In this document: in pieces, positions 1 to 64,000 of the stretch
Layout of the letters: every line of letters begins with the position of its first letter
How positions within the stretch are numbered: the stretch's first letter is position 1
NCBI GenBank assembly: GCA_023246355.1
Contig: JAHFIQ010000005.1
Span: forward strand, 3,086-67,085
Direction of reading: 5' to 3'
Length of the DNA stretch: 64,000 nucleotides
Source: Candidatus Uhrbacteria bacterium
GTDB taxonomy: Bacteria > Patescibacteriota > Patescibacteriia > UBA9934 > GWF2-40-263
Notes under the pieces: model-generated
Seen by the model: only the letters and a program-made list of their open reading frames with translations
The model's database searches: none
What the model was told of the DNA's origin: nothing
Made by a program: the position numbers and the translations under genes

Positions 1-30
1 GCTTGACTATACTTGATGAGCGATAAACGG

Positions 31-582
31 TCAAGAACGGGCGAGAACCATAATCATCCGGCCATTTTGGAACTTGATCGGCTGCTCAACCCGCAGAGGG
101 TAATGGGCTTTGAGCATTTCAAGGAATTGGTTCATGACCGTCTCGGCAACGTCTTTGTGCGCCTTCTCGCGTCCTCGAAGCGGAAGATCGACTTGGACCT
201 TGTCGCCCTTCTCAAAAAACTTTTTTGCCTGCTCGACTCGGACTTCCAGATCATGGGTGCCGATTCTCACAGAGAGACGAATGCCTTTGGTTTCAATCTC
301 CTTGGACTGGGCCTTGCGCTTCTTGGCTTCTTTTTCTTTTTGATATTTGAATTGGCCGTAGTCAAGAATTTTGCACACAGGCGGTTCAGCTTTTGGCGAG
401 ACCTCAACCAAGTCCATTTCTTTTGCTTGAGCCATAGCAATGGCTTCTTCAAGAGGAAGAACTCCGAGCGCTTCGCCCTGCGCCCCAATCACACGAACCT
501 GCTCGGCTTTGATACGGGCATTGACGCGATATTGTTGGATGTCGAGCTTGGGTCTGCGAAATCGATGTCTGTGGATACGCAT
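31..582 (-). CDS. infC: Translation initiation factor IF-3
   Basis: Translation has the IF-3 N- and C-domain signatures (VRVIGAQGEALGVLPLEEAI...MDLVEVSPKAEPPVCKILDYGQFKYQ...). The true start may be a non-ATG codon, as is common for infC. Confidence 0.85.
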   Translation of the reverse strand: MRIHRHRFRRPKLDIQQYRVNARIKAEQVRVIGAQGEALGVLPLEEAIAMAQAKEMDLVEVSPKAEPPVCKILDYGQFKYQKEKEAKKRKAQSKEIETKGIRLSVRIGTHDLEVRVEQAKKFFEKGDKVQVDLPLRGREKAHKDVAETVMNQFLEMLKAHYPLRVEQPIKFQNGRMIMVLARS

Positions 583-671
583 AGGATGTGCAACACTCTA
601 ACCAAAAGGTTCAAAAAAATCAATACAAAATGAAAACCCCACCGCGCTTCTTGAGCGGATGGGGGAGAGGA

Positions 672-1070
672 TCACTTGGCGTCGCCCACCGCATCGGGCG
701 GCGAGGTACTCGCGTCCGGAGCCGCGGTCTGCGCCGCAGAGGGCGAGTGGAGCGTGAACTCGAAGGCGCCGTCTTCCTTGTACACGGCCGTGGCCGAGAA
801 GATCTCGTCGCCACACTTCACCACGACATGGCCGTCCTGGTCCTGCGTCCGGTTGGGATCGACGAAGGCGCAGTCTCTGCGCGTGACCGGGGTTGGCGGT
901 GCCACCACAGCGCTCTGAGCCGGTTCGGCCGCCTTGGGAGCCTGCGCGAGATCCGGCTCCGGAGTGGCTTCCTGCACGATCTCCTGTGCAGGAGCCGCAG
1001 GGGGCTGGTTGGCGTCATCGTAGGTCTGGTTGGAACAAGCGCTCAGGATGAGCGTCAAAAGCAGAGTCAT
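672..1070 (-). CDS. Small secreted lipoprotein (hypothetical)
   Basis: Internal start MTLLLTLILSAC has a signal peptide and lipobox, with a GGAGAG RBS 7 nt upstream. Pro/Ala-rich linker follows. The longer 672..1148 ORF is probably an N-terminal over-extension. Confidence 0.55.
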   Translation of the reverse strand: MTLLLTLILSACSNQTYDDANQPPAAPAQEIVQEATPEPDLAQAPKAAEPAQSAVVAPPTPVTRRDCAFVDPNRTQDQDGHVVVKCGDEIFSATAVYKEDGAFEFTLHSPSAAQTAAPDASTSPPDAVGDAK

Positions 1071-1180
1071 GGCTCTCTCCGTGTGAGGGACCTCGGCAAA
1101 ACGTTTTTGCCAAGAGCAAAAGATAATCCAGCCGTCCTCCATTGTCAATGAGCTGTTCTCGTGAGAGCATGGTCTCTGAT

Positions 1181-1627
1181 ATGTCCACGCTTGCCATCAA
1201 CAAGACCGCTCGATTTGACTATGAGATTTTACAAAAGCTCGAAGGCGGCTTGGTGTTGACTGGTTCCGAGGTCAAGTCGATCAAGGCAGGTCATGTTCAG
1301 TTGAAGGGAGCGTTTTTGGATTTGCGCGGCAACGAGCTGTGGCTCAAGAATGCGTTTGTGACAGCCTACAAGCCTGCGGGAGTCAGAGACGATTATGACC
1401 CAAGTCGTAATCGAAAAGTGCTAGTGCACAAACGCGAGCTCATGAAACTCGTGGGCAAACATCACGCCGAGGGGCTCACGCTCATCCCGCTGTCTCTGTA
1501 CACAAAAGGAGGACTCATAAAACTCGAATTTGCTGTCGCACGTGGAAAGAAGCAGTTTGAAAAGCGTGAGGCGATCAAGAAGCGGGATGTACAGCGCCAA
1601 ATCCGCGAGAAACTCAAGGGGAACTGA
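1181..1627 (+). CDS. smpB: SsrA-binding protein SmpB
   Basis: FDYEILQKLEGGLVLTGSEVKSIKAG...LHKRELMKL...KGGLIKLEFAVARGKKQFEKRE is a typical SmpB. Start chosen at MSTLAINK. Confidence 0.85.
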   Translation: MSTLAINKTARFDYEILQKLEGGLVLTGSEVKSIKAGHVQLKGAFLDLRGNELWLKNAFVTAYKPAGVRDDYDPSRNRKVLVHKRELMKLVGKHHAEGLTLIPLSLYTKGGLIKLEFAVARGKKQFEKREAIKKRDVQRQIREKLKGN

Positions 1628-1764
1628 CGGTCGACACCGATCGTCATCCCGAGGTCGCCGAGGGATCTCATTCGTACCCCCTTGATTTTTTTTCAAAATG
1701 GGAGTATCATGGCCGCTGTCTTACGATCCACATCTTCCATGTGGACTGAGGCTCAGGAGGCACC

Positions 1765-2025
1765 ATGCAGAAAATTTTCTTGGGATTGATCGTGACGATT
1801 CTGGTCATCCTCGCGCGCTTCGTCTTCATCAGCGACCCCGATCTGGGTGCCGCCGTGACGGGCTTTGCTGCTCTCACCTTCGTGTCTCTGGGTGCGCGGT
1901 ACGCATTCGCGAATCCGGGTTCCGGCGTCCAGAGTTCCGTCCTCTCAGACATGGACGGCCCCAACCAGGGATGGGATCCGCGCACCATCGAAGCCGCTCG
2001 CCGTCGCGCCGACGGGATGGAGTAG
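1765..2025 (+). CDS. Small membrane protein (hypothetical)
   Basis: 86-aa ORF with an N-terminal TM helix (LGLIVTILVILARFVFI). C-terminus ARRRADGME is shared with the next mini-ORF. Confidence 0.3.
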   Translation: MQKIFLGLIVTILVILARFVFISDPDLGAAVTGFAALTFVSLGARYAFANPGSGVQSSVLSDMDGPNQGWDPRTIEAARRRADGME

Positions 2026-2028
2026 ATC

Positions 2029-2172
2029 ATGGAAATAACACCTTGGATTTGTGCTGGAACACTATTGGGTGTCAGTCCTTTTTTGATCATGTGGTTTCTT
2101 GAAGTCTTGGCTGAGCGTCGAATGCGGCATCACATCGACGCCAGGCGCCGTCGTGCCGACGGAATGGAGTAG
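2029..2172 (+). CDS. Mini-ORF, 47 aa (hypothetical small membrane peptide)
   Basis: Starts 3 nt after the upstream stop (TAGATCATG). Ends with the same RRRADGME* tail. Confidence 0.2.
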   Translation: MEITPWICAGTLLGVSPFLIMWFLEVLAERRMRHHIDARRRRADGME

Positions 2173-2175
2173 ATC

Positions 2176-2271
2176 ATGTTCTGGGCATGTATGGGATCGT
2201 TGTCCGTCATTCTGATTCTGATCTCCTTGGCGCTGTTCACTGCTCCGAGTCCACCAGACCAACAAGAGTGA
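2176..2271 (+). CDS. Mini-ORF, 31 aa (hypothetical small membrane peptide)
   Basis: Third ORF in the TAGATCATG-coupled series. Hydrophobic (SLSVILILISLALF). Confidence 0.15.
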   Translation: MFWACMGSLSVILILISLALFTAPSPPDQQE

Positions 2272-2534
2272 TTCCGCCGTCTGCTTGACGGCACTGCCTG
2301 CCTACAACGGCGGGTTTTCTGTTACAAAAGAAAAGAGCTCGCAGGTTGCGAACTCGTGGTGATGATCAGCGACCTGTGAGCTGTGCCCAGTGCTGCTTGG
2401 GACGCAGACGGAGAGAGAAGATGGCGTCGGCATGATCGCCTACGGCTCAGGCCGTTGGCGGGCAGCTATCAGAAAAAGTGTCCGCAGTATTTTTTTGGAC
2501 AAAAATACCCAGACGTATGTCTAGGTATTTATGT

Positions 2535-2922
2535 TGGTGGAGCTGGGGAGAATCGAACTCCCGTCTGGAAGGATTCGCACCGTGATGGTTCCAAGTTCAT
2601 TCACGCCTGATACCTTGCCACGCTCAAGGCGTGAAGCAATACGTGACAAGGAGCCGATCGCAACTCTTGAACATGAGAGATCGGTGACCTCATGTTCCAG
2701 CCTGATGATATAACACCCGACTGTTGGTTATCAGACGTCACCAACGCGGATGGCCCTCAGCTTACGCGAGGACAGGGGCAAAAGATGGAACGCGAAATGC
2801 ATTCTTGATCATTGCCATGACGTTGTTTGCAGTTGTCGTCGTGCACGGAAATATTTACGAGCTGCCGTACCGGCTCGACTTGATCACGGATGGTAGGCCT
2901 ACCATCGATACCGATCAGCCCC
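2535..2922 (-). ncRNA. ssrA: tmRNA (SsrA)
   Basis: On the minus strand the 5' end GGGGCUGAUCGGUAUCGAUGG pairs with the 3' end ...GGGAGUUCGAUUCUCCCCAGCUCCACCA. This gives a tRNA-Ala-like acceptor with a G3:U wobble, a T-loop GUUCGAUUC and an encoded CCA. Candidate tag ORF ...AFRVPSFAPVLA-UAA. Lies next to smpB. Confidence 0.8.
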
Positions 2923-2930
2923 ATCGCAGG

Positions 2931-2959
2931 AGTCTATGCCATTTTACGTTTTTGGTCAA
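2931..2959 (-). promoter_or_regulatory. Putative sigma70-like promoter for ssrA
   Basis: Minus strand reads TTGACC-17nt-TAGACT, about 9 nt upstream of the tmRNA 5' G. Confidence 0.35.
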
Positions 2960-2996
2960 TCGTGTAGAATCCTCCGCGGCTCTCACGGAGACTCTG

Positions 2997-4385
2997 ATGA
3001 CGCATGCCCACCATTCTTCTCCTGCCCCAGCTTCTGTACCACGCACCGATCCTTTCTTCGCGGATTCTGCCAATGATCGCGTGGTGCGCGGACCGCACCA
3101 TCGTCGTTTCCTGCCACCCTCGCAGATGTTTCTCATCAGGATGGGACTCGAAAGCTACCGTCGTGACCATCCCGGACGTCCAACCTTCGATGCCTCGCAA
3201 GGGGACGGCGGCGCGAGTCTGGGAGGCATCCCGCACCGGGAGCTCGTAGAGGCACTGGACCGGTTTCTTCCCAGCGTTCACGCAACGGCCTACGGTACAC
3301 CGCAAGGTGACGTGCGAGTTCGCGCGGCGATCTTTGCGAACTACTACCGGCTCTCGCCTGACTCCGGCCTCACGCCCGATCATGTGGTCCTCACCGACGG
3401 CGGACGCGATGCACTCTCCAAGTGGTACCAGGCGATCCAGATTCTGGCCGGCGTATCAGGAGACTGTCTGCTCACCTCGGCCGCTCCGTGGATTTCCTAC
3501 GGCCACGGTTCGTATCTTGCAGGGTTGAACCTGCTGTGCGCGCCATCGACCGACGGAAGTTTCAAGATCACACCCGAAGGTGTGAAGGCCAGCATCAAGT
3601 TTGCCTCTCAAGAAGTCTATCGTGTTCGAGCGCTGGTGATCACCACACCTGACAATCCTACCGGAACCTTCTACACGCAAGAGGAAGTGGTCGAGCTCAT
3701 TCAGGAGGCAACGGATTGTGGTTTGAGCCAGATCCTTGTGGACCTCATGTACCAGACCGTGCTGGATGATGACCATGTGCGGTACGACATTCCAGCGATC
3801 CTGGCTGCCCTCTCACCTGAAGCACGTCGTCGCGTGACGTTCATGGACGGACTCACCAAGTCGGCAGGAGCGAGCAATGTTCGCCATGCACACTTGCTGT
3901 GCGGCGACCTGCACATGGCAAAGTGTCTGACCGCCATTGCGTCCCACACGGTGCTTCCCAATGTGTTGGGAGAAGCTGCAGCGTTTGAGGTCTATGGAGC
4001 TGAGCATCCTGATCAGCATCCCTGGATTCGCCGTGTGGTTGAACCGACCACCAAGAGTCGAGCGCTGTTCCGTGCCAGGATGATGGGATTTGACCATCGC
4101 TTCGTTGCAGATCAGGGCTACTACGGGTTCGTGCATGTGGCACCGTGGTTGGAACGCCGTGTGCCTGACCATCTCATGTTCCGTGATGCGCGTGATCGAG
4201 TCATCGAAACCATTCATGACACCAATGATTTGGTCGCGTACCTCACGGCCCGTCATGGCCTCGCGGTCGTGCCAGGCGCCCCGTTCCATCAACCCGAGTT
4301 CATTCGCTTCAGTCTCGCGAACACTCCCGACTACACCGGAGCCGCTGTGGTGCGCTTCAACGAAGCCCTTCACGCACTCGAGTAG
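2997..4385 (+). CDS. PLP-dependent aminotransferase, class I/II
   Basis: LVITTPDNPTGTFYT and FMDGLTKSAGASNVR (PLP lysine) motifs. GGAG RBS 8 nt upstream of ATG 2997. The 2724..2996 part of the listed ORF overlaps ssrA and is rejected. Confidence 0.7.
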   Translation: MTHAHHSSPAPASVPRTDPFFADSANDRVVRGPHHRRFLPPSQMFLIRMGLESYRRDHPGRPTFDASQGDGGASLGGIPHRELVEALDRFLPSVHATAYGTPQGDVRVRAAIFANYYRLSPDSGLTPDHVVLTDGGRDALSKWYQAIQILAGVSGDCLLTSAAPWISYGHGSYLAGLNLLCAPSTDGSFKITPEGVKASIKFASQEVYRVRALVITTPDNPTGTFYTQEEVVELIQEATDCGLSQILVDLMYQTVLDDDHVRYDIPAILAALSPEARRRVTFMDGLTKSAGASNVRHAHLLCGDLHMAKCLTAIASHTVLPNVLGEAAAFEVYGAEHPDQHPWIRRVVEPTTKSRALFRARMMGFDHRFVADQGYYGFVHVAPWLERRVPDHLMFRDARDRVIETIHDTNDLVAYLTARHGLAVVPGAPFHQPEFIRFSLANTPDYTGAAVVRFNEALHALE

Positions 4386-4413
4386 TTCAACACCGAGCCA
4401 TCACAGGCTCGTT

Positions 4414-6591
4414 TTATTTTAGCGTTTCAATGAAGGCGTTCACTTCCTGGGCTGATTCTGGATGCAGTGTTCGATACTGCACAGCGGTCTCGATCGCCTG
4501 TTGGATTCGGCCATCTGCGGCATAGGCAGCAGCGAGTTTGGGAAGAAGGGCATCGTTATTTGGTTCAACGGCTCGGGCGGACTCATAGAGAAACACAATT
4601 TTTGGGGTGTCTCCTACACCGATGTAGTAGTTAATCAGCCAATCAAAGGCTTGTGCGCTTGTGAGCTGCTCTCCCTGCTGAAGACTTTGAATAGCCAGAG
4701 GAGCGGCACGCGAAAGATCGCCATCACGAGCATAGATGAGCGCAAGGGTGAACAGGGCATCTGGGTGATTAGGCGCAAGGACGAGTGCGGCCTGAATGGT
4801 TTTTTCCGCCTCGTCGCGTAAACCATTCACCGTCTGCATATTAGATAGCACGATGAGCGCTTCCACCCGCGTGGGAGCCAGCTCGATGGCACGAGAGACA
4901 ATAGCGAAACTTTCTTGGCTGACAGGGGTGTTTGTTGCAACTGCATAAGAGAGTTCCAAACGCGCCGCCCGATACCAATTGTAGGCTCGAACAGGATGTC
5001 GACGCAGGGTTTTTTCGTAGGCCTGATGTGCCGATGAATAGATGGCAGTCGTGAGTCCTGGATCCTGGATGTTTCCCTTGATCTGTTGCTCCAAAGTATC
5101 GCTGTAGAGGTCAGCAAGCAAGGCAATGTCGTAGACAAAAAATGCCTGAGAGACACGATCAAGATGTTCGACTTGTTGCTGGGGACTCTCGTGATCGCGC
5201 GAGATGACTTGTCCGTACAGAGAGAATTGTGAGGCGGTTGGAATGAGTAAGAAGAAAATAATGATGAGAGGCACGACCAGACTCAGTGGACGTATCCACC
5301 TCCAGAGTGTGCCAGAACGGATGTGCTGTTGCGGAGGGATGGGTGCATCAAAGACCAAGGCCAAGAAAAAATAAAACGACACCAGAGGGACAATCGTATT
5401 GAAGACAAATAAATTTTGAACGAGATAGGCCACAAGAGCAGACATCAAGGCACAGGGTGGTATCCACGAGTCTTGTGATTTCCGTTTCAGAATCGTTCGG
5501 GTAATGACAAAGAGGTACAGGAGGTAGCTCAGGAGTGTGAAGATCCCACCGGTGGCAAGAATTTCTAAAATTTGATTATGCGGCTTATCTGGCCAGCTTC
5601 CAGATTCCTCATACAGATCGTTGGGATAATATCGGTCGGCGATGCGGTAGAAATTTTGGTGTCCGACGCCAAACCAGGGATCGTCCATCCAGCCGATCAC
5701 GGCGAGCCGCCAGTAGGTGAGACGGCTGCTCACACTGGCATCGGTATAGTGTGTCAGTCGATAGAGATCCGTTCCTTGTGTTGATGTGTATCTGAGGCTC
5801 AATCCGACAACAGAAAGGAGGAGACATCCCAGCACGAGACAGAGCCATGTTTTTCTTCGTTGCGCCTTTTGCGTGTGTGTGACCAAAGAGATCACCCCCC
5901 AGGTGACGCATCCAATCAGCACACCCAAGTAGGCTCCTCGTGTTTCAGAAGCCAGGATGCCAAGGCCTGTGGTAAGCGCACAGATAGCAAAGATCGACCT
6001 CCAGAGACGGGTTTTTTCCCGGACGAACATTCCGATCGAAAGAAAAAAAGGAATCATGAGGCTGGCCGCAAAGAACACCGGATTGCCGATCGTCGAAGAA
6101 GACCTCGTTTCAAACACATCGATGCTTGGGAGTAGGTTCAGATGTTGCAAAGCACCGATGGTTCCTACGAGCATGCCTACGCACAGGAACAAACGAACCA
6201 GGACGATACGGCTTGACTTCCAGGTTTGGAACAGGGTGACGAGCGCCAAAAAAAAGATAAAGAGGTGGTAACGCAAAAATAAGCCGTCAACGCGAGAGGC
6301 GTTTCCCAAAAAACTATTCCATGGGTCAACACCGACCGAGGCGGATAGACTCATGAGGCAAAAGTACAGCAGGAGCGACAGGGGAATGGGATGGGTCAAA
6401 ATAGAACGTCTTTCCGGCAGTCGTGAAAGATGAAAGACGAAGAAGGGAAGGGAGAGCTCAATCAAAAAAACGAAGAAAAAAATCTTTGTGCTGAGGAACG
6501 GAGCATACAAGGTTCGTAAAAAGATGAGAGGGGTGATGAGACAGAGTCCAAGGAGGAACGCGAGGCATTTTTCTGGAAAGGTGTGGGACAT
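4414..6591 (-). CDS. O-antigen ligase (Wzy_C)-like polytopic membrane protein with C-terminal TPR repeats
   Basis: N-terminal ~400 aa is multi-TM with a large periplasmic loop typical of the O-antigen ligase family. C-terminal ~250 aa shows TPR-like helical repeats. Confidence 0.55.
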   Translation of the reverse strand: MSHTFPEKCLAFLLGLCLITPLIFLRTLYAPFLSTKIFFFVFLIELSLPFFVFHLSRLPERRSILTHPIPLSLLLYFCLMSLSASVGVDPWNSFLGNASRVDGLFLRYHLFIFFLALVTLFQTWKSSRIVLVRLFLCVGMLVGTIGALQHLNLLPSIDVFETRSSSTIGNPVFFAASLMIPFFLSIGMFVREKTRLWRSIFAICALTTGLGILASETRGAYLGVLIGCVTWGVISLVTHTQKAQRRKTWLCLVLGCLLLSVVGLSLRYTSTQGTDLYRLTHYTDASVSSRLTYWRLAVIGWMDDPWFGVGHQNFYRIADRYYPNDLYEESGSWPDKPHNQILEILATGGIFTLLSYLLYLFVITRTILKRKSQDSWIPPCALMSALVAYLVQNLFVFNTIVPLVSFYFFLALVFDAPIPPQQHIRSGTLWRWIRPLSLVVPLIIIFFLLIPTASQFSLYGQVISRDHESPQQQVEHLDRVSQAFFVYDIALLADLYSDTLEQQIKGNIQDPGLTTAIYSSAHQAYEKTLRRHPVRAYNWYRAARLELSYAVATNTPVSQESFAIVSRAIELAPTRVEALIVLSNMQTVNGLRDEAEKTIQAALVLAPNHPDALFTLALIYARDGDLSRAAPLAIQSLQQGEQLTSAQAFDWLINYYIGVGDTPKIVFLYESARAVEPNNDALLPKLAAAYAADGRIQQAIETAVQYRTLHPESAQEVNAFIETLK

Positions 6592-6647
6592 ACGGTGGTC
6601 GAGACATTCTACCTCATCTTCTAACTGTGCTATAATTCAGTCAACCT

Positions 6648-7676
6648 ATGCATCCGCCGCAATCGGTGAGCATTTCCACCGCGACGTTTATTAAAGCTGT
6701 TGTTATTGTTCTTGGCATTTGGTTTTTGTGGTACGTGAGAGACGTCGTTGCGATTTTGGTCGCGTCGCTTTTACTTTCCTCGCTCATTGAACCCTTTGCC
6801 GCAACTCTTCACGCGCGGCATATTCCTCGTGGACTCGCGGTGCTCATCGTGTACACGGTGTTGCTCACCCTCGTCTCGATTCTCACGGTTCTGCTTGTGC
6901 CAGCAGTCAGCACTCAGGGAGGACAATTGTTGAATTCTGTTTCAACGTCGTTCAGTGGCGTGGCGCATTCGTTTGGTGCGCTTCAGAATTTTACACAGAC
7001 GCATGGGCTTGCGGATAATTTTTCAAGCTCCATCACATCATTGCAAGAAGCGTTTGGACAATCCGTTGGTTCCATTTTTAGCACGGTGAAGGGGGTCGTC
7101 ACAGGCGTAGTCGCCACATTCATTGTGATGGTGCTTGCGTTTTACATGGTGGTGGAAGAGGAGAAAGTGCGAAAATATTTTCGCTCTCTCGCCCCGATCG
7201 AATATCAACCGTACGTGGGGCATCTCATGAAAAAGGTTCAAAAAAAAATGGGGGAGTGGTTGCGTGGGCAATTGATTTTAGCGCTCGTGGTTGGAACGTT
7301 GATTTTTATTGGCCTCTCGATGTTTGGAGTGCCGTATGCGCTGTTGCTTGCGCTGATAGCCGGCGTGCTTGAAGTCGTTCCCTATGTGGGGCCCGTGCTC
7401 TCACTCATTCCAGCGGTCATCATTGGTTTGGCGCAATCGCCGGTGATTGGTTTGGCTGTGGTACTTTTGTATGTGCTCGTTCAGCAGATCGAAAATCACG
7501 TCCTCGTTCCAAAAATCATGCAGACGGTTACAGGACTCAATCCCATCATCAGTATTTTGGCGCTTCTTGTTGGCATCAAAGTTGCCGGACTCGTGGGCGC
7601 GATTTTTTCTATTCCTCTGGCCATGATTGGTGTCGTGATGCTTGAAGATTTATTCGGTGACATGACTGAATCCTAA
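6648..7676 (+). CDS. AI-2E family transporter (PerM/UPF0118)
   Basis: Eight-TM profile and conserved stretches (GQLILALVVGTLIFIGL...PYALLLALIAGVLEVVPYVGPVLS) typical of AI-2E. Confidence 0.7.
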   Translation: MHPPQSVSISTATFIKAVVIVLGIWFLWYVRDVVAILVASLLLSSLIEPFAATLHARHIPRGLAVLIVYTVLLTLVSILTVLLVPAVSTQGGQLLNSVSTSFSGVAHSFGALQNFTQTHGLADNFSSSITSLQEAFGQSVGSIFSTVKGVVTGVVATFIVMVLAFYMVVEEEKVRKYFRSLAPIEYQPYVGHLMKKVQKKMGEWLRGQLILALVVGTLIFIGLSMFGVPYALLLALIAGVLEVVPYVGPVLSLIPAVIIGLAQSPVIGLAVVLLYVLVQQIENHVLVPKIMQTVTGLNPIISILALLVGIKVAGLVGAIFSIPLAMIGVVMLEDLFGDMTES

Positions 7677-7677
7677 T

Positions 7678-8076
7678 ATGCGCTATTATCATCGCCATTC
7701 TTTTTTTCCTCTGGTCATTATCTTGCTCTCCCTTCTGTTAGGCTTCTTTATTTTTCTCACCGTGAGTCGTGAGCGGCCGGTGGTGGAACAAACGTCTGTC
7801 GCGCCGGTGGATGAACAATCGTATCGAGAAGAGCTCATGCTTCTGCTCACCACATTTGAAACAGACATGAATGCGGCGCCTGACAACGCGGGAAAGCTCT
7901 CTATTGCCCAGAGCACGTTTGCTGAGGTGATTGCTCTGCGCGTTCCACCAGAAGAGAAAGACCTGCATCTCTCGCTCGCACTCGCTCTTTCAAACATTCA
8001 GACAGCCCTCAAAGGGTCTGACCCAGATATCAGCATTTATGTGCTTCAAATTCAGACGATCACAGAGAGTTTATGA
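7678..8076 (+). CDS. Hypothetical membrane-anchored protein
   Basis: N-terminal TM helix. ATGA start/stop overlap with the neighbouring genes. Confidence 0.4.
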   Translation: MRYYHRHSFFPLVIILLSLLLGFFIFLTVSRERPVVEQTSVAPVDEQSYREELMLLLTTFETDMNAAPDNAGKLSIAQSTFAEVIALRVPPEEKDLHLSLALALSNIQTALKGSDPDISIYVLQIQTITESL

Positions 8077-8822
8077 CCCGTGTGGAAAAAAATGCTTCCG
8101 TGAAGGAAGAACTTGAACAGATGAAGGGGAGCGTGGTGGCAGAAGTTCGTGAGCACAATCGCAAACGTCGTCCCATGCTCACCTGCAGCCTTGTCATGCT
8201 CTTTTTTGTCCTGTGTTTTTTTGCGTGGATGGCTTGGCTTATCGCCTCAACAGGTTTTGTCCGGGTTCCTTTGTTCACGTCGCTTGCCTATCACACACCT
8301 GAACCTCTCCATACGGTTGAGCCAGGAGTCCCTGTTGACGTATTTGCCCACGAGCAGCTGACGAGCGAAGTAACGAAACGTCTGCAAGCAGGTTCTGGTG
8401 AGATCGAAGATCGTACGATCTCGCTCACGATTTCTGAATCTTCGTTGACCGCAACCCTACGTTCCCTCATGGAAGAATCAGGTCTCACGTTTCTTGATGC
8501 ACATGAAGCACAGATCGCTCTGTCACCGGGCTCAGGTGCTTCCCTGTTTGTTCCTCTATCCAACAATGACCTGCACTCCGCGATCACTCTTGAAATGGAC
8601 GTTGGGGTGCTGGATGGAAAAATTGCTCTTACACCTACGCTCCTGCGAGTGGGGAGTCTGAACGTGCCGCGGGTGTTTCTGGTGAGACTCTTGGATCCAC
8701 TGATCGCGCAGGAAGTGGAAACGCTCAATGATGAACTTACGGGTTATGCAGATGTGACTGCCGTTCAAGTGACAGAGGGATTTGTGACGCTGACCGGAGA
8801 GCTGTCTGTTGAAATCCAATAG
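8073..8822 (+). CDS. Hypothetical membrane-anchored protein
   Basis: One N-terminal TM helix. Translationally coupled in the same operon. Confidence 0.4.
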   Translation: MTRVEKNASVKEELEQMKGSVVAEVREHNRKRRPMLTCSLVMLFFVLCFFAWMAWLIASTGFVRVPLFTSLAYHTPEPLHTVEPGVPVDVFAHEQLTSEVTKRLQAGSGEIEDRTISLTISESSLTATLRSLMEESGLTFLDAHEAQIALSPGSGASLFVPLSNNDLHSAITLEMDVGVLDGKIALTPTLLRVGSLNVPRVFLVRLLDPLIAQEVETLNDELTGYADVTAVQVTEGFVTLTGELSVEIQ

Positions 8823-8824
8823 GT

Positions 8825-9589
8825 ATGATTCTTTTGCATCGCATTACATCATTTGGCATCGCCCTTGTGGCCCTGTTCAGTTTTGTTTTGCTCCTGGAAG
8901 GATTTACGCATCCACTCCTGGTTGTTTTGTTGTGCACGATTTTTTGTGGTCTTTTACTTGCTCGGCTCCTCAATGTTCAGGTACGAACATTTCAGTTTTG
9001 GCATCTCTTTGGCACACCGATGTTATTCTTACTTTCGAGTTTTGGATTATTTTTTCTTTTAGAGTCCGTCAGTATCAAATGGGTGCTTGCAGGACTCGTC
9101 ACTGTTTTTCTTCTGTTGTTTGTCGAGCACGTGTTTAATTTTATTCATCTTCCATCGAAGTATCAGCCTTTCACGCTTGAATATCTGTCCCAGCTCCTGC
9201 ATGTCCTTTCTGTTTTTTTTCTCGCGACGTTGGGATTTGGATTAAGACTTTTTTTGCATGCACCGCTGTGGTTGCTCTGTCTCGCGTTTTTCCTTGTCCT
9301 CACCTTCATCATGTACGGCACGCTCTTTGCCAGCAAGGTGGATGCACTCAAGGCACGACCCTATGCCCTGGCCACCGCGCTTCTCATCACCGAACTTTTC
9401 GCTGTGATTTCTTTTCTCCCCACAGGATTTTATACCAACGCCGCTTTTTTGGCTCTCGGAGTCTATGTCCTGTTGGGCTTGTCACGGGCCGATGCCTTGC
9501 ATAAGCTCTCCCGCGAAGTGTTGCGACGGTATCTAACCATTTTTGTCTTCCTTGGCGCGGTGATTGCTCTGACGTCTCAATGGATATGA
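8825..9589 (+). CDS. Hypothetical polytopic membrane protein
   Basis: About 7 predicted TM helices, no recognisable motif. Confidence 0.4.
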   Translation: MILLHRITSFGIALVALFSFVLLLEGFTHPLLVVLLCTIFCGLLLARLLNVQVRTFQFWHLFGTPMLFLLSSFGLFFLLESVSIKWVLAGLVTVFLLLFVEHVFNFIHLPSKYQPFTLEYLSQLLHVLSVFFLATLGFGLRLFLHAPLWLLCLAFFLVLTFIMYGTLFASKVDALKARPYALATALLITELFAVISFLPTGFYTNAAFLALGVYVLLGLSRADALHKLSREVLRRYLTIFVFLGAVIALTSQWI

Positions 9590-10659
9590 AACATTTTTCA
9601 ACAGCCACCATCCAGATCATGATCCTTGCCATCGTCCTTGGGGCTGGGAGCGGAGTGATTGCCACCGCGCTCACCAACAGCGCCCTGTCCCAATATGCCT
9701 TTGAGTTGTCAAAACTCACCGAGCCGCTGAGGCTCACGCAAGCCCAACCTCGTGCTGTGCCGCAGGGCTACGAAGACGCACTCACGACCCTTCAAACCGA
9801 ATCGCTCAAAGCCGTTGGTTCTGTCTTTTCCTCTGCCATTCCTGCAACCGGATTTTCCACAGAGGCTGCGCTAGGCCCTGTTGTGGCTCTCACCTCAGAC
9901 GGCTGGATGCTTTCTGCATTTGGATCCGTCGCCTCGCAGGTCGCGCTTGGCGATCAGTCCTGTGTGATCGATGATGTGCGTGTCCATGGTTCAGGTCTAT
10001 CTTTTCTCCATTGTGAAACAAGCAACGCGCCAGTCGTTGATCTAGGAGAAGGCTATGATCTTGCTCCGGGGGATCAAGTGTTTGTCGTGGAAGGTCCTGA
10101 GCGTTTCGTGTTTACGAGTGTGAAGTCGCTCACATGGGGAGGGAGTCCTGTACAGGCTTCTGATGAGCCTTCACGTCGCATAGCGCTCAGCTTTGACTCA
10201 ACACTGAAAGCTGGATCACCGGTGTTTAATCTCTCTGGGGAACTGGTTGGTGTGATTGATCCAACTCACGATGAGCCATTGGTGATCCCCTTTGAGCATC
10301 TGGCGATCGCGTTTGAACAAGTGCTGGAAGGTCGTGAAGCATTTTCATCAAGCACGCTTGGAGTCAAGGCGATTGAGCTTTCGCACACCGTTGGGTTGCC
10401 AGAGGATGTCACGCACGGACTCAAGAGTGGTGCGTTGTTATTTGATCGTGGATCCGTGGTCGCCGGAGGCGCTGCGCAAACAGCAGGACTGTTGCGAGGG
10501 GATGTGATTCTTTCCTTTGATGGAGAAACGATCGGAGAGAATCGAACACTCGATGATTTGGTCGCACGTGTCATGCCTGGCGTCGAGGTTGTCTTGGTTG
10601 TGGATCGGGGCGGTGAGAGAATGGAATTCACGGTGACATTGGGGTCTTCGTCTAAGTGA
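9580..10659 (+). CDS. Trypsin-like (HtrA/S1C-like) domain protein with C-terminal PDZ domain
   Basis: Clear PDZ (GLKSGALLFDRGSVVAGGAAQTAGLLRGDVILSFDGETIG). N-terminal domain is trypsin-fold-like, but the GDSGGP serine motif appears as GSPVFNLSGELVGV, so it may be inactive. Confidence 0.45.
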   Translation: MDMKHFSTATIQIMILAIVLGAGSGVIATALTNSALSQYAFELSKLTEPLRLTQAQPRAVPQGYEDALTTLQTESLKAVGSVFSSAIPATGFSTEAALGPVVALTSDGWMLSAFGSVASQVALGDQSCVIDDVRVHGSGLSFLHCETSNAPVVDLGEGYDLAPGDQVFVVEGPERFVFTSVKSLTWGGSPVQASDEPSRRIALSFDSTLKAGSPVFNLSGELVGVIDPTHDEPLVIPFEHLAIAFEQVLEGREAFSSSTLGVKAIELSHTVGLPEDVTHGLKSGALLFDRGSVVAGGAAQTAGLLRGDVILSFDGETIGENRTLDDLVARVMPGVEVVLVVDRGGERMEFTVTLGSSSK

Positions 10660-11321
10660 GTTATAATAGTTCTGGTATGAGTCAACCAAATTATCTTCGT
10701 GACATCATGAGCTCCTGGCATTCGGTGGTCATGTTTGGATTGCTTGGTCTTGTGCTTGCGCTCATTGTCTCGTTCGTTCAACCACTTCGCTATTCTTCCA
10801 CCGCGCGATTGCTCATCTTGCAAGATGTGGGTTCAAGTGTGGATGCCTACACTGCCTCGCGTGCTGAGGAACGCATTGCAGATAATCTTTCAACCCTCTT
10901 GTACACGAGCACGTTTTTTGATCAGGTCATGAATGCGGGATTTGATATCGACCAAACGATTTTTCCAGACGACGATTCTAAAGCGAGAAAAGTTTGGGGC
11001 AACATGGTGAACGCGACCGTGGCACGCGGTTCAGGACTGTTATCCGTAACCGCCTATCACCGCGACGTTGATCAGGCTGAACAAATCGTCCGAGCGATTG
11101 CACTGGTCCTCACAGAGCATGTCGATGAGTACACGTCAGGCGGGAGCGTTTCTGTGCGTCTTGTGGACGAGCCGCTGAATTCTCGGTGGCCGGTGAAGCC
11201 GAATATTTTGGTGAATATATTATCTGGGTTTATCCTAGGCGGCTTTGTTGGAATAGGGTTTGTCATGTTGCAAACCCAGCGTATTCGCCGTCGGCATCAG
11301 CTGGTGCATGAAGAATTTTAG
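10656..11321 (+). CDS. Wzz-like polysaccharide chain-length determinant family protein
   Basis: N-terminal TM, periplasmic domain, and C-terminal TM (ILVNILSGFILGGFVGIGFVMLQ) as in Wzz/GumC-type proteins. Confidence 0.5.
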   Translation: MSYNSSGMSQPNYLRDIMSSWHSVVMFGLLGLVLALIVSFVQPLRYSSTARLLILQDVGSSVDAYTASRAEERIADNLSTLLYTSTFFDQVMNAGFDIDQTIFPDDDSKARKVWGNMVNATVARGSGLLSVTAYHRDVDQAEQIVRAIALVLTEHVDEYTSGGSVSVRLVDEPLNSRWPVKPNILVNILSGFILGGFVGIGFVMLQTQRIRRRHQLVHEEF

Positions 11322-11877
11322 GTGGAGCAGGTGGCACAGGTGGATCAGGTGGTTAGATCCACCTTTTCTACCTAGTCCACCTTACCCACCTACCTAAAAA
11401 GCCCACATTGAGAACCTTCTTACTGGCGGATCGACGCGAGGAGGAGACGCGTGGAGCGCTGTGAGAAGGCCCTCAAAACGGGCTCTTTTTGTTTTCCTTT
11501 GGTTACTCTTGGCCGGCAAAAGGGTACCAAATACGTCAAAAAGCGTCAATTGCCAGCACGGCTTTTCCTGCCAGCCGCTCTTGACAAAAATTGCTTCCCG
11601 TGCTATCTTTGGACGTTCACCGTGAGACAGAAAACCGTGAATTGAAGCGGTTTGATGTTCGCTCATGACACCTCCTCCTTGTCGTGACGTGAATATCAGA
11701 CCACTTGAGGCCATGGTCACAGCGAGTTGGATATCAAGATGTCCCACTTGCTGTGACTATGCGCTGAGTTCTCTACAACCAGCCTAAGTCAACAATCTGT
11801 GTAGGGAGGTGGATAAGGTAGAAGAGGTGGAAAAGGTGGATCTAACCACCTGATCCACCTACTCCACCTACGCCACC
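11321..11877. mobile_element. MITE/IVS-like unit bounded by ~75-bp inverted GGTGGA-repeat arms
   Basis: Arm 11321..11394 is the near-exact reverse complement of arm 11802..11877, with the core aggtggatcaggtggttagatccacct. The ~400-bp cargo has a promoter-like TTGACA-17-TATCTT (11582..11610) and a small ORF. Confidence 0.5.
11394..11666 (-). CDS. Hypothetical 90-aa ORF inside the GGTGGA-bounded unit
   Basis: Strong SD (AAGGAGGAGG) 6 nt upstream of ATG 11666. No recognisable domain. Confidence 0.2.
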   Translation of the reverse strand: MSEHQTASIHGFLSHGERPKIAREAIFVKSGWQEKPCWQLTLFDVFGTLLPAKSNQRKTKRARFEGLLTALHASPPRVDPPVRRFSMWAF

Positions 11878-12008
11878 TTTCCCAACACACCCGTCGTTCC
11901 CCAGTCAGGGGCCGACGGTTGGGGTCACGCGGCATCCTGCCGAGTGAAGCCCATAAACGGTCCCTGACGGGTGGACAGCCACCCCCTACCCAGCCTGGAG
12001 AAGAAGTC

Positions 12009-13376
12009 ATGCGTATCGTCCTCCTTGCCGGCATTGCCGGCCTCATCAGCAGCTCCGCGTTCGCCGCCAGCCCCCACCCCACCGCGCAGGATGCGGACGG
12101 TGACGGGTCCTTCGTCTCGACCATGGACGTCAACGGCGACGGCGCCAAGGACGCCAAGGACATCGGCGTGAAGGCTTCGGCCTACGACTGCGACGACGGA
12201 CACAAGTCCATCCACCCGGGCGCGACGGAAGTCGTCGGCGACGGGACGGACCAGGACTGCAACGGCTCGGACCTCACCATGCCCGTCACCGACGTGGTCT
12301 GGAAGCGGTTCATCGCCAACGAGTACAAGGGCCGTGCCCCGTCCGTGGCGGTGTTCGCCGCCGAGTACGCCCGGGTCACCGCGGCCAGCTCGCGCATGAG
12401 CATCGACGCGATCGACGGGAAGTTCAAGGTCAGCGATCCGGACGTGGACGCCTTCCGCGACATCTACATCGGAACCTCGAAGGTCCTCGGGACCGACGGC
12501 ATCCGTGAGATCGTCACCCTGGAGGAGGCCTCCCACTTCCGCGGCGGCAGCGCCAGCGGCGGCGGGGGAGTCTCCACGAAGACCGTGATCAAGCTCGCCG
12601 ACAAGAGCGCCGAGAAGGCCGTCAAGGTCGAAACCGAGGCGCGCCTCAAGTGGCAGGTCGAGCGCGAAGGCGAGCTCGCCGGGATCACCCAGGCGGTGAA
12701 CACGCACGGTGAGGACATCGAGAAGAACGCGGAGGCGATCGAAGCCGAAGCCGAGGCGCGAGCCGACGCGGACGAGGTGCAGGATCGCGACATCAAGGCC
12801 GCCAAGGATGCGGCCGACGGCGCGGTCTCGACCGCCAACTCGATGGCGTCCCGTGGCACGTTGATCGAGGGCTATGCCCTCGCCGGCGCGCTCGTGGGTT
12901 CGCCCGTGACCGACGACGACGACTTCGCCCGTCAACCCCTCGGTGGTGGTGTCGGAGCAGGCATCAACATCGGTGCGGATCTCGAGGAGTCCCGAGTGAA
13001 CGCCTTCGTCGACGCCTTCATCGGCGGCGACGGTGGAGCGGGCCCGGCCCACTCCGAGGCCGTCGGGATCGAAATCGTGCCAGACGATGGGATCCTCGGC
13101 ATCGACCGCCTGGGCGGGTTCCTCGCCTACAGCCAGCGTTCGTCGCAGCCCAACGCCCTCGAGACGCAGGTCTTGGGGCGCAACCCGCTCATCGGCATCA
13201 GCTACGTGAGTACGTTCTCCCCGAACGCGAAGAACGGCGCCCACGGACTGTTCCAGGTCCGTCTCGGCGTCGGTCCCGAGTTCCTCGGGATCGCGGGTGA
13301 TCACGTCTCCGACGAAGTCGGAGTCGCGGGTCGCCTGACCATCGCGATCGGCGGCGGCATCGGCGCCCTGAAGTAG
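12009..13376 (+). CDS. Secreted protein with MopE-like Cys/Asp metal-binding motif
   Basis: Signal peptide MRIVLLAGIAGLISSSAFAAS, motif DCDDGHKSIHPGATEVVGDGTDQDCNG. GGAGAAG RBS. First gene of the GC-rich island. Confidence 0.5.
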   Translation: MRIVLLAGIAGLISSSAFAASPHPTAQDADGDGSFVSTMDVNGDGAKDAKDIGVKASAYDCDDGHKSIHPGATEVVGDGTDQDCNGSDLTMPVTDVVWKRFIANEYKGRAPSVAVFAAEYARVTAASSRMSIDAIDGKFKVSDPDVDAFRDIYIGTSKVLGTDGIREIVTLEEASHFRGGSASGGGGVSTKTVIKLADKSAEKAVKVETEARLKWQVEREGELAGITQAVNTHGEDIEKNAEAIEAEAEARADADEVQDRDIKAAKDAADGAVSTANSMASRGTLIEGYALAGALVGSPVTDDDDFARQPLGGGVGAGINIGADLEESRVNAFVDAFIGGDGGAGPAHSEAVGIEIVPDDGILGIDRLGGFLAYSQRSSQPNALETQVLGRNPLIGISYVSTFSPNAKNGAHGLFQVRLGVGPEFLGIAGDHVSDEVGVAGRLTIAIGGGIGALK

Positions 13377-13465
13377 CAACAGCTACGACGACTTAGGCTG
13401 GTGATAAATCGTGGCTGACCTCGCCTTCCGCGGAGACACGCAAGCGGTCCACGCCATTCGCTACG

Positions 13466-13500
13466 CCTAGCCGGCTTCCTTGTGAAAACAGGGGAGCCGG
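13466..13500 (+). terminator. Putative intrinsic terminator
   Basis: ccggcttcc...ggggagccgg stem followed by tattaattttt. Confidence 0.35.
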
Positions 13501-13746
13501 TATTAATTTTTGCCTGGTTTTTTGGCTGTTTGAAGCCATTGACAAACTCATCTAAATCTGGTACCTTAGTCTCTTCGTTCATTGAAACAAAACCCAGCAA
13601 TTCTTACGAAAAGAAGGTTGTAGGTTATAGGGAGTACGGGAAGGAATCGAGAGATTTGTGCGCAGAGATAGACTCTGCTTACAAACCTCTCGATTCCAAC
13701 GGCGCAAACCCGCGCCCGAGGGTCGTCTCACCAAAAGGAGAGGATC

Positions 13747-14490
13747 ATGACCCGTTTCACGCCCTTCACGGTCCTCGTGGCCGCAATGTTTTTCAACGCC
13801 TGCACGCCGATCGACATCGGCGACGACAAGGACGACTGCGACAAGTGCTCGGACACCGACGCGGACACGGACGCCGATGCGGACACGGACGCCGACACCG
13901 ACGCCGATTCCGATTCGGACACCGACGCTGACAGCGGCGACCCGGATCAGGACGGCGACGGCTACAGCACCGAGCCCGACTGCGACGACGCCAACGACGA
14001 CGTCTACCCCGGTGCCGACGAGATCTGCAACGACATCGATGACAACTGCGACGGCCAGATCGACGAGGGATGCGAGGACGACTGGTCCGACTACATCTGG
14101 TCCAGCGGCGACTACGTGTACTTCTCGGACGACGGCTTCTCCGGCGAGATGTACCCCGGGGCGTCGGCCTACATGGTCGGCTACGGCGGTGATCTCGACT
14201 GGACGCTGGACTCGAGCTACAAGGTCTCGCCCTCCAGCGGTGCCTACGCATTCAACACGTCCGGTTGGGACCACGACTGTTACGAGGTGACCTTGGTCTC
14301 CTCGCTCCAGTCCAACGGCTCCGCGGCCACGTCGATCGACAACACCGGCGACTGGTGGGACAACTTCGACCTCTGCGAATCGGAATCCGATACCGCGGAC
14401 TCGTGGTGTTCCTACCAGGGCGGCTACAACTACCTCGTCGCCTTCTGCGTGACCTCCTCGGGGGTCGTGCCGGACGGTGACGGGATCTAG
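13747..14490 (+). CDS. Lipoprotein with (TDAD)n linker and MopE-like Cys/Asp repeat
   Basis: Lipobox FFNAC, DTDADTDADADTDADTDADSDSDTDAD linker, DCDDANDDVYPGADEICNDIDDNCDGQIDEGCED motif. AAAGGAGAGG RBS. Confidence 0.55.
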   Translation: MTRFTPFTVLVAAMFFNACTPIDIGDDKDDCDKCSDTDADTDADADTDADTDADSDSDTDADSGDPDQDGDGYSTEPDCDDANDDVYPGADEICNDIDDNCDGQIDEGCEDDWSDYIWSSGDYVYFSDDGFSGEMYPGASAYMVGYGGDLDWTLDSSYKVSPSSGAYAFNTSGWDHDCYEVTLVSSLQSNGSAATSIDNTGDWWDNFDLCESESDTADSWCSYQGGYNYLVAFCVTSSGVVPDGDGI

Positions 14491-14684
14491 CCTTCCCTCG
14501 CGGTTGGCAACGTCCCTGGATTTCGGGGCGTCCGTAGTAGGTAAGGGTGCTGGGTCCTCCGGTGGTTGCTGATGCGCGGGGTTGTTGGACGAGAACCCGC
14601 GCCCGCACCCATCTCTCACCTCCTGGTTTCGGGGCTCCCTACTTGCTACGGGCGCCCCCATTCCAGGAGGCGTTTTATTTTGTG

Positions 14685-14727
14685 GGGAGGTGGAAGAGGT
14701 GGATTAGGTGGAAGAGGTAGGGCAAGG
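14685..14727. repeat. GGTGGA-repeat arm (left) of the unit carrying the four-helix-bundle gene
   Basis: ggaggtggaagaggtggattaggtggaagaggtagggcaagg. Inverted partner at 15121..15147. Confidence 0.5.
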
Positions 14728-15082
14728 AGGAAAACGGAGTTTAACTGAAAGACTTGCAAGCATTCTTTGAAGCTCGTAGATGAGCGTCAACAAGTTGTCG
14801 TCGTCCCTTGCATATCCCAATCGCACACAGAGCAAAACTTGAGTATCGAGCTCTGCAAGTGAACCTCGGGCTATGGCAATAAAGTGAGAATAATCCCTTC
14901 GTGTTCCTCTTGACTTTCCTTCGGCTATGTTGGATGGAACTGATATGGCGGAGCGTCTCATTTGAGACACAAGACCAAATCGTTCATCAGCAGGTAAGGT
15001 CTTTGTAAGTTCATAAACTTTCTCAACAATAATCATTGCTTTTTGCCACACAAATAGATCCTTGTATTTGATGTAAGCCATA
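14704..15082 (-). CDS. Four-helix-bundle protein (23S rRNA IVS protein / Avd-like family)
   Basis: MAYIKYKDLFVWQKAMIIVEKVYELTKTLPADERFGLVSQMRRSAISVPSNIAEGKSRGTRRDYSHFIAIARGSLAELDTQVLL matches the IVS four-helix-bundle family motif pattern. Lower GC than the surrounding genes. Confidence 0.7.
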
Positions 15083-15120
15083 CCTTTTGGTGATTTTACC
15101 ACCTTTCCCTTATTAATCTG

Positions 15121-15147
15121 ATCCACCTAGTCCACCTTTTCCACCTC
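15121..15147. repeat. GGTGGA-repeat arm (right)
   Basis: atccacctagtccaccttttccacctc, inverted relative to 14685..14727. Confidence 0.5.
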
Positions 15148-15396
15148 ACAACCTATGTCCACAACTCTTGACAAAATCACTAAAATATGATATAGTAAGC
15201 CGTTCAATAATGAGCAATAAAGCCTCATTTATTGGGACAAAACACGGTTTTCAACAGGTTAGGAAAGGGTACAGGACTTGTCCGTTTTGAAGCGACAGCA
15301 TAGGCTGATGCGCAAAACGGATACGTCCTGGCCGCCTCGCCCCGAGGTGGTTCAACCCTCCCCGAATGGGGAACCCTGCAACCTGGAGAAGAACCC

Positions 15397-16896
15397 ATGT
15401 CCCGTATCACCCTCCTGGCCCTCGTGGGCCTTTCCGCCGGCTGTGGCTTCGAAGTCGAGCGCGACAACGACTGCAACGAGTGCAGCAACATCGTCCCCGC
15501 CGACGCGGACACCGACACGGACACGGACGCCGACAGCGACGCGGACACCGACACGGACACCGCCGAGCCCACCGAGCCGTACTACGACGCGGATCGCGAC
15601 GGCTACTCGACGCTGCTCGACTGCAACGATGCCGACGCGGCGATCAACCCCACCGCAACCGAGGTCTGCGACAGCGCGGACAACGACTGCGACGGCGAGA
15701 TCGACGAAGGCCTGGCGACCGCGAGCTACTACGTCGACAACGACGGCGACGGCTACGGAGCCGGCGAAGCGGTCGAGTTGTGCGAGGTGCCCGAGTCGGG
15801 CTACAGCTCGGTCAGCGGCGACTGCAATGACGCCGACTCCGCGTTCTACCCCGGCGCCGAGGACGTCCCCGGCGACGGCCTGGACACGGACTGCGACGAC
15901 GAGACCGAGCCTGCGGACACCGAGACCAGCGACGGCGAGGACGACACGACCGGCGACGAGCCGGAAGACGAGTCCGAGACGGACGAGGGTTCCGGGTCCA
16001 CCGAGACCGACGACGGTTCCGACGAGGAGCCCGCGGTCGACGCGGATGCGGACGGCTACAGCGTCGTGAGCGATTGCGACGATTCCGATCCCGCGATCAA
16101 CCCCGGCGCGTCCGAGATCCTCGACAACGAGGTCGACGAGGATTGCGACGGAATCGCCCAGGTCACCCCGACCGAGAACGACGTCGACGGCGACGGTTCG
16201 GAAGTCGGGAGCGACTGCGACGACAGCGACGCCAGCGTCAGCCCCGCGGCCACCGAGGTCTGCGACAGCGTGGACAACGACTGCGACGGCTCGATCGACG
16301 AGGGTGTCACGAGTACGTTCTACGCGGACGTCGATGGCGATGGCTACGGCGGCTCCACCTCGAGTGTGACCGCCTGCTCCGTGTCCAGCGGCTACGTCGG
16401 GAACAGCACCGATTGCGACGACAGCGATGCGAGCGTCAGCCCCGCGGCCACCGAGAGCTTCGACGAGCAGGACAACGACTGCGATTCGGAGATCGACGAG
16501 GACTGGCAGATCGTGGCCGAGGTGACCTACGGGTCCTCCGGCTACTACGTCTTGAACGCGCAGGTGTTCGACGACGTGGACGAGCTCGGCAGCGCGTGGG
16601 ATCCCGAGACCGACACCGAGTCCTCCGGGACCACGGTCGCGATCGAGTACGCCACCGCCGAGTACGGCGACCTGTCCGCCTCCTGCGGGCTGCGCCTGAA
16701 CGTGAGCGAGGGCAACCCCGCCACGGACTGGCTCTGCTCCGGCTCCGCCATCGACACCGCGGCCGCCTCGGTCGACGTGTGGTTCTCCGGCACCTGGTAC
16801 GACGAGAGCGATCTCGTGGTCTGGGACGCCGGTCTCGGGAACGGCTCCTGCTCCGCGCTGCTCGTGGTCTCCACCTCGAGCGACTGCCAGCCCTAG
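15397..16896 (+). CDS. Lipoprotein with multiple MopE-like Cys/Asp repeats
   Basis: Lipobox LSAGC, (TD)n acidic linker, at least 6 repeats of the CxDxDxxxxPGAxExCDxxDNDCDGxIDEG type. Confidence 0.55.
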   Translation: MSRITLLALVGLSAGCGFEVERDNDCNECSNIVPADADTDTDTDADSDADTDTDTAEPTEPYYDADRDGYSTLLDCNDADAAINPTATEVCDSADNDCDGEIDEGLATASYYVDNDGDGYGAGEAVELCEVPESGYSSVSGDCNDADSAFYPGAEDVPGDGLDTDCDDETEPADTETSDGEDDTTGDEPEDESETDEGSGSTETDDGSDEEPAVDADADGYSVVSDCDDSDPAINPGASEILDNEVDEDCDGIAQVTPTENDVDGDGSEVGSDCDDSDASVSPAATEVCDSVDNDCDGSIDEGVTSTFYADVDGDGYGGSTSSVTACSVSSGYVGNSTDCDDSDASVSPAATESFDEQDNDCDSEIDEDWQIVAEVTYGSSGYYVLNAQVFDDVDELGSAWDPETDTESSGTTVAIEYATAEYGDLSASCGLRLNVSEGNPATDWLCSGSAIDTAAASVDVWFSGTWYDESDLVVWDAGLGNGSCSALLVVSTSSDCQP

Positions 16897-16921
16897 GCTC
16901 GGCAGGCTAGCCCCGCTAGCG

Positions 16922-16968
16922 ACAAACACCACGTTGGTGCTCGTCGTCAGCGGGGTGTTTGTTTTAGA
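16922..16968 (+). terminator. Putative intrinsic terminator
   Basis: caaacacc...ggtgtttg stem followed by ttttag. Confidence 0.35.
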
Positions 16969-16970
16969 CA

Positions 16971-17090
16971 CACCTGCAAAACTCGCGATCTTGCGTTTCA
17001 CGGGGCCCCACCACCTCCTCAACGTAGTTTTCACTACGTCTCGGAGGCTGGCTTCCCCGTTCAACGCAATCTCATCGAGTTTTGCAGGTG
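16971..17090 (-). repeat. 118-120-nt long-hairpin repeat element, copy a (inverted orientation)
   Basis: About 90% identical to the copies at 45063..45178 and 49926..50043. Perfect 15-bp terminal inverted repeat cacctgcaaaactcg/cgagttttgcaggtg. Confidence 0.7.
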
Positions 17091-17317
17091 TGTCTTGGTC
17101 ATTTTTGGCTATTCTTAGCGGAACCTATTGACAATTCCTGTGTATCATGGTAAAAGAAGCAGTCAAAAACATGGTACTTTGAGCCTGATCGCGAGCTGGC
17201 TTTTGTGGGATCGACCCCCAAAAGCCAGGCCGAGATCTTCCCAATCTCTCACTACCCCGCTCAGGCCTGGGTAAGTCCTTAGCGGGACGAGAGAAAACCC
17301 CCAAGTAGGAGACGAAG

Positions 17318-19726
17318 ATGCGTTCGCACTTCCTCTGTATCTGTATCCTGGCCCTCACGGGCTGTCCGACCTTCGAGGTCCAGCGAGATCCGGACGTGAC
17401 CGTCCTGCCGGTCGATCAAGACATCGACAACGACGGCGTCAGCATGGACATCGACTGCGACGACAGCGACGCGTCGATCGGTGGCCCCACGGCCTGGTAC
17501 CTCGATCTCGACGGCGATTCCTTCGGCGACAGCAACGTCTCCGAAGACGCTTGCGAGGCGTGGGATCGGTACGTGGCGATCGCCGGCGATTGCAACGACC
17601 AGGACGCCGGGATCAACCCCAGCGCGATCGAAGTGTGCGACGACGTCGACAACGACTGCGAAGGCACGATCGACGAAGGCGCAAGCGATGCCACGGCATG
17701 GTTCGCGGATGCGGATCAGGACAGCTACGGCGACGTGGAGAACTACGTCACGGCCTGCGACCAGCCCGATGGCTACATCGGCGACTGGAGCGACTGCGAC
17801 GATGCCAACCCGGCCGTGAACCCCGGCGAGTCCGAGGTCTGCGACGAGATCGACCAGAACTGCAACGGTGAAGTCGACGAGGGTGTGCAGAGCACGTACT
17901 TCGCGGACGTCGACGGCGATTCCTTCGGGGACGCCGAGAGCTCCGCGGACGCGTGTTTGGCGCCCAGTGGCTACGTGGAAGACGCGACCGATTGCAACGA
18001 CGGTGAGGCTTCGGTGAACCCGAGCGCCACCGAAGTGTGCAACGGCATCGACGACGACTGCGAAGGCACGATCGACGAAGGCGCAAGCGATGCCAGCACC
18101 TGGTACAGCGACGTCGATGGCGACGGCTTCGGCGACGTGAACGTGAGCGAGATTTCCTGCGAGGCCTCATCCGGCTTCGTGAGCGATTCCGCGGACTGCA
18201 ACGACACCGACGCCAGCGTGAACCCCTCCGCGATCGAGACCTGCGACAACATCGACAACGATTGCGATGGCGCCGTGGATCCCTCGACCTCCGTGGGCAC
18301 CGGTACCTGGTACGTGGACGACGACAACGACGGCTGGGGCGACAGCTCCGGCACGCCGGTCGTGCAGTGCACCCAGCCCGATGGCTACCTGGCCGATGCG
18401 AGCGATTGCGATGACAGCGACGCCACGGTGAACCCGAGTGGGACCGAGGTGTGCGACGGCATCGACAACAACTGCGACGGGTCCACGGATCCGGACGACA
18501 GCGCGGACGTCAGCACCTGGTACGCGGATCTGGACGGCGATGCCTTCGGGAATGCGAGCGTGAGCTCGGTTTCCTGCGAGGCCGACCCCGGGTTCGTGGC
18601 CGATGCGACCGATTGCGACGACACGGAGTCCTCGGTGAACCCGAGCGCCACCGAAGTCTGCAACGAGGTCGACGACGACTGCGACAGCGCGGTCGACGAG
18701 GACGTGGAGATCACGTTCTACGGCGACTGGGACAACGACGGGTACGGCAACAGCGCCGTCACCGAGTCGGCGTGCGAAGCCTCGGCAGGCTACGTGAGTG
18801 ATGGGAGCGATTGCGACGACACCAAGTCGGCGGTCAACCCCGGAGCGAGCGAAGTCTGCGACGAGATCGACGACGACTGTGACGGTCTCACCGACGATCA
18901 GGACGACTCTACGGACGAGTCCACGATGTCGGAGTTCTACGCCGACGCCGACGCCGACACCTACGGCGATGCCAGCTCGAGCTATGTCTCGTGCGAAGCG
19001 CCCGATGGCTACGTCGAAGACGCAACGGATTGCGACGACGGTGACGTCGGAAGCTATCCGGACGCGCCCGAGACCTGCGACGGCCTCGACAACGACTGCG
19101 ATGGCAGCGTGGACGAGAACCTCTACTCCGATTGGTACGAGGATCTCGACGGTGACCTGTTCGGCGCCGGAGCGGTGGTCAGCGTGATCTGCAACGGTTC
19201 CACCGGGAACCTCGTGGACAACGCGGACGATTGCGACGACAACGAATCGGGAACCAACCCGGACGCGACCGAGGTGTGCGACGAGATCGACAACAACTGC
19301 GACGGCGACGTCGACGAAGGTGTCGAGACGACGTACTACCAGGATGCGGACGGCGACAGCTACGGCGATGCGTCCACCAGCGACGATGCCTGCGAAGCGC
19401 CCAGCGGGTACGTGGAGGATTCCACGGACTGCGACGACGCCGATGCGAGCGTGAATCCCGGTGTGGCCGAGATCGATGCCAATGGCATCGACGACGACTG
19501 CGACGGGGGAATCGACGACGAGGGCATCTATTGCTGCCTGGACAACGACAGCGATGGCTACGGCGATCCCTCGTACTGCGAGTACGAAGGCACCGGGGTC
19601 TGCGACAGCGGCTACGTCGAAGGCGATGGCGACTGCGAAGATCACAACTACGCGGTTCACCCTCTCAGCCTGGACATTCCCGGCGACGGTGAGGATTCCG
19701 ACTGCGACGGCGATACCGAAGGCTAG
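17318..19726 (+). CDS. Large lipoprotein with ~13 MopE-like Cys/Asp repeats
   Basis: Lipobox LTGC. Repeated CDDxDxxxNPxAxExCDxIDNDCDGxVDEG units along the whole protein. AGGAGA RBS. Confidence 0.6.
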   Translation: MRSHFLCICILALTGCPTFEVQRDPDVTVLPVDQDIDNDGVSMDIDCDDSDASIGGPTAWYLDLDGDSFGDSNVSEDACEAWDRYVAIAGDCNDQDAGINPSAIEVCDDVDNDCEGTIDEGASDATAWFADADQDSYGDVENYVTACDQPDGYIGDWSDCDDANPAVNPGESEVCDEIDQNCNGEVDEGVQSTYFADVDGDSFGDAESSADACLAPSGYVEDATDCNDGEASVNPSATEVCNGIDDDCEGTIDEGASDASTWYSDVDGDGFGDVNVSEISCEASSGFVSDSADCNDTDASVNPSAIETCDNIDNDCDGAVDPSTSVGTGTWYVDDDNDGWGDSSGTPVVQCTQPDGYLADASDCDDSDATVNPSGTEVCDGIDNNCDGSTDPDDSADVSTWYADLDGDAFGNASVSSVSCEADPGFVADATDCDDTESSVNPSATEVCNEVDDDCDSAVDEDVEITFYGDWDNDGYGNSAVTESACEASAGYVSDGSDCDDTKSAVNPGASEVCDEIDDDCDGLTDDQDDSTDESTMSEFYADADADTYGDASSSYVSCEAPDGYVEDATDCDDGDVGSYPDAPETCDGLDNDCDGSVDENLYSDWYEDLDGDLFGAGAVVSVICNGSTGNLVDNADDCDDNESGTNPDATEVCDEIDNNCDGDVDEGVETTYYQDADGDSYGDASTSDDACEAPSGYVEDSTDCDDADASVNPGVAEIDANGIDDDCDGGIDDEGIYCCLDNDSDGYGDPSYCEYEGTGVCDSGYVEGDGDCEDHNYAVHPLSLDIPGDGEDSDCDGDTEG

Positions 19727-19740
19727 GTCTTCACGACCAA

Positions 19741-19778
19741 CGACCCGACTCAGCACTGCTGGGTCGGTTTTCTATTTG
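19741..19778 (+). terminator. Putative intrinsic terminator
   Basis: GC stem cgaccc/gggtcg followed by gttttctatttg. Confidence 0.4.
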
Positions 19779-19779
19779 T

Positions 19780-19850
19780 GACGATCGCAAAAAGTTTTTA
19801 GAAAATTTGCGATCGCAAAAAATTTTTCCGCCGTTTGCGATCGTCACCTT
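19780..19850. repeat. Three direct repeats containing the palindrome GCGATCG(C/T)
   Basis: gacgatcgcaaaaag / ttgcgatcgcaaaaaa / ttgcgatcgtcacc spaced about 25 bp apart, upstream of the 19995 gene. Confidence 0.4.
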
Positions 19851-19994
19851 TAGCCTGTTTGGCTAAAATAAGCTAAGAAAGTTTGTTTGCTTGGGGATAG
19901 AAGGCTTGACAGTTCTTCGGTATTCAGGCAATCTTCCAACCTCCACCAGCGCCGGCGGGATCCTCCGTTTGTGACTGGTTGAGGCCACCTCCCC

Positions 19995-22211
19995 ATGGAG
20001 AGCAACGTGAACCGATGTCTTTGGGCCCTTTGGGCCTGTGTACTGTTTTTCCTGGCAGGATGCCAGGGCTTCAACACCGCAACCGACGAGTCCTACGACA
20101 AGCAGGCAGCCTCCCGCGGCACCGGCCCGGACGATGACGGCGACGGCTACGGCGCGGTCCTCGACTGCGACGACACCGACGAGGACGTCAATCCCGGCGC
20201 CAACGAAGATCCCAGCAACGAGATCGACGACGACTGCGATGGCGCCACGGACTGCGACGACAACTCGGCCGACCTCACCGAGTCGTGCTACGACGGCGAT
20301 GACGATGGCGACTGCGCGGACACCAACGGCGACGGCGAGATCGACGTGGTCTTCCTGTGCAACGTCGACAACGACGAGAACGCAGCCACGATCGCGGCGC
20401 AGACCGGCGGCGATGCAGATCTCATCCAGAACTACATCGAGGTCGAGTACGAGGGTGACTCGGTTTCGGGCTACACCCTGCCCGATCCCGACTGCAACGA
20501 CGACAACGCGGATGTGAACCCCTCGGCCTCCGAGGTGTGCAACGGCGTGGACGACGATTGCAACGACCAGGTCGACGACGGCGTTTCGACTCCCACCGCG
20601 TTCTACGCGGATGCGGACGAGGACGGCTTCGGCGATGCGGACAGCTCGGTCACCGAGTGCGAGATGCCCTCGGGCTACGTCTCGGACTGGACCGACTGCG
20701 ACGATACCAACGCGGCGATCAATCCCGATGCGATCGAAGTCTGCGACGACGGTGACGTCGACGAAGACTGTGATGGTTCGGACGATGGTTCGGATGCGAT
20801 CGGCATGACCGACTGGTACCTCGACGCGGACGACGACTCGTACGGTGATGTCTACGTTTCCACCTCGTGCGACAACCCGTCCAGCGAAGTGCTCGTGGAC
20901 AACAGCGACGATTGCGACGACGACAACGCCGACGTGAATCCGGAAGCGATCGAGGTCTGCAACGGCTTCGACGATGACTGTGACGACATGATCGACGACG
21001 AGGACGACTCCACGGACGAGTCCACGATGACCGATTGGTACGTCGACAGTGATGTGGATGGTTACGGCAGCAGTGCCACCAGTACCACCCAGGCGTGCGA
21101 CATGCCATCGGGCTACGTCAGCAATGCCACCGACTGCAACGACTCGGCCCCCGGAATCAACCCCGCTGCCACCGAGATCTGCGACAGTGCGAACGTGGAC
21201 GAGGACTGCGACGGGCTGAGCGACAATCTGGATTCCTCTGCATCCAGTTCCGGCAAGAGCACGTTCTACGCGGACGTCGATCTCGACGGCTACGGGAACT
21301 CGGCTTCCACCAGCAGTGCCTGCGACGCCTCTACCGGCTGGGTCACGAATTCCACCGATTGCAACGACGCGGACGCGACGGCTTACCCCGGCGCTACCGA
21401 ATCGTGTGACGGTGTGGACGACGACTGCGACGGTACGGCCGACGACGGCGTGGAGACCACGTTCTACGCGGACACGGATGATGATGGTCGTGGCAATGCC
21501 AGCTCGACCGAGTCCGCCTGCGAAGCCTCCACGGGCTACGTGAGCAACTCGGACGACTGCGATGACACGGACGAGACCGTCTACTTGAACGCCGACGAGC
21601 TGTGCGACGACCAGGACAACGACTGCGACAGTGATGTCGACGAAGCGGCGGTCGATCAGACCACCTGGTCGCGCGATCGTGACGGAGACGGCTACGGAAA
21701 CCCCGATGCCGCGACCTTCACGAGCTGCGATGCGCCCGGCGGGTACGTGGAGACGAGCGGCGACTGCGATGACACGGACGAGGACGTCAATCCGGCGGCC
21801 ACGGAAGTGTTCAACGAGTACGACGACGACTGCGACGACCTGATCGACGAGAACACGAGCTGCATCACGGTGATCGAGATCTTGAACGATGGCGGTGAAG
21901 CCACGACGATTTCGGCGATCGTGAGCGACGACTCGACGCTCGACGGCGAGTGGTATCCGGGCGGCGTCCCCGGTGTGTCGGTGGTCGCGACCTCCTTGGG
22001 AGGCGACGACTGGGACTACGAGAGCACCATGGATCTGTGCATCGGGAGCTCCGGCTACGTGATCATCCACGCCGAGTTCGAGGACGGTTCCTCGCTGTGC
22101 GAGAGCATGGCGGCGACCGGCCTCGTCTACGGGACCATGGATGACATCGATCTGGACGCGGTCGCCTACGACAACCTCGACGGCACCTGCGACACGATCC
22201 TCACGCGCTAG
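19995..22211 (+). CDS. Large lipoprotein with MopE-like Cys/Asp repeats
   Basis: Lipobox FLAGC. At least 10 MopE-like repeats, then a C-terminal non-repeat ~120 aa. Confidence 0.6.
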   Translation: MESNVNRCLWALWACVLFFLAGCQGFNTATDESYDKQAASRGTGPDDDGDGYGAVLDCDDTDEDVNPGANEDPSNEIDDDCDGATDCDDNSADLTESCYDGDDDGDCADTNGDGEIDVVFLCNVDNDENAATIAAQTGGDADLIQNYIEVEYEGDSVSGYTLPDPDCNDDNADVNPSASEVCNGVDDDCNDQVDDGVSTPTAFYADADEDGFGDADSSVTECEMPSGYVSDWTDCDDTNAAINPDAIEVCDDGDVDEDCDGSDDGSDAIGMTDWYLDADDDSYGDVYVSTSCDNPSSEVLVDNSDDCDDDNADVNPEAIEVCNGFDDDCDDMIDDEDDSTDESTMTDWYVDSDVDGYGSSATSTTQACDMPSGYVSNATDCNDSAPGINPAATEICDSANVDEDCDGLSDNLDSSASSSGKSTFYADVDLDGYGNSASTSSACDASTGWVTNSTDCNDADATAYPGATESCDGVDDDCDGTADDGVETTFYADTDDDGRGNASSTESACEASTGYVSNSDDCDDTDETVYLNADELCDDQDNDCDSDVDEAAVDQTTWSRDRDGDGYGNPDAATFTSCDAPGGYVETSGDCDDTDEDVNPAATEVFNEYDDDCDDLIDENTSCITVIEILNDGGEATTISAIVSDDSTLDGEWYPGGVPGVSVVATSLGGDDWDYESTMDLCIGSSGYVIIHAEFEDGSSLCESMAATGLVYGTMDDIDLDAVAYDNLDGTCDTILTR

Positions 22212-22217
22212 CGACAG

Positions 22218-22268
22218 CTGCGGCTACATCAAATCTTCTTCGGAAGAGATGATCGTAGCCGCTTTTAT
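22218..22268 (+). terminator. Putative terminator (long imperfect hairpin plus T-rich tail)
   Basis: cggctacatcaaatcttc ttcg gaagagatgatcgtagccg then cttttatgtt. Confidence 0.35.
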
Positions 22269-22282
22269 GTTACAATTACACC

Positions 22283-23809
22283 ATGATCAACCTGCGTACG
22301 GTTTACAAACGTGCCGAAGAGCATACCGCGTGGTTTGCGGTTGGATTGTTTGCGCTGCTTACGTTGCTCATCGTGTTGCAGTCTGTTTTTTCTCCAGCAC
22401 TTGTGCTCTCTGGTGTTATCGTGGCCATTGTCTTGGTGGTTACATGTCTGCGTCCTGAACTCGCCCTTGGGCTGCTCGCGGTCTATCTCCCGTTTGAGTC
22501 CGTGTTGCTCAAGTTTGTTCCTGATGACATTTATTTCTTTGCACGCTACGGATCCGAGGCGCTTATTTATTTGGTCGCGGCCGTGGTTTTTTGGAGGATT
22601 TTCTCAGGGAAGCAAGCCTATCGCGCCACACGTTTCGATTTGCCCTTTCTTTTGTTCCTGGCTGTGCTTCTTGCCTCAACGCTCGTGAACCTTGTCTCAC
22701 CGACGGTTGCGATTCTCGGCGCGCGGCAGATTTTGCGATTCATGATCGTGTTTTTTCTTGTGGTGCAAATAGCGCCATCGAAAGCCTTCATCAAAAAACT
22801 GACCTGGATTCTGTTTGGCATTGTCGTGTTTCAGTCAGTGCTCGGAATCGCGCAGTCCGTGATCGGTGAGCCGCTGGATCAGTTGCTTCTCCCTTCCGAA
22901 GATCGTGCGCTGGGAAGCCTTGTGCTCACAGAAGGAGTCGAACAATTTTGGGATCCAGGATCGCGTGTGTTTGCCACGCTTGGTCGCTACGACCGTCTGG
23001 GAAATTTCCTGTACATTTTTCTATTGCTCGCCACCGGGTTTCTTTTTACAAAACAAATGCGTGAGAAACACACCTGGTTGCCATGGCTTTTTGCGATCGG
23101 CATTCCTGCCATGGTGCTGACGTACTCACGTTCATCTTGGTTTGCCTTTCTGTTTGGGTTCGTTTTGATTGGCCTTCTCATCAAAAAAGACCGGCGTGTT
23201 CTGGCAGGTCTCGGAGCGTTTGTGTTGTTTCTCGGTTTGGTTCTTGGCGGTTCAGGCCTCAACGTGAGTCTCATCACCGAGGCGCCTGGGCAATCCCTCA
23301 CAGAGAGATTTTATGAGAGCTTTAGTTATGCTAGATGGCGAGGGGAGTATTACGGTTTGGGTCGCGTGTTTTGGTTTATTCACACACCGCTCACGGTTGT
23401 GGCTGCTTCGCCGTTTTTGGGATTTGGTCCAGGACAGTTTGGCGGGGGCGCGGCGGCAACTCTGCGCAACACGAGTGTCTACGAAGAACTCGGACTTCCG
23501 TTTGGCGTGTTTGGTACAGAAGGATTCATCGATAACAACTGGTTTTCACTGTGGGGCGAAACAGGAACGCTGGGGATGATTTTTTATGTCTGGTTGTACG
23601 GAGGATTATTTTTCTTTGCCCTGAAGGTCGCACGGGAATCAAAAGATCCGTTCGTGCAATCGATCGCTCTGGGTGTGGCAGCGATTTTGCTTGGTGTGGC
23701 GTTCAACGGTTTTACCTCGACGATTTTGGAGATCCGCACCAGTGCGTTTTATCTCTGGCTGTACGCTGGTTTTTTGTATGTGTTCTATGAAAATCATCCA
23801 AGCCAATAA
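22283..23809 (+). CDS. O-antigen ligase/polymerase (Wzy-like) family membrane protein
   Basis: About 11 TM helices. Wzy_C-like segment LTYSRSSWFAFLFGFVLIGLL with a large periplasmic loop. Confidence 0.55.
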   Translation: MINLRTVYKRAEEHTAWFAVGLFALLTLLIVLQSVFSPALVLSGVIVAIVLVVTCLRPELALGLLAVYLPFESVLLKFVPDDIYFFARYGSEALIYLVAAVVFWRIFSGKQAYRATRFDLPFLLFLAVLLASTLVNLVSPTVAILGARQILRFMIVFFLVVQIAPSKAFIKKLTWILFGIVVFQSVLGIAQSVIGEPLDQLLLPSEDRALGSLVLTEGVEQFWDPGSRVFATLGRYDRLGNFLYIFLLLATGFLFTKQMREKHTWLPWLFAIGIPAMVLTYSRSSWFAFLFGFVLIGLLIKKDRRVLAGLGAFVLFLGLVLGGSGLNVSLITEAPGQSLTERFYESFSYARWRGEYYGLGRVFWFIHTPLTVVAASPFLGFGPGQFGGGAAATLRNTSVYEELGLPFGVFGTEGFIDNNWFSLWGETGTLGMIFYVWLYGGLFFFALKVARESKDPFVQSIALGVAAILLGVAFNGFTSTILEIRTSAFYLWLYAGFLYVFYENHPSQ

Positions 23810-24995
23810 ATTCTACTTCATGCAAGGCGGCGCCGAGCGCTACCTGCTTGATGTTTCATCCTGGCTCGCCTCTCAGAGTCACGAGGTGATTCCGTTTGCC
23901 ATGCAGCATCCGGATAATCTTGAAACGCCGTATCAAAACTATTTTCCATCGTTTGTTCAGACAGGTCGCGTGACAGCCAACTGGCAGGGGATTCGGACGC
24001 TCACACGGATGGTCTATTCCCTGGAAGCGCGCCGCAAGATGGCAACGCTCATCGCTCACACCAAACCCGACCTCGCTCACATCCACAATATTTACACGCA
24101 GCTTTCGCCGTCTATTCTCCACACACTGAAAGATCAGCACGTGCCGGTTGTGATGACGGTTCACGATCATCATCTCATCTCACCGCAGTACAACATTTGG
24201 GCGCACGGTTGTGGTGAGGATTATCGCGATGTGGGACTGGTGCGCGGCACGCTCTCCCGGTTTCACAAAAAATCCATGCTCGCCAGCTTTGCTCAGACAG
24301 CTGTCTACAAATTTCATCGCTTCTTGCAAATCTACGAACGCGGCGTTGATCTCTTTGTCTGTCCATCGCAGTACATGAAACGACAGCTCATCCGTGGCGG
24401 ATTCCCTGAGGAAAAAATTCGGGTGAACCACTTTGGCATTGATGAGAAGGTGTTTACCCCACGCTACGATCATGATCGGTATTTTTTCTATGCCGGGAGA
24501 CTCTCGGAAGAAAAAGGCGTGGAGACGATTATTCGTGCGGCCAAAATCATCGGCGACGTGAAAGTTAAAATTGCTGGCCGTGGACCTCAGAGTGATCGGC
24601 TACATCGTCTGGCTCACGATGTGCCTGGCGTAGAATTTCTCGGGTTTAGATCTCCCGAAGAGCTGAAAGAACTCTATCGCGGTGCGATCGCGGTCCTGCT
24701 CCCATCCCGTGTTCATGAAAATTTTCCTTTGATGGTTTTGGAAGCGCTTGCCTCAGGCAAGCCGGTCATTGCCAGTGATGTTGGCGGTGTGCCTGAAATG
24801 ATCGATGACCGTGTGAATGGATTCCTTGTATCTCCAACAGATGATTTCGGTTGGGTTGAGGCCATGATGCGTCTTGCCATTGACGACCGACTTTGTGAGT
24901 CCATGAGCCGTGCTGCCCGCACCACCGTTGAACATCGGTTCAAACTGGATGATCACTATCGAAGGTTGATGGAGTGTTATCAGGAGGTGATGTAA
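23769..24995 (+). CDS. Glycosyltransferase family 4
   Basis: Start MKIIQANKFYFMQGG. GT4 C-terminal signature EEKGVETIIRAAK...FPLMVLEALASGKPVIASDVGGVPEMI. Upstream part of the listed ORF is rejected. Confidence 0.7.
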   Translation, partial: VFCMCSMKIIQANKFYFMQGGAERYLLDVSSWLASQSHEVIPFAMQHPDNLETPYQNYFPSFVQTGRVTANWQGIRTLTRMVYSLEARRKMATLIAHTKPDLAHIHNIYTQLSPSILHTLKDQHVPVVMTVHDHHLISPQYNIWAHGCGEDYRDVGLVRGTLSRFHKKSMLASFAQTAVYKFHRFLQIYERGVDLFVCPSQYMKRQLIRGGFPEEKIRVNHFGIDEKVFTPRYDHDRYFFYAGRLSEEKGVETIIRAAKIIGDVKVKIAGRGPQSDRLHRLAHDVPGVEFLGFRSPEELKELYRGAIAVLLPSRVHENFPLMVLEALASGKPVIASDVGGVPEMIDDRVNGFLVSPTDDFGWVEAMMRLAIDDRLCESMSRAARTTVEHRFKLDDHYRRLMECYQEVM

Positions 24996-25021
24996 CCTAA
25001 AACTCCCCATGACAGGGAGTT

Positions 25022-26176
25022 TTAGGTGGTGCGTTGCGCCAGCTCTGGCTCAAGCCACAGAAGCTCATACAGATACTCGGTCGTCTCCGCAATATCTTTC
25101 CAGTCGTAGGTCTTGGCGATGTACGTCCGTGCCTCAGCACCGACCGCACGCACATGCTCTGGGCTCTCGAGCATCATTTTGAGATGTGTCACGAGGTCCT
25201 TGACGTCTCCGGTTTTAAATGTGAGGCCATGTTCTTTTGTGAGCTCCAGGTTTTCTGGAATATCCGAGGACAGCACACATTTTCCATAGCTCATTTCCTC
25301 TAGGACGGCAATCGGGAGACCTTCTGATTCCGACGGATGCACGGCAGCATAGGCGTTGCCAAACAAGGCATGCAATGTCTCGCCGGTTTGATTTCCTGTG
25401 AGCACGATCGATGGGTCGTCCTGAGCAAGAGTGTGGAGCTCTTTCACGTACGCATCGGTAAACGCCGAGCCTCCCACGATCGCGAGTTTTTTGTTTCCAA
25501 CCAGTTCTGGATTCTGTTGTTTGAGTTTTTTCCAAGCCTTGATGAGCACATGAGCACCCTTGTGAGCCACCAAACGAGCACACATGATGAAGTACTGGTT
25601 TGGCACAAGTCCGAAGACGTCCAAGAGTTTGGGGTCTGGGTCGGTCAGAGGAATCTGTGTGCCGTTTGGAATGTATTTGGCGTCCACGCCGTAGGAAAGT
25701 CTGATGTAGGTTTCCAGCGTCTTTGACACAGAGATGGTCGCGTCTGGAATCATGCACGCCATTCTCTCACCCAGATTCAACATGAGGCGCGCCAACACTC
25801 CCCATTTTTGATGATGGCGATCGATGCAGTGAAACGTCACGACCACTTTTGCCGATGGACGCAAGATTTTTGGAAGCCAGGATAACAGCGCCGGACCCAC
25901 GCCATGGAAGTGATACACGTCTACTTTTTCTCGTGTGGCTTTCAGGATCGAGGTGAAGGTGTGTGTGATCGCGTCCAAGTGCTTGGTGGCAATGCCCCAG
26001 GTCTTGAGACAGTGCACGCCTTTGTAGTCGCGAATCGGCCAGACATACCAGGAACGGCAAAACACGAGGACCTCATGTCCACGTGCGGCCAACTCGACTG
26101 AGAGCTCTTCCACATGCCGTTCAATGCCCCCAGATCGAGCAGGGATTCCCTTTTGCCCAATCATTGCGATTCTCAT
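25022..26176 (-). CDS. Glycosyltransferase family 4
   Basis: MRIAMIGQKGIPARSGGIERHVEELS N-terminus and GT4 C-terminal domain (ESEGLPIAVLEEMSYGKCVLSSDI). Confidence 0.7.
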   Translation of the reverse strand: MRIAMIGQKGIPARSGGIERHVEELSVELAARGHEVLVFCRSWYVWPIRDYKGVHCLKTWGIATKHLDAITHTFTSILKATREKVDVYHFHGVGPALLSWLPKILRPSAKVVVTFHCIDRHHQKWGVLARLMLNLGERMACMIPDATISVSKTLETYIRLSYGVDAKYIPNGTQIPLTDPDPKLLDVFGLVPNQYFIMCARLVAHKGAHVLIKAWKKLKQQNPELVGNKKLAIVGGSAFTDAYVKELHTLAQDDPSIVLTGNQTGETLHALFGNAYAAVHPSESEGLPIAVLEEMSYGKCVLSSDIPENLELTKEHGLTFKTGDVKDLVTHLKMMLESPEHVRAVGAEARTYIAKTYDWKDIAETTEYLYELLWLEPELAQRTT

Positions 26177-26257
26177 ATTGACGCTGCAGTATAACAAAAA
26201 AAGGCCATTTTGTCAATGGTCTCCACCAGAAAAAGGCCTAAAATAGCCTAAAGATTA

Positions 26258-28078
26258 CTATTCTTCAACTCGAGCTTTATCGCTGGCCATGAGGTCATTT
26301 GGAAGGTTCGTGGTGACCTCTGAACCGGAGGCACTGACAAAGGCTCCGGTGCGGCTATCTGTGGCCGTGAGATGGATGTCAGACAGGAGCGTTGGTATTT
26401 CTTCGATCATGGTTATATCCGGTGTGATCGCAAGCTCAAAGGCAACGCCAACGACCTTGCTTGTTGGTGAGAGGGTTGGTTCAAGACTCGCGAGTTCCCA
26501 ACTGATGATTCCTGTCTCTGGATCGAATTCAACTCCGTTGTTTTGCGAAGTGCTTTGTCTGCCCGTGAAGGTCACGTTGTCGCCGACGGTGCCTTCAATC
26601 ACTACGTTCGTGAGCTCGTTGATGGTGCCGCCCACATGCCAAAAAACCCAGTACGTTGTTTTCTCGCCAACCGTTGGAGGAAGAGATCCGCGTCCAAGCT
26701 GATCACCGGTGGCGGTTGCATAACGACCAAAAGATTCCAGCATCACCGGAGTGGTGATGGGAGTTGTGAGGGAAGATCCTTTACTTGAGATCCGCTGTCC
26801 TGTTCCATCACCCAGTGTGTACGTGGCGGTGCAGCGAGAGACAAGATCGAGACCGTCGTAATCGGTTGTCTCGCTTTGAAGAATCGATGAACGCAGTCGA
26901 ACCGGGATGCTGATTTCGCCAGACGCTCCTGGAGATACGGACGCAAGTTCGGGAGAGGTTGCACTCGTGATCTCGTAGACGTCTTTGGAAAAAAATGGCG
27001 AGTCAGATTCAATTCCCAACACGACGTTCGTCAGGTCATTCTCTCCAATATTTTCATAACGGACCGTGAAGAGGATTTCAGATCCAGGCTCAGCCGAAGA
27101 CTTCGTGATGCCATGCTCGATTTTGAGTTGTGGAGGAACAACAGGAGCGGTATGTGTGAGCGTCTCTTGTCGGTAACGATCTTCTCCAAAGGTAAACGAT
27201 GGATGGAACACGAAGGTGACTTGATCGCCCGTGTCGCCAAGGGAACCCACAAACGTCATGGATCCTGTTTCTCCTGCAGCGATCCCTGGAACTTCAAATA
27301 CGTTGTTGATGAAAGCTGGTGTTGAACGCACAAGTGTGAACCCCTCAGGCCACTCAGGTTCGATCGCAATGGTTGGAAAATCAATTTCGCCTTTGTTCGC
27401 GTAGGTGATGATTCCTTCGATTGGCTGATAGGCGATAAGTTTTTCAGGCAGCGTGAGGGCGAGCTCAAGGGTGGAAGAAGCAGGGGAAAATGTGTGTGTC
27501 GCTGTTTTGCGAGCTGCGACGTCTTTGTCTGTCCCGTGAGTGAAACGGAGGGTGCTGGTAAATGTTTGTTCGCCTCCGACGTCTCCAAACATCACGCCTT
27601 TGACATGAAATGAACCAACCGCGCCAACCGGAATGGTTCCAAGATCAAGGGCGTCCTGTTCCTCCAGGAGAAAATGATCAGGATAGGTGAGTGTGAGTTG
27701 GGCGTTTCTCAGTTCTTCACCTGTGTCGTTTCTGTACTCGATCACGAGTGTGGAGGACGCTCCTGCCACGATTTCTCTTGGCGCAACGGTTGCTTCAAGG
27801 GCGAGGTTGTCCTCAAAAGTCGTCTGTGGAGCAAGAGAAAGAAAGGCGAGTGATATTCCAATGCCGATGAGCGCGCCAATGAGCAAGAGATCAAACGCAA
27901 ACAACAAATGGGCAAACGCAGATTTTCCCCGGTAGCGTTTATCAAACCACTTCACAAACGGAAACAGAATCATCCGACCAGGATGCACAGACAAACAAAC
28001 CGCGCGACCAAGAATGGAATCGGGTTTGGAAACACTGTTGCAGGCAAGGCCTGTTTTTATTTCGTCTGGAAGATTCAT
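26258..28078 (-). CDS. Membrane-anchored DUF11-type (conserved repeat domain) surface protein
   Basis: One TM near the N-terminus, then repeated Ig-like modules with the DUF11 pattern (LTLTYPD..., FTVRYENIGENDLTNVVLG). Confidence 0.45.
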   Translation of the reverse strand: MNLPDEIKTGLACNSVSKPDSILGRAVCLSVHPGRMILFPFVKWFDKRYRGKSAFAHLLFAFDLLLIGALIGIGISLAFLSLAPQTTFEDNLALEATVAPREIVAGASSTLVIEYRNDTGEELRNAQLTLTYPDHFLLEEQDALDLGTIPVGAVGSFHVKGVMFGDVGGEQTFTSTLRFTHGTDKDVAARKTATHTFSPASSTLELALTLPEKLIAYQPIEGIITYANKGEIDFPTIAIEPEWPEGFTLVRSTPAFINNVFEVPGIAAGETGSMTFVGSLGDTGDQVTFVFHPSFTFGEDRYRQETLTHTAPVVPPQLKIEHGITKSSAEPGSEILFTVRYENIGENDLTNVVLGIESDSPFFSKDVYEITSATSPELASVSPGASGEISIPVRLRSSILQSETTDYDGLDLVSRCTATYTLGDGTGQRISSKGSSLTTPITTPVMLESFGRYATATGDQLGRGSLPPTVGEKTTYWVFWHVGGTINELTNVVIEGTVGDNVTFTGRQSTSQNNGVEFDPETGIISWELASLEPTLSPTSKVVGVAFELAITPDITMIEEIPTLLSDIHLTATDSRTGAFVSASGSEVTTNLPNDLMASDKARVEE

Positions 28079-28093
28079 ACACCTATCGTATCC

Positions 28094-30109
28094 CTAAAAC
28101 GAACTCAGCGTAAACACGTCCGTGGTGAGGCCAAGGATTTCATCGATGCCATCGTCGTCGATATCCGCTGCAACAACTTCCAGTCCGTCGCGATCCGTTC
28201 GGTCATCAACGTAAAATTCTGATTTCAAATTTCCATCTCGATCGTAGACGCGAGCCAGGGGCGATCCTCCACGTCCTGGACCTGTCACGATGTCATCAAC
28301 TCCATCACCATCCACGTCTCCCACAGCCACGTTTACGCCGCCACGAAACCCGCTGTCATAGGCAAAGAATCCTGGGTTGATGAGTGTTCCGTCTTTGCGA
28401 AACACACGTACATGCGGCCCGCCGTTATATCCTGCACCGCAGATGATTTCTTTGATGCCGTCGCCGTTTAAGTCTCCGATCGCAACGTTGACTCCGCCAC
28501 GAAACGAATCCGCATAGGCAAAAAATCCAGGATTGATGAGCACACCATCGCCGTTGAAGACACGCACATGCGGCCCGCCACCATTTTCTGTTCCGGTTAC
28601 AATCTCGACGGTCCCATCGTTTTCAATGTCGCCGACAGAGATATTGATGCCTCGCGAGTAGGTTTCGGTGTAGGGAGCAAACTTTTTGTAAAGCGATCCG
28701 TCAGACTCATAGATATACACGTAGGTATCGTTGGCCAGAACCGTCTCGCGTTCGCCATCGTTGTCTGTGTCGTACTTGATGACCTGCATGCCACCTCGTT
28801 GGGTTGAGTCGTAGGCGAAAAATCCAGTGCGCGTGGCTTCACCGTCAAGGTTGTATACCCGAGCAAACGATCCATTCAAAAAGGTCGCATCCAAAATTTC
28901 TTCGATTGGTCGGAGCAGAATAATTCCGTCCTTTGAGGCAAGCGTGATCGAGGACACAATGGAACCGCTGTTCACGGTTGGATCCTGTGTGCCGTGGAGT
29001 TTTTCGTACTCGCCGTCGAGTTTGACGGTTTGTGTCGTTGCGGTGGCATTCACAATCACGGCACCTTGCTCGAAATCTCGCATCCAGACACCGGTGTCGA
29101 TTTCTGCGTCCTGGGGGTTGAGAGTGTTTTGAATGTCACCCTTTGGCGCGCCAAGATAGGCATCATACTCATCGTAGGTCCAGAGCTGGGCATGGCTTTC
29201 TGTTCCATAATCAAAGGCAAAGAATCCGTTTCCCAAAAGCGTCGTGGTGATTCCGAATCGGATTTTTTGGTAGTCATCGTTGTCGCCGTTGTTTTCTGTG
29301 TTGACGTTCACGACCTGAACAGAGTCATACCCAACATCGTCTTCAAGGTTGAGATACTCGTCCGTCATGTTCTCCCACTCAGCAAGTGTGTCATCAGAGG
29401 AAGGAAACGTTTCAAACATGCGGCCGTTCACATACGGTGCGAAATCAGGATTGGAAGAACCGTTGGTGATTAGGATGTAGTCCTTGCCGATTGTGTCACG
29501 CGTTGATTGGAACAAATCCTGGTACCGTGATGCCCACAGTGCGTTGGCCGTGCTTGCAGAATCATTTTTTCCATCCTGATTCACATCGACATTTCCCACC
29601 CAGCTGATCGAGTCCTGGACCTCGTCGTAGAACACACCATCCCAGTAGCCGGTTGAGAGGACCTCGTCGTTCACAAATTCTGGAAGGAATTCAGACCAGC
29701 CGCTGTTCAAGTTGAGGGCACGCGTTCCGGTCCAGACAGACACTTGGTTTCCACTACCGTCTTTGAGCCACCAGTCGTCTTCGATTTGGCGGTACAGTTT
29801 TTGATGGAGCGAATCATCCCAGTACAAATCGTTCCAACTGACCGTGGCGATGTAGGGGAGGATCACGATGTCGCTGTTGATATCTCGGATCTTTTGAAAG
29901 AAGGATTTGTTATATACTTGAGCTTCGACGGGAATCACAATTAAGTCGAATTCCGCCAGAGTTGTAAGTGCGTCATCGAGCGTCTTGCCAGACATCAAAA
30001 AATAGTTCGCGGTACGAACGAATTCATGGGAATCGATAGCTGCGTTTGTCTGTGTTCCTTGGCCCAAGATGAGTCCAAGCGCAAGGAACAGAGAAAACAG
30101 TCGGCGCAT
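28094..30109 (-). CDS. Secreted glycoside-hydrolase-like (GHL) domain protein with C-terminal FG-GAP/VCBS-type repeats
   Basis: Signal peptide. The N-terminal ~400 aa resemble putative glycosyl hydrolase-like families. The C-terminus carries 4 or more repeats GDxxxDGxxExVxGxGxGGGPHVRVF. Confidence 0.5.
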   Translation of the reverse strand: MRRLFSLFLALGLILGQGTQTNAAIDSHEFVRTANYFLMSGKTLDDALTTLAEFDLIVIPVEAQVYNKSFFQKIRDINSDIVILPYIATVSWNDLYWDDSLHQKLYRQIEDDWWLKDGSGNQVSVWTGTRALNLNSGWSEFLPEFVNDEVLSTGYWDGVFYDEVQDSISWVGNVDVNQDGKNDSASTANALWASRYQDLFQSTRDTIGKDYILITNGSSNPDFAPYVNGRMFETFPSSDDTLAEWENMTDEYLNLEDDVGYDSVQVVNVNTENNGDNDDYQKIRFGITTTLLGNGFFAFDYGTESHAQLWTYDEYDAYLGAPKGDIQNTLNPQDAEIDTGVWMRDFEQGAVIVNATATTQTVKLDGEYEKLHGTQDPTVNSGSIVSSITLASKDGIILLRPIEEILDATFLNGSFARVYNLDGEATRTGFFAYDSTQRGGMQVIKYDTDNDGERETVLANDTYVYIYESDGSLYKKFAPYTETYSRGINISVGDIENDGTVEIVTGTENGGGPHVRVFNGDGVLINPGFFAYADSFRGGVNVAIGDLNGDGIKEIICGAGYNGGPHVRVFRKDGTLINPGFFAYDSGFRGGVNVAVGDVDGDGVDDIVTGPGRGGSPLARVYDRDGNLKSEFYVDDRTDRDGLEVVAADIDDDGIDEILGLTTDVFTLSSF

Positions 30110-30111
30110 AG

Positions 30112-30396
30112 TTAATCTTCCTTTTCTTCCTTGAGCCCTTCTGGATTAGGTGAGTACAACTTGGCGTTGATTTTCCACTGATCCACAAATTGACCAATGC
30201 CGCCCTTGTCCCGCTTGTTCCGCACGGTGGTGGTGCGTTGTGACCATCGTAGCAAAGATTCAAAATTCAGTTTGTACCTGCCTTGGACGACCACGTAGGT
30301 AATTTCGCCAGAAAGAATTGCCCGACGAACCGTGCGTTGGCTCACGCCGAACATCTTTGCAGCTTCGGAGACGGAAAGACGAATAATGGATTTCAT
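30112..30396 (-). CDS. Excisionase/MerR-type helix-turn-helix DNA-binding protein
   Basis: SVSEAAKMFGVSQRTVRRAILSGEI is an HTH_17/excisionase-family motif. 94 aa. Confidence 0.55.
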   Translation of the reverse strand: MKSIIRLSVSEAAKMFGVSQRTVRRAILSGEITYVVVQGRYKLNFESLLRWSQRTTTVRNKRDKGGIGQFVDQWKINAKLYSPNPEGLKEEKED

Positions 30397-30397
30397 A

Positions 30398-30487
30398 GGG
30401 AAGGTGGACTAGGTGGATGAGGTGGAAAGGTTGAAAGGATTAAATGATCGGAACCACCTAATCCACCTTGGCTACCTTATCCACCTG
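30398..30487. repeat. Stand-alone GGTGGA-repeat long hairpin (empty member of the inverted-repeat unit family)
   Basis: gggaaggtggactaggtggatgaggtggaaagg - loop attaaatgatcgg - aaccacctaatccaccttggctaccttatccacctg. Lies immediately 5' of the HTH gene. Confidence 0.55.
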
Positions 30488-30628
30488 TTTACCTGTGTAT
30501 AACACTGTCTGTCGATGCCAGTGTAGACAAAAAAGTCTGGTCTGTCAATCAAGTATTGATTTTTCAGCCTATTAATGCTATTTTCCTCGCTGCGCTTCCA
30601 TAGAACCTAATGCCGTGCAACTTCCCTT

Positions 30629-31192
30629 GTGCAACCAACAAAGCGTGAAAAATTCCTGCTCACAAGAATCCGAGTTTTTAAGGACGAACACGCATTCGAG
30701 GCGCTTTTGAGTGAATACTCACCAGCACTCCAACGGTTCCTTTACAGCAAACTTCCCAATCACCACGATGTTGAGGATGCCTATTCCACACTCATGCTTC
30801 GGCTCTGGGAATACACGATCCGGACGCCGGTTGAACATTTTTCCGGACTGGCTTACACGATTGCCCGCGGGGTCGTTGCAGAGTTCTATCGATACCGGGA
30901 AGGGAAGGAACAGGTCCCTATCAGTGGAGGAGAGGGCGAAGAAGGAGTCGAAGTCGAATCTGGGTATTCTGCTGAATACGTCGAGACGCAGATCGACTCA
31001 CAGCTTGTGAAGGAAGGAATGAAGAAACTGAAAAATGAAGATGATAGGGAAATCCTGTTACTGCGCTTTGTCGAGGGTTATCGAGTGAAAGACATTGCCA
31101 AGTACCTGGGCAAAACAGAAAATGCCACTTCGGTGCTCATCTACCAAGCCTTGAAAAAAATTCGTGCAAGCATTTTGAAAAGAAAAACATAG
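30629..31192 (+). CDS. RNA polymerase sigma factor, sigma-70/ECF family
   Basis: Region 2 (DVEDAYSTLMLRLWEY) and region 4 HTH (DREILLLRFVEGYRVKDIAKYLGKTENATSVLIYQALKKIR). GTG start. Confidence 0.65.
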   Translation: MQPTKREKFLLTRIRVFKDEHAFEALLSEYSPALQRFLYSKLPNHHDVEDAYSTLMLRLWEYTIRTPVEHFSGLAYTIARGVVAEFYRYREGKEQVPISGGEGEEGVEVESGYSAEYVETQIDSQLVKEGMKKLKNEDDREILLLRFVEGYRVKDIAKYLGKTENATSVLIYQALKKIRASILKRKT

Positions 31193-31207
31193 AAAGGTCC
31201 TGAGGTT

Positions 31208-32104
31208 ATGGACAAACTCGACCGACAAATCATCGATACCCTCAAGTCCCTGAAGGATGACCCTGCCTTTGGTGGTGGTTATGATTTTGCGGCCACGCAC
31301 AAGCAGGCGCTTTTGAAAAATGGTTTTTCTCTTCCTGCATCCTCTCATCAATACACGTGGCGCGATTATCTTGAAACCTACACCTGGGAGTTTACACACT
31401 CCATGCTGCGCCCACTGGGAGCAGCCGTGGCCGTGTTTGTTTTTGCGATCACGGGTTTTATCTCGGTCGCAAACGCTTCTGGTCGCGCGCTTCCTGGGGA
31501 CGAGTTGTACGGGGTGAAACTGGGTATTGAAAAAGCGCAGCTCGCTTTGGCTTTCAGTGCAGATAGTCGTGCCAATCTTCAGGTCGAGTTTGCCAGCCGA
31601 CGGCTTGAGGAAATGGTAGAGCTCGCGGCCACGTTGCACCAGGATGCTCCTGAGACGGTTCAGGTGGCGGTGGATCGCTTCAAGAGTGAGGTGTCCACGA
31701 TCAAGGCAGAACTTCAAGAACAGACAGGAACGCAGGAATCAAAAACCGAACTTGCCAAGGCCGTTGGTCGAAAAACAGAAGCGTACTCTTCGACGGTTGC
31801 CTCAACGTCAACCGAGTTATCACCCGAGGTCCGAACAGAAGTTTCAGAGATTATTGAACAGACCAAGGACCAAGCCGTGGAAGTCATTATCACAGCGCAC
31901 GAACAAACACCTGATGAAGAAACAGAGCACGAACTCGCGCTGGCTCTTGAAACAGAGATTGCTGATATGAAACTCCAGTTTGGTGATGCGTCCGCTGAGC
32001 CGGTCGAAGCTGCACTTGCCTTGCAAGCAGAAGGCAATTATCGCCGTGCATTCCAAGTCCTCAAAGAATTTGCCCTTGTTCACGAGTTGGACGTCCTTCC
32101 CTAA
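31208..32104 (+). CDS. Putative anti-sigma factor-like membrane protein (hypothetical)
   Basis: Immediately downstream of the sigma factor. One TM (AAVAVFVFAITGFISVA) and a helical C-terminal domain. Confidence 0.35.
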   Translation: MDKLDRQIIDTLKSLKDDPAFGGGYDFAATHKQALLKNGFSLPASSHQYTWRDYLETYTWEFTHSMLRPLGAAVAVFVFAITGFISVANASGRALPGDELYGVKLGIEKAQLALAFSADSRANLQVEFASRRLEEMVELAATLHQDAPETVQVAVDRFKSEVSTIKAELQEQTGTQESKTELAKAVGRKTEAYSSTVASTSTELSPEVRTEVSEIIEQTKDQAVEVIITAHEQTPDEETEHELALALETEIADMKLQFGDASAEPVEAALALQAEGNYRRAFQVLKEFALVHELDVLP

Positions 32105-32261
32105 GAAGGAATTCCGGCCCGCTTCTTCATCCTTTGATGGAGAGGCTTTAAGCTCATTAATTCACGCTTGCCAAAGGTCGAGGCCGCAATGCGGTCGCAA
32201 AGCGCTGATTAAAAAAAGCCCCTAACCAGGGCCAAAAAGGTTCACCCAGTTCATCTGGGTA

Positions 32262-35200
32262 TTGTACGAAATTTATCTTATGTCTAACTCCCTTCAATTG
32301 AAGAAAGTGCTCACGATCGCGGTTGCAAGCGCCACCATCCTTTGGACGGCTGGTCTTGCTGCGTTCGTGCCAACCCAGGCCAAAGCCGCCGAATACGGCG
32401 ATTTGATCATGGGCGAGACACTCTCAACCGTCTATTACTACGGTTCTGATGGTCAGCGCTACTCCTTCCCCAACGAGAAAACCTATTTCTCTTGGTACGA
32501 GGATTTTGACGATGTCGTTCAGATTTCCGATGAGGATCTCGCTGACATCACCCTTGCTGGAAATATTGTCTATCGTCCAGGTTCGCACTGGATCAAAATT
32601 GAGTCTGACGAAAAGGTGTACGCGGTTTCAACCGATGGTTCTATCCACTGGGTAGAGTCTGAAGAAGTTGCCGAAGGCCTTGCGGGCAGCGATTGGAACA
32701 TGTTTATCGATGATGTTCCAGACGTGTTCTTCGTTGACTACACCGTTGGTGACTCTCTGGACGATGCGTCCATGGGGTACGACGGCATGCTCTGGTCCGA
32801 TGGCTCCTCCACCTATCACATCATGGATGGTGAATACCACATGGTGACCGATGACGGTATGGAAGCCAACATGTTCCAAGACGGTTTCGTCCTTATGGGC
32901 GATGGCGTTGACTTGGACTCTCTGACAGAGGGCGATGACATCGATTCCGAGTCCGCTTCTTTGACAGACGCCGCTCAAATGGTTGAGGGCGATGAGTACG
33001 AAGAGACCGAATACATCGACGTTTCTGTCTCCGATGACTCTCCAGCCGCTTCCACCTACATCGCTGGTCAGGCTCTCGCTCATGTCGTTTCCTACGACTT
33101 CGAGAACCCAACAAGTGAGGATGTGGTCGTGACCGGTCTTTCCCTTGATCGCACAGGTGTGTCTTCGGACACCACTCTTGCCGCTGTGTACCTCTTTGAT
33201 GGGTACATGCGCGAGAGTGATTCCGCCACGGTTTCAAGCGGTACGATTTCTTGGAATGACACAGGCGATACGGGATTGTTCGTGATCCCAGCCGGTGAGA
33301 CCAAGACCATTGACGTGCGCACGCACGTAGCCGCTTCCACTGGTGGTCAGACCTTCGGACTTGATCTGTTGGACGAGTCTGATGTCGAATTCGATGGTGC
33401 CAACGAAGCTTCGGGATCCTTCCCACTTGAGAGCGAAGTCCACACCGTGGCCACGCTTCCAAGCAACTTCGCCACCTTCGCCTTTGCCACAGCCTCCACT
33501 CCATCGGCCAACACCTCTCTTGATCCACAAGACGACTATCGTCTTTGGGAAGAGACCGTGACCGTTGGAAACAACGAGGTCTACCTCTACTCTGCTTCCT
33601 TCCGCAACATCGGTTCCGTTGACGCAGAAGATGTCCAGAACTGGCAGCTCTACGTAGCAGGAACTCAGGCTGGTGACGATGTCGCCCAGCAGGAATCGGT
33701 AGACGGCTATGTCACGTTTGATCTTTCTGCTGATCCAGTGAAGATGAACACCGGTTCACACGTCGTGAAGGTGCTTGCCGATATCATCGGCGGTTCCACA
33801 CGCACCGTGACCGTTGGTCTTCGCGATACAGCCGATATCTTCGTGACCGATGAAGATTACGAAGAGCCAATCCTTGTTACCGGTAACACCACGTCCACCA
33901 CCGCAGCCTTTGCGGCTCAGGACGCGGGTGCACAGACCATCTCCTCTGGTGAAGTAACCTTCACCAAGACGACGGATTCTGCTTCCGGTGACATTATCGA
34001 TGGCGCATCCAATGTCTCTCTCGGTTCCTTTACCGTGCGAGCCACAGGTGAGGCCATGAAGATTGAAAACTTGCCAATCCAGATCGATGAAGACGATGCA
34101 GACACGACCTACACCTTGCGCAATGGTGCGCTGTATGTCGATGGCACACAGGTGGGTTCCACCACAGCGATTGCTGGTGACACGGATTCCACCCTTGCCT
34201 ACACATCCTTCACCTTCGGATCATCCTTCATCGTCTATCCTGGTTCACCAGTGACGTTGGAGATTCGTGCGGATGCGTACAACTCTGACGGAACAGATGA
34301 CGTCGATGCTAACGACACCATTCAGGTGCAGATCGACGGCGGTTCTCCTTCCAGCAACGTGCTGCGCAAGGTCTCCGGCTCCTACATCTCCCGCCCAGCG
34401 GCTGACGTAGAGGGCAACATCCTCACGGTCCGAACCGGTGCACTCACAACAGCGAACAACTCAAGCTATGCGGCTCAGTCAGCTGTCGCTCCAAAGACCC
34501 AATATAAAGTTGGTTCCTGGACCGTCACAGCCAACACAACCGAAGCTGTGAACCTCACAACCTTCGATGTGGACTTCTCCGCAGCCGCTTCTGATGCTTC
34601 TGCTGCTGCTGACTACACCAACCTCTACATTACCTACGGACCAGATGGAGATGAGAACACCTCCAACACGAAGACCACTGTTTCTCTGACGACCAACTCC
34701 TGGTCGACCAGCTACACCTTGGATGCTGGTGAAACGATCTACGTGAACGCCTATGCTGACGTCGCCACATCTGTGACCGATGACTCAGACGGCGATGACA
34801 TCATCACTGCTGACCTTGATGTGGATGCAACAGCCTCGAGCTCTGCAACCTCTATCGACGGCTCTGATGTGTCAGCCTCAGCCATTACGTGGTACACCGC
34901 TGGTTCGTTCACCTCCGCTGTTGGTGGTGCAACTCCAGTTGCCAAGGACGTGGCTGCAGGTCAGACCATTGAGGCAGCCCAGTTCAAGTTAACGGCCGTA
35001 CGTGAGAGCTTCAACATCACTCAAATGGAGTTTGAAGTTGGTACTGCTGCAGCCGCCGGCGTGATTAGCAGCGTTATGCTCTACGACGGCAGCACCTTGC
35101 TTGGCTCCGCTGTCATGTCTGAAACCCCAAGCAATGACACAGGTGATGGTGAAACAGACGGAACCGCAGGTTTGTCTGCTCTCATCACAGGCCTGGACAT

Positions 35201-36104
35201 TGATGTCGCAGCTGGCACAAACAAGACCCTTACAGCCAAGCTCGCGCTCAATGACATTGGTTCAGGTATGGCCAGCTCGCAGAACAACCTGGCTCTGACC
35301 TTGGACTACATGCGCTACACGGACAGCCAGGGCACTGTGCAAACAGGAGCCACGAGCTACACCGACCGCGCAGGTAACGAGATTCGTGCCTACAACTCTC
35401 TCCCAACCGTGTCCGCGGTCGATTTGACCAACTCCACGCTTGTGAACGGACAGGCCATTGATCTCTACAAGTTCACCGTATCGGCCAACAGCAACGGATC
35501 GATTGCGCTCAAGCAGCTCGCGCTGCCAATCAGCTACACCGACTCCGATGCTGACACCATGTGTGTGAACCTCTGGAAGTTGTACAAGAACGGTACAGAT
35601 GTTTCGACCAGCTCATCCGCTGTCGTCTTGGAAGACGAAGATGGTGAGGACATCGAGGGCGGAACCTCCAGTGCCTGTTCCACACCTCTTGCAGAAGGCG
35701 ACACAACGGTCTACATCATCTGGGACACCAACGAAGAAGTTATTACCGCTGGTGAAACCGTGACCTACACTCTGCGTGCCACTCCAGTTGGATTTGACTC
35801 CGACGGTGACACAGGAGATGAGGACTACTTCACGATTTACCTTGCTGGTGATAGTGCTCACAACCAGGCCACCAACGCTGACATCTGTCTTGAAGATGCA
35901 GGAGCTGGTGAAATCTGGCAGTTGGATAACCAGGTCAGCTCTGCCTGTACCACGGCTTCCTCCAACAACACCGCCTACAACTTCATCTGGTCTGATAACT
36001 CTGGTGAGTCGCATGACGCATCCAGTGAAACAGGATCCGGTGACTGGACAGACGGATACTTGGTCTTGAATCTCGACCTCGCGGGAGAGACCTGGGCTAA
36101 GTAA
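32262..36104 (+). CDS. Giant secreted repeat protein (1280 aa), Ser/Thr/Asp-rich, Ig-like repeats
   Basis: Signal peptide ...TQAKAAEY. Conserved N-terminal ~150-aa module (YYYGSDGQRYSFPNEKTYFSWYEDFDDVV) shared with the 36270 gene. Confidence 0.55.
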   Translation: MYEIYLMSNSLQLKKVLTIAVASATILWTAGLAAFVPTQAKAAEYGDLIMGETLSTVYYYGSDGQRYSFPNEKTYFSWYEDFDDVVQISDEDLADITLAGNIVYRPGSHWIKIESDEKVYAVSTDGSIHWVESEEVAEGLAGSDWNMFIDDVPDVFFVDYTVGDSLDDASMGYDGMLWSDGSSTYHIMDGEYHMVTDDGMEANMFQDGFVLMGDGVDLDSLTEGDDIDSESASLTDAAQMVEGDEYEETEYIDVSVSDDSPAASTYIAGQALAHVVSYDFENPTSEDVVVTGLSLDRTGVSSDTTLAAVYLFDGYMRESDSATVSSGTISWNDTGDTGLFVIPAGETKTIDVRTHVAASTGGQTFGLDLLDESDVEFDGANEASGSFPLESEVHTVATLPSNFATFAFATASTPSANTSLDPQDDYRLWEETVTVGNNEVYLYSASFRNIGSVDAEDVQNWQLYVAGTQAGDDVAQQESVDGYVTFDLSADPVKMNTGSHVVKVLADIIGGSTRTVTVGLRDTADIFVTDEDYEEPILVTGNTTSTTAAFAAQDAGAQTISSGEVTFTKTTDSASGDIIDGASNVSLGSFTVRATGEAMKIENLPIQIDEDDADTTYTLRNGALYVDGTQVGSTTAIAGDTDSTLAYTSFTFGSSFIVYPGSPVTLEIRADAYNSDGTDDVDANDTIQVQIDGGSPSSNVLRKVSGSYISRPAADVEGNILTVRTGALTTANNSSYAAQSAVAPKTQYKVGSWTVTANTTEAVNLTTFDVDFSAAASDASAAADYTNLYITYGPDGDENTSNTKTTVSLTTNSWSTSYTLDAGETIYVNAYADVATSVTDDSDGDDIITADLDVDATASSSATSIDGSDVSASAITWYTAGSFTSAVGGATPVAKDVAAGQTIEAAQFKLTAVRESFNITQMEFEVGTAAAAGVISSVMLYDGSTLLGSAVMSETPSNDTGDGETDGTAGLSALITGLDIDVAAGTNKTLTAKLALNDIGSGMASSQNNLALTLDYMRYTDSQGTVQTGATSYTDRAGNEIRAYNSLPTVSAVDLTNSTLVNGQAIDLYKFTVSANSNGSIALKQLALPISYTDSDADTMCVNLWKLYKNGTDVSTSSSAVVLEDEDGEDIEGGTSSACSTPLAEGDTTVYIIWDTNEEVITAGETVTYTLRATPVGFDSDGDTGDEDYFTIYLAGDSAHNQATNADICLEDAGAGEIWQLDNQVSSACTTASSNNTAYNFIWSDNSGESHDASSETGSGDWTDGYLVLNLDLAGETWAK

Positions 36105-36217
36105 ACCTTCCCTGATTCTAGGGAAAACCTTTCTTCGACCATCCACACGTCTCACTGGCATCCGGTTTGAGGATTCGTTCACAAACCTTGGCCTATCGAG
36201 ACCGGGATCTCGAGGAT

Positions 36218-36246
36218 CCATACCCACGCCTTCGGGCGTGGTTTTG
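36218..36246 (+). terminator. Intrinsic terminator
   Basis: cccacgccttcgggcgtgg followed by ttttggttt. Confidence 0.55.
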
Positions 36247-36269
36247 GTTTGTGTTACAATGTCACTACT

Positions 36270-37736
36270 ATGACCAAGAAGACTTACGTTCTCTCTCTTG
36301 TGCTTTTCGGCATCTACGCCTTTTCGGCTCACGCCTCCTCAACTTGGATCGAACAAGACCATGGCACCATGCAGAGCGTGCGGGGGATTGTGAAAGCCGG
36401 TGACACACTCGTTGCGGTTGGCAACAGCGGTTACATGATGACGTCTTCCGATGACGGAGAGACCTGGACATTGTCGAGTCGAATTTCCAGTGCGTGGTGG
36501 CATGATGTGTCCTTGGAATCCGACGGTGATGTCGTGGCTGTGGGAGAGTCGGGAACGTATGCGACTTCCACCAACAATGGGACCTCCTGGTCATCTGGCT
36601 CATTGGGTGTTTCTAATCACTTGTACGGCGTGGATGAATCGGGGTCTTATGGGTATATCGTTGGCGCGGGTGGTACGGTTTTGTATCTTGCCAATGGCCG
36701 GTGGGTCAGTGGAACGCCAAATGTGACAGATAATCTCTACGATGTGCAGGATAATGGCGATGGGACATCGTGGATTGTCGGAGCCGCAGGGCGCGTGTTG
36801 AAGGCGAGCAATGGCGGAGTCTCGTGGACGAATCTCGGACGCGTGGCCACGGATGATTTACAAGGCGTTTATTTCTCGTCATCCACAACAGGATGGGTCA
36901 TCGGCGACATGGGGACGTTCAAGAAGACGACCGATGCTGGGACCTCTTGGGCGAGCGTGAGCGTCAGCGGATTATCGTCACAAGATTTGTATGACATCCA
37001 GGTTTCGGGCGACAACATGGTCATCGTAGGCGACAAGATTATGTTGATGAGCGAGGACGGCGGTGATACATGGAGTGCACAGGATTTTGCGGACGAGAAC
37101 ATCACCTTTTTTGCCGCGACCTATGATACGGACGGTAGTCTTTGGGCGGCTGGAACAGATTTTGATGTCTGGTCGAGTGTGTATCGGTATGAGGTGGAAG
37201 AGGTGGCTGAGGGAGATGCGGTGGAAGAGGAAACTACGGAGGTAGCCCCAGGCTTCAGCCTGGGTGAAGCTGAAACGAATAATCTCATCAAACTCACATG
37301 CGAAGGGGAGACAGCGGCGACCGATCCGTGTCGTGCCGTGTATTTTTACGGCTCAGATGGCAAGCGCCATGCGTTCCCAAATGAAAAAGTTTTTTTCACG
37401 TGGTACGAGAATTTTGATAATGTGATCGAGGTGACCTCTGAGTTCATGTCAGATCTCACGCTCGGATCAAACGTGACGTACCACCCTGGCATTAAGATGG
37501 TGAAGTTTCAGAGTGTGAGGACTGTGTACGCGGTCAGTGCCATGGGAGTGCTGCGTGCGATCGCCAGTGAAGACGTAGCGACGGATCTTTACGGTGCTGA
37601 CTGGAATCAACAGATCGATGACATCTCGGATGCGTTTTTAGGCAACTATGATTTCGGTGAGGACATCAACTCAACGGCGGATTTCGATGTCGAAGCAGAG
37701 GCAGACTCCGTGAGTGAATTGGATGACAATTTCTAA
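36270..37736 (+). CDS. BNR/Asp-box (Ycf48-like) beta-propeller protein with C-terminal conserved module
   Basis: Signal peptide. Five Asp-box motifs (SSDDGETW, STNNGTSW, ASNGGVSW, TTDAGTSW, SEDGGDTW). C-terminal module FYGSDGKRHAFPNEKVFFTWYENFDNV is homologous to the N-terminus of the 32262 protein. TACAAT -10 box upstream. Confidence 0.6.
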   Translation: MTKKTYVLSLVLFGIYAFSAHASSTWIEQDHGTMQSVRGIVKAGDTLVAVGNSGYMMTSSDDGETWTLSSRISSAWWHDVSLESDGDVVAVGESGTYATSTNNGTSWSSGSLGVSNHLYGVDESGSYGYIVGAGGTVLYLANGRWVSGTPNVTDNLYDVQDNGDGTSWIVGAAGRVLKASNGGVSWTNLGRVATDDLQGVYFSSSTTGWVIGDMGTFKKTTDAGTSWASVSVSGLSSQDLYDIQVSGDNMVIVGDKIMLMSEDGGDTWSAQDFADENITFFAATYDTDGSLWAAGTDFDVWSSVYRYEVEEVAEGDAVEEETTEVAPGFSLGEAETNNLIKLTCEGETAATDPCRAVYFYGSDGKRHAFPNEKVFFTWYENFDNVIEVTSEFMSDLTLGSNVTYHPGIKMVKFQSVRTVYAVSAMGVLRAIASEDVATDLYGADWNQQIDDISDAFLGNYDFGEDINSTADFDVEAEADSVSELDDNF

Positions 37737-37763
37737 GAAGGTCGATAAAATACCGCCATTCGT

Positions 37764-39797
37764 ATGAAGCGGTCTTTTATTTTAAAACTGGCAGTGATTA
37801 TCACGATTTTATCTATGATCGTGCTTCCTTTGCTTGTAGGAGCACGAGAGGCAAGCGATCCATTCCGCTCTGAACAATGGTATTTGGATCAAATTTCCGC
37901 CCCGTCGGCTTGGGAGGTCGAGACAGGATCAAACGAGACGGTTGTGGCCGTGCTCGATGCGGGGTTTGATTTGGAACATGAAGATCTACAGGGTCAGTTT
38001 TGGAAAAACGAAGATGAAACGCCTGGTGATGATCGCGACAATGACAACAATGGTTTTGAAGATGATGTCCACGGATGGGATTTCGTGGATGGGGACGGTG
38101 ATCCAAGTCCAGACACAAGCGGCACGGACACGGTCGTGTCACACGGCACGGTCATTGCTGGAATCATTGGTGCTGCCGCAAACAACGGATTGGGCATCAC
38201 GGGCATCAACTGGGATGTGGCGATCATGCCGCTGCGGGTGCTCGATAAAAACGGCGCAGGTTCCACCGTGGATGTTCGCCACGCCATTGAGTATGCGGTG
38301 GACAATGGCGCGGACGTCATCAATCTCAGCTTTACGTTTTCCACCATCGACGAACGTTTGCGTGACACAATTCTCTGGGCGTATGAACAAGGCGTTGTTG
38401 TGGTGGCAGCCATTGGGAACGGGGAAGTCGATACAGATGTGACGCCGATCTATCCTGCGTGTTTTGATTTGACATTGGGTGTCAACGCGGTGATCGGTGT
38501 GGCCGCAACAAACACGCAGGACGTGAAAGCAGATTTTTCCAACTTCGGGACACGCTGTGTGGATCTTTCGGCTCCTGGGACAGATGTCTTTGCCACGGTG
38601 TATCACGATGAGGATGTTCTGTCGTTCATTACTTCCTACGCGTCACCTTGGGAAGGGACATCGATTGCCGCTCCGATGGTTTCCGGTGCAGCTGCGCTTT
38701 TGCGTTCTGCGTATCCATCACTCACTCCCGATCAAGTGAGAAACGCTCTGAAGCTCTCGGTAGACCCCGTTGCCGAGACATCACTTGAAGCGCGCATGCG
38801 ATTGGGAGCTGGACGATTGAATCTAGAGCGAGCTCTCCGGTATGCACAGACTTTTGCCAATGGGTCTGGATCAACTCAAGAAACAAATGCGCACACGTCG
38901 TCAGGTTCATTTGTGGTTGCACAGGCGCGTGGATCTGAATCCATCGTGCGTCGAGTGGATGGCGCCGGAGAAGTTCTGGCTGAGTTTCAGGCGTATCCGA
39001 GCGGATTTCGCGGCGGCGTTCGTGTGGCCATGGGAGACGTAAACGGTGATGGCGTGGAGGAGGTCATCACTGGCGCAGGACCAAGCGGTGGACCGCAGGT
39101 GAGGATTTTTGATCTTGAAGGAAAGGTCATGGGACAATTTTTCGCCTTTGAAGAGGGCGATCGTAATGGAATTTTTGTCGCCACGGGAGATGTAAATGGC
39201 GATGGGATCGATGAGATTCTCGTGACTTCGGATGCCGGCGGCACGGGTCAGGTACGGATTTTTAATCGCTACGGCCATTTGAAGGGCGCGTATTTCCCGT
39301 TTGGCAGAACAGCCGAGCCCGTCCGTGTTGCCACGGGGAATCTTGATGGTGACTCCGAGTCTGAAATTGTGAGTGTACTGGGAAAGGGAAGTGATGGGCG
39401 CATGTTGATCCATGACGGCAATGGCCGGTATGTCGGTTCCGCGACCGCATTCAATACCAGCGTGGATGCCCTGACCATTGCCACAGCTGACATAGATGGC
39501 GATGGTGTCGACGAGATTGTCGTCGGATCGGGCGCGGGTCACAGTCCGCAAGTTTCCGTGTATACTTCATCAGGTGAAGAACGCGCAAAATTTTTTGCTT
39601 TTCCGGTTTCATTCACCGGAGGCGTAGAAGTTGCGGCTGGAGACCTGGATGGGAATGGCACAAGTGAGATCTATGTGTTTCCTGCCTCTGCCGGTGGCCC
39701 GCAGGTCAGGATATTTAGTGAGGAGAACACTTTGATCGGAAGTTTTTTTATCTTTGATACGGCGTTGCGCCTTGGCGGGTCGATCGCTATTTGGTAG
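37764..39797 (+). CDS. Subtilisin-like (S8) serine peptidase with C-terminal FG-GAP-type repeats
   Basis: Catalytic triad motifs VAVLDAGFD, HGTVIAGIIGA, GTSIAAPMVSGAAALL. C-terminal repeats GDVNGDGVEEVITGAGPSGGPQVRIF. Confidence 0.7.
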   Translation: MKRSFILKLAVIITILSMIVLPLLVGAREASDPFRSEQWYLDQISAPSAWEVETGSNETVVAVLDAGFDLEHEDLQGQFWKNEDETPGDDRDNDNNGFEDDVHGWDFVDGDGDPSPDTSGTDTVVSHGTVIAGIIGAAANNGLGITGINWDVAIMPLRVLDKNGAGSTVDVRHAIEYAVDNGADVINLSFTFSTIDERLRDTILWAYEQGVVVVAAIGNGEVDTDVTPIYPACFDLTLGVNAVIGVAATNTQDVKADFSNFGTRCVDLSAPGTDVFATVYHDEDVLSFITSYASPWEGTSIAAPMVSGAAALLRSAYPSLTPDQVRNALKLSVDPVAETSLEARMRLGAGRLNLERALRYAQTFANGSGSTQETNAHTSSGSFVVAQARGSESIVRRVDGAGEVLAEFQAYPSGFRGGVRVAMGDVNGDGVEEVITGAGPSGGPQVRIFDLEGKVMGQFFAFEEGDRNGIFVATGDVNGDGIDEILVTSDAGGTGQVRIFNRYGHLKGAYFPFGRTAEPVRVATGNLDGDSESEIVSVLGKGSDGRMLIHDGNGRYVGSATAFNTSVDALTIATADIDGDGVDEIVVGSGAGHSPQVSVYTSSGEERAKFFAFPVSFTGGVEVAAGDLDGNGTSEIYVFPASAGGPQVRIFSEENTLIGSFFIFDTALRLGGSIAIW

Positions 39798-41878
39798 ACA
39801 CTATGACCTATCAGACCAGTAAGATTTATGCTCGGATTGTCGTCTTCTTTTTGTTTTTGTCTTTGGCGTTTCCTGCGTCTGCCCTCACACCAGATGACGA
39901 ATATCTTTCCGAGCAATGGTATCTGACAAACATTGGTGCTGAGGACGCCTGGGAAACATCCACCGGCGACAACGAAGTCGTGGTGGCCGTGCTCGATACA
40001 GGTGTTGATTTGGATCATCCAGATTTGGAAGCGAACATCTGGGAGAACCCAGGGGAGGACCCAGACAACGGTAAGGACGATGATCACAATGGCTACGTCG
40101 ATGATGTGCATGGGTACGATTTTGTCGATGATGAGGGAGATCCGATGCCAAGTCTTGAAGGAAGTTTTGACACCGACGCGGTGAGTCATGCAACCGTGAT
40201 CGCGGGCATCATTGGCGCAGTTGGGGATAATGCAGACGGCATCGCGGGCATCAACTGGAATGTGAAAATTATGTCCGTGCGTATTTTGGATTCCGACGGT
40301 GTTGGCGATGCAGAGCTCGCTCGTGAAGGGGTGGAGTATGCAACAGAAAATGGCGCGGATGTGATCAATCTCAGTTTTACGGGTTTTGATGTGGATCCGG
40401 CTCTGCGTGATGCTGTTCGTGATGCCTACGATGCAGGCATCGTCGTTGTGGCAGCGATGGGCAACGCCGATGGGGGAGGCCTCGATATTGATGAGACGCC
40501 CATCTACCCAGCCTGCTACGGCGAGCATGCGGATGAGGATTGGATTTTGGGTGTGGCTGCGACTACGATCGATGATGAGAAAGCCGATTTTTCCAATTAC
40601 GGTTCCACCTGCACAGACATTTCTGCGCCAGGGGAAAATATTTTCAGTGCGGTGTTTCAAGATGACGACGTCCCAGAATTGGCCGAAGGCTATTATCAGG
40701 AGGGCTGGTCAGGGACCTCGATGGCCTCACCGATGGTTGCGGGAGCCGCGGCGTTGTTGTTGGCAAATTATCCGTCGCTCACGCCCGACGAGATCAAAAC
40801 GATCCTGCGTTTGTCTGCTGATCCGGTGATCGCGACCGGATCAGCGAAAGGAAAAATGGGTGCAGGTAGACTGAATATCGCAAACGCGATTGCGGCAGCG
40901 CCGTCGTTTGCGGACGTGGGAGAAGATTCCGTGTCCGCTGCTTCTGTGGAAGCATCGTCCAGTTACAGAATCGCGGTGGCTCCTGAGAGCGGTTCTCCGC
41001 CAACCGTTCGTGTGTTTGTGAATAGTGGAAGTGAGGTTGTCGCAGAGTTTGATGCCTATGACTCAGCGTTTACCGGTGGTGTGCGACTCACTATGGGAGA
41101 TGTCGATGGGGACGGGGAAGAAGAAATTGTCACTGTGCCAGGACCAGGCGGAGGACCGCAGGTGCGCATTTTCGATTTGGAAGGCAATCTCGAACGTGAC
41201 TTTTTTGCCTTTGAGGAGAGTTTACGATCAGGCTATTTTGTTGCGACCGGGGATGTGGATGGCGACGGCGTGGAAGAGATTGTGGTGAGTACAGATGAAG
41301 GCGGAAATGGTCGCGTAGGCATTTTCGACAAAGACGGGAATGAAGTGGAGGATTCGTTCATGCCGTTTTCCGATGTCAGTGGAAAGAGAAGTGTCCGTGT
41401 GGCCATGGGAGACGTTGATGGGGACGGGGAAGACGAAGTGATCGTGTGCTTAGGCTCAGGCCATGAGCCGATGATTCGTGTCCTTGAGTCTGATGGGGAT
41501 GTTGTGAGTGAGTTTTTGGCGTATGCTTCCACGTACACCAAGGGCGTGTTCGTTGCCTCGGGAGATTTGGATGGTGATGGCGATGATGAAATTGTCACAG
41601 GGACAGACAACGGTGGCGGGCCACAGGTACAGATCTATGATGGCGAGGGAAGCTGGCTGGGAACGTTTTTTGCCTATGACTCGGCGTTTCGTGGTGGGGT
41701 GCGTTTATCTGTCGGGAATCTTTCTGAGTGGCCAGGCGCGTCGATTATCACAGCCGCTGGTCCAGGTGGTGGGCCGCATATTCGTGTCTACAATGGTTAC
41801 GCGGAGTTGATTGGGACCTTTTTCAGCGACGAGGTGAGTGACCGCGACGGAATCAATTCAGGAGCGTGGGGATTATAA
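39791..41878 (+). CDS. Subtilisin-like (S8) serine peptidase with C-terminal FG-GAP-type repeats (paralog)
   Basis: VAVLDTGVDLDH, HATVIAGIIGA, GTSMASPMVAGAAALL, then GDVDGDGEEEIVTVPGPGGGPQVRIF repeats. Start may be ATG 39803. Confidence 0.7.
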   Translation: MVDTMTYQTSKIYARIVVFFLFLSLAFPASALTPDDEYLSEQWYLTNIGAEDAWETSTGDNEVVVAVLDTGVDLDHPDLEANIWENPGEDPDNGKDDDHNGYVDDVHGYDFVDDEGDPMPSLEGSFDTDAVSHATVIAGIIGAVGDNADGIAGINWNVKIMSVRILDSDGVGDAELAREGVEYATENGADVINLSFTGFDVDPALRDAVRDAYDAGIVVVAAMGNADGGGLDIDETPIYPACYGEHADEDWILGVAATTIDDEKADFSNYGSTCTDISAPGENIFSAVFQDDDVPELAEGYYQEGWSGTSMASPMVAGAAALLLANYPSLTPDEIKTILRLSADPVIATGSAKGKMGAGRLNIANAIAAAPSFADVGEDSVSAASVEASSSYRIAVAPESGSPPTVRVFVNSGSEVVAEFDAYDSAFTGGVRLTMGDVDGDGEEEIVTVPGPGGGPQVRIFDLEGNLERDFFAFEESLRSGYFVATGDVDGDGVEEIVVSTDEGGNGRVGIFDKDGNEVEDSFMPFSDVSGKRSVRVAMGDVDGDGEDEVIVCLGSGHEPMIRVLESDGDVVSEFLAYASTYTKGVFVASGDLDGDGDDEIVTGTDNGGGPQVQIYDGEGSWLGTFFAYDSAFRGGVRLSVGNLSEWPGASIITAAGPGGGPHIRVYNGYAELIGTFFSDEVSDRDGINSGAWGL

Positions 41879-41898
41879 ATTTGCTATACTGGTCGCAT

Positions 41899-42915
41899 AT
41901 GTCTCAACCTCTCACCTTTGAAAATAAGAATATCGTTGTGACCGGCGGTGCTGGATTTCTTGGCTCGCATTTGTGTGAGAGACTTTTGGCGGATGGGCAC
42001 CGTGTGGTATGCGTCGATAATCTTTCCACAGGTGAAGCTCGTAACATCGAAGCACTGTTGCAACACACGAACTTTCGATTTATCCGATTGGATATCAATC
42101 AACCATTTGAGATCGAGAATTTTCCTGAGCTGGCGGCCTTCAAATTCCCGTTTCAAGGCATTCAAGAGATCTATCATTTTGCGTGTCCAACGAGCATTAA
42201 AAATTTCGATCAGTTTAAAATTCAGACTCTCCTTTCTAGCTCATTGGGAAATTATTACGTGCTTGAATTGGCTAAAAAATATCGCGCGAAAATTTTACTG
42301 GCGTCCAGTTCCGTGGTGTATGGTTCAAGGCAGGATGGGGCGCCGCTGGTTGTCGAAACCGATCAGGGGATTGTCGACCATCTTTCTCCTCGTGCCTGTT
42401 ACGACGAAGGAAAGCGTTTTTCCGAGACCATGTTTGAAACCTACCGTCAGGTGCATAGCTTGGAGGTTCGGATCGCGAGAATTTTTCGCACCTACGGACC
42501 TCGCATGCCGTTGTTTGATGGCCAGTTGATTCCAGATTTTATTTTGAACGCGCTGGATGGAAAAGAACTGGTGATGTACGGTGGGCGCGAATTTCGCACG
42601 TCGCTTGCTTTTGTCACAGATGTGATCGATGGTCTGGTTCGGGTGATGGAATCCAAAGATGATCCAGGACCTGTGAATCTCGGCAGCGACGTCGACTTGG
42701 CGCTTGAGGATGTGGCAAAAAAAATCATCGCGATGACGGATTCTTCATCTCAGATCGTTGAAGGCGAAAGTATGATTTTTCTCTCAGAGCTTTCTTTGCC
42801 GCGCATTGACCGTGCCAAGGAACTTGGTTGGTTTCCCTTGGTGCGACTTGAAGATGGTCTGCGCAGAACGATTGAATACATGAAAGCGAATAAGATTTTG
42901 TATAGCAATTTATGA
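41899..42915 (+). CDS. NAD-dependent epimerase/dehydratase, UDP-glucuronate decarboxylase (UXS)-like
   Basis: IVVTGGAGFLGSHLCERL Rossmann motif and YxxxK-type SDR core, typical of the UXS/ArnA family. Confidence 0.65.
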   Translation: MSQPLTFENKNIVVTGGAGFLGSHLCERLLADGHRVVCVDNLSTGEARNIEALLQHTNFRFIRLDINQPFEIENFPELAAFKFPFQGIQEIYHFACPTSIKNFDQFKIQTLLSSSLGNYYVLELAKKYRAKILLASSSVVYGSRQDGAPLVVETDQGIVDHLSPRACYDEGKRFSETMFETYRQVHSLEVRIARIFRTYGPRMPLFDGQLIPDFILNALDGKELVMYGGREFRTSLAFVTDVIDGLVRVMESKDDPGPVNLGSDVDLALEDVAKKIIAMTDSSSQIVEGESMIFLSELSLPRIDRAKELGWFPLVRLEDGLRRTIEYMKANKILYSNL

Positions 42916-43607
42916 AGGTGATTGCCCTCATACCTGCCTACAACGAAGAGGCGACCATTGCAGAGGTGTTGCAAAAAACAAAACCGTTTGTGGACGGGAT
43001 GATTGTGGTCAATGATGGTTCATGGGATCGCACTTCACAGATCGCCCAAGGACAAGGAGCGGTAGTCGTGAGCCATGTGGTCAACCGTGGACTCGGCGCG
43101 GCGATCGGAACTGGTTTTGCGGCTGCCAAGTGTTTGGGGGCAGATGTGGTTGTGACACTTGATGCGGATGGTCAGCACGACCCCCATGAGATCCAAAAAT
43201 TTGTTGCGGCGATTGAGGCAGGGGCTGACGTGGTGATCGGGTCGCGTTTGCTTGAAGACACCTCCCCTTGCCAAGGGGAGGTCGGGAGGGGTCGTATGCC
43301 GCTTCATCGAAAAGTGGCCAACACGATTGGGAATCTTGTGACCTTTCTCTTGTTCGGTGCATGGGTGACAGACAGTCAATCTGGATTCCGTGCGTTCACG
43401 AGATTCGCCCTCTCAAAGATTGAGATCAAGACGAACCGCATGGAGGTTTCTTCAGAACTGATCGCCGAGGCGCGTCGTCATGAACTGAATCTCGTCGAAG
43501 TTCCGATCAAAGCGATCTATACCGACTATTCCCTTTCCAAGGGTCAGAATTTTTTTGTGGGAATCAAGACAGTACTGAAACTTGTTGTTCGACGCCTGAT
43601 GTCGTAG
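42912..43607 (+). CDS. Glycosyltransferase family 2 (Dpm1/GtrB-like)
   Basis: IPAYNEEATIAEVL...VVNDGSWDRT...DADGQHDP are GT2 motifs. Confidence 0.7.
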   Translation: MKVIALIPAYNEEATIAEVLQKTKPFVDGMIVVNDGSWDRTSQIAQGQGAVVVSHVVNRGLGAAIGTGFAAAKCLGADVVVTLDADGQHDPHEIQKFVAAIEAGADVVIGSRLLEDTSPCQGEVGRGRMPLHRKVANTIGNLVTFLLFGAWVTDSQSGFRAFTRFALSKIEIKTNRMEVSSELIAEARRHELNLVEVPIKAIYTDYSLSKGQNFFVGIKTVLKLVVRRLMS

Positions 43608-43611
43608 TTGT

Positions 43612-43947
43612 ATGGATGTGATACAAATTTTGATCGTCGTGTTTGCCCTGTTTGCCCTCTCACGCACGGTTTGGCAATTCAAAAAAGGGACGTTGTCGTT
43701 CGTCTGGCTTTTTTTCTGGATCTTGTTTTGGCTCGGTGTTGGATTCGTTGCTGTTCTTCCGCAGACCGCGGACATGGTAGCCCGCGTGGTTGGTGTTGGA
43801 AGAGGAGCTGATGTGGTGATCTATGTTTCTTTGCTCGCCTTGTTCTATTTGATCTTCCGCGTCTACATCAAAATCGAACAGGTAGAGAGAGAGGTCACGG
43901 GGCTGGTGCGGAAATTGGCGCTCGACGAACTGGAGGAGAAAAAATAA
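43612..43947 (+). CDS. DUF2304-like small membrane protein
   Basis: 111 aa with 3-4 TM helices, directly downstream of the GT2 gene. This pairing is common for DUF2304. Confidence 0.45.
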   Translation: MDVIQILIVVFALFALSRTVWQFKKGTLSFVWLFFWILFWLGVGFVAVLPQTADMVARVVGVGRGADVVIYVSLLALFYLIFRVYIKIEQVEREVTGLVRKLALDELEEKK

Positions 43948-43948
43948 C

Positions 43949-45049
43949 ATGATGCCTCGCGTTGCCATTATTTATCTCTGTTACAACAACCGCGCCTATC
44001 TCGAGGATGTTTTTGCTTCCGTCGAAAAATTGCAGTACCCCCGTGAGCAACTTGAGGTTGTGGTCGTTGATAATGATTCCAAAGACGGGAGTCCTGAGTG
44101 GTTGCGTGCCCACCAGGGCATCACGTTTTTACCAAGTGAAAAGAATCTTGGATTTGCTGAGGGGAATAATGTGGGCATCCGTCACGCGATGTTGCATGGC
44201 GCTCAGTATGTCTACTTGTTAAACGGCGACGCCAAGCTTCATCCGGAGGCGATCATGGAGGCGGTGAAACTGGCAGAGTCAGACCAAACCATTGGCTCTG
44301 TGCAGTCGAGAATCATGTTGTGGAAGCATCCGGATATTGTGAACGTCACCGGAGGCATGGTGCATTTTTTGGGCTTTGGTTTTGCCCGCGACAACGGAAA
44401 AGCTTGGGATGGGGTCAGGTCCGACTTCCGACTTTTGGGTTTAGATGTCCAGGATCAAAAAAGTCGGAAGTCGGACCTGACCCCATTTGAAATCGCCTAC
44501 AGCAGTGGAGCGGCTGTACTGTATCGAGCCTCTGTGTTGCAGAAGGTCGGCTTGTTGGATTCATTCCTCTTTCTCTATCACGAGGACCTTGAACTTGGTT
44601 GGCGTATCCGTCTGGCCGGTTACAAGAACGTGTTGGCCATCGATTCGATTGCGTATCATGACTACGAGTTCAAACGCTCCATCAAAAAGTTTTATTGGAT
44701 GGAACGCAATCGTGTGCTCGTCCATTGTTCTCATCTCACACTCAGGTCGCTCGCTCTGCTTGCGATTCCGATGCTTCTTGCTGAACTTGGACTCATCCTA
44801 TTTGCGATCAAGGGTGGCTGGATTCGCGAGAAGGTTCTCGTGTACGTGAGTCTTTTCAGTCCTCGGTCCTGGAGGTACGTCAAAACAAAACGTCGCGAGA
44901 GCCGGCTCTTGCGACGTGTCGGAGATCGTGAAATTGTGCGCCTGTGGACCGGGAAAATTGAGCATCAGGAAACCCAAAGTTTCATCGTGGATCGCTTGAT
45001 CAATCCATCTTCATCAGCGCTTTGGAAGGTTCTTCGAGCTTTCATTTAA
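43949..45049 (+). CDS. Glycosyltransferase family 2
   Basis: VAIIYLCYNNRAYLEDVF...VVVVDNDSKDGS...NLGFAEGNNVG. Confidence 0.65.
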   Translation: MMPRVAIIYLCYNNRAYLEDVFASVEKLQYPREQLEVVVVDNDSKDGSPEWLRAHQGITFLPSEKNLGFAEGNNVGIRHAMLHGAQYVYLLNGDAKLHPEAIMEAVKLAESDQTIGSVQSRIMLWKHPDIVNVTGGMVHFLGFGFARDNGKAWDGVRSDFRLLGLDVQDQKSRKSDLTPFEIAYSSGAAVLYRASVLQKVGLLDSFLFLYHEDLELGWRIRLAGYKNVLAIDSIAYHDYEFKRSIKKFYWMERNRVLVHCSHLTLRSLALLAIPMLLAELGLILFAIKGGWIREKVLVYVSLFSPRSWRYVKTKRRESRLLRRVGDREIVRLWTGKIEHQETQSFIVDRLINPSSSALWKVLRAFI

Positions 45050-45062
45050 TATTCTAGCTGGC

Positions 45063-45178
45063 CTCCCAAAATCGATGAGATTACCTTGAACGGGGAAGCC
45101 AGCCGCCGAGACGTAGGTAAATCCTACGTTGAGGAGGTGGCGGGGCCCCGTGAAAGGTAAGATCGCGATTTTGGGAGG
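45063..45178 (+). repeat. 118-nt long-hairpin repeat element, copy b
   Basis: cctcccaaaatcg...cgattttgggagg terminal stem. About 88% identical to copies a and c. Sits in the convergent intergenic gap between two GT2 genes. Confidence 0.7.
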
Positions 45179-46018
45179 TCAGCTTTTTTGTCCCAGCCAC
45201 TTGAGGGTGTACTTGAGCCAACTCATGATGTGAATCCGTGTGGTGCGGTTGTGAAGGATTTTATCGATCGTGCCTTTTCCTTTTGCTGAATCTTTACTAT
45301 ACGCATGATAGAGCACCGCCTCGGGAAGATAATACACCGGGCGGCCATGGAGCCAGCTTGTCCGACACAGGTCAACATCTTCGTAATACATGAAGTAGCG
45401 ATCATCAAATCCGCCTAGTTCGCGGAACAGGTTGCCTTCGATCATGAAGGCAGACCCTTGCACCCAATCAACCATCCGACGCTTGTTGTGATCAAAATCC
45501 TCCATGAGGAATTGCTGTTTGTGTGACGTCACTCGGTTTTTTTTGAAGAGCGATGTTCGTTGCATGATGGGGGTGAGCACCGAGGGAAATCGTCGGCAGG
45601 TTTCTTGAAGTCGTCCATCCATGTACAAAATTTTTGGCGCCGCAATGCCGACCTTTGGGTGGTTTTTGAGAAAGCGATACAGTTTCATCAGAACCTCCGG
45701 ATCATCCACCCGAGTATCTGGATTCAAAAAGAAATAATAGTCCGAGTCGACTTCCTCTGCCCCACGGTTACACGAGCGACCAAATCCCACGTTCACGTTG
45801 CGAAGGATGACGATCGCTTGGGGAACATGTTTTTTTACCAGGGCATGTGCGTCGATTTTTGTCGATGCGTTGTCGACCAAAATAAATCGCACCTTGAGCG
45901 GTGTTGCCTCAAGGAGTTTTTGAACAGAGTGAAGACACGCCTCATCCAGACGATTGGCAGAAACCGTGACGATGGCGATGTCGACGCGTTCTTTTGGGTA
46001 GACGCTTGTTACTTCCAC
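45179..46018 (-). CDS. Glycosyltransferase family 2
   Basis: IAIVTVSANRLDEACLHSVQKLL...ILVDNAS...NVGFGRSCNRG. Confidence 0.65.
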   Translation of the reverse strand: MEVTSVYPKERVDIAIVTVSANRLDEACLHSVQKLLEATPLKVRFILVDNASTKIDAHALVKKHVPQAIVILRNVNVGFGRSCNRGAEEVDSDYYFFLNPDTRVDDPEVLMKLYRFLKNHPKVGIAAPKILYMDGRLQETCRRFPSVLTPIMQRTSLFKKNRVTSHKQQFLMEDFDHNKRRMVDWVQGSAFMIEGNLFRELGGFDDRYFMYYEDVDLCRTSWLHGRPVYYLPEAVLYHAYSKDSAKGKGTIDKILHNRTTRIHIMSWLKYTLKWLGQKS

Positions 46019-46905
46019 AGATTGGATTTTATCTGCACGAGATCAGTGAGTGCTCCAATCCCGATCACAAGAGGTCGAAGGGCGTAAATGATCCACGCCT
46101 GCCAGGGCGGACACCACTTAGCAAAGTACCGCGCCATGGAGAGAGAAAACTGTGTTTGCTTCCACCGGGATGATTGTTGCTTGAATGATTGTCCGATCAA
46201 ATCGGTGCAGGAAACAGTGGCATCGTACCAGATACGAAATCCTGCTTGGCGAACGCGTTTGCAAAAGTCGACTTCCTCAAACCAGATAAAAAACGTTTGT
46301 GCATCGAGCACGCCGATCTTTTCCATCACATCACGTCGAAACGCAAAAAACGATCCTCGCACTTGATCGACATTCTGCGAAACGTTGTAGTCGAAATCTT
46401 TTGCCAGATATTGATTCACAACATCGGGAAACAGATGGGGGAGTTTGAGCAGGATGGCGAGCTGATCGCGAAATTGAGGATCACGGCGCACGGAAGCAAC
46501 CACGGATCCCCGTCCGACCTGGTCGTCCGGGCGGGCATTTTCACGAACCAGTTTTACACCCATCACACCGATGTCTTTGTGCGTCGTTAGCGTCTGATAG
46601 GTGTGATCGACCACGTCCTTGCCCATCATCATGTCAGGGTTGAACAGCACGAGCACCTCGCCCTTGGCCATCTTGAGTCCTTGATTGCAGGCATAGGCAA
46701 AACCACGATTGGCATCGTTTTGAATGAGATGCACAGAGGGAAAATACGTTCGAATCATCGTGGCCGTGCCGTCGCTTGATCCGTTATCAATCACAAGCAC
46801 CTCGAATGCTTCACGTGTTTGCATGGAAAACAGATGTGAAAGATTGTCTTTCAGCTGTTCACGGACATTCCAGGAAACGATGATGAGAGAAACCTTCGGT
46901 TGCAT
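46009..46905 (-). CDS. Glycosyltransferase family 2
   Basis: VSLIIVSWNVREQLKDNLSHL...VLVIDNGSSDGT...NRGFAYACNQG. Confidence 0.65.
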   Translation of the reverse strand: MQPKVSLIIVSWNVREQLKDNLSHLFSMQTREAFEVLVIDNGSSDGTATMIRTYFPSVHLIQNDANRGFAYACNQGLKMAKGEVLVLFNPDMMMGKDVVDHTYQTLTTHKDIGVMGVKLVRENARPDDQVGRGSVVASVRRDPQFRDQLAILLKLPHLFPDVVNQYLAKDFDYNVSQNVDQVRGSFFAFRRDVMEKIGVLDAQTFFIWFEEVDFCKRVRQAGFRIWYDATVSCTDLIGQSFKQQSSRWKQTQFSLSMARYFAKWCPPWQAWIIYALRPLVIGIGALTDLVQIKSNLWK

Positions 46906-47100
46906 AACGTGGGCATCTTACGTGTGCATAGAGAGCTTTGTCCACGGTGTATTGACTTTTTCTTCATTTTATGCTATTTTTCTTGTCTGTTCACCCTCAA
47001 GGTTTCAGTGTTGAGTGTGGCGTTTTGAGGCTATTATTGGCCCCAGGCCGCCATTCTCAACAAACAAAGACAAGGTTTACGGGGCGCTCTGTGCGTTCCT

Positions 47101-47931
47101 GTGGGCTGGTCAGAGATGGCTCTGAGGTGTTCTGTGAACGTGTTCATTGACCAGATGGTGGATTTCAAGAATCGTTTCTTCCGGCTCGGTGGGACGATGG
47201 CGCTTTTCCTCAACCTCCTCGGTGATGACGAGCTGATGGAGCACATGATCAAGAGCGCTGAGGAGAAGGCTAACGCCAACCCGTTCGAGCAGACGGTGGA
47301 CGAGCAGATCGCCGCGCTGCGGGCTCAGAATGAGGCTGGCAGCTGGGGCATCACCGAGGACGTGTTCGTCCGGCTCGCGCAGACCGCGCCTGCTTGGCCC
47401 AAGGGTAAGGACGCCTACCGCTCGCTCCGTATCCGTTTCGGCGAGGGGGACGAGGGAGTGGCACTCACCTTCGAACGACATGCTGAGGCCATGAAGCGCG
47501 TCCACGACCCGAAGTTCTGGCGGTGGGAATTGCTTCACTCCGGAACGGTGCCCTATCAGGGCAAGTCGGTCGAGCGCCTGCGGCTCTTGAACGGCAATCA
47601 GAGCCACAAGGCCGTCGTCGAGTGGGTAATCATCAGCGACCTGTCAGCCAACCGCACGCGGAAGGACATCACTTCCGTGCGAAGTGTCCAGTCCCTCGCG
47701 GACGAAGGCCTCGTACTGGCGTGGATGTTCCCGAAGCGGGCGCAGGCGATCGACTACGACAAGTGGTGCGCCTGGTACTGCGGAGGCTACGAGTCAAACG
47801 TCCCCGAGCACGGCGAGGAGTGGCAGCGCGTGGTGGTCGTGGGCCGCGACACCGTTTCCGGTAGGGTCCACCTGCACGCCAGCTGGCGGAGCGGCGACAA
47901 CTCGGGCTACTCCGTTCCTCCCCTCGGGTAG
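47101..47931 (+). CDS. DGR target (variable) protein; C-terminal VR
   Basis: Its last 131 bp (47798..47928) is the VR copy of the TR at 48292..48422. No signal peptide. N-terminus unverified. Confidence 0.6.
   Translation: MGWSEMALRCSVNVFIDQMVDFKNRFFRLGGTMALFLNLLGDDELMEHMIKSAEEKANANPFEQTVDEQIAALRAQNEAGSWGITEDVFVRLAQTAPAWPKGKDAYRSLRIRFGEGDEGVALTFERHAEAMKRVHDPKFWRWELLHSGTVPYQGKSVERLRLLNGNQSHKAVVEWVIISDLSANRTRKDITSVRSVQSLADEGLVLAWMFPKRAQAIDYDKWCAWYCGGYESNVPEHGEEWQRVVVVGRDTVSGRVHLHASWRSGDNSGYSVPPLG
47798..47928 (+). repeat. DGR variable repeat (VR)
   Basis: 131 bp aligned to the TR with 15 substitutions, all opposite TR adenines. Ends 3 nt before the target stop codon. Confidence 0.9.
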
Positions 47932-47951
47932 CGCTCGGAACTTGGCAGCTT

Positions 47952-48010
47952 GGAGCTCGGCAGCCCTTGGACTTCAATCCTTGGTGCTGCCGGCTCCTTT
48001 TCATTTTGTT
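47952..48010 (+). terminator. GC-rich hairpin plus T-tract immediately downstream of VR (terminator / DGR-associated stem-loop)
   Basis: ggagctcggcagc ... gctgccggctcc (12 bp, 1 bulge) followed by ttttcattttg, 20 nt after the stop. Confidence 0.5.
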
Positions 48011-48291
48011 ATAATAGTTTTGGAGAGTAGGCCAGTGCGCCGGTGTTTACGGATGCCGGTCGCCGAAATCTCTTGCAATCCCAATATGCCGTCAGAATCC
48101 AGCCTTCGCTTGAAGGTAGGAGTGTGCGGTGCGGATTGGCGAGCACTCCGCATTTCATTTTGGAACCAGCCTTCGCTGAAGCTACGGCCGGCAGGCCAGT
48201 CGAGCGTGCGAACGGCGAAGGGTTCCGCATAAAATTCAGGGTATGGATGCGTCTGTACCCAGTGTCATGGAAGAATGGAATGTGAAGGGAG

Positions 48292-48422
48292 ACGTCCCCG
48301 AGAACGACGAGGAGTGGCAGAACGTGGTGGTCGTGAACCGCAACACCGATTCCGGTAAGGTCAACCTGAACGCCAACTGGCGGAGCAACGACAACTCGGG
48401 CTACTCCGTTCCTCCCATCGGG
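48292..48422 (+). repeat. DGR template repeat (TR)
   Basis: AAC-rich (at least 9 AAC codons in frame). Invariant partner of the VR. Lies inside a spurious 69-aa ORF. Confidence 0.9.
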
Positions 48423-48466
48423 AGTTCTCATCAAGGCAAAGGGGCGCCATGAAGCGCTCCTTCATG

Positions 48467-48862
48467 CTATCCGACGACTTTCATCCATCCGCCGAGCATC
48501 CTGCCCGTGTCTATCAGTTTTGATTCCATGTTTAGATACTGAACGTTCGTGATGCATTTGCAGTCCTTACACAGCCGTACCAGCAACTTCGTGGTATCGA
48601 CCTTAGCACTCGCTTCTTTTAGTCTGACGAGCTTCTCTGTTGGAATCGACGTCGCGGCGGCACCAAGAAGGAGTTCAAGTATCGAAAGAAGATATCTGGA
48701 ACAGGTTTCGCCAAGCGTATAGCGTTGGGGTTTCGGAAATTTTTTCATCACTTCGTTCCACAGGACATAAGCATCATAAAGCGTATGTACGATTGGAATA
48801 TCGCCAGGTCCTCCGTTCAACAACGTTCGTTCTTCCCGATTGAGTCGGGGGGGGGGTGTCAC
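48467..48862 (-). CDS. avd: Accessory variability determinant (Avd)-like four-helix-bundle protein
   Basis: 131 aa with KFPKPQRYTLG...LGGWMK features of Avd. Divergent from the RT and overlapping its 5' end. Confidence 0.6.
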   Translation of the reverse strand: MTPPPRLNREERTLLNGGPGDIPIVHTLYDAYVLWNEVMKKFPKPQRYTLGETCSRYLLSILELLLGAAATSIPTEKLVRLKEASAKVDTTKLLVRLCKDCKCITNVQYLNMESKLIDTGRMLGGWMKVVG

Positions 48863-49844
48863 TATTCATAAGGCAGAAGCTCGTGATTTATTTGATCGTT
48901 TGGTTTCGATTGAAAATTTGTTTTTGGCGTGGAGACGTTTCTGCAAAGGAAAACGGAGTCGTCATGATGTGATGGTATTCGAACGGAGGCTGGAAGACAA
49001 TCTTTTTGCTATCCGTGAGGAACTTCTTTTCGGATTGTATCAGCACAGTCGGTATGAGCGATTCACCATTCACGATCCGAAAGAGCGAACAATCCACAAA
49101 GCGATCATCAAGGATCGGGTTGTTCACCAAGCTATCGTGAACATTATTGAGCCACTATTCGAGAGAGGTTTCATTTTCGACAGCTTTTCTTGTCGTGTTG
49201 AGAAAGGAACACATGCTGCAGTACGAAGGCTGCGAATGTTTTTGCATCGAGCATCCCAAAACGATACGAAAACGGTCTATGCGCTGAAATGCGATGTGCG
49301 GAAGTTTTTTGACTCTGTAAACCATTTGGTTCTGCTAGAGCTGCTTGCCAAGCGGATTGAAGACCCTGCGACTATCAGGGTCCTTAAAAATATTATCAGT
49401 AGCTTTTCTGTTTTACCTCATACAGGTATTCCGCTTGGGAATCTCACGAGCCAGTTATTTGCAAATATCTATCTTCACGAACTCGACTGGTTCGTGAAAC
49501 AGAAACTTCGTGTCAGATATTATGTCCGTTATTGTGATGATTTTATTATGCTGTCGCTGTCCAAGACAGAAGCAGTGGTTTTGATTGAACAAGTTGACGC
49601 ATTCCTGCAGGAGCGTCTTAAGGTCCAACTCCATCCCAACAAGGTTCACGTTCGCACTTGGACGCAGGGTGTAGACTTTCTTGGTCACGTTCTTCTTCCA
49701 CGAGCAACTATTCTTCGTCCAACAACCGCTCGTCGTGTCATTGAACGTGCTACGAGAGAAAACGCTACGTCTTACCTTGGTTTGTGTGTCCACGCCGATG
49801 CCTACGAAGTCCGTAGAACGATCATGAATAAAACAAACATCTAG
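48840..49844 (+). CDS. DGR reverse transcriptase
   Basis: RT motifs 1-7. YCDD catalytic motif. Motif 4 reads LGNLTSQ (the I/LGxxxSQ DGR hallmark). 334 aa, TTG start. Confidence 0.8.
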   Translation: MSRGGGVTIHKAEARDLFDRLVSIENLFLAWRRFCKGKRSRHDVMVFERRLEDNLFAIREELLFGLYQHSRYERFTIHDPKERTIHKAIIKDRVVHQAIVNIIEPLFERGFIFDSFSCRVEKGTHAAVRRLRMFLHRASQNDTKTVYALKCDVRKFFDSVNHLVLLELLAKRIEDPATIRVLKNIISSFSVLPHTGIPLGNLTSQLFANIYLHELDWFVKQKLRVRYYVRYCDDFIMLSLSKTEAVVLIEQVDAFLQERLKVQLHPNKVHVRTWTQGVDFLGHVLLPRATILRPTTARRVIERATRENATSYLGLCVHADAYEVRRTIMNKTNI

Positions 49845-49856
49845 CTGCTTCAAATG

Positions 49857-49910
49857 CCGTGGCACGTCGTTCCCGCCAAAGGCGGGCGCGGCGCGAACGA
49901 CGTGCCGTGG
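49857..49910 (+). other. Strong compound stem-loop after the RT gene
   Basis: 16-bp outer stem ccgtggcacgtcgttc/gaacgacgtgccgtgg (2 G-U in RNA) enclosing ccgcc-aaa-ggcgg. No U-tract follows. Confidence 0.5.
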
Positions 49911-49925
49911 TATAGTACAACGAGA

Positions 49926-50043
49926 CCTCTGAAAAACTCGATGAGATTGCGATGCGCGGGGAAGCCAGCCTCCGAGACGTCGAAAACTACGTTGAGGAGG
50001 TGGCGGGGCCCCGCAAGTCGCAAGATCGCGAGTTTTGCAGAGG
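49926..50043 (+). repeat. 118-nt long-hairpin repeat element, copy c
   Basis: cctctgaaaaactcg...cgagttttgcagagg terminal stem. About 90% identical to copies a and b. Confidence 0.7.
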
Positions 50044-50057
50044 TCCCAATCGTTTTT

Positions 50058-51227
50058 ATGGACAAGGCTCACCTCACCATCGCCCATGTGGTCTGCACCT
50101 ATCCACCGTATCGCGGAGGGATGGGGAATGTTGCGCATGAATATGTCGAGCGACTCAGAGCTCGGGGCTACAACGTGCACGTGTTTACCATTCAAGATAC
50201 AGAAATAGATGATGACCCGCGCTATGTGCACCGCATTCCCGGCATCATCCAAATTGGAAATGCCGGAGTATTACCGTCGCTATTTCATCGCCTGTCTGGT
50301 TTTGATCTGGTTCATCTTCACTATCCTTTTTTTGGCGGCGCAGAACCGGTCATTGTGAGAAAAGCCATGACGCAGGATCAAGGACTTGTCATGACCTATC
50401 ACATGGATAATTTCGGTGCAGGTGTCAAAGGCGCGCTGTTCAGTGCCCATCGTCGCCTGTTATTTCCGTGGCTCGTGAATCGCGTGGACAGAATTTTGGT
50501 GAGCTCCATGGATTATGCCAAACATTGTGCGCTGGCTGAATTGGATGTGATGGACAGAATCGAAGAACATCCCTTTGGCGTGGATCTGGAGCGGTTTCAT
50601 TCAGGCGTGGAGCAGGAGTTGCGTGTGCGTCACCACATCAAACAAGACGTACCCGTTTTGTTGTTTGTGGGTGGGCTTGATGCCGCGCATGAGTTCAAAG
50701 GACTTTCCGTTTTGTTTGAGTCACTCAGTCATCTTTTGAATCAAGAGTGGCATCTGGTGATCGTCGGGGACGGGGCACTCAAGGAAACGTATCGAGAACA
50801 GGCACGCGAGAGAGGGCTCGGCGATCGTGTGACGTTTGCAGGAGCTGTCTCGCAGGATGATCTCCCGCGTTATTACCGTCTGGCGACGGTGCACCTGTTT
50901 CCTTCAACAAAACGCGCGGAGTCCTTTGGATTAGTCGCCCTGGAAGCTGCTGCCTCTGGAATTCCTTCCATCGCGTCAGATCTTCCGGGCGTCAGAACCG
51001 TTGTGCGTGACGGAGATACGGGACTGCTCGTTTCGCCTGGGGATGTTGAGTCACTGAAAAAAGCCATCCTCACCCTGCTTGAACAACCAGACTTGCGATC
51101 ACGCCTTGGTCTTTCAGCGCGAGTGAATGCACAGGCGCACTATCACTGGGAGCCGCTCATAGATCGACTGGAGGCGACGTATGATTCTGTCTTGGGGCAG
51201 CAAGCAAAGCGTCACTATCGAGTATGA
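50058..51227 (+). CDS. Glycosyltransferase family 4
   Basis: Start MDKAHLTIAHVVCTYPPYRGGMGN. GT4 C-terminal domain ESFGLVALEAAASGIPSIASDLPG. Confidence 0.7.
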   Translation: MDKAHLTIAHVVCTYPPYRGGMGNVAHEYVERLRARGYNVHVFTIQDTEIDDDPRYVHRIPGIIQIGNAGVLPSLFHRLSGFDLVHLHYPFFGGAEPVIVRKAMTQDQGLVMTYHMDNFGAGVKGALFSAHRRLLFPWLVNRVDRILVSSMDYAKHCALAELDVMDRIEEHPFGVDLERFHSGVEQELRVRHHIKQDVPVLLFVGGLDAAHEFKGLSVLFESLSHLLNQEWHLVIVGDGALKETYREQARERGLGDRVTFAGAVSQDDLPRYYRLATVHLFPSTKRAESFGLVALEAAASGIPSIASDLPGVRTVVRDGDTGLLVSPGDVESLKKAILTLLEQPDLRSRLGLSARVNAQAHYHWEPLIDRLEATYDSVLGQQAKRHYRV

Positions 51228-52453
51228 AGATCGGGATCGTTTCAAATCTCTATCCACCGGATGCCCGTGGCGGAGCAGAGCTCGTGGCACAGCGCGTGGC
51301 CGATGCTCTGTATGAACGCGGTCACGAAGTGTTTGTGCTCAGCACGCAGCCCTACGACGGCCTGCGATCGTTGTTTGCCCGCGTGCGAGAGAGAACATTG
51401 GAAGTCGTGTATCGTTTTTTTCCACTGAACGTCTACTACGTCAGAAACGACGGGCGCGTGTGGTTTCCCATTCGCCTGCTTTGGCATCTCATCGATCTTT
51501 TCAGTCCATGGGCGAGAGCCGCCATGGCTCACGTTATTGCTGATGAACATCCAGAGGTGATCATCACTCACAACTTGAAAGGCATCGGTGTGGGAATCGC
51601 TCGGGAGATTCAGTTGCGTGGCGTGCCACATATCCACACGCTGCACGATGTACAGCTCTCTGTGCCCAGTGGTTTGCTGATGGCGGGAGAGGAACAGTCC
51701 TTCCTGAATCGATCTTTTTTGCGCCGATGGTATGAGGCAGCGGTACGGCGACAGATGGGGACACCGGATCTGGTTCTCTCACCATCGAAATTTTTGGCAG
51801 ACTTTTATCTGGAGCGGGGGTTGTTTTGTGACACACGCTTGGAAGTTCTTGCCAATCCTCTGCCACCAGGAAATCGACCCGAGCTTCCCAAAACACGACC
51901 GCAGATGAAGACGAAATTTTTATTCGTGGGTCAGCTGGAAGCACACAAGGGCATTCTCTTGCTGTTGGATGCGCTCGATCAACTCGGGGACGTGGAAATG
52001 CATTTCGCCGGTGAGGGGTCGCTTGCTGAGTTTGTGAGTGAACGCGCTGTGCGTGATCCTCGCGTGACGTATCACGGGTTTGTCTCACTCGATAACTTGG
52101 TCAAGCTGTTGGAAAATATCGACGCGGTCGTGCTTCCATCGATCTGTTACGAAAATTCTCCAACCGTTATTTATGAAGCATTCTTGATTGGTGTGCCCGT
52201 GATCGCATCGAGGATCGGTGGCATTCCAGAGATTGTGAAGGAGGAACTTTCAGGACTCCTTGTCACTCCGGGCAGCGTGCAGGAATTGGTCGCTGCCATG
52301 CGTCGGATTCACAACGAACGGGAGTTGTGGTGGGAGAGAACACAATCGATTCGTGCGTATGCCCTGCAATTCGGATTAGACAATTATGTCAGACGTTTGG
52401 AAGCGCTTATAGAGGAAGTGGTGAAAAAAGAAAACTCACCTGTTGGTGAGTAG
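51224..52453 (+). CDS. Glycosyltransferase family 4
   Basis: MKIGIVSNLYPPDARGGAELV...ENSPTVIYEAFLIGVPVIASRIGGIPEIV. Confidence 0.7.
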   Translation: MKIGIVSNLYPPDARGGAELVAQRVADALYERGHEVFVLSTQPYDGLRSLFARVRERTLEVVYRFFPLNVYYVRNDGRVWFPIRLLWHLIDLFSPWARAAMAHVIADEHPEVIITHNLKGIGVGIAREIQLRGVPHIHTLHDVQLSVPSGLLMAGEEQSFLNRSFLRRWYEAAVRRQMGTPDLVLSPSKFLADFYLERGLFCDTRLEVLANPLPPGNRPELPKTRPQMKTKFLFVGQLEAHKGILLLLDALDQLGDVEMHFAGEGSLAEFVSERAVRDPRVTYHGFVSLDNLVKLLENIDAVVLPSICYENSPTVIYEAFLIGVPVIASRIGGIPEIVKEELSGLLVTPGSVQELVAAMRRIHNERELWWERTQSIRAYALQFGLDNYVRRLEALIEEVVKKENSPVGE

Positions 52454-52464
52454 AGAGGGTGGCG

Positions 52465-52809
52465 TCAGTTGACTGACTCGCCCCCCTTGCGGCCCCGAGT
52501 GGCTGCTGCGTGAAAGAGAATGTCGGGGTTGGCCTGGAGCTCCGGAGATGGAAGGTCCACGCTCAGATCTTCAACTTCCTTGATGACGATCGTCGTGCCT
52601 TTTCCAATCCCTTGCCTCGTACGGACGCGTGAGGTGATTTTGGAAGGACGCTGCATGGCGTGAATCATTGGATGAGTGAAGACAATGGAGTTGGCCGCGG
52701 CCAATCGTGCCATTTCCATCGCCATCTCGGTCGCGTCAGCGAACTCGACGATCGTTTGCACTTGTTCCTCAGGCTGTCCTTGTTGGAACACGAGGAAGGT
52801 GATTTTCAT
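52465..52809 (-). CDS. Hypothetical small protein
   Basis: ORF with start MKITFLVF. No confident family assignment. Confidence 0.3.
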   Translation of the reverse strand: MKITFLVFQQGQPEEQVQTIVEFADATEMAMEMARLAAANSIVFTHPMIHAMQRPSKITSRVRTRQGIGKGTTIVIKEVEDLSVDLPSPELQANPDILFHAAATRGRKGGESVN

Positions 52810-52835
52810 GCGGATCATGGAGACTCTCGGGATAT

Positions 52836-52896
52836 GGGGTCAGGTCGGGTTATGGACATTTTGAAAAACAGAATGTCCATAACCCGACCTGACCCC
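52836..52896. repeat. REP-like perfect hairpin (24-bp stem)
   Basis: ggggtcaggtcgggttatggacat - 13-nt loop - atgtccataacccgacctgacccc. An identical stem occurs at 54370..54430. Confidence 0.75.
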
Positions 52897-52900
52897 ACCT

Positions 52901-53800
52901 TCACTTTCCTCTGCTTATTCTTCCTACCACAGATCGGTCGATACCAACAAGCTTAGCGATTTCTGTCGTTAAATATCCGCATCGCAACCGAGCAAAAACA
53001 ATCCCTTCGTTTCGTTTAGTCTTTGTCGTGGCGTCGGCAAAAATTTCCTCAAGAGTCGGTCGACCAACGATCCGTTCTTCTCGACGGTACTCCTTGAGTT
53101 CCTCTACTCCATTCGTTTTCTCCCAAATCCAACTCACGAATTGAGGACTGCCTAAGAGGAAACCGTTTGAAACGTCATCGTAAGGGTTTCTTGCATCAGA
53201 CCCTTCATCGACAAACTGTCGGTACTCTTGCTGGGCTTCCTGTTTTTTTTTCGAAAAATGAGTCAGGAGCCAATCTACGCGCAGCCACTCAGGCGAGGTG
53301 GACGCACCACAGGTTGCACGATAACTACTCCATTTCCATTCTTTTGGGTGTTTTACAAGGTGAGCGCGAACAGGATTCAAAACGATATAACGAGCCACTT
53401 CCAGAAGGTATGTCTCTTTTTCAATGACGAACGCCTTGTATCTACCTTGGAAGAGGTGTCCGACACGTCCGTGTACTGCGTTAAACCACTGAGAGTAGTT
53501 TCCGTTGAGATCTCGCATGGCAATCGCAAGGTTTGCGTCGAGTGTCTCCAAAAGCAAGTGATAGTGGTTTCCCATGAGACAATACGCGTGGCACAGGAGG
53601 TTATGTGTCTTACAAGTATCCTGAAGCCATCTCAAAAATCGACGTCGGTCATGATCGGTCAAAAAAATATCTTGTTTGGCGTTTCCTCGAGCAATGACGT
53701 GATAGAGCGCACCTGGATATTCAATACGTAAAGGTCTTGACATAGATTTTTTAATGATTTGTTTAGTTTCTTCTGGGAACATAAAACCCCCAAAATTCAA
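52901..53800 (-). CDS. REP-associated tyrosine transposase (RAYT; IS200/Y1 HUH family)
   Basis: YHVIARGN...HAYCLMGNHYHLLLE (HuH)...GHLFQGRYKA (catalytic Tyr region). True start is probably MSRPLRIEYPG. Confidence 0.7.
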   Translation of the reverse strand: MNFGGFMFPEETKQIIKKSMSRPLRIEYPGALYHVIARGNAKQDIFLTDHDRRRFLRWLQDTCKTHNLLCHAYCLMGNHYHLLLETLDANLAIAMRDLNGNYSQWFNAVHGRVGHLFQGRYKAFVIEKETYLLEVARYIVLNPVRAHLVKHPKEWKWSSYRATCGASTSPEWLRVDWLLTHFSKKKQEAQQEYRQFVDEGSDARNPYDDVSNGFLLGSPQFVSWIWEKTNGVEELKEYRREERIVGRPTLEEIFADATTKTKRNEGIVFARLRCGYLTTEIAKLVGIDRSVVGRISRGK

Positions 53801-53941
53801 AAGATGAAGTCATGGGGGGATTATTGACACCAACAGTGGGAAATGAAACCCAGTTGCACTCTAACTACATCATTTTTTTCGTTCTGTGTCAATGATTATT
53901 TGTGGATAGATTTACTTCTGGTATCTCTCCTTTTGGAGTTT

Positions 53942-54355
53942 TTACTTGCTGATCTCACTTATTGACGTGACATACCCAAGCTCATCAATATCATTTTCTT
54001 GATAATCAAGTAAAAATATCGAATGGGCGTAAGGATCGGACGTATTGGACTTGAAGTCCTCACTAAATTCTTGATAGCTCATCCTTCGACCATCCAACAA
54101 GGTAACCAATGGAGCTTGATCACCAACTGCCGGATAGAGGATTACAGGTAGGTGCCCATTTTGTTTGAACAAAAAATTCGGAGTTCCCCAAGGTGAGATA
54201 TCAAGACTCACAATTTGCCCTATATTGTCGCCGATGACGATGGTTGGGCTCGTTGGCGCAAGTGTTGGATATATTAGACGGAATGCTGTCCATCCAATGA
54301 TAATACCCAAAAGGCAGAATCCGACCGGCTTGCAACGAGACGAAATTTTGATCAT
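53942..54355 (-). CDS. Hypothetical secreted/membrane-anchored protein (cargo of REP-bounded unit)
   Basis: N-terminal hydrophobic segment. No motif. Confidence 0.35.
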   Translation of the reverse strand: MIKISSRCKPVGFCLLGIIIGWTAFRLIYPTLAPTSPTIVIGDNIGQIVSLDISPWGTPNFLFKQNGHLPVILYPAVGDQAPLVTLLDGRRMSYQEFSEDFKSNTSDPYAHSIFLLDYQENDIDELGYVTSISEISK

Positions 54356-54369
54356 ACAGTTTAGGTTTA

Positions 54370-54430
54370 GGGGTCAGGTCGGGTTATGGACATTCTCTTT
54401 TCCAAAATGTCCATAACCCGACCTGACCCC
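54370..54430. repeat. REP-like perfect hairpin (24-bp stem), second copy
   Basis: Same arms as 52836..52896 with a different 13-nt loop. Confidence 0.75.
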
Positions 54431-54434
54431 ATTC

Positions 54435-56570
54435 TTAGAAATTATACTCAAACACATACACTTGCCCCTCGCCGACACTGCGCCAGTCGTCGGCGGTGGA
54501 CTTGGCGGTTTCGATGATACGAGGCGCCTCCCACCAGTAGCTGTTCACAAGAAAGAAGAGTGTGGTGATGTCGCCATGCTCTGGAACCAAATCAAGAGCT
54601 GACTGTGCGGTCTCTCGGGTTGGTGATTCGTTCATGGCCAAGAATGATTCGTACAGGTCACCACCAGTCGGAATCGGATAGAAAAAGAGATCACCGAAGT
54701 AGCGAAAACCGATTTCGGAAATGGCCGCGGCAGAGACAGATTGATTAGCAAGGGCAATGTAGGGTTGGCCACCAGCGAGTTCTTCGGTGAGATAGACGGC
54801 ATCGATGTCGGCCGAGCTTACGTTGAACCCTCGATTGGTTTCATAGGCATCGCGTCTGGGATAAGCAAGGTAGAGGGAGCTGCCAGAGATGGCGATCAAG
54901 AGCATCAGCACAGACGCCCGCAGCACCAGTGGTTGCGTTTTGAGATTCATGAAGACATGGCCGAGTCCCAAGATAAGATAGGGAGAAAGAAAGAAGATGA
55001 TAAGCGGCACCAAGCGCGCAGCGTAGTTGGTGCGTTCATAATCGATGAGAAATGAAAATTGGAGCGCCGTTTTCATGATGAGATAGTTAACGGTCAGAGC
55101 GATCACGGTGAGCAGAATCGCCCGGAAGCGTCGTGAGAGGTCTTGGTGATATTCCTGCCAGGCGAAGATCACGATGGCGATGACCAGCAGGGTCGCGTTT
55201 AAACCGTAGAGGTACACGAGATCCAACAGAGGTGAAAATCGATTTTCAAAAAACACGTTCAAGTTGAGTTGCGACAGCCACGTCAGTGGGTTCAGGGCGC
55301 TCACATTCACACCGAGATCTTGGTGGGTGACGAGCGCGTTCATCACAAACGAGAGCGGGAGAATCACACAGGCCACTAGGATGAGAAAGCCGCGGACAGC
55401 GCGGTTGGTTTTTGGGGTACCTGGATTGGTGCGGGAAGGATCGGTCGCGAGAAACATGAAATAGAGCAGCCCGGGGATGCCGGCGATGGGGTGAATCAAG
55501 AGCGTGGTCAAGGCGCTCACAAAAAGGACGCGCAGTCGTGGATGTTCTTTTTCAAGAAGATAGGGAACAGAAGCGAGGACAAGTAAGAGTGTCCAGAGAT
55601 TGGCGAGGGCCTGTGGAGTTGTGACAATGAAGTTTGATAGCGGGAGCAGAAATAAACCCATGAGGCTCATCATGGCGATCGAACGTTTGCGGGTGATGTG
55701 AGCGGCGGCAAAAAACCAGGCAGCGGGAAGAAGCAACGTCGTGAGCACAGGAACCAGAAACGTGTCAGCCAGATCAACGGAAATCAGAAATCCATGGTGC
55801 AGGAAGAGGACGAGTACATACTGACCAATGTAATAAAAGGGTTTGGGTGTGATCGTGCCAAATTCGGCGAGGTGGAGTTCGGTGGCTTTGTGGATGAACG
55901 AATCAAATCCAAAACCGAGGGGAAAAACAATGGCCGCGACGCTCAACAACCCAAAGAGGCAGAGGCAAAAAAGCAACAGGGAAAGCGCGCGTTCTTTTCC
56001 ACGAACCAGGAGTCCAAAGATCAGGGCCGACGCAAGAATGAACAACAGAAATACTGAAATGGGCAAACGTTCCCAGACAGATCGGACCGCGTCCACAACT
56101 GGATGTTGTGCGAGCGTCACAAAGAAGAGTGTCAGAAGCAGGAGGATGGCGCTTGTGGTGATGAGCACCATTCGAGGAATGGCATGACGACGTTCATGCC
56201 AAAGATCGTGGACGTGAGCAAACAACGAATGGTGTGTGGCTTTTTTACAAGCCCAGAGCATGAGAGGTGGGGTGAGTAGAATTGTGACCTGGATGACTTC
56301 GGGTGTGACTTTCCAAATGTAGTAGCTTGCGGTGAGTACAAGGATGAGGATCGAAAGCAACGTCCAGACGCCGAGCCACCAACGCAGAATGGCCTTCTCA
56401 GCCTGCGTGATGACACCACCCAGCTCCCAGCCGTAAAATCCAACATAGGCAACAAGCAATATCACGCCAATGCTTTGGTTATTCAAGATGAATGTGTTTA
56501 CGACAAAAGCCGCTAGAAACAGCAGGGCGAAAATGGTAGAGTGAATGCGATGGAACATAAGCTGTTTCAT
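54435..56570 (-). CDS. Large polytopic membrane protein (possible GT-C-type glycosyltransferase; hypothetical)
   Basis: At least 14 TM helices plus a C-terminal soluble domain. No firm motif. Confidence 0.4.
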   Translation of the reverse strand: MKQLMFHRIHSTIFALLFLAAFVVNTFILNNQSIGVILLVAYVGFYGWELGGVITQAEKAILRWWLGVWTLLSILILVLTASYYIWKVTPEVIQVTILLTPPLMLWACKKATHHSLFAHVHDLWHERRHAIPRMVLITTSAILLLLTLFFVTLAQHPVVDAVRSVWERLPISVFLLFILASALIFGLLVRGKERALSLLLFCLCLFGLLSVAAIVFPLGFGFDSFIHKATELHLAEFGTITPKPFYYIGQYVLVLFLHHGFLISVDLADTFLVPVLTTLLLPAAWFFAAAHITRKRSIAMMSLMGLFLLPLSNFIVTTPQALANLWTLLLVLASVPYLLEKEHPRLRVLFVSALTTLLIHPIAGIPGLLYFMFLATDPSRTNPGTPKTNRAVRGFLILVACVILPLSFVMNALVTHQDLGVNVSALNPLTWLSQLNLNVFFENRFSPLLDLVYLYGLNATLLVIAIVIFAWQEYHQDLSRRFRAILLTVIALTVNYLIMKTALQFSFLIDYERTNYAARLVPLIIFFLSPYLILGLGHVFMNLKTQPLVLRASVLMLLIAISGSSLYLAYPRRDAYETNRGFNVSSADIDAVYLTEELAGGQPYIALANQSVSAAAISEIGFRYFGDLFFYPIPTGGDLYESFLAMNESPTRETAQSALDLVPEHGDITTLFFLVNSYWWEAPRIIETAKSTADDWRSVGEGQVYVFEYNF

Positions 56571-57159
56571 TTTACCACGTATGGTGCAACGGGATCCTCA
56601 CGAACTCTATCCTCACGATATTCTTTTGCGTTACACGCTGGTTCCGTTGATTCCACGATTCATCACACCCAATGGCGTGACCGTGTTACGAATGATTTTG
56701 ACGCCCGTGGTCCTGTGGTTTTTGTGGTTGGAACAATTTGCGATTGGCGTTCCGCTTTTTTGGTTCTTGGCGTTTACCGACGCGCTGGATGGTTCTCTGG
56801 CACGCCTCAGAAACCAGATCACGCCCTGGGGGACGTTTTACGATCCGCTCGCGGATAAAATCTTCATTGGATCTGTGGTGCTCGTGGTTGTTGTGAAGCA
56901 TGTGAACATTTTTTTTGGTCTGCTCATTGTGTTGGTGGAGATCTCGATCATTCTTGGAGCCTTTTTTCGCAGACGTCAGGGAAGAATCGTAAGCGCCAAT
57001 TTTTTTGGAAAGACCAAAATGTTTTTACAAGTGCTCGGTGTGACGTTTCTCTTAATCGCCCTGTGGGCAGGATTTGATTTGTTTATTCCACTCTCTGTCG
57101 CGACCTTGTCTTTGGCAATCGTCTTTGCCGTGATTAGTTTATTTACGTATGGTCTCTAA
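56545..57159 (+). CDS. CDP-alcohol phosphatidyltransferase family protein (PgsA-like)
   Basis: DALDGSLARLRNQITPWGTFYDPLADK matches the D-G-x2-A-R-x8-G-x3-D-x3-D motif. Confidence 0.6.
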   Translation: MRWNISCFILPRMVQRDPHELYPHDILLRYTLVPLIPRFITPNGVTVLRMILTPVVLWFLWLEQFAIGVPLFWFLAFTDALDGSLARLRNQITPWGTFYDPLADKIFIGSVVLVVVVKHVNIFFGLLIVLVEISIILGAFFRRRQGRIVSANFFGKTKMFLQVLGVTFLLIALWAGFDLFIPLSVATLSLAIVFAVISLFTYGL

Positions 57160-58714
57160 AATCGTGATGAGTAGTGTCGCCGTCATTTTTTTTCTCGGGA
57201 CACTCATGCTCGTCAATCCTTCCCATCTCTACGTTTCACCTGACGAGACCGCGAACGCATATTTTGCAAATCTGTTTTCGCAGACAGGATCGTTTCAGGG
57301 GACCGTTGATGCCCTGGCATCCGTTCTTGATGGCGGTTTGCATCCCCGCAGCTCTGTCTCCGTTGAAGGTGTGCTTCTTCCAGGATCATTTCTTGGGCTG
57401 CCGTTTCTCTACGGCGCGATCGCGACACTTGTTGGATCATGGGTGTTCTGGATCCTGACGCCGCTGATCACGATTCTCGCCGCGCTTGCCTGGGGGAGAC
57501 TCGTTGAGAAACTCACGAGTCCACTCATCGGTAAACTTTCCTTTGGTTTATTCCTCTTGCATCCAGCCGTGTGGTATTACTCGTCGCGAGGTCTCATGCA
57601 CAACGTGCTGTTTGTCGATTTGCTTGTCCTGTGTGTGTGGCTGTTTTTGGAAAGACCTATCAAGCAAAGGCTTCTGAATGATCTGCTCTCTGGTTTGCTC
57701 TTGGGTCTTGCTCTGTTCGTTCGCACGTCTGAGTTGTACTGGATCGCAGGTGCCGTGCTCCTCGCCGGGCTTTTTTGGTTGAGACAGATTCCTTACAGAA
57801 GAATTTCTCTGGCGTTTCTGGGACTCCTCTGTGGCCTGACTCTCTTGTTCGTCATGAACACCCTCACCTATGGAAGCCCATTGCAAACAGGCTACACCAT
57901 AGGCGCCACGCAGATTCAGGATTTGCAGTCGAGCGATAGTTTGGACGCGCTCACCACTCTTCCATTTGGATTTCATCCCATGAACGCGTGGCGACATATG
58001 CTTGCCTACGGTGTCCAGATGTTTTGGTGGCTCTCTGCTCTCACGTTGCTTGGATTTTTCATTTTGTGTTCACAGAAACACCATCGACGGTCTGTGAGAT
58101 CCAGCCTGTTGATTGCCAGCCTGATTTCGATCTGGCTCGTATTCATGTACGGCAGCTGGGAGATTCACGACAATCCAGACCCGCTGCAGATCACCATGGC
58201 CAACTCGTACGTTCGGTATTGGTTGCCGCTCTACCTGTTTTCAACCCCCATGATCGCTGCGGCGATCGGGTGGATTTCTGAGCGTGGACGATCACGTTTT
58301 GCTCGTGGGACGATCGTGACAGCTCTGTGTCTGCTCGTTTTGGGATTGAACATCCACGCCACGTTTCTTCAAGGAGAAGATGGTCTGATCACGATGCGCC
58401 GGCAATTACAAGAATCTGCCGCCATTCAAGAATCCGTGTTGCGTCTGACGCCTGGGGATGCGGTGATCATCGTGGATCGCGCGGATAAATTGTTTTTTCC
58501 CGAGCGTCGCGTTGTGTATCCTCTGCGTGACGAGGCGACCTATGAGGCTATGCCGGTTCTCGTTTCGCACGTGCCGCTGTATTATTATGGCATCACGTTT
58601 CCGCAGACGGATCTTGACTATCTCAACGATTCAAGACTGAAACGGATGGGTTTACAGATTGAGCTCATACAAACCTACGACCAGGAGTCGCTGTATCATA
58701 TTTTTTCTCCATGA
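57149..58714 (+). CDS. GT-C family glycosyltransferase (ArnT/PMT-like) membrane protein
   Basis: About 11 TM helices. First periplasmic loop has a conserved acidic DE motif (YVSPDETANAYF). Confidence 0.45.
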   Translation: MVSKIVMSSVAVIFFLGTLMLVNPSHLYVSPDETANAYFANLFSQTGSFQGTVDALASVLDGGLHPRSSVSVEGVLLPGSFLGLPFLYGAIATLVGSWVFWILTPLITILAALAWGRLVEKLTSPLIGKLSFGLFLLHPAVWYYSSRGLMHNVLFVDLLVLCVWLFLERPIKQRLLNDLLSGLLLGLALFVRTSELYWIAGAVLLAGLFWLRQIPYRRISLAFLGLLCGLTLLFVMNTLTYGSPLQTGYTIGATQIQDLQSSDSLDALTTLPFGFHPMNAWRHMLAYGVQMFWWLSALTLLGFFILCSQKHHRRSVRSSLLIASLISIWLVFMYGSWEIHDNPDPLQITMANSYVRYWLPLYLFSTPMIAAAIGWISERGRSRFARGTIVTALCLLVLGLNIHATFLQGEDGLITMRRQLQESAAIQESVLRLTPGDAVIIVDRADKLFFPERRVVYPLRDEATYEAMPVLVSHVPLYYYGITFPQTDLDYLNDSRLKRMGLQIELIQTYDQESLYHIFSP

Positions 58715-60111
58715 TGTTTACTCGACTGTTTCAATGCGTCATCGTCACGATCCCGATTCTTCTCTTCGGTTGGCTTTTAACGCAGTGGCTTGTGCCATCG
58801 GGTGTCTTTTTTGTGAGCCACATCGTTGGGGAAGAATCACCGTTTATCGACGAGCTTCAGCCTGGGACTCGTGTCATCGCTCCCCAAGATGGGGCACAAT
58901 CCATAGTTGGTGACCCTGTGTTTTTCTTCGTCCATCCGCATCGCGACTTTGAGCGCATTGTCCTGGAAGTTTGGTTTCAAAATGCATCGGTTCCGATTGT
59001 GGAACTTGGCGCGCTTGTCACGAGCCATCCAGAATCATACGAGCTTTTTCCCCTGCAGAATCGCTTGATCGATGAGTCCTCATGGAGTCGATTGGACGAG
59101 GACGGCATGGTCCTTCTGCAGAGAGAAAAAACGTATGACTCGCTTGCAGATTTTTTTGCAGATCCACCTCTGCGCGATTCCGTGGCGACCTATCGCACGA
59201 CCTTTGACGTTCCGTATCGATTGGCCAATTATCAACCAACCTCCTCTGTGCAAACGATTGATGCCTCTTTGCGTGGTCATCAGGAATTCAAAACATATAT
59301 AAAAAACGAAACGCTGAATTTTACGTTCCACTACATGGACATGAATCGTGATGATGGGGCCGATGTGGTGCGCGTAACTGTTTTTAATGAAGCAGGCCAG
59401 CCCGTTGTCGAGGCGCGAGCCGATGATGATGGCGATGCCGCAGACGATGCGATCGCCACGGGAATGGAAACGCTCGAGCTCACGGCTTCTGGATTGCCGG
59501 AGGGTGTGTACAAGGTGGTCATGGACACCACGCGCGATGTGTTTTTTCGATCGATCAAAACCTCTCAGCAAAAAATCGTCTTTTCGGGATCCGTATTCAT
59601 TGGGGATGAAATTGGGTATCATGAGGTCCCACAAGGAGCCGTGCTGTACACCGAGTCGAATCGTCTCCGATTGCAAACGCGTCACGCAGAAGGTGTGCAA
59701 ACGATTTCAACAGAGACAACGACTTTGGAAATCTTGGAACCCTATGTCTGGTATGTGCTCTCTCTTGATGGACAGGACCTGGACCGCATTGAGATTCCCA
59801 CGGGCGACGTAGAAATCGTGACCGATGGGAAGCTGGCTTTTTCCCCGTCGCAGTATTTTAATCCCGATCCGATCACGCTGAGCGCTTACACTGATCTGGA
59901 TGATGCACACATCGATTACGTCCTTGCACAGTACTCGTCTCCCAGACAAGAAGGGGACTGGTTGGTCGCCGATGTTTCGTTTGACACACAAAAGATCTCC
60001 ACGGAAGATTCGACCTGGAAGTTTAGTTTTTCCACGCCTGGCATTGAGGAATTGGACGCGAGTCTCTTGGTTCATGCGATCAACGCCTGGATGTATCGAG
60101 AAAAATTATGA
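58711..60111 (+). CDS. Hypothetical membrane-anchored protein
   Basis: N-terminal TM then a large soluble domain. Coupled to the upstream gene. Confidence 0.4.
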   Translation: MMFTRLFQCVIVTIPILLFGWLLTQWLVPSGVFFVSHIVGEESPFIDELQPGTRVIAPQDGAQSIVGDPVFFFVHPHRDFERIVLEVWFQNASVPIVELGALVTSHPESYELFPLQNRLIDESSWSRLDEDGMVLLQREKTYDSLADFFADPPLRDSVATYRTTFDVPYRLANYQPTSSVQTIDASLRGHQEFKTYIKNETLNFTFHYMDMNRDDGADVVRVTVFNEAGQPVVEARADDDGDAADDAIATGMETLELTASGLPEGVYKVVMDTTRDVFFRSIKTSQQKIVFSGSVFIGDEIGYHEVPQGAVLYTESNRLRLQTRHAEGVQTISTETTTLEILEPYVWYVLSLDGQDLDRIEIPTGDVEIVTDGKLAFSPSQYFNPDPITLSAYTDLDDAHIDYVLAQYSSPRQEGDWLVADVSFDTQKISTEDSTWKFSFSTPGIEELDASLLVHAINAWMYREKL

Positions 60112-60470
60112 TTTGGAAATCACCCACCTTGCATGCTCTCCCAACACTCTGTAAAACAGGATTCATCGTGTCCATTTCTTCCTATGTTCTTTTTTGGACG
60201 ACCGATCTGCTCGTGCCTGGTTTTGTCTCGCGCTATTTTTCTGTGCATCTTTTTTTGGCGGCTGCCATTGTGACGGGGGTGTGTTGGTCGTTGACGCTCA
60301 AGGAGTATGAAGAACAGCCCTGGCTCCAGCTGCTCGTCGCGATCCTTCTCGGAATCCTCGCCTGTGTGATAGTCTGGAACTCCGGTGAAGATCTGGGAGG
60401 CTATCGGCTGCTTGTGGCTGCTGTTGCCTTGTGTGCCCCCTTGCTCATTCTTCAACTTCTCAAAGAATAA
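60108..60470 (+). CDS. Hypothetical small membrane protein
   Basis: 3-4 TM helices. Confidence 0.3.
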   Translation: MIWKSPTLHALPTLCKTGFIVSISSYVLFWTTDLLVPGFVSRYFSVHLFLAAAIVTGVCWSLTLKEYEEQPWLQLLVAILLGILACVIVWNSGEDLGGYRLLVAAVALCAPLLILQLLKE

Positions 60471-60472
60471 GT

Positions 60473-60880
60473 ATGGATTTTTGCCTCTTTTGTAAAATTG
60501 TTGCTCATGAGATTCCCGCGACGATCTTGTACGAGGATGATTCAACGATCGCGTTTCTGGACATCAATCCCGTGAAGCCTGGTCATACGCTGGTCGTCCC
60601 AAAAGTTCACGGGGCAGATTTCCGTGAGTCTCAGGTGCACGATCTTACGGCGGTCATAGAAACGGCGAAGAAGATCGCCCCAGCGATTTTGAAAACCGTT
60701 GGCGCGCAAGGATTCAATTTTAGCAGTAATGTTGGTGCGGCTGCTGGTCAGGTCATTTTCCACACGCACTTTCATCTGATCCCTCGTCACAACGGCGACG
60801 GACTCGTCAACTGGCCGCACGAAGGGGCAACACAGGAGGAACTTGCGGAACTTGGAAATAAGATTCGCGTTCAGCTATGA
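60473..60880 (+). CDS. HIT family (histidine triad) hydrolase
   Basis: CLFCKIV...HTHFHLIPR histidine triad. Confidence 0.7.
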   Translation: MDFCLFCKIVAHEIPATILYEDDSTIAFLDINPVKPGHTLVVPKVHGADFRESQVHDLTAVIETAKKIAPAILKTVGAQGFNFSSNVGAAAGQVIFHTHFHLIPRHNGDGLVNWPHEGATQEELAELGNKIRVQL

Positions 60881-61416
60881 AGTGGAAAACACTCAACACA
60901 ACAATGATCGAGGGTAATCCATTTGTGCGATTTTTTGTTGACGAGTTTGAAACACCATCCGGAAAGAAAGGGAAGTATTTTTATCATGTCAACGGCAATG
61001 GCGATGGCTTTGTTAGTGTCTTTGTTCAGACACTGAACAACACATTTATCATGACCAACGAATACCGCTACTTATTTGATCGAGTGTCGTTGGGGAATCC
61101 GAAAGGTTCCATTGAACCAAACGAATCGATCGAAGAAGCTGCCATGCGTGAAGTGGTGGAAGAATGCGGGTACAAACCTTCTGAGATTATTTCTTTGGGA
61201 TGGGTTGCCAGTGCGAATGCCATATCAAAAGAACGGATGCATGTTTTCCTTGGGAAGAACCCTGTGAGACTTGGTCAGAAACTCGATGAACTGGAGGACA
61301 TTACCGTTCGCGAAATGACAGTTCGAGAGATCGATGAGGCGATTGCCACGGGGGAAATTTGGGATGGTGCAACAGTTTCTGGCTGGTACAAGGTAAAACT
61401 TTATTTGGGACTATGA
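60877..61416 (+). CDS. NUDIX hydrolase
   Basis: Nudix box GNPKGSIEPNESIEEAAMREVVEECGY. Confidence 0.6.
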   Translation: MKWKTLNTTMIEGNPFVRFFVDEFETPSGKKGKYFYHVNGNGDGFVSVFVQTLNNTFIMTNEYRYLFDRVSLGNPKGSIEPNESIEEAAMREVVEECGYKPSEIISLGWVASANAISKERMHVFLGKNPVRLGQKLDELEDITVREMTVREIDEAIATGEIWDGATVSGWYKVKLYLGL

Positions 61417-62417
61417 AAATTCTCATCACCGGCGGCGCAGGGTTTATGGGAAGCAACATGATTCACTATCTGTTGCGTCAGTATCAAGACGTTCAGATTG
61501 TGAACCTCGACCTGCTCACTTATGCTGGAAATTTGGAAAGTCTTACTGATATTGCTGATGATCCGCGCTATCAATTTGTCAAAGGTGATATTGCCGATCC
61601 GAGGGTGCTCGATCAAGTCGTGCCTGGAGTGGACCTCATCATCAATTATGCGGCCGAGACACATGTAGACCGTTCCATTTTAGATGCCCGCGCCTTTGTG
61701 CAAACAAATGTGAACGGCGTTCATGAACTTCTTGAGGCGGTGAGGCGTCATGGAACTCCTCGCTTTGTGCATATCTCCACCGATGAAGTCTTTGGGGCTG
61801 TCATGGAAGGGGAAAGTACTGAGCAGTCAAAATTTGAACCGCGCTCTCCCTATGCTGCCTCCAAGGCCGCTGGAGATCATCTCTGTCATGCCTATGCCGT
61901 CACCTATGACGTCCCGGTGATTGTGACACACTCGGTGAATTATTATGGCCCGCATCAATTTCCTGAAAAGCTCATTCCGCTGTTTACGATGAATCTGCTC
62001 GAAGGAAAAAAAGTTCCGGTCTATGGCGATGGCATGCAAGTCCGTGAATGGATTTTTACCGAGGATCACTGCCGTGCGATTGATCTGATCGCGCAAAAGG
62101 GAAGACTGGGTGAAGTTTACAATATCGGGACCGGCTATCGCGTGCCAAATATTGAGATCACCAAAAAACTCTTTGTCCTCACAGGTCGTGACGAATCCGC
62201 CATTGACTATGTCGCCGACCGCAGAGGTCATGACAGGCGTTATGCCCTCAATGCAGATAAATTGCGCACAGAGCTCGGTTGGGAGCCGCAGATCGCGTTT
62301 GACCATGGGCTTGCCAAAACTGTTGAGTGGTACCAGACTTGCGGTGAATGGGTGAATCACTGCCGCACAGGAGCGTATAAAGAGTATTACGAAAAGCAGT
62401 ACATAAATCGCGTATGA
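61413..62417 (+). CDS. rfbB: dTDP-glucose 4,6-dehydratase
   Basis: MKILITGGAGFMGSN, YAAETHVDRS, YAASKAAGDHL motifs. ATGA overlap with the upstream gene. Confidence 0.8.
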   Translation: MKILITGGAGFMGSNMIHYLLRQYQDVQIVNLDLLTYAGNLESLTDIADDPRYQFVKGDIADPRVLDQVVPGVDLIINYAAETHVDRSILDARAFVQTNVNGVHELLEAVRRHGTPRFVHISTDEVFGAVMEGESTEQSKFEPRSPYAASKAAGDHLCHAYAVTYDVPVIVTHSVNYYGPHQFPEKLIPLFTMNLLEGKKVPVYGDGMQVREWIFTEDHCRAIDLIAQKGRLGEVYNIGTGYRVPNIEITKKLFVLTGRDESAIDYVADRRGHDRRYALNADKLRTELGWEPQIAFDHGLAKTVEWYQTCGEWVNHCRTGAYKEYYEKQYINRV

Positions 62418-63292
62418 AAATTCTCATTTTTGGAAAAGGCTACATGGGAGGGCGCTGTGCCTCTGTCTGGGGAGAGGAGGCAGTGCACTCCGAGGTGTTT
62501 GTCCACTCTGTGGAAGATGCGCTTAACGAAATCCGTCGGGTACAGCCAGACGCGGTTTTGAATGCCGCCGGTGTGCGTGGGAAACCCAATGTTGACTGGT
62601 GTGAGGATCACCAACGAGAAACGATTCGGGGGAACACACTGCTCCCGATTCTCCTCTCTGAGGCATGTCAGGAAGCAGGCGTGTATCTTCTGCATATGGG
62701 CTCTGGTTGTATTTTCTACGGTGACTCGCATCATGAAGATCGTGCGTGGCGTGAACACGATCATGGCAATCCCATTCCGGTGTACTCACGTAGCAAGTGG
62801 GCGGCAGATCTTGTCCTCTCGACCTTGCCCAATGTCGGCATTGCACGCATTCGGATGCCGATTGACTGGAAGCCAGCGCCAGACAATCTGATCGACAAAC
62901 TTGCTCGCTATCCAAAAGTGATCGACGTGGAAAACTCGGTGACGATCGTGGACGACATGGTGGACGTCTTTCATCAACTGATGGCGCAGCGTGCTTCCGG
63001 TGTGTTTCATGTGACCAATCCTGGCACCGTGAAGCATCGTGAAATTTTAGAGCTGTATCGTGAGCTTGTGGATCCGTCTCATTCTTGTGAGTGGATCGGG
63101 AACGACGACTTGGTTGCACAAGGCCTTGCTACAAAAGGACGATCAAACAATTTTCTTGCGAGTGACAATCTCGTGAACGTCGGCATCCACATGCGACCAG
63201 CCAAGGAATCCCTACGCGATACCATGGAACGGTATGCCTGGGAAAAACGAGGTGGGGGAGGTTGTGGAGATAGCTGCGGGTGTAGCCACTAA
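62414..63292 (+). CDS. rfbD: dTDP-4-dehydrorhamnose reductase
   Basis: RmlD-like MKILIFGKGYMGG...NAAGVRGKPNVDWCE. Follows rfbB with an ATGA overlap. Confidence 0.7.
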   Translation: MKILIFGKGYMGGRCASVWGEEAVHSEVFVHSVEDALNEIRRVQPDAVLNAAGVRGKPNVDWCEDHQRETIRGNTLLPILLSEACQEAGVYLLHMGSGCIFYGDSHHEDRAWREHDHGNPIPVYSRSKWAADLVLSTLPNVGIARIRMPIDWKPAPDNLIDKLARYPKVIDVENSVTIVDDMVDVFHQLMAQRASGVFHVTNPGTVKHREILELYRELVDPSHSCEWIGNDDLVAQGLATKGRSNNFLASDNLVNVGIHMRPAKESLRDTMERYAWEKRGGGGCGDSCGCSH

Positions 63293-63295
63293 GCA

Positions 63296-63322
63296 AAAAC
63301 CGAGCCAGGCTCGGTTTTTGGA
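63296..63322 (+). terminator. Intrinsic terminator
   Basis: aaaaccgagccaggctcggttttt. Confidence 0.6.
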
Positions 63323-63401
63323 TATCTGGTAAGTGCTTGACCGATGTGTCCATTTCTGGTTGAATGCACCCCTTCAGACGTTCGTCTGAAAAGGAGGAGC
63401 T

Positions 63402-64000
63402 GTGGCGCAGGCCAAGCATCAACCCATTGACACACACGCTGCAGCGAAAGAAAACAAAGCAGCAGCGCAGGCAAGGCACCTGGAGGAGATAAATACCTTC
63501 CTTGCGGTTCGTGATCTTGCTCCCATTGCCAGAACAGGCGACAAGGATCGTCACGAGACTGAATTGGTCGGCATCGCCAGAATTGGCCACGAAAACCCCT
63601 GGTACTCCATCATCGGGTTTGATGTGCTCCATCCGGACGGTCGTCCGGGTCAGTTTTTTCTCCGCTTCCAGGCGCAGGGAGCTCATGGCATGCCCATGAT
63701 TGTCCTGCCGATGGTAAACGACCACCTCGTGTTCGTTTACCAGCACCGCGCGGCTGTCTCGCGTTGGCTCACGGAAGCTCCGCGCCAGTTCGCCAAGTCA
63801 ACACTTGAGCCGTCGATCCTCGACCGCAAAGTGATCGAGTTGGCGCAGCGTGCTGGCCTCCACGATAGATTCCCATCGCATGGGCTTCCGCTTGGCCTTT
63901 TGGGCCGTGAGGCAGTTTCGCTCATGCTCGGTGAGCAGATGAACGTCCTGGAAGTCGTTCAACTGGACGACGGCATGCCCGAGGACAGCGGCTACGACAC
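63402..64000 (+). CDS. Hypothetical protein (partial, runs off window; GTG start; not in ORF track)
   Basis: AAAGGAGGA SD 6 nt upstream of GTG 63402. Open frame to the window end. GC-rich. Confidence 0.3.
   Translation, partial: MAQAKHQPIDTHAAAKENKAAAQARHLEEINTFLAVRDLAPIARTGDKDRHETELVGIARIGHENPWYSIIGFDVLHPDGRPGQFFLRFQAQGAHGMPMIVLPMVNDHLVFVYQHRAAVSRWLTEAPRQFAKSTLEPSILDRKVIELAQRAGLHDRFPSHGLPLGLLGREAVSLMLGEQMNVLEVVQLDDGMPEDSGYD

What the first reader, a model, noticed from the sequence alone, without database searches (positions are those of the whole stretch)
11321..11877. Family of insertion units bounded by inverted arrays of GGTGGA-type 9-10-bp repeats (three loci)
The arms at 11321..11394 and 11802..11877 are near-exact reverse complements, sharing the 27-nt palindromic core aggtggatcaggtggttagatccacct. 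The same arm architecture bounds the four-helix-bundle unit (14685..15147) and forms a cargo-less hairpin at 30398..30487. In unit 1 the left arm starts exactly at the stop codon of the Wzz-like gene. Its ~400-bp cargo carries a well-formed promoter (TTGACA-17-TATCTT) that reads toward the MopE island, plus a small ORF with a very strong SD. This looks like a MITE-like or IVS-like mobile module that can deliver promoters or small genes.
Basis: seen in the sequence. Interest (0 to 1): 0.6.

Follow-up and report, generated by a model that had tools for sequence, protein, structure and literature searches.

The report
IVS-like four-helix-bundle cassettes and empty stems
The repeats are real and belong to the same kind of selfish stem-and-gene element known from ribosomal RNA "intervening sequences", here sitting between ordinary genes of a candidate-phyla-radiation bacterium, and they point to a wider, apparently undescribed link between this gene family and short tandem-repeat families in bacteria.

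Summary
AGGTGGAWN nonamers form arrays facing inverted CCACCT arrays at four places in the window (24 pattern hits, 0.19 expected).

The span 11321-11877 is not one unit with a 400-bp cargo. It is two separate, complete hairpins (11320-11397 and 11797-11884). They flank resident intergenic DNA, promoter included, that related genomes conserve.

In relatives, the hairpin 1 site holds a PF05635 gene (23S-rRNA-IVS protein, Avd-like four-helix bundle) exactly in the hairpin loop. That matches the window's own unit at 14685-15154. Two strains with identical flanks carry cassettes only 60-76% identical, and one of those cassettes matches a more distant genome. Empty hairpins are present or absent at orthologous sites.

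These are therefore IVS-type cassettes and their gene-less stems, lying outside rRNA in a Uhrbacteria-like genome.

The architecture is general. Of 56 PF05635 loci, 34 are bracketed by inverted short-tandem-repeat arrays (controls 3/100). The arrays are mostly heptamers, and the G-rich arm lies upstream in 33/36. In Xanthomonas the flanking motif is the genome-wide GGGAATC family.

How the elements move and what the protein does are inferred, not shown.

The parts
10656..11321 (+). Wzz/GNVR-like gene. Its TAG stop codon (11319-11321) is supplied by the first repeat unit. The likely true start is ATG at about 10677.
   Evidence: ORF. Pfam GNVR 3e-08 and Wzz 1e-03. In relatives the last 3-4 codons change with the cassette: HQE*, HEDL*, HEEF* (A2).
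11320..11397 (.). Hairpin 1, a gene-less stem. Four AGGTGGNNN units (11320-11352), a 6-nt loop, and four NNNCCACCT units (11359-11391).
   Evidence: RNA fold -44.5 kcal/mol, z -5.8. It aligns to the two arrays that flank a PF05635 gene at the same site in L146 and L162, with the roughly 380-bp gene falling in the loop (A2). L170-L180 carry a PF05635 gene directly after the same Wzz-like gene (gene tables).
11398..11796 (+). Resident intergenic DNA, not cargo. It holds a small hairpin with an AGGAGGAG loop (about 11430-11455), a terminator-like site (11468-11484 plus T-run), the promoter-like TTGACA-17-TATCTT (11581-11609), and a conserved block containing ACACCTCCTCCTTGT (about 11646-11690).
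   Evidence: Window 11359-11481, which runs from the inverted array of hairpin 1 into this block, is 83-84% identical to L146 and L162. The flanking genes are about 70%. The promoter and downstream block are invariant in L170, L173 and L180 (A3). Promoter and terminator scan.
11394..11666 (-). 90-aa ORF with a strong SD (AAGGAGGAGGTGT). Probably not a conserved gene.
   Evidence: No Pfam hit for the enclosing 117-aa ORF 11394-11747. In L170 and L180 the homologous frame is interrupted after about 16-20 codons by an extra hairpin. Homology to L146 ends at 11481. Gene callers do call it in sister contigs.
11797..11884 (.). Hairpin 2, a gene-less stem. It is an inverted copy of hairpin 1 (84% over 82 nt, 27 nt exact).
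   Evidence: Fold -51.8 (+) and -56.9 (-) kcal/mol. It is orthologous to the third leader hairpin of L170 and L173, followed by the same CCCAACACACCCGTCGT flank (A3).
14685..14730 (-). Downstream (C-rich in ORF sense) repeat array of the full cassette. It encodes the last 8-10 residues and the stop codon of the ORF.
14704..15084 (-). PF05635 four-helix-bundle ORF (23S rRNA IVS protein, Avd-like), 126 aa counted from ATG 15084.
   Evidence: Pfam 1.3e-35. PDB 2GSC XCC0516, 3.8e-29. 6032 homologues at E<=1e-10. Family-invariant residues are present (A4).
15123..15154 (-). Upstream (G-rich in ORF sense) repeat array of the full cassette.
   Evidence: The 496-nt sense transcript folds with the two arrays forming the closing stem (-157 kcal/mol, z -5.4).
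30402..30486 (.). Hairpin 3, a gene-less stem with a 20-28-nt loop. It lies 5 nt upstream of the ATG of an HTH_17 gene (30112-30396, minus strand) and upstream of an ECF-type sigma factor gene (30629-31192).

Best explanation
The window holds one full and three gene-less copies of an IVS-type element. A full copy has three parts: a G-rich array of 4-5 AGGTGGAWN nonamers, a PF05635 ORF (the family found inside rRNA intervening sequences and homologous to the DGR accessory protein Avd), and the inverted C-rich array. A gene-less copy is the same two arrays joined by a short loop.

Shown:
- At the site right after the Wzz-like gene, the window has the bare stem where seven relative loci read directly (L146, L162, L170, L171, L173, L180) or sharing the same gene order (L172-L179) have stem plus gene. 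Parsimony says the ORF was lost in the window lineage.
- The cassette is exchanged horizontally as a unit.
- Bare stems come and go at orthologous intergenic sites.
- The 400 bp between hairpins 1 and 2 is ordinary conserved intergenic DNA.

Inferred:
- The elements are transcribed with their host operons.
- The two arrays pair into a long interrupted stem that holds the flanking RNA together, as an IVS stem does in rRNA. This would make insertion between coupled genes tolerable, and the stem may be cut by RNase III.
- Cassettes spread or are replaced by recombination in or near the arrays. No transposase is involved.
- The conserved core with a free spacer, and 4-5 units per arm, suggest that the pentameric protein recognises the repeats.
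For: Anatomy.
Cargo identity.
Closing stem.
Orthologous full versus empty site: A2 and BLAST. The same gene order (PDZ protease, then Wzz-like gene, then PF05635) occurs in L170-L180, including Patescibacteria MAG GCA_035290265.1.
Cassette replacement: L146 and L162 are 97-100% identical per 100-nt window over 3.8 kb (all but five windows 100%). Across the cassette they are 60-76% identical. The L162 cassette is 85-96% identical to that of L170, whose flanks are only 60-84% identical.
Stem presence or absence: the PDZ|Wzz spacer is filled in L146, L162 and L170 and empty in the window and L180. Leader hairpins i and ii are in L170 and L180 but not in the window (A3).
Generality: 34/56 PF05635 loci have a significant flanking inverted repeat against 3/100 control ORFs. 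The arms are tandem arrays, period 7 in 23/27. The G-rich arm is upstream in 33/36.
Intra-operon sites: sdhA|sdhB, SNF2|MmeI, TraC|PrgI, accB|accC, cas6|cas4, cmr2|cmr3 (PMC3936711).
Precedent in a true IVS: Coxiella has a 28-bp terminal stem, GACAGAT heptamers upstream of the S23p ORF, and RNase III excision (PMC4990558). PF05635 ORFs occur in CPR rRNA insertions (PMC11270868).
Against: None of the copies is in rRNA, which is the defining location of an IVS. There are no expression or cleavage data. The 3-nt spacers are often unpaired, so the stems are 6-7-bp helices separated by 2x2 or 3x3 internal loops. That is a poorer RNase III substrate than the Coxiella stem. The window's cassette is antisense to both neighbouring genes, and no sigma-70-like promoter was found for it. 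No target-site duplication or insertion-site consensus was found. How bare stems reach new sites is unexplained. Cassette replacement could be ordinary homologous recombination of a variable locus after DNA uptake. Only 64 kb of this genome was seen.
Confidence: 0.7

Rival explanations
1. The arrays are operator sites for the PF05635 pentamer. The protein binds one repeat per subunit on RNA or single-stranded DNA, as the ring proteins TRAP and HutP bind spaced triplets. In this view the dispersed stems form a post-transcriptional regulon, not selfish DNA. This overlaps with the best explanation.
For: The 7-nt core AGGTGGA is conserved while the spacer varies, over 165 units. Spacers are frequently unpaired. 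Arms hold 3-6 units, and the median arm in other lineages is about 31 nt, or 4-5 heptamers. The homologue XCC0516 is deposited with five chains and described as a pentamer (PMC3936711 ref. 48; PMC4990558). The motif that flanks the gene is the motif dispersed in the genome, both here and in Xanthomonas (PMC4692102). The polarity is strand-specific.
Against: A regulator would not be expected inside rRNA helices or between accB|accC, sdhA|sdhB or cmr genes. It would also not be expected to be swapped between near-identical strains. Coxiella S23p appears not to be made in vivo (PMC4990558). No binding data exist.
Confidence: 0.25
2. The hairpins are host structural RNA elements, such as terminators or 3'-end mRNA stabilisers of the REP type. 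They are conserved for the benefit of neighbouring genes, and the PF05635 gene merely lodges in them.
For: Hairpin 1 and several relatives start at a stop codon. Hairpin 2 is conserved at its site in L170. The folds are strong.
Against: No T-run follows any of them. The terminator-like site of the Wzz-like transcript is a separate structure at 11468-11484. Some stems lie just before start codons or right after a promoter. Presence or absence varies between close relatives. A plain stem needs no conserved periodic motif.
Confidence: 0.1
3. The span 11320-11884 is an invertible promoter switch. The two inverted hairpins act as recombination sites, and flipping the 395-bp segment turns the promoter toward or away from the MopE-like surface-protein genes.
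For: There are 82-nt inverted repeats with a 27-nt exact core flanking a promoter-bearing segment next to surface-protein genes.
Against: Every contig seen has the same orientation. This covers the window, two sister contigs by gene order, and L170, L171, L173 and L180. In relatives the left repeat is split by a gene. No recombinase gene is adjacent. Each hairpin also carries direct homology to the other, so recombination could just as well delete the segment.
Confidence: 0.05
4. This is the first reader's model: one MITE-like composite unit whose inverted ends mobilise a 400-bp cargo carrying a promoter and a small gene.
For: The inverted ends and the internal promoter and ORF.
Against: The 'cargo' is syntenic, conserved DNA in five relatives. 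Both ends are separately conserved or separately occupied sites. No target-site duplication was found. The ORF is not conserved.
Confidence: 0.03
5. The repeats are an assembly artefact or an rRNA-derived chimera.
For: One sister contig ends at hairpin 1, so the repeats do break assemblies.
Against: Three independent assemblies are 98.8-100% identical across the units. The elements sit in syntenic protein-coding context in many metagenomes. Rfam finds no rRNA in the window or in 15 related loci.
Confidence: 0.01

Closest known systems
rRNA intervening sequences that carry an S23p/PF05635 ORF (Coxiella burnetii, Leptospira, Brucella; also CPR 16S and 23S insertions)
   Same: Same ORF family. 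Similar size (463 bp here, 428-444 nt in Coxiella). Terminal inverted repeats that close a stem around the ORF. Short tandem repeats with variable copy number directly upstream of the ORF. ORF-containing and ORF-less versions both exist. Distribution is sporadic, pointing to horizontal transfer (PMC4990558, PMC11270868).
   Different: The elements here lie between, or at the ends of, protein-coding genes rather than in an rRNA helix. The repeats are nonamers with a 2-nt free spacer, not heptamers. The stem is interrupted rather than near-perfect. RNase III processing is untested.
Heptameric simple-sequence-repeat families of bacteria (Xanthomonas GGGAATC; Nostoc GGGGAYT; Beggiatoaceae and cyanobacterial TAACTGA)
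   Same: Intergenic tandem arrays of one genome-specific short motif. They often abut stop or start codons. In Xanthomonas 70-75 sites are convergent (inverted) pairs, lengths vary between close relatives, and most are transcribed (PMC4692102, PMC4679880). In X. citri the PF05635 gene is flanked by inverted arrays of that same motif.
   Different: Those papers interpret the repeats as G-quadruplex formers or regulatory sites and do not mention the PF05635 gene. The period is 7 there and 9 here.
REP/REPIN elements with their RAYT gene (REPtrons)
   Same: Species-specific short palindromic intergenic elements. A single protein gene is itself flanked by inverted copies of them. Many gene-less copies are dispersed in the genome.
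   Different: The flanked gene is a four-helix bundle with no HUH/Y1 transposase motifs. The arms are tandem arrays. No mobilising activity is known.
MITEs
   Same: Small, non-coding, inverted ends, intergenic, with insertion polymorphism between relatives.
   Different: No target-site duplication. Copies share only a 7-nt core, not full-length identity. No partner transposase has been identified.
Avd, the accessory protein of diversity-generating retroelements
   Same: Homologous pentameric four-helix-bundle fold (weak PF22296 hit; PMC10053308).
   Different: No reverse transcriptase gene and no template or variable repeat lies within or next to the units.

Membership tests
rRNA intervening sequence (IVS) with S23p ORF | ORF of the PF05635 / TIGR02436 four-helix-bundle family | tested here: met
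   Pfam 1.3e-35 against a cutoff of 33.8 bits. PDB 2GSC 3.8e-29. This applies to unit 14685-15154. The three hairpins have no ORF, like the ORF-less IVSs.
rRNA intervening sequence (IVS) with S23p ORF | Terminal inverted repeats that pair to close a stem around the element | tested here: met
   Predicted closing stem of the two arrays in the sense transcript. Hairpins score z -4 to -7.
rRNA intervening sequence (IVS) with S23p ORF | Inserted in a helix of 23S (h9, h25, h45) or 16S rRNA | tested here: not met
   Rfam finds only tmRNA in the window and no rRNA in 15 related loci. All four copies lie among protein-coding genes.
rRNA intervening sequence (IVS) with S23p ORF | Excised from the precursor by RNase III without religation | not testable with these tools
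MITE | Target-site duplication flanking the terminal inverted repeats | tested here: not met
   Filled versus empty sites (PDZ|Wzz spacer, leader hairpin i) show no duplicated flank. Divergence of the compared genomes limits resolution.
MITE | Multiple near-identical full-length copies derived from a transposase-bearing parent | tested here: not met
   Copies share the AGGTGGA core, but spacers and loops differ. Only hairpins 1 and 2 are close (84%). No transposase was seen within or directly beside the four units. The rest of the window was not screened for one.
REP/REPIN-RAYT | Associated gene is a Y1 HUH transposase (RAYT) | tested here: not met
   The flanked gene is PF05635.
Intrinsic terminator | G+C-rich stem immediately followed by a T-run | tested here: not met
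   In the two regions scanned (11250-12050 and 14550-15420) the only terminator-like site is 11468-11484, outside the hairpins. The sequences after hairpins 1, 2 and 3 lack T-runs.
Diversity-generating retroelement | Reverse transcriptase plus template/variable repeat pair next to the Avd-like gene | tested here: not met
   The neighbours of the cassette are MopE-motif proteins. No RT gene is adjacent. The rest of the genome is unseen.
Bacterial heptamer SSR families (Xanthomonas GGGAATC type) | Genome-specific motif in tandem intergenic arrays, often as convergent pairs | tested here: met
   Four array pairs in the window and 21 in 162 kb of lineage loci. The period is 9 rather than 7.

The most novel reading that the evidence does not exclude
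PF05635 pentamers and their cognate short tandem-repeat arrays form a widespread two-component system that has not been recognised as such. The gene sits between inverted arrays of its own motif. The same motif is seeded through the genome as solo arrays and hairpins. In this reading the protein binds, and perhaps propagates or processes, these repeats. That would give one explanation both for rRNA IVSs and for the long-unexplained heptamer repeat families of Xanthomonas, cyanobacteria and others. The nonamer version here would be its CPR branch.
Probability: 0.3. Interest if true: 0.85.

Novelty: new variant of a known kind. Interest (0 to 1): 0.62.

Why it matters
IVSs and their S23p ORFs have been known since the early 1990s without an accepted function or mode of spread. 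Over-represented heptamer repeats in bacterial genomes are similarly unexplained. This locus shows the same module outside rRNA, with full, empty and swapped alleles at one orthologous site. It also led to a simple rule that can be checked: a G-rich tandem array, then the PF05635 ORF, then the inverted C-rich array, with the motif shared with the genome's dispersed repeats. That rule ties the two puzzles together. Xanthomonas offers a solved protein structure, genetics and a published repeat catalogue, so the idea can be tested directly there. For annotation, it means 'four helix bundle protein' genes wedged inside operons (accBC, sdhAB, cas/cmr) and the hairpins near them should be read as one element. 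Contig breaks at such hairpins are to be expected.

Tried and rejected
1. GTDB pattern scan with three AGGTGG units. Only Thermoflexales (L047, L117) and one Chitinophaga contig showed inverted pairs. It was not useful for counting.
2. The metagenome hairpin pattern also returned unrelated classes: CGAAGGTGG hairpins with conserved GGCTGGGTGTGGGC flanks, perfect 60-nt palindromes, and coding repeats. These were set aside.
3. Rfam at gathering and at E<=1 gave only sub-threshold miRNA-hairpin models.
4. A search for target-site duplications or an insertion consensus at filled versus empty sites found none.
5. Strand asymmetry (G·U versus A·C pairs, E+ versus E-) as a clue to the transcribed strand. 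The favoured strand did not track neighbouring gene orientation, so no conclusion was drawn.
6. L160 as an empty-site allele of the window's full cassette: synteny was not demonstrable.
7. The 90-aa ORF as cargo: no family match and not conserved.
8. Exact-protein look-up using the ATG start failed. The gene caller had used the GTG start at 15126.
9. Ralph & McClelland 1993 (PMC47033) is not held. Statements about Leptospira rest on citations in PMC4990558.
10. Motif-versus-protein-clade covariation was considered and dropped. Shared descent would produce the same pattern as specific recognition.
Full report
WHAT IS THERE

The sequence at 11320-11397 reads AGGTGGAGC AGGTGGCAC AGGTGGATC AGGTGG, then the loop TTAGAT, then CCACCT TTT CTACCT AGT CCACCT TAC CCACCT. 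This is a complete hairpin made of four nonamers and their inverted partners. The sequence at 11797-11884 is the same thing in the opposite orientation. The two are 84% complementary over 82 nt and share a 27-nt exact match.

A third copy with a 20-28-nt loop lies at 30402-30486. A fourth has its two arrays 392 nt apart. One array is at 14685-14730 and the other at 15123-15154. Between them lies an ORF on the minus strand.

The two-unit pattern occurs 24 times in the window against 0.19 expected. TRF finds period 9 for every array. Pooling 165 units from this lineage gives the consensus AGGTGGAWN.

All three hairpins fold far better than shuffled sequence, at -40 to -57 kcal/mol and z -4 to -7 on either strand. 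Three independent assemblies of the same strain are 98.8-100% identical across the units.

WHAT THE CARGO IS

The ORF at 14704-15084 (minus strand) is a PF05635 '23S rRNA-intervening sequence protein', E 1.3e-35, with a weak bAvd hit. Its closest solved relative is XCC0516 of Xanthomonas campestris, PDB 2GSC, described in the literature as a pentamer of four-helix bundles (PMC4990558, PMC10053308). The family is very large, with 6032 proteins at E<=1e-10.

The 496-nt sense transcript is predicted to close through pairing of the two arrays, which encloses the ORF. That is the architecture of an rRNA IVS. The last residues and the stop codon of the ORF are encoded by the downstream array.

The nearest named homologues of this protein and of a neighbouring glycosyltransferase come from Patescibacteria and Candidatus Uhrbacteria.

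WHY 11321-11877 IS NOT ONE UNIT

A metagenomic relative, L146, carries the same gene order: PDZ protease, then the Wzz-like gene. Window 10683-11355 aligns to L146 3250-3921. Window 11359-11481 aligns to L146 4300-4422.

The 380 bp that L146 has in between is a PF05635 gene. It falls exactly in the loop of the window's hairpin 1 (alignment A2). The same site is occupied by a PF05635 gene in L162, in L170-L179 (one of which is Patescibacteria MAG GCA_035290265.1) and in L180. Hairpin 1 is therefore the gene-less allele of a full cassette. Parsimony favours loss of the ORF in the window lineage.

The DNA to the right of hairpin 1 continues in the relatives. It includes a small hairpin with an AGGAGGAG loop and a terminator-like site at 11468-11484. 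It also includes the TTGACA-17-TATCTT promoter at 11581-11609 and a block containing ACACCTCCTCCTTGT (A3).

Hairpin 2 is orthologous to the third of three hairpins in the L170 and L173 leader, and is followed by the same flank. The other two L170 hairpins are absent from the window (A3). The 90-aa minus-strand ORF is cut short in L170 and L180 by one of those extra hairpins and has no family match.

The '400-bp cargo' is therefore resident DNA lying between two independent elements.

EVIDENCE FOR MOVEMENT

L146 and L162 are 97-100% identical in every 100-nt window across 3.8 kb of flank, and all but five windows are 100%. They drop to 60-76% identity exactly across the cassette, arrays included.

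The left breakpoint lies in the last 3-4 codons of the Wzz-like gene. The element supplies that gene's stop codon. The right breakpoint lies inside the downstream array (A2).

The L162 cassette is 85-96% identical to the L170 cassette, although the flanks of these two genomes are only about 60-84% identical. The cassette has therefore been exchanged horizontally as a unit.

Gene-less stems also vary between relatives:
- The 17-nt PDZ|Wzz spacer is empty in the window and in L180. In L146, L162 and L170 it holds a hairpin of about 85 nt that fills the spacer, starting just after the stop codon and ending at the start codon.
- Leader hairpin i is present in L170 and L180 and absent from the window.

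At shared sites the spacers differ much more than the flanking genes do, while the core is kept. This suggests turnover or conversion among copies. No target-site duplication was seen.

THE ARCHITECTURE IS GENERAL

I collected 51 PF05635 loci from IMG/VR and added five others. For 34 of the 56, the best inverted repeat between the 5' and 3' flanks exceeds shuffled controls by z>4. Only 3 of 100 neighbouring control ORFs do so. Some loci are near-duplicates, so these counts are not fully independent.

The arms are tandem arrays whose motif differs from element to element. Examples are ACGTTCA, GGGCTTT, TAGGCTG, GCAGAAG and GGAACTAA. The best period is 7 in 23 of 27, 8 in three, and irregular in one. 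On the ORF's sense strand the upstream arm has G>C in 33 of 36 elements, p = 2e-7.

The genes sit inside operons:
- sdhA|sdhB in a Flavobacteriales MAG
- SNF2|MmeI in Gimesia
- TraC|PrgI in Saccharibacteria
- accB|accC in Xanthomonas citri
- cas6|cas4 in Anabaena sp. 90
- cmr2|cmr3 in Picosynechococcus

The cas association was noted earlier in PMC3936711.

The Coxiella IVS has the same features: a 28-bp terminal stem, GACAGAT heptamers of variable copy number before the S23p ORF, and RNase III excision (PMC4990558). PF05635 ORFs also occur in CPR rRNA insertions (PMC11270868).

The window's elements are thus a nonamer variant of a common design, located outside rRNA.

A LINK TO GENOME-WIDE REPEAT FAMILIES

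In this lineage the motif that brackets the gene is the same as the motif of the dispersed stems and solo arrays. An example of a solo array is L131 2433-2465.

I tested this on Xanthomonas. Rehm et al. (PMC4692102) catalogued about 186 GGGAATC heptamer arrays there, 70-75 of them as convergent pairs. They did not mention the protein.

The X. citri homologue of XCC0516 lies between accB and accC. It is flanked upstream by GGGAATC GGGAGTG GAGAATG GGGAATC and downstream by the inverted CCCACTC CCCATTC TCGACTC CCTATTC. Solo arrays in the same 20 kb begin at stop codons, as hairpin 1 does here.

Plasmid hits for the family are almost all cyanobacterial. Four of the six plasmid loci examined have inverted heptamer flanks, and the two Nostoc PCC 7120 copies have a heptamer array on the downstream side only. 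From memory, heterocystous cyanobacteria are also the classic home of 'STRR' heptamer repeats. I did not test identity with those motifs.

I found no paper in the searchable library that connects PF05635 with these repeat families.

HOW IT MOST LIKELY WORKS

The following points are shown:
- The anatomy of the elements.
- The full and empty alleles at one orthologous site.
- The horizontal cassette exchange.
- The polymorphism of stems between relatives.
- The cross-phylum rule.

The following points are inferred:
- The element is transcribed with its host genes.
- The arrays pair, so the upstream stop codon and the downstream start codon (or the two rRNA halves) stay adjacent in space. That would explain why insertion inside tightly coupled operons is tolerated.
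- RNase III may cut the stem, as it does in true IVSs.
- Cassettes move or are replaced by recombination in or near the arrays.

Several features hint that the pentamer recognises its own repeats: the conserved core with free, often unpaired spacers, the 4-5 units per arm, and the strict G-rich-upstream polarity. This is speculation.

Several facts count against a simple picture:
- The stems here are interrupted helices.
- The window's cassette is antisense to its neighbours and has no predicted promoter.
- The way bare stems reach new sites is unknown.

RIVALS

- A pure regulon of protein-binding sites is compatible with much of the data. It fits poorly with rRNA and intra-operon locations and with cassette swapping.
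- Terminator or stabiliser hairpins are contradicted by the missing T-runs, by positions before start codons, and by the polymorphism.
- An invertible promoter switch between the two inverted hairpins is conceivable. However, every contig seen has the same orientation.
- The composite-MITE reading and the artefact or rRNA-chimera reading are contradicted.

VERDICT

It is wrong about the unit boundaries and the 'cargo'.

For the window itself this is a new variant of a known kind. The broader rule it exposed may be of more interest than the locus.

Noticed in passing
window 44407-44487: A perfect 27-nt inverted repeat (TGGGGTCAGGTCCGACTTCCGACTTTT / AAAAGTCGGAAGTCGGACCTGACCCCA) with a 27-nt spacer, 81 nt in all and in frame, lies inside a GT2 glycosyltransferase ORF (43949-45049). 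The arms contain a TCCGACT doublet. In protein alignment A6 this stretch (GVRS...DLTP) is a hypervariable insertion present in the closest Uhrbacteria homologues and absent from more distant ones. It looks like an in-frame palindromic element, comparable to Rickettsia palindromic elements.
   Followed up: partly
window 11398-11500: A non-coding block just downstream of hairpin 1 holds a small hairpin with an AGGAGGAG loop and a terminator-like site. The aligned stretch 11359-11481, which includes the inverted array of hairpin 1, is 83-84% identical to L146 and L162. It is near-invariant in L170 and L180. It is more conserved than the flanking genes (about 70%). Its function is unknown.
   Followed up: partly
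window 11646-11690: A conserved leader block GAAGCGGTTTGATG...ACACCTCCTCCTTGTNGTGACG lies downstream of the conserved promoter. It contains an anti-Shine-Dalgarno-like CACCTCCT on the plus strand, which reads as a strong SD on the minus strand. It is unclear which strand matters.
   Followed up: no
window 12000-22000: A G+C island of 58-68% within a genome of about 50% G+C encodes several Asp-rich proteins with many MopE-type 'putative metal-binding motif' repeats (up to 11 per protein). Three of the four elements lie at its edge or inside it.
   Followed up: no
window 37191-37230: GAGGTGGAA x4.4 lies inside the ORF 36249-37736 (BNR/Ycf48-like). It has no inverted partner and is probably a coding (Glu/Val-rich) coincidence.
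   Followed up: partly
L047 230-450 and L117 4700-5000 (Thermoflexales MAG, Chloroflexota): Long hairpins built from 9-11-nt AGGTGG/AGGTTTG-type repeats sit directly after a stop codon in a different phylum. No PF05635 gene lies within the fetched DNA.
   Followed up: no
L124, L125, L127, L136, L137, L144, L153, L154: A separate family occurs in high-G+C metagenome contigs: CGAAGGTGG / CCACCTTCG hairpins with a conserved GGCTGGGTGTGGGC flank. It was not examined further.
   Followed up: no
L158 7250-7780: The same contig carries an AGGTGG hairpin (526-623) and a second PF05635 gene (45% identical to the window's). That gene is bracketed by a different repeat (GGGAAGTGAG / CTCACTTCCC). One genome can therefore hold two motif families.
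   Followed up: partly
window 11320-11884; L150, L155, L158, L170: Forward arms often carry AGGTAG where the partner is CCACCT. One strand's RNA then gets A·C mismatches and the other gets G·U pairs, with energy differences up to 17 kcal/mol. The favoured strand does not follow neighbouring gene orientation. This is unexplained.
   Followed up: partly
L241, L242 (Nostoc PCC 7120 plasmids alpha and gamma): Both plasmids are annotated with the same four-helix-bundle protein accession (WP_010994075.1). Each copy lies next to transposase genes and has a CTCTGCC heptamer array on the downstream side only.
   Followed up: no
window 2535-2922: A tmRNA gene lies on the minus strand (Rfam 123 bits). 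It is also present at the syntenic position in L170.
   Followed up: no

Follow-up and report, generated by a model that had tools for sequence, protein, structure and literature searches.

A probable chromosomal DGR of the Patescibacteria type with a conserved RNA leader ahead of its template repeat

The DGR of Bordetella phage BPP-1 is arranged in the order mtd-avd-TR-brt (PMC6182149; RNA: bioRxiv 10.1101/2023.10.23.563531). DGRs are also known to be enriched in CPR bacteria, where the gene order described below is the published norm (PMC5758913; PMC8144416). Architecture B3 of Wu et al. 2018 (PMC5758913) consists of a template repeat (TR), avd on the reverse strand and a reverse transcriptase (RT) gene, and DGR clade 2 of Roux et al. 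2021 (PMC8144416) is restricted to Patescibacteria and diversifies targets without recognisable domains. A different group of reverse-transcribing elements, the retrons, use an msr-msd ncRNA that carries the inverted repeats a1/a2 and is primed at the 2'-OH of a branch guanosine (see PMC8867640).

The locus analysed here lies in a 64-kb window, by which the whole stretch of DNA under analysis (64,000 nucleotides) is meant. It is very probably a genuine chromosomal DGR of the Patescibacteria (CPR) type. As a DGR it adds nothing new in kind, since thousands have been catalogued and its gene order is the CPR norm. The controlling parts of its template RNA, on the other hand, seem to lie upstream of the template and not downstream as in the textbook phage system.

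The cassette and its repeat pair

[quoted passage not shown]

47134..47931, + strand: target (variable-protein) gene, 265 aa, MNVFIDQ..., intact, with the VR at its C-terminus
47798..47928, + strand: variable repeat (VR), 131 nt that close the target coding sequence, ending straight before the TAG stop codon at 47929..47931
48292..48422, + strand: template repeat (TR), 131 nt with 32 adenines
48467..48862, - strand: avd, up to 131 aa, pointing away from the RT gene
48840..49844, + strand: DGR reverse transcriptase, 334 aa if TTG 48840 is the start (start codon uncertain); RVT_1 4.1e-21

The VR and TR could be aligned without gaps over their 131 nt, with 15 mismatches. Tabulation by TR base placed all 15 on adenines, the corresponding VR base being G in nine cases, C in five and T in one; the hypergeometric probability that 15 random mismatches would all fall on the 32 adenines is 3e-11. 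In the reading frame of the target, every one of these 32 adenines occupies codon position 1 or 2 and none occupies position 3, and the variable sites in TR are mostly AAC codons. The homology ends sharply at either side, the two repeats parting company right after GGG, and the last 35 nt contain a single difference (A/C at 48417/47923). A search of the 64-kb window with degenerate TR patterns recovered the known pair only (0 matches expected by chance), and a third copy of the repeat is absent from it. The TR falls within a mechanical 69-aa ORF (48243..48452) that is named a gene in one annotation; this ORF is merely the frame inherited from the VR.

An earlier note on this DNA had described a 131-nt VR/TR pair with 15 differences, all on TR adenines and none on a TR C, G or T, and both the pairwise alignment and the tabulation bear this out; its codon examples and its translation of the TR are likewise correct. 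The distance that it gave as 360 bp measures 363 nt from the end of the VR to the start of the TR. It had placed the target gene at 47101..47931, of which the end stands, whereas the homologues favour a later start, most likely GTG 47134. An alternative start, ATG 47116, is used by some annotations. Its interpretation of the locus as a DGR is supported by the RT, the Avd and the position of the VR at the C-terminus of an intact gene, all of which adjoin the repeat pair.

The target protein has a helical N-terminal part, and its C-terminal domain probably adopts a divergent C-type-lectin-like fold, a modelled assignment that is weakly supported. A Foldseek search against the PDB returned no significant match. 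The protein belongs to no Pfam or NCBIfam family. At least 191 small, unannotated Patescibacteria proteins make up its family, which is confined almost wholly to that phylum. In the family alignment hypervariability is confined to the VR, at the residues that derive from TR AAC codons, and the C-terminal 45 residues vary exactly at these codons.

Judged by its sequence, the RT next to the TR is of the DGR type. It carries the motifs LGNLTSQ (199-205) and YCDD (231-234) as well as D152. Among solved structures it is matched best by the Bordetella phage enzyme bRT (8ub7_A, E 1.9e-46, residues 14-302); the top group II intron RT reaches 8e-21, and the scores of models for retron RTs are far lower. 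Residues K29, F66, R74, I76 and D138 of bRT are conserved as K38, F75, R83, I85 and D152, and G182, Q187 and D215/D216 as G200, Q205 and D233/D234, with LGNLTSQ aligned to IGSLTSQ of bRT. A total of 6939 RT homologues were found at E<=1e-20, the best named ones almost all from Patescibacteria or Uhrbacteria. The 5' end of avd overlaps the RT ORF by 23 nt, and its position and strand are the same in 13 other loci. Its product matches PF22296 bAvd (3.2e-12, 47.3 bits, cut-off 40) and NF033474 DivGenRetAVD (1.2e-18, 67 bits, under the curated cut-off of 80), and a sequence search of Avd against the PDB gave no match. An Avd accessory protein is a feature of most DGRs, though not of all. Named homologues of the target and RT together are almost all from Patescibacteria, Uhrbacteria or Parcubacteria. 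Single Lentisphaerae, Nitrosomonadaceae and Methylomirabilis names also occur among them.

Twelve further independent loci were found to contain the same parts in the same order, and in 11 of them 85-100% of the VR/TR mismatches fall on TR adenines (100% in eight). The twelfth, L035, has many non-A mismatches and looks decayed. A search of genome contigs with a single protein yielded 3 loci only. Two loci, L004 and L005, are labelled uncultured Gammaproteobacteria. The mismatches on TR adenines, as a fraction of all VR/TR mismatches, are as follows:

L004 16/16, L005 14/14, L006 18/18, L015 17/18
L016 18/18, L021 18/18, L022 13/13, L027 11/11
More distant loci: L032 21/21, L034 11/11, L031 12/14, L033 23/26

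An ordinary partial gene duplication or a gene-conversion tract, with an adenine bias due to chance or composition, has nothing in its favour except the bare presence of a direct repeat. This origin is refuted by the adenine statistics given above, by the RT and Avd genes that adjoin the repeats, by the same adenine bias in 11 other independent loci and by the limitation of adenines to codon positions 1 and 2, and its probability is negligible.

The region between the repeats and the flanks of the template

The 363-nt stretch between VR and TR is not a filler; it contains a putative terminator, a predicted extended -10 promoter and a covarying leader RNA of about 270 nt. The elements of this stretch and of the TR flank are:

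47924..47986, + strand: CTYGG pentamer array, seven copies at a spacing of 7-14 nt, the first inside the last VR codons
47952..48007, + strand: terminator-like hairpin of the target gene, with the hairpin at 47952..47997 followed by TTTTCATTTT
48007..48015, + strand: predicted extended -10 promoter TGtTATAAT for the TR-containing RNA, with a predicted start at about 48021..48023
48022..48291, + strand: conserved structured leader of about 270 nt with P1, P2, strand a, P3 and two variable hairpins in the P3 loop
48137..48149, + strand: leader strand a, UGGCGAGCACUCC, pairing with strand a'
48150..48161 with 48272..48283, + strand: helix P3, whose other strand ends 8 nt ahead of TR
48421..48433, + strand: strand a', GGAGUUCUCAUCA, whose first two nt are the final two of the TR/VR homology; it pairs with leader strand a
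48439..48462, + strand: hairpin after TR with a 9-bp stem, 16 nt past TR and 5 nt outside avd on its stop-codon side

The CTYGG array is dense (7 copies in 63 nt, compared with 0.0029 per nt window-wide) and is kept in related and distant DGR loci, with 8 copies in L032 and L034; it is also present behind orphan target genes. It may combine the role of an IMH with that of a downstream DNA element in target-site recognition. Behind the VR, where the phage has such a structure, no conserved covarying hairpin or cruciform was found (consensus -6.6 kcal/mol, covariation term +0.19). The DGR pattern of an IMH ending the VR and a non-identical IMH* in TR also includes, further downstream, a GC-rich inverted repeat, which occurs in only about 34% of DGRs (PMC5758913). 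The terminator-like hairpin of the target gene folds as DNA with -19.4 kcal/mol (z -2.8), and an equivalent GC stem and T-run precede the promoter in other loci. The sequence TGnTA(A/T)A(A/C)T sits 6-7 nt ahead of GGARAGTAGG in nine aligned loci, and a comparable -10 box occurs in L033, L034 and L035, which suggests that 48007..48015 would drive the TR-containing RNA. Both the leader promoter and the target terminator were detected by comparison of loci and were missed by a simple promoter/terminator scan, since they lie outside its -35/-10 and short-loop rules.

The RNAalifold model of the leader from nine loci contains 102 pairs, 37 of them with compensatory changes, and 95.8% of the leader cells are paired, compared with 42-48% when the partners are slid; none of 500 shuffles reached the observed values. 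With 14 loci, several of them closely related, 92.9% are paired (41-51% when slid), 43 of 73 pairs show double changes, and covariation is 0.516 versus 0.12-0.17. The long-range helix between strands a and a' is predicted by RNAalifold and is kept in the 14 loci through compensatory changes, with pair counts of GC 10 and AU 4 at 157/492, AU 10 and GC 3 at 158/491, and CG 4 and UA 4 at 156/493. Both this helix and P3 are preserved in the same way in loci with unrelated targets. The leader motif was found once per DGR locus; orphan loci lack it, the rest of the window contains no further copy, and viral contigs gave 0 matches. At gathering thresholds Rfam reported only tmRNA and no family fitted the leader; at E<=10, the region 47900..48900 gave only a chance-level hairpin-ribozyme match on the minus strand inside avd. 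No description of a leader RNA in CPR DGRs was found in the literature searched, which did not include Paul et al. 2017 and does not prove that there is none.

The hairpin after TR shows compensatory changes from GGAG/CUCC to GAAG/CUUC and has a GAAA tetraloop in L004. Distant loci have wholly different GC stems at this position, followed by U-rich tracts. The hairpin looks like a terminator, possibly one that acts in both directions; the U-tract behind it is weak in the window, so that read-through into antisense avd could still occur. Antisense avd shows no excess conservation of synonymous sites, and its third-codon-position entropy stays level over the whole gene; both results speak against RNA elements concealed there, downstream of TR.

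A proposed RNA mechanism and its alternatives

These elements suggest a stand-alone RNA of about 440 nt that would be driven by the extended -10 promoter behind the target terminator and would run from about 48022 to about 48465. It would be made up of the structured leader (270 nt), then TR, then a 3' tail that ends in the terminator-like hairpin. The position of the duplex of strands a and a' corresponds to that of the template:primer duplex in the DGR RNA of Bordetella phage, strand a being the putative primer strand. Strand a leads straight into P3, and the end of P3 8 nt before the TR would correspond to the site of the phage 'cPRT Stop' duplex. From the placement of both helices, RT-Avd would begin cDNA synthesis at about G48420, primed from a 2'-OH or a nick near the invariant CUCC|GCA at 48146..48152. 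It would then copy the TR, misincorporate opposite adenines and halt at P3. The cDNA would replace the VR by homology, possibly assisted by the CTYGG array, and the outcome of the cycle would be a small, probably C-type-lectin-like protein whose ligand-binding face varies. In this scheme the promoter, both ends of the transcript and the sites of priming and stopping are inferred from sequence.

Our tentative interpretation, plausible while still short of probable, is that the DGR RNA of CPR B3 elements is a stand-alone transcript of about 440 nt, retron-like and circularly permuted, in which the stop duplex, the strand that primes and probably also the helices that bind the RT lie upstream of TR. 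The leader strand that pairs to the 13 nt abutting the 3' end of TR would set the start of the cDNA, and the CTYGG array after the targets, orphans included, could be the matching DNA recognition element. A permuted RNA would, if true, explain why avd can be inverted and why TR precedes avd in nearly all CPR DGRs. An upstream location may conflict with a published survey that reported phage-like downstream elements in some CPR DGRs, based on 40 nt upstream and 100 nt downstream of TR. The same survey, which describes stem-loops that bind Avd as well as upstream/downstream duplexes in a set of DGRs with CPR members among them, favours a rather unlikely alternative, in which the leader is not a counterpart of the phage spacer RNA. 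It would instead be an unrelated small RNA, a 5' UTR or a regulatory RNA, for example one that controls the transcription of TR or acts on avd in antisense, and the priming and stop elements would lie downstream of TR, as in the phage. The hairpin 16 nt past TR is at the position of the phage Avd-binding stem-loop, and the weak U-tract behind it in the window points the same way, whereas distant loci have clear U-runs there and the third codon positions of avd show no extra constraint near TR. An unrelated RNA would also hardly account for the geometry, in which the leader forms a helix, kept by compensatory changes, with the 13 nt at the 3' end of TR and P3 closes 8 nt before TR, or for leader motifs that are kept with unrelated targets and only beside TRs.

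A separate question is whether the DGR is active or is a relic. The VR is identical in L001, L002, L003, the window and all 11 contigs that carry P0001 or P0241 (assemblies from at least 5 samples), and the 90%-identity protein cluster contains no VR variant, its sole other member being a start-codon variant. The contig of L002 ends with TR joined to the VR 3' flank; this junction was considered as a homing intermediate and rejected, and is most likely an assembly cross-over at a 28-nt exact repeat in a low-coverage contig. The earlier note had taken the repeat pair as direct evidence of mutagenic retrohoming, which holds for past events and, given the identical consensus VR in 11 of 11 contigs, is limited to them. 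A genuine DGR that is now silent or nearly so, with a VR diversified in the past and since fixed, would fit this uniformity. It would also fit the decay of cassettes that is common in the family: L007-L010, L013, L024, L026 and L028 are orphan targets without RT or TR, L011 retains a remnant of the RT, a transposase separates avd from RT in L034, and L035 has its many non-A mismatches. We nevertheless regard present silence as improbable, as the window has kept its RT, Avd, TR, leader RNA and promoter in intact and conserved form, the absence of any non-adenine VR/TR mismatch is contrary to long neutral drift since the last homing, and assemblies give only a consensus that conceals minority variants.

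In many genomes, a target gene with marks of past diversification and a CTYGG array is present while the cassette has been lost or was never nearby, and such orphan targets bear on how often DGRs act in trans or get lost. For the target family, a confident structure model now suggests a divergent C-type-lectin-like variable domain in proteins that were unannotated. Should priming and stopping be functions of the leader, CPR DGRs would represent a naturally permuted form of the one DGR RNA whose structure is known; the permuted-RNA interpretation, if true, would provide a direct test of the essential features of the DGR ribonucleoprotein and a compact RNA for engineering.

Comparison with the phage DGR, retrons and other CPR DGRs

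The locus shares with the Bordetella phage DGR the adenine-specific transfer from TR to VR and the pairing of Avd with an RT, and its RT aligns with bRT over 289 residues with the key residues conserved. The target is likened to the known C-type-lectin-fold variable proteins of DGRs, Mtd (1yu0), TvpA (2y3c) and TaqVP (5vf4), the fold being weakly supported. In the phage RNA, an Avd-binding stem-loop of about 9 bp lies just 3' of TR (bioRxiv 10.1101/2023.10.23.563531), and the hairpin at 48439..48462 sits where a counterpart of it would be expected. Both RNAs also have a duplex with the 3' end of TR beside a second duplex that has one strand just upstream of TR. They differ in that avd is inverted and downstream of TR in the locus and that the TR RNA apparently has its own promoter and terminator. 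Moreover, two strands, the partner of the TR 3' end and one side of the stop-like helix, are found about 130-145 nt ahead of TR, whereas in the phage they are part of the 140-nt downstream spacer; by covariation, the TR 3' flank and the pre-TR strand have their partners at 48137..48161 and not downstream. The locus RNA would thus be a circular permutation of the phage RNA. The TR/VR homology ends 2 nt into the duplex in the locus, compared with 17 uncopied nt in the phage, and the VR is followed by a CTYGG array instead of a GC hairpin.

The topology of the locus RNA resembles that of retrons, with a 5' strand, a structured RNA, a template and a 3' strand that pairs to the 5' strand beside the point where reverse transcription would begin. 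The junction CUCC|G has a conserved nucleotide as in retrons, and by analogy the locus RNA may be primed from a branch. Unlike in retrons, the RT, to judge by its sequence, belongs to the DGR clade and the product homes into a gene and is not kept as msDNA. CPR DGRs (B3, PMC5758913; clade 2, PMC8144416) have the same gene order and strands, are likewise chromosomal, and share an RT clade restricted to Patescibacteria and a target without a recognisable domain; in the cassette itself there is no difference between them and the locus.

The repeat pair and its cassette

Pairwise alignment with the mismatches tabulated, as suggested in the earlier note and run here on segments 47780..47945 and 48274..48439, bears out the strictly adenine-specific repeat pair claimed there. 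The variable repeat (VR) and template repeat (TR) align without gaps over 131 nt with exactly 15 mismatches; all 15 fall on TR adenines and none on any other TR base, the VR carrying G at nine, C at five and T at one. Since the TR has adenine at 32 of its 131 positions, 15 randomly placed mismatches would all hit an adenine with a probability of 3e-11. Read in the target frame, all 32 TR adenines fall at first or second codon positions, and repeat similarity breaks off sharply at both edges. Degenerate A-to-N searches of the 64-kb window (chance expectation 0) returned no further VR or TR copy, implying a single VR in the window. Two details are amended: the gap between the repeats is 363 nt rather than 360, and the target gene most likely starts not at 47101 but at GTG 47134, like its homologues, and encodes 265 aa (MNVFIDQ...). 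A 69-aa ORF (48243..48452) spans the TR, and one public annotation calls a gene there (L001:7110-7319, a contig with the same target protein); it is simply a VR-derived reading frame, its initial part lying within the structured leader described below.

The interpretation as a diversity-generating retroelement (DGR) was likewise right, given the reverse transcriptase (RT) and accessory variability determinant (avd) ORFs and the A-biased repeats of related loci. The cassette is ordered target, TR, avd and RT:

47134..47931, plus strand, target gene
47798..47928, plus strand, VR, at the end of the target gene
48292..48422, plus strand, TR
48467..48862, minus strand, avd ORF, Pfam bAvd PF22296, above its cut-off
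48840..49844, plus strand, RT ORF, Pfam RVT_1

In the NCBIfam search the Avd equivalog scores 1.2e-18, under that model's strict cut-off, and the RT matches group II intron and defence RT models alone, all below threshold. The top match of the RT among PDB sequences is 8ub7_A (1.9e-46), with group II intron RTs far behind (8e-21). We take 8ub7 to be bRT, the RT of the Bordetella phage DGR, because residues K29, F66, R74, I76, D138, I181, G182 and Q187 in 8ub7_A numbering are those that a preprint on the bRT-Avd-RNA complex of this phage names for bRT. The window RT conserves K38, F75, R83, I85, D152, G200, Q205 and D233/D234 at matching positions, and its LGNLTSQ aligns with IGSLTSQ of bRT. 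The mechanically called avd and RT ORFs share 23 nt at their 5' ends on opposite strands (48840..48862), over a nine-G run that encodes GGG in the RT and, in Avd, a PPP kept in homologues. The RT start at ATG 48969 given by one annotation removes conserved N-terminal residues alignable to bRT. Directly 3' of the RT stop, an inverted repeat (49854..49913; 24-nt arms, 83% complementary, 12-nt loop) is a possible terminator of the RT gene.

Three copies of a palindromic intergenic repeat (about 115 nt, 82-89% identity) are present, one of them just 3' of the RT gene. In a contig from another sample, the genes past the RT diverge near this repeat, DUF4178 replacing GT4 genes; since gene content differs from about there, the repeat may mark a recombination or mobile-element boundary. 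No tRNA gene was found in the 64-kb window. Its other features are:

16974..17087 (minus), 45068..45180 (plus) and 49929..50045 (plus), palindromic repeat copies
2535..2922, minus strand, tmRNA gene, tag ANNVMAMIKNAFRVPSFAPVLA
52901..53800, minus strand, IS200-like Y1 transposase gene
41866..46905 and 49854..52453, GT2/GT4 glycosyltransferase and epimerase genes, a cluster flanking the DGR on both sides

Related loci, orphan targets and activity

At E<=0.001, 191 homologues of the target protein were found. The source-given names among them are Patescibacteria, Uhrbacteria or Parcubacteria with one exception, a Lentisphaerae label, and neither the target protein nor any of these homologues has a Pfam domain. 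In an alignment of 56 sequences the body of the target is well conserved and the final 45 residues vary exactly where the TR has AAC codons. A C-type-lectin fold is a probable but tentative assignment for the VR domain. The G+C content of the target gene outside the VR is 62-68% in every DGR locus, against 42-45% in the RT (54% in locus L016) and 43-52% in the flanks, a contrast that is consistent across genomes and that adenine loss in the VR alone does not explain.

Related loci were gathered from genomes, metagenomes and exact-protein look-up, and each was screened for RT, Avd, target and A-biased repeats. Eight further independent loci have the same target family and layout. Five more distant loci, found through RT homologues (55-66% identity), have the same layout with different target proteins and keep the adenine bias in four of five; the mismatches of the fifth, L035, suggest a decaying cassette.

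Mismatches at TR adenines in loci sharing the layout
L004, same target family, 16/16
L005, same target family, 14/14
L006, same target family, 18/18
L015, same target family, 17/18
L016, same target family, 18/18
L021, same target family, 18/18
L022, same target family, 13/13
L027, same target family, 11/11
L032, distant, 21/21
L034, distant, 11/11; Transposase_20 gene (2841-3575) between avd and RT
L031, distant, 12/14
L033, distant, 23/26
L035, distant (2880-3010 and 3361-3491), 15/29; non-adenine 14/29

The RT family comprises 6939 proteins at E<=1e-20, the best matches being nearly all named Patescibacteria or Uhrbacteria. The public records of L004 and L005 are titled 'uncultured Gammaproteobacteria bacterium'; because nearly every other name attached to the DGR genes and the target family is patescibacterial, the bins probably carry the wrong label, and a similar explanation may hold for the Lentisphaerae, Nitrosomonadaceae and Methylomirabilis names that each appear singly in homologues.

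In many genomes the target gene is an orphan, and the surrounding 3-6 kb contain neither an RT nor an avd or a TR (L007-L010, L013, L024, L026 and L028); in L011, 27 residues of an RT C-terminus persist 220 nt past the target (5011-5091). Compared with TRs of other genomes, the VR-like regions of orphans differ mostly at TR adenines (13/14 in L013, 17/21 in L011 and 19/26 in L007), which indicates that they were once diversified; either the cassette was lost or they are served in trans by a DGR elsewhere in the genome. The genome of L007, whose target gene is an orphan, encodes a 162-aa 23S_rRNA_IVP family protein (an Avd-like four-helix bundle) between KhpA and TrmD (L007:1561-2049).

No conserved phage-type hairpin was found around the VR. 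Directly 3' of it lies an array of CTYGG pentamers, with seven copies over 47924..47986 (63 nt) compared with a window-wide rate of 0.0029 per nt. Arrays of 4-8 copies spaced about 7-14 nt apart occur at this position in the window, L032, L034, L007, L008, L011 and L013, and are thus kept in related DGR loci, in distant ones with unrelated targets and behind orphan targets. As a guess, the array may be a DNA recognition element for homing or a protein-binding array.

The exact target protein is recorded in at least five samples, contigs L001, L002 and L003 match the window across the VR, and the sole other member of the 90%-identity protein cluster is a start-codon variant. The VR is therefore identical in 11 of 11 contigs, all consensus assemblies, which conceal minor alleles and do not demonstrate ongoing diversification; the lack of non-adenine mismatches argues against prolonged decay. 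At the end of the 1.5-kb contig L002 (1321-1476), the TR with its adenines intact joins the VR 3' flank (CTCGGGTAGCGCTCGGAACTTGG...) instead of its own, most likely an assembly cross-over at a 28-nt exact repeat, the alternative being a real TR/VR recombinant.

A structured leader RNA paired with the TR 3' flank

Alignment of the region from the target stop codon to the TR across nine loci revealed the first three elements below, in that order; the helices listed after them belong to the structure described next:

47952..47997, terminator-like hairpin of the target gene, followed by a T-run
48007..48015, extended -10 box TGtTATAAT (TGnTAAACT elsewhere), always 6-7 nt 5' of GGARAGTAGG
48022..48291, leader of about 270 nt after the -10 box, with long invariant blocks and hairpin inserts of variable length
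48137..48149, strand a, UGGCGAGCACUCC, pairing with a'
48150..48161 with 48272..48283, helix P3, its 5' strand contiguous with strand a and its partner ending 8 nt 5' of the TR
48421..48433, strand a', GGAGUUCUCAUCA, starting at the final two bases of TR/VR homology
48439..48462, 9-bp hairpin, 16 nt 3' of the TR and 5 nt past the avd stop codon

The RNAalifold prediction for the leader, the TR and 60 nt beyond contains 102 pairs, and 37 of these show compensatory changes. Over the nine loci 95.8% of cells are paired, compared with 42-48% in slid controls (3' partners displaced by 1-3 columns), and the 37 double-change pairs compare with 6-14 in the same controls; none of 500 shuffles matches the observed value on any measure. 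When the five distant loci were added and the leader helices scored alone, 92.9% of cells were paired (41-51% in slid controls), double changes occurred at 43 of 73 pairs (14-20) and the covariation score was 0.516 (0.12-0.17). Pairing of a with a' is retained in all 14 loci through compensatory changes (columns 157/492, GC 10 and AU 4; 158/491, AU 10 and GC 3; 156/493, CG 4 and UA 4), and double changes are seen at 8 of the 12 pairs of P3. The hairpin after the TR differs wholly in sequence between clades and keeps a GC stem, with a U-rich run after it in most loci. Every DGR locus has one set of leader motifs, always immediately 5' of the TR; none occurs in orphan loci or in the rest of the window, and the leader matches no Rfam family. 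Third-codon positions of avd near the TR show no extra conservation, and so give no sign of more RNA elements in antisense avd. As a structure, the upstream leader that pairs with the 3' flank of the TR is well supported; a function for the leader can only be inferred.

Comparison with published DGRs and related RNAs

The element is an ordinary member of a well-described class of DGRs of the candidate phyla radiation (CPR), which it fits in every respect that could be tested. Wu et al. 2018 (PMC5758913) defined architecture B3, TR-(avd)-RT, in which avd has the reverse orientation; in their work the majority of CPR VR classes stayed unassigned. Roux et al. 2021 (PMC8144416) described a Patescibacteria-restricted cellular DGR clade whose targets usually lack recognisable domains, and predicted such VR domains to be new C-type-lectin variants. 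What may be new is the structured leader upstream of the TR together with the helix it forms with the TR 3' flank; the literature searched, which did not cover Paul et al. 2017, held no earlier description of it. A DGR RNA survey covered just 40 nt upstream of the TR (bioRxiv 10.1101/2023.10.23.563531), and strand a, about 145 nt upstream, would therefore have gone undetected.

The template strand of the Bordetella phage RNA, TR117-129, forms a duplex with Sp47-56, the primer strand, and the 2'-OH of Sp A56 serves as the primer; the continuing chain, Sp59-70, pairs with the 11 nt just 5' of the TR ('cPRT Stop'), and an Avd-binding stem-loop lies directly 3' of the TR (bioRxiv 10.1101/2023.10.23.563531). 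In the window, likewise, one duplex sits at the 3' boundary of the TR, a second is stacked on it with its other strand just 5' of the TR, and a stem-loop follows immediately 3' of the TR. Because this helix geometry matches that of the phage RNA, we propose that the DGR RNA stands alone, at about 440 nt, and that cDNA synthesis on it would start at about G48420 and stop at P3. Unlike in the phage RNA, the primer-like and stop strands originate upstream of the TR, and we infer that the window RNA may be a circular permutation of the phage RNA. Its topology is that of retron RNA, with a1, structured RNA, template and a2 in succession.

Follow-up and report, generated by a model that had tools for sequence, protein, structure and literature searches.

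The cassette and its parts

The window is the whole stretch of DNA that was analysed, 64,000 nucleotides (64 kb) in length. Between its positions 46952 and 49913 lie a reverse transcriptase (RT) gene, an avd gene on the opposite strand and a target gene that ends in one copy of a direct repeat, together with several smaller elements. The features are as follows:

46952..46980, + strand: sigma-70-like promoter candidate 5' of the target gene (weak; from a consensus scan only)
47134..47931, + strand: DGR target (variable-protein) gene, 265 aa
47798..47928, + strand: variable repeat (VR), the final 43 codons of the target gene
47934..47997, + strand: VR-flank element of six CTYGR pentamers and a hairpin (from fold, covariation and pentamer counts)
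48292..48422, + strand: template repeat (TR), in direct orientation to the VR
48467..48862, - strand: avd (accessory variability determinant), on the opposite strand to TR and RT
48840..49844, + strand: DGR reverse transcriptase; 334 aa in the G10 allele, with TTG 48840 as its start
48847..48856, no strand assigned: G10 homopolymer (C10 on the avd strand), within the 23 nt over which the RT and avd ORFs overlap head to head
49854..49913, + strand: inverted repeat with 24-nt arms, right after the RT stop (no T-run; z-score -3.45)

The target gene, whose frame is open as far upstream as GTG 47101, is preceded by a promoter candidate of the form TTGACT-17-TATTTT with a TG ahead of the second hexamer. 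Its product was assigned to no Pfam, NCBIfam, PHROG or PADLOC family. The protein has a helical N-terminal part and a C-terminal alpha/beta domain, which bears the VR. The target family comprises about 190 'hypothetical' proteins; a confident structural model is now at hand, without a function attached.

The VR and the TR form a direct repeat of 131 nt with 89% identity. All 15 mismatches between them fall at TR adenines, which make up 24% of the TR bases, and the chance of such a distribution is about 6e-10. The mismatches lead to 12 amino-acid changes. [quoted passage not shown] The final 35 nt of VR and TR differ at one adenine alone; thus, IMH and IMH* are not separable. No second VR was found when both strands of the window were scanned with the TR, with any base allowed at TR adenines. 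A 69-aa ORF at 48243-48452, called by some pipelines, was rejected as a gene, being the TR read in the VR frame. Likewise, a contig (L002) that joins the TR to the VR flank was set aside as an assembly cross-over.

Directly after the VR, the CTYGR pentamers (47934-47983) overlap a hairpin (47952-47997; fold z-score -3.5), and a T-rich run is next. The hairpin is found in 10 of 10 close loci. Its CTTGG...CCTTGG core is invariant and its outer stem covaries, 8 of 11 pairs carrying compensatory changes; no equivalent exists 3' of the TR. Per 85 nt, the pentamer count is 2.97 after VRs, 0.36 after TRs and 0.43 in the background. From these patterns, the VR-flank element is a candidate target-recognition element and/or terminator, and the hairpin and array, present after the VR and absent after the TR, are probably what identifies the VR as the acceptor. 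The inverted repeat behind the RT gene may be the 3' cassette boundary or a terminator-like structure; in one assembly of the same element, different genes follow soon 3' of it.

Read from GTG 48862, the avd of the G10 allele encodes 131 aa; the G9 allele has ATG 48869 in frame and a protein of 133 aa, a form (P0244) that was retrieved by exact look-up. The Pfam bAvd model matches avd at 47.3 bits (cutoff 40) and PHROG 3206, 'Avd protein of DGR', at E 3.8e-16, while NCBIfam DivGenRetAVD gives 67.3 bits, under its curated cutoff of 80. A search of the PDB sequences with Avd gave no match; the identity of the gene rests on the HMM libraries.

About 80 loci in Patescibacteria show the layout target(VR)-TR-(avd, opposite strand)-RT. 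In 80 related loci, the order TR, minus-strand avd and RT is kept wherever these were detected, and the adenine bias of the TR/VR differences is 0.8-1.0. The nearest RT and target homologues come from Uhrbacteria/Patescibacteria MAGs. Judged from sequence comparisons, the ORF at 48840-49844 is almost certainly the RT of a complete chromosomal DGR in a Patescibacteria (CPR, Uhrbacteria-like) genome. In Wu et al. (2018; PMC5758913), TR-(avd)-RT is architecture B3, which accounts for 90% of CPR DGRs, and in Roux et al. (2021; PMC8144416), the targets of DGR clade 2 are without recognizable domains. The window cassette appears to fit this clade.

The reverse transcriptase and its class

The initial annotation had described a 334-aa ORF with a TTG start, and this ORF is present on the + strand with all of the motifs quoted for it (KFFDSVNH, GIPLGNLTSQLFANIYL and YVRYCDDFIML). 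Key residues are R83, D152, L199-G-N-L-T-S204-Q205 and Y231-C-D-D234. The TTG was also said to follow directly on the G10 run. The run in fact begins 7 nt 3' of this TTG and forms RT codons 3-6 (cGG GGG GGG GGt, R-G-G-G). Public gene calls start the RT at M45 (290/291 aa); the upstream start is more plausible, because the alignment with the Bordetella phage RT (bRT) begins at residue 14 and RT homologues are 320-350 aa long.

Among solved structures (PDB sequences), the best relative of the RT is bRT (8ub7; 162 bits, E 1.9e-46), with 33% identity over 289 columns. Residues R74, I181, S186, Q187 and YMDD of bRT align with R83, L199, S204, Q205 and YCDD of the window RT. In addition, PHROG 1423 matches with E 6e-103. 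The DGR RT signature is [I/V/L]GxxxSQ, while QGxxxSP is typical of group II and retroviral RTs (PMC7826257), and the earlier argument that motif 4 (LGNLTSQ, residues 199-205) is of DGR type agrees with this literature. YCDD is found in 118 and LGxxxSQ in 119 of the 120 closest RT homologues; by this comparison, both are the norm among relatives and no peculiarity of this ORF.

Three other classes were weighed against this assignment: group II intron RTs, retron RTs and defence-associated RTs (DRT/Abi). Models for a group II RT/maturase, Drt3a, Drt2 and retrons do match the RT through generic similarity, as do PADLOC UG/DRT models, and some database records name its homologues 'group II intron' or 'retron-type' RT. 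However, in the RT-family profile search, the group II, retron and DRT models all remained far below their curated cutoffs and covered the RT core alone. NCBIfam TIGR04416 (group II RT/maturase) reached 146 bits against a cutoff of 300, its match being confined to the RT part (model positions 23-278 of 353) without the maturase region; every NCBIfam retron and DRT match was far under cutoff; and the best PADLOC match was a generic RT model. The bRT score is twice that of any group II RT (GsI-IIC, 6ar1: 78 bits, E 8e-21), and 'retron-type' RTs give 71-74 bits. Pfam finds RVT_1 (residues 83-284, E 4e-21) and no other domain, in line with the earlier remark that the protein has the size of an RT without maturase/X or endonuclease domains. 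Maturase features and group II or retron ncRNA, which the initial annotation had named as evidence against its own reading, were looked for and none was found at the locus. At gathering score, Rfam detected only a tmRNA in the whole 64-kb window, with no group II intron or retron RNA, and between 46500 and 51000 it gave no match at all at E<=1. This RT has the SQ motif and is accompanied by a TR/VR pair and Avd. A group II, retron or DRT identity is thus effectively refuted, its probability being close to nil, and the DGR-type reading is upheld by the relationship to bRT, LGxxxSQ, YCDD, the TR/VR pair and Avd together.

The G-tract between avd and RT

The G10 homopolymer is the sole G or C run of at least 7 nt in the 64-kb window. 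Its length varies among otherwise identical contigs in six of six populations compared at the assembly level, and the window element itself has G9 and G10 alleles. The tract length sets the frame between the far-side ATG of avd and the avd core. The in-frame starts of RT and avd are TTG and GTG in G10, and ATG and ATG in G9. One and the same tract length brings the far-side ATGs of both genes into frame, but this was not counted as evidence: each of these ATGs lies opposite an in-frame His codon of its partner gene, and the coincidence follows trivially. Contigs break at the G-tract.

By these patterns, the G-tract may well be a slipped-strand on/off switch of DGR activity. In its wider form, the proposal is that in most CPR DGRs avd and RT overlap across a hypermutable SSR (usually G8-G15), the slippage of which would shift avd, and often RT, in and out of frame with starts on the far side, and in one subgroup would alter a promoter-like spacer. 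Targeted hypermutation would then change between on, low and off states in a stochastic and heritable manner, and most cells would be kept off. We regard this wider form as having about an even chance of being correct. No description of a G-tract switch in DGRs, nor any report of a CTYGR array, was found in the literature searched, the scope of which does not extend to Paul et al. (2017), and neither feature is mentioned in the available portions of PMC5758913 and PMC8144416.

The contrary explanation is that the tract is no switch. Its length differences would be homopolymer errors of Illumina assembly, or the tract would have a length-tolerant role: as the spacer of a promoter, as an RNA element within the TR-RT transcript, as a leader that encodes Gly3/Pro3, or as a slippage site, transcriptional or ribosomal, that buffers expression against changes in length. 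Long G runs are prone to error, and the 1-nt differences in some assemblies possibly come from the same data. Sequencing artefact, however, cannot account for the conservation of the tract itself: G8-G15 stands at the head-to-head avd/RT junction in 48 of 81 loci, against three G/C runs of at least 8 nt in the other 595 kb. Nor does it sit well with the recurrence of given tract lengths in independent assemblies, where they co-segregate with strain SNPs or VR alleles, or with two populations in which nothing but the tract varies over 2.4 kb. In favour of a tract that is no switch, only about one-third of assemblies have the nearest far-side ATG of avd in frame, the chance level if this ATG is not the start, and two of the three frame states in the window retain start codons. 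In one subgroup, TTGxxx and TAACAT hexamers flank the tract at a spacing of 14-17 nt, so that it resembles a promoter spacer; at the window junction itself, the promoter scan gave no sigma-70-like site. On the side of a switch, an ATG lies beyond the tract in 31 of 35 loci compared with 31% at random positions, and in four loci (TC)n or (GT)n replaces the G run at the same junction, which argues for selection on mutability and not on a G-specific sequence. The encoded Gly and Pro residues appear dispensable, since in tract-less relatives the avd and RT start codons abut and no GGG/PPP leaders are present. An explanation without switching is on balance the less likely one. Two further functions of the tract were rejected: a Shine-Dalgarno mimic for RT, as the next in-frame start is 8 to >35 nt away or missing, and a cDNA priming site, as the distance to the TR varies from ~80 to ~425 nt.

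Predicted mechanism and present activity

On the Bordetella phage paradigm, the + strand would be transcribed through the TR, and the RT, with Avd, would copy the TR RNA into cDNA with misincorporation opposite template adenines. The cDNA would then replace the VR, so that up to 21 C-terminal codons of the 265-aa target could be rewritten. The variable residues are probably displayed on a C-type-lectin-like domain of the target protein. The sequence itself shows which genes are present, the TR/VR pair with its adenine-only differences, the codon design of the TR and the conserved layout; it is by analogy that we infer the cDNA and homing steps, present activity and a ligand-binding role of the target.

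The cassette may instead be a DGR that was active once and has fallen silent in the populations sampled, either a relic or switched low, with the TR/VR differences recording past events. The VR is identical across all assemblies found: the identical target protein occurs on nine contigs from at least five samples by exact-protein look-up, and no VR variants of the window element were seen among these look-ups or in the 90% cluster of the target. In the dominant G10 allele, RT and avd start at TTG and GTG only, and amino-acid turnover in CPR DGRs is slower than in phage DGRs (PMC8144416). Exact-protein look-ups, however, favour identical VRs by their nature. The RT retains every catalytic and signature residue, the TR is intact with its optimal AAC design, and conservation extends to avd, the VR-flank hairpin and the pentamer array. 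Furthermore, the VR of a related, sister population has two alleles with TR and RT identical, which we take as DGR activity within the clade. Silencing is on this evidence rather unlikely.

Significance

Identification of the RT alone adds one further CPR DGR to the thousands known. To our knowledge, the cellular control of DGR mutagenesis is largely unknown. If the proposal made here is true, a contingency repeat common to avd and RT would be a simple means of control for the largest cellular clade of DGRs. There is also a practical side, as annotation pipelines at such loci overlook avd or call it wrongly, shorten the RT and take the TR for a gene. The VR-specific CTYGR array and covarying hairpin could aid acceptor-site prediction and DGR re-targeting.

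Comparison with known systems

The window DGR is one more member of the CPR DGR type described in PMC5758913 (architecture B3) and PMC8144416 (clade 2). [quoted passage not shown] Its target likewise lacks recognizable domains, and YCDD with LGxxxSQ is standard. In no essential respect does the window element depart from the type.

The element also shares much with the DGR of BPP-1 (mtd-avd-TR-brt). Its RT is homologous to bRT and has in common the residues for adenine mutagenesis (R74/R83 and I/L-GxxxSQ). Both systems have Avd as an accessory protein, a target ORF with the VR at its 3' end, a TR with AAC codons that is about 90% identical to the VR and differs from it at adenines only, and a GC-rich hairpin 3' of the VR with none 3' of the TR. 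In contrast to BPP-1, avd in the window lies on the opposite strand between TR and RT, and the RNA 3' of the TR is therefore antisense to avd. The window element is chromosomal and not phage-borne, its RT has YCDD where bRT has YMDD, its target is without detectable similarity to Mtd, and it has the VR-flanking pentamer array and the G-tract at the avd/RT junction.

Group II intron RTs such as GsI-IIC (6ar1) share the fingers/palm core with the window RT (78 bits). They differ in having SP where the window RT has SQ and score half as high as bRT; the window RT is without the maturase/X and endonuclease domains and the intron RNA.

SSR contingency loci include the poly-G/C tracts of Neisseria, Campylobacter and the fim and other genes of Bordetella. 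The junction in the window resembles them in that G8-G15 lies just past a start codon or in a promoter region, and in that length changes of +/-1 nt among otherwise identical sequences shift the frame of an ORF. Unlike those loci, the hosts here are uncultivated CPR bacteria, in which the frame effects are predicted in silico. The tract in the window also lies in the antisense overlap of divergent genes, so that one tract frames both, and what would be gated here is itself a mutagenesis machine.

Components of the cassette

The initial annotation placed the reverse transcriptase (RT) of a diversity-generating retroelement (DGR) in a TTG-started open reading frame, which is present as claimed. 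The elements identified at this locus, including the template repeat (TR), the variable repeat (VR) and the accessory variability determinant (avd), are as follows.

Features of the DGR locus
47134–47931 (+): target gene, a 265-aa ORF carrying the VR at its C-terminal end
47798–47928 (+): VR, in 131-nt direct repeat with the TR at 89% identity
47934–47983: array of CTYGR pentamers, six copies in the window, overlapping the hairpin at 47952–47997
47952–47997: hairpin (z −3.5) set 24 nt past the VR, with a T-rich run behind it
48292–48422 (+): TR, the downstream copy of the 131-nt repeat
48467–48862 (−): avd, a 131-aa ORF between TR and RT
48840–49844 (+): RT, a 334-aa ORF with a TTG start

The RT contains the motifs KFFDSVNH, GIPLGNLTSQLFANIYL and YVRYCDDFIML. 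Pfam gives RVT_1 alone (E 4e-21, residues 83–284), in agreement with the annotated lack of maturase and endonuclease domains. When compared with the NCBIfam models for group II RT/maturase, retron and DRT proteins, the sequence produced RT-core matches only, far under the cutoffs. Rfam detected no group II intron or retron RNA in the window or at the locus, features named beforehand as evidence against a DGR. Among all PDB sequences, the top match is the Bordetella phage RT, bRT (8ub7; E 1.9e-46, 162 bits); the group II RT GsI-IIC scored 78 bits and other matches were lower. In bRT, R74 and I181 promote adenine mutagenesis, and I181 is the first residue of [I/V/L]GxxxSQ (PMC7826257). In the alignment these residues correspond to R83 and L199 of the window RT; S186-Q187 corresponds to S204-Q205, and YMDD to YCDD. 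Together with the TR/VR pair and the neighbouring avd, the bRT match and the LGxxxSQ motif support identification as a DGR RT. Homologues number in the thousands, the nearest being from metagenome-assembled genomes of Candidatus Uhrbacteria and other Patescibacteria. YCDD occurs in 118 and LGxxxSQ in 119 of the 120 closest, and both motifs are norms of the clade rather than oddities of this RT. Public gene calls shorten the RT to M45 (48972–49844, 290/291 aa).

All 15 differences between TR and VR fall at TR adenines, which make up 32 of the 131 TR bases (chance ~6e-10). These differences prove past adenine mutagenesis. The upstream copy is the VR because it forms the last 43 codons of the target ORF. 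TR adenines are confined to codon positions 1 and 2; with nine AAC codons and 21 variable codons, the design permits ~2e18 protein variants. A second VR was sought across the window and none was found. A single assembly, ERZ27280214, has T in place of a TR adenine (locus L087 position ~200, window 48303), where the VR has C. Contig L002 passes from the TR into the VR 3′ flank, an assembly cross-over at the repeat.

The avd product matches Pfam bAvd over the cutoff and PHROG 'Avd protein of DGR' (E 3.8e-16); its match to NCBIfam DivGenRetAVD is under that model's cutoff. Public gene calls at the locus are systematically off: the TR (48243–48452) is annotated as a 56–69-aa protein, and avd is overlooked in several public assemblies. 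A small GC-rich hairpin (48436–48467, z −2.2) separates the end of the TR from the stop codon of avd; it may act as a terminator in both directions or belong to the DGR RNA 3′ of the TR.

The cassette is flanked by glycosyltransferase genes and the window also carries a tmRNA gene (2535–2922, −; Rfam 123 bits, tag peptide ANNVMAMIKNAFRVPSFAPVLA); thus, the element is chromosomal. Across 47000–49750, base composition differs sharply within the cassette: G+C is ~64% in the target gene and ~44–45% in the RT, with ~50% in the surroundings. Directly after the RT stop codon lies an inverted repeat with 24-nt arms and no T-run (49854–49913, z −3.45). In ERZ27296333, a 13.5-kb assembly carrying this element, other genes follow shortly downstream (DUF4178, minus strand). 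These two observations may mark the edge of the cassette, or may result from a strain rearrangement or a chimera. Further downstream, 3 kb from the DGR, is a 299-aa ORF (52901–53800, −) with an IS200-like Y1 transposase domain (Pfam Y1_Tnp, E 3.8e-12).

Target protein and DGR activity

Homologues of the target number 191; each is annotated as 'hypothetical', and most come from Patescibacteria. The target matches no family in Pfam, NCBIfam, PHROG or PADLOC. The unconserved C-terminal columns of the family alignment coincide with the adenine-containing TR codons. A confident AlphaFold model (49 sequences, pLDDT 95) has a helical N-terminal part and an alpha/beta C-terminal domain. PDB searches with Foldseek and by sequence returned no match, so a C-type-lectin-like fold is a tentative candidate assignment. 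Along a predicted strand, the variable positions 246, 248 and 250 fall on alternate residues, the pattern expected if they occupy one exposed face.

An identical target protein was found on nine contigs from several samples by exact-sequence look-up; neither such look-ups nor the target's 90% cluster contained VR variants of the window element. The related element named after RT P0086 (loci L099–L103) has two VR alleles over identical TR and RT, with 10 versus 23 adenine-site differences and a 3-nt indel. These alleles attest directly to DGR activity in a sister population; the clade is therefore active in nature. They also differ in the length of a G-tract, G10 versus G9/G11.

A conserved G-tract at the avd/RT junction

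The initial annotation had the RT beginning directly after a G10 homopolymer. This is incorrect: the run (48847–48856) starts 7 nt after the TTG and constitutes codons 3–6 (R-G-G-G). It is the sole G or C run of at least 7 nt in the 64-kb window. Tracts of G8–G15 occupy the head-to-head avd/RT junction in 48 of 81 loci, with lengths of 10 (17 loci), 9 (15), 11 (8), 8 (4), 12 (3) and 15 (1); outside the junction, the 595 kb of sequence left in these loci holds only three G/C runs of at least 8 nt. Sequences on either side of the tract often cannot be aligned; conservation therefore concerns the tract itself and where it sits. In four loci (L024, L026, L065 and L080) it is replaced by (TC)n or (GT)n. 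One sub-clade has no junction repeat, the avd and RT start codons abutting ('TTCAT|ATG'); its RT starts M-I-I-H-K-D-L-F and its Avd M-N-Q-N-D-V-P. Thus, the GGG/PPP leaders are dispensable add-ons. In relatives for which no avd was detected in the TR–RT interval (L048, L051 and L066), the tract persists just after an RT ATG.

In 31 of 31 loci the reading frame of the avd core runs open as far as the tract, and roughly half of the loci offer no canonical start from the tract to the core. On the far side of the tract, 31 of 35 loci have an avd-strand ATG no more than 30 nt away and joined to the tract by an open frame, versus 31% at random positions; the nearest such ATG is in frame in only about one-third of assemblies. 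The shared frame requirement of both far-side ATGs is a geometric effect of antisense His codons, not independent evidence.

Starts available in the window for each frame state (tract length n)
n = 1 mod 3 (G10): RT from TTG 48840; avd from GTG 48862
n = 0 mod 3 (G9): RT from an ATG that precedes the tract by 62 nt; avd from ATG 48869
n = 2 mod 3: no in-frame start beyond the tract for RT or avd

Alleles were compared among assembled contigs with identical encoded RT and identical flanks. Tract length is polymorphic in six of six populations, including that of the window element.

Tract alleles in related elements, named by RT
P0076: G9 ×6, G10 ×4
P0086: G9 ×1, G10 ×6, G11 ×2; three more contigs end at the tract
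P0094: G10 ×3, G9 ×2
P0058: G10 ×2, G9 ×2
P0095: G9 ×3, G8 ×3

For the window element, all six loci with DNA have G10. One contig has a 133-aa avd with a 1-nt shift. Exact look-up with the predicted G9 Avd (ATG 48869, MNSDTPPR...) recovered this allele on contigs of 77,483 and 4,857 nt, each 1 nt below its G10 counterpart. Both alleles thus exist in public assemblies.

Tract length determines the frame in which avd, and often RT, is read. We infer that it is a slipped-strand contingency repeat, which would tune or switch avd, often RT, and hence DGR activity. As assemblies rather than reads were compared, homopolymer consensus errors may contribute to the length differences; in P0094 both lengths co-segregate with three SNPs, and in P0058 and P0095 the tract indel is the sole variable column across 2.4 kb. 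Internal starts may yield some Avd in 'off' alleles. Gene calls for avd vary with tract length. In P0086, G11 gives an avd call of 129 aa and G10 one of 110 aa from an internal start; in P0095, the G8 allele yields a 140-aa Avd that starts at the ATG within 'TAACAT', and no avd is called for the G9 allele. Frame states could also be blurred by transcriptional or ribosomal slippage on C-runs. In one subgroup the tract lies between TTGxxx and TAACAT hexamers 14–17 nt apart, where the proposed contingency repeat could tune a candidate RT promoter too. No paper linking DGRs to junction repeats was found in the literature searched, in which coverage of patescibacterial (CPR) DGRs is incomplete.

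A hairpin and pentamer array beside the VR

Folding of 10 close loci recovered the VR-flank hairpin in each. The core does not vary (CTTGG, short stem-loop, CCTTGG) and the outer stem covaries, with compensatory changes in 8 of 11 pairs. Counted over 70 VRs, CTYGR averages 2.97 copies per 85 nt downstream of the VR; the corresponding figures are 0.36 downstream of the TR and 0.43 in background. The hairpin and array plausibly form an acceptor mark, a candidate target-recognition element specific to the VR, and may double as a terminator. The treatment of IMH and inverted repeats in Wu and colleagues (2018; PMC5758913) makes no mention of this element in the sections concerned.

Proposed mechanism and comparison with known DGRs

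The sequences themselves show what the components are, that TR and VR diverge at adenines alone, how the TR codons are designed, that the layout and the VR-flank structure are conserved, and that the junction repeat is both conserved and polymorphic. On the paradigm of the Bordetella phage element BPP-1 (PMC7826257, PMC3240598), the TR would be transcribed with its 3′ flank, here antisense avd. RT–Avd would then make cDNA, misincorporating opposite adenine, and a cDNA copy would replace the VR, diversifying ligand binding by the target. Regulation of the DGR by tract length would be an addition from the present analysis, not from BPP-1.

RT, avd, target and TR/VR were located by script in 80 related loci. 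The order target(VR,+)–TR(+)–avd(−)–RT(+) holds wherever detectable, with an adenine bias of 0.8–1.0. Architecture B3, 'TR-(avd)-RT', is described for 90% of CPR DGRs (Wu et al., 2018; PMC5758913). DGR clade 2 has been defined as confined to Patescibacteria, its targets having no recognisable domain (Roux et al., 2021; PMC8144416). Given the conserved order and these descriptions, the window cassette is an additional member of an already described sub-type. The RT and DGR are ordinary for CPR bacteria, and the initial interpretation is supported. Of greater interest are the conserved slippery repeat common to avd and RT and, secondly, the pentamer and hairpin element of the VR flank, which as a plausible acceptor mark would be analogous to the IMH-plus-cruciform of BPP-1.
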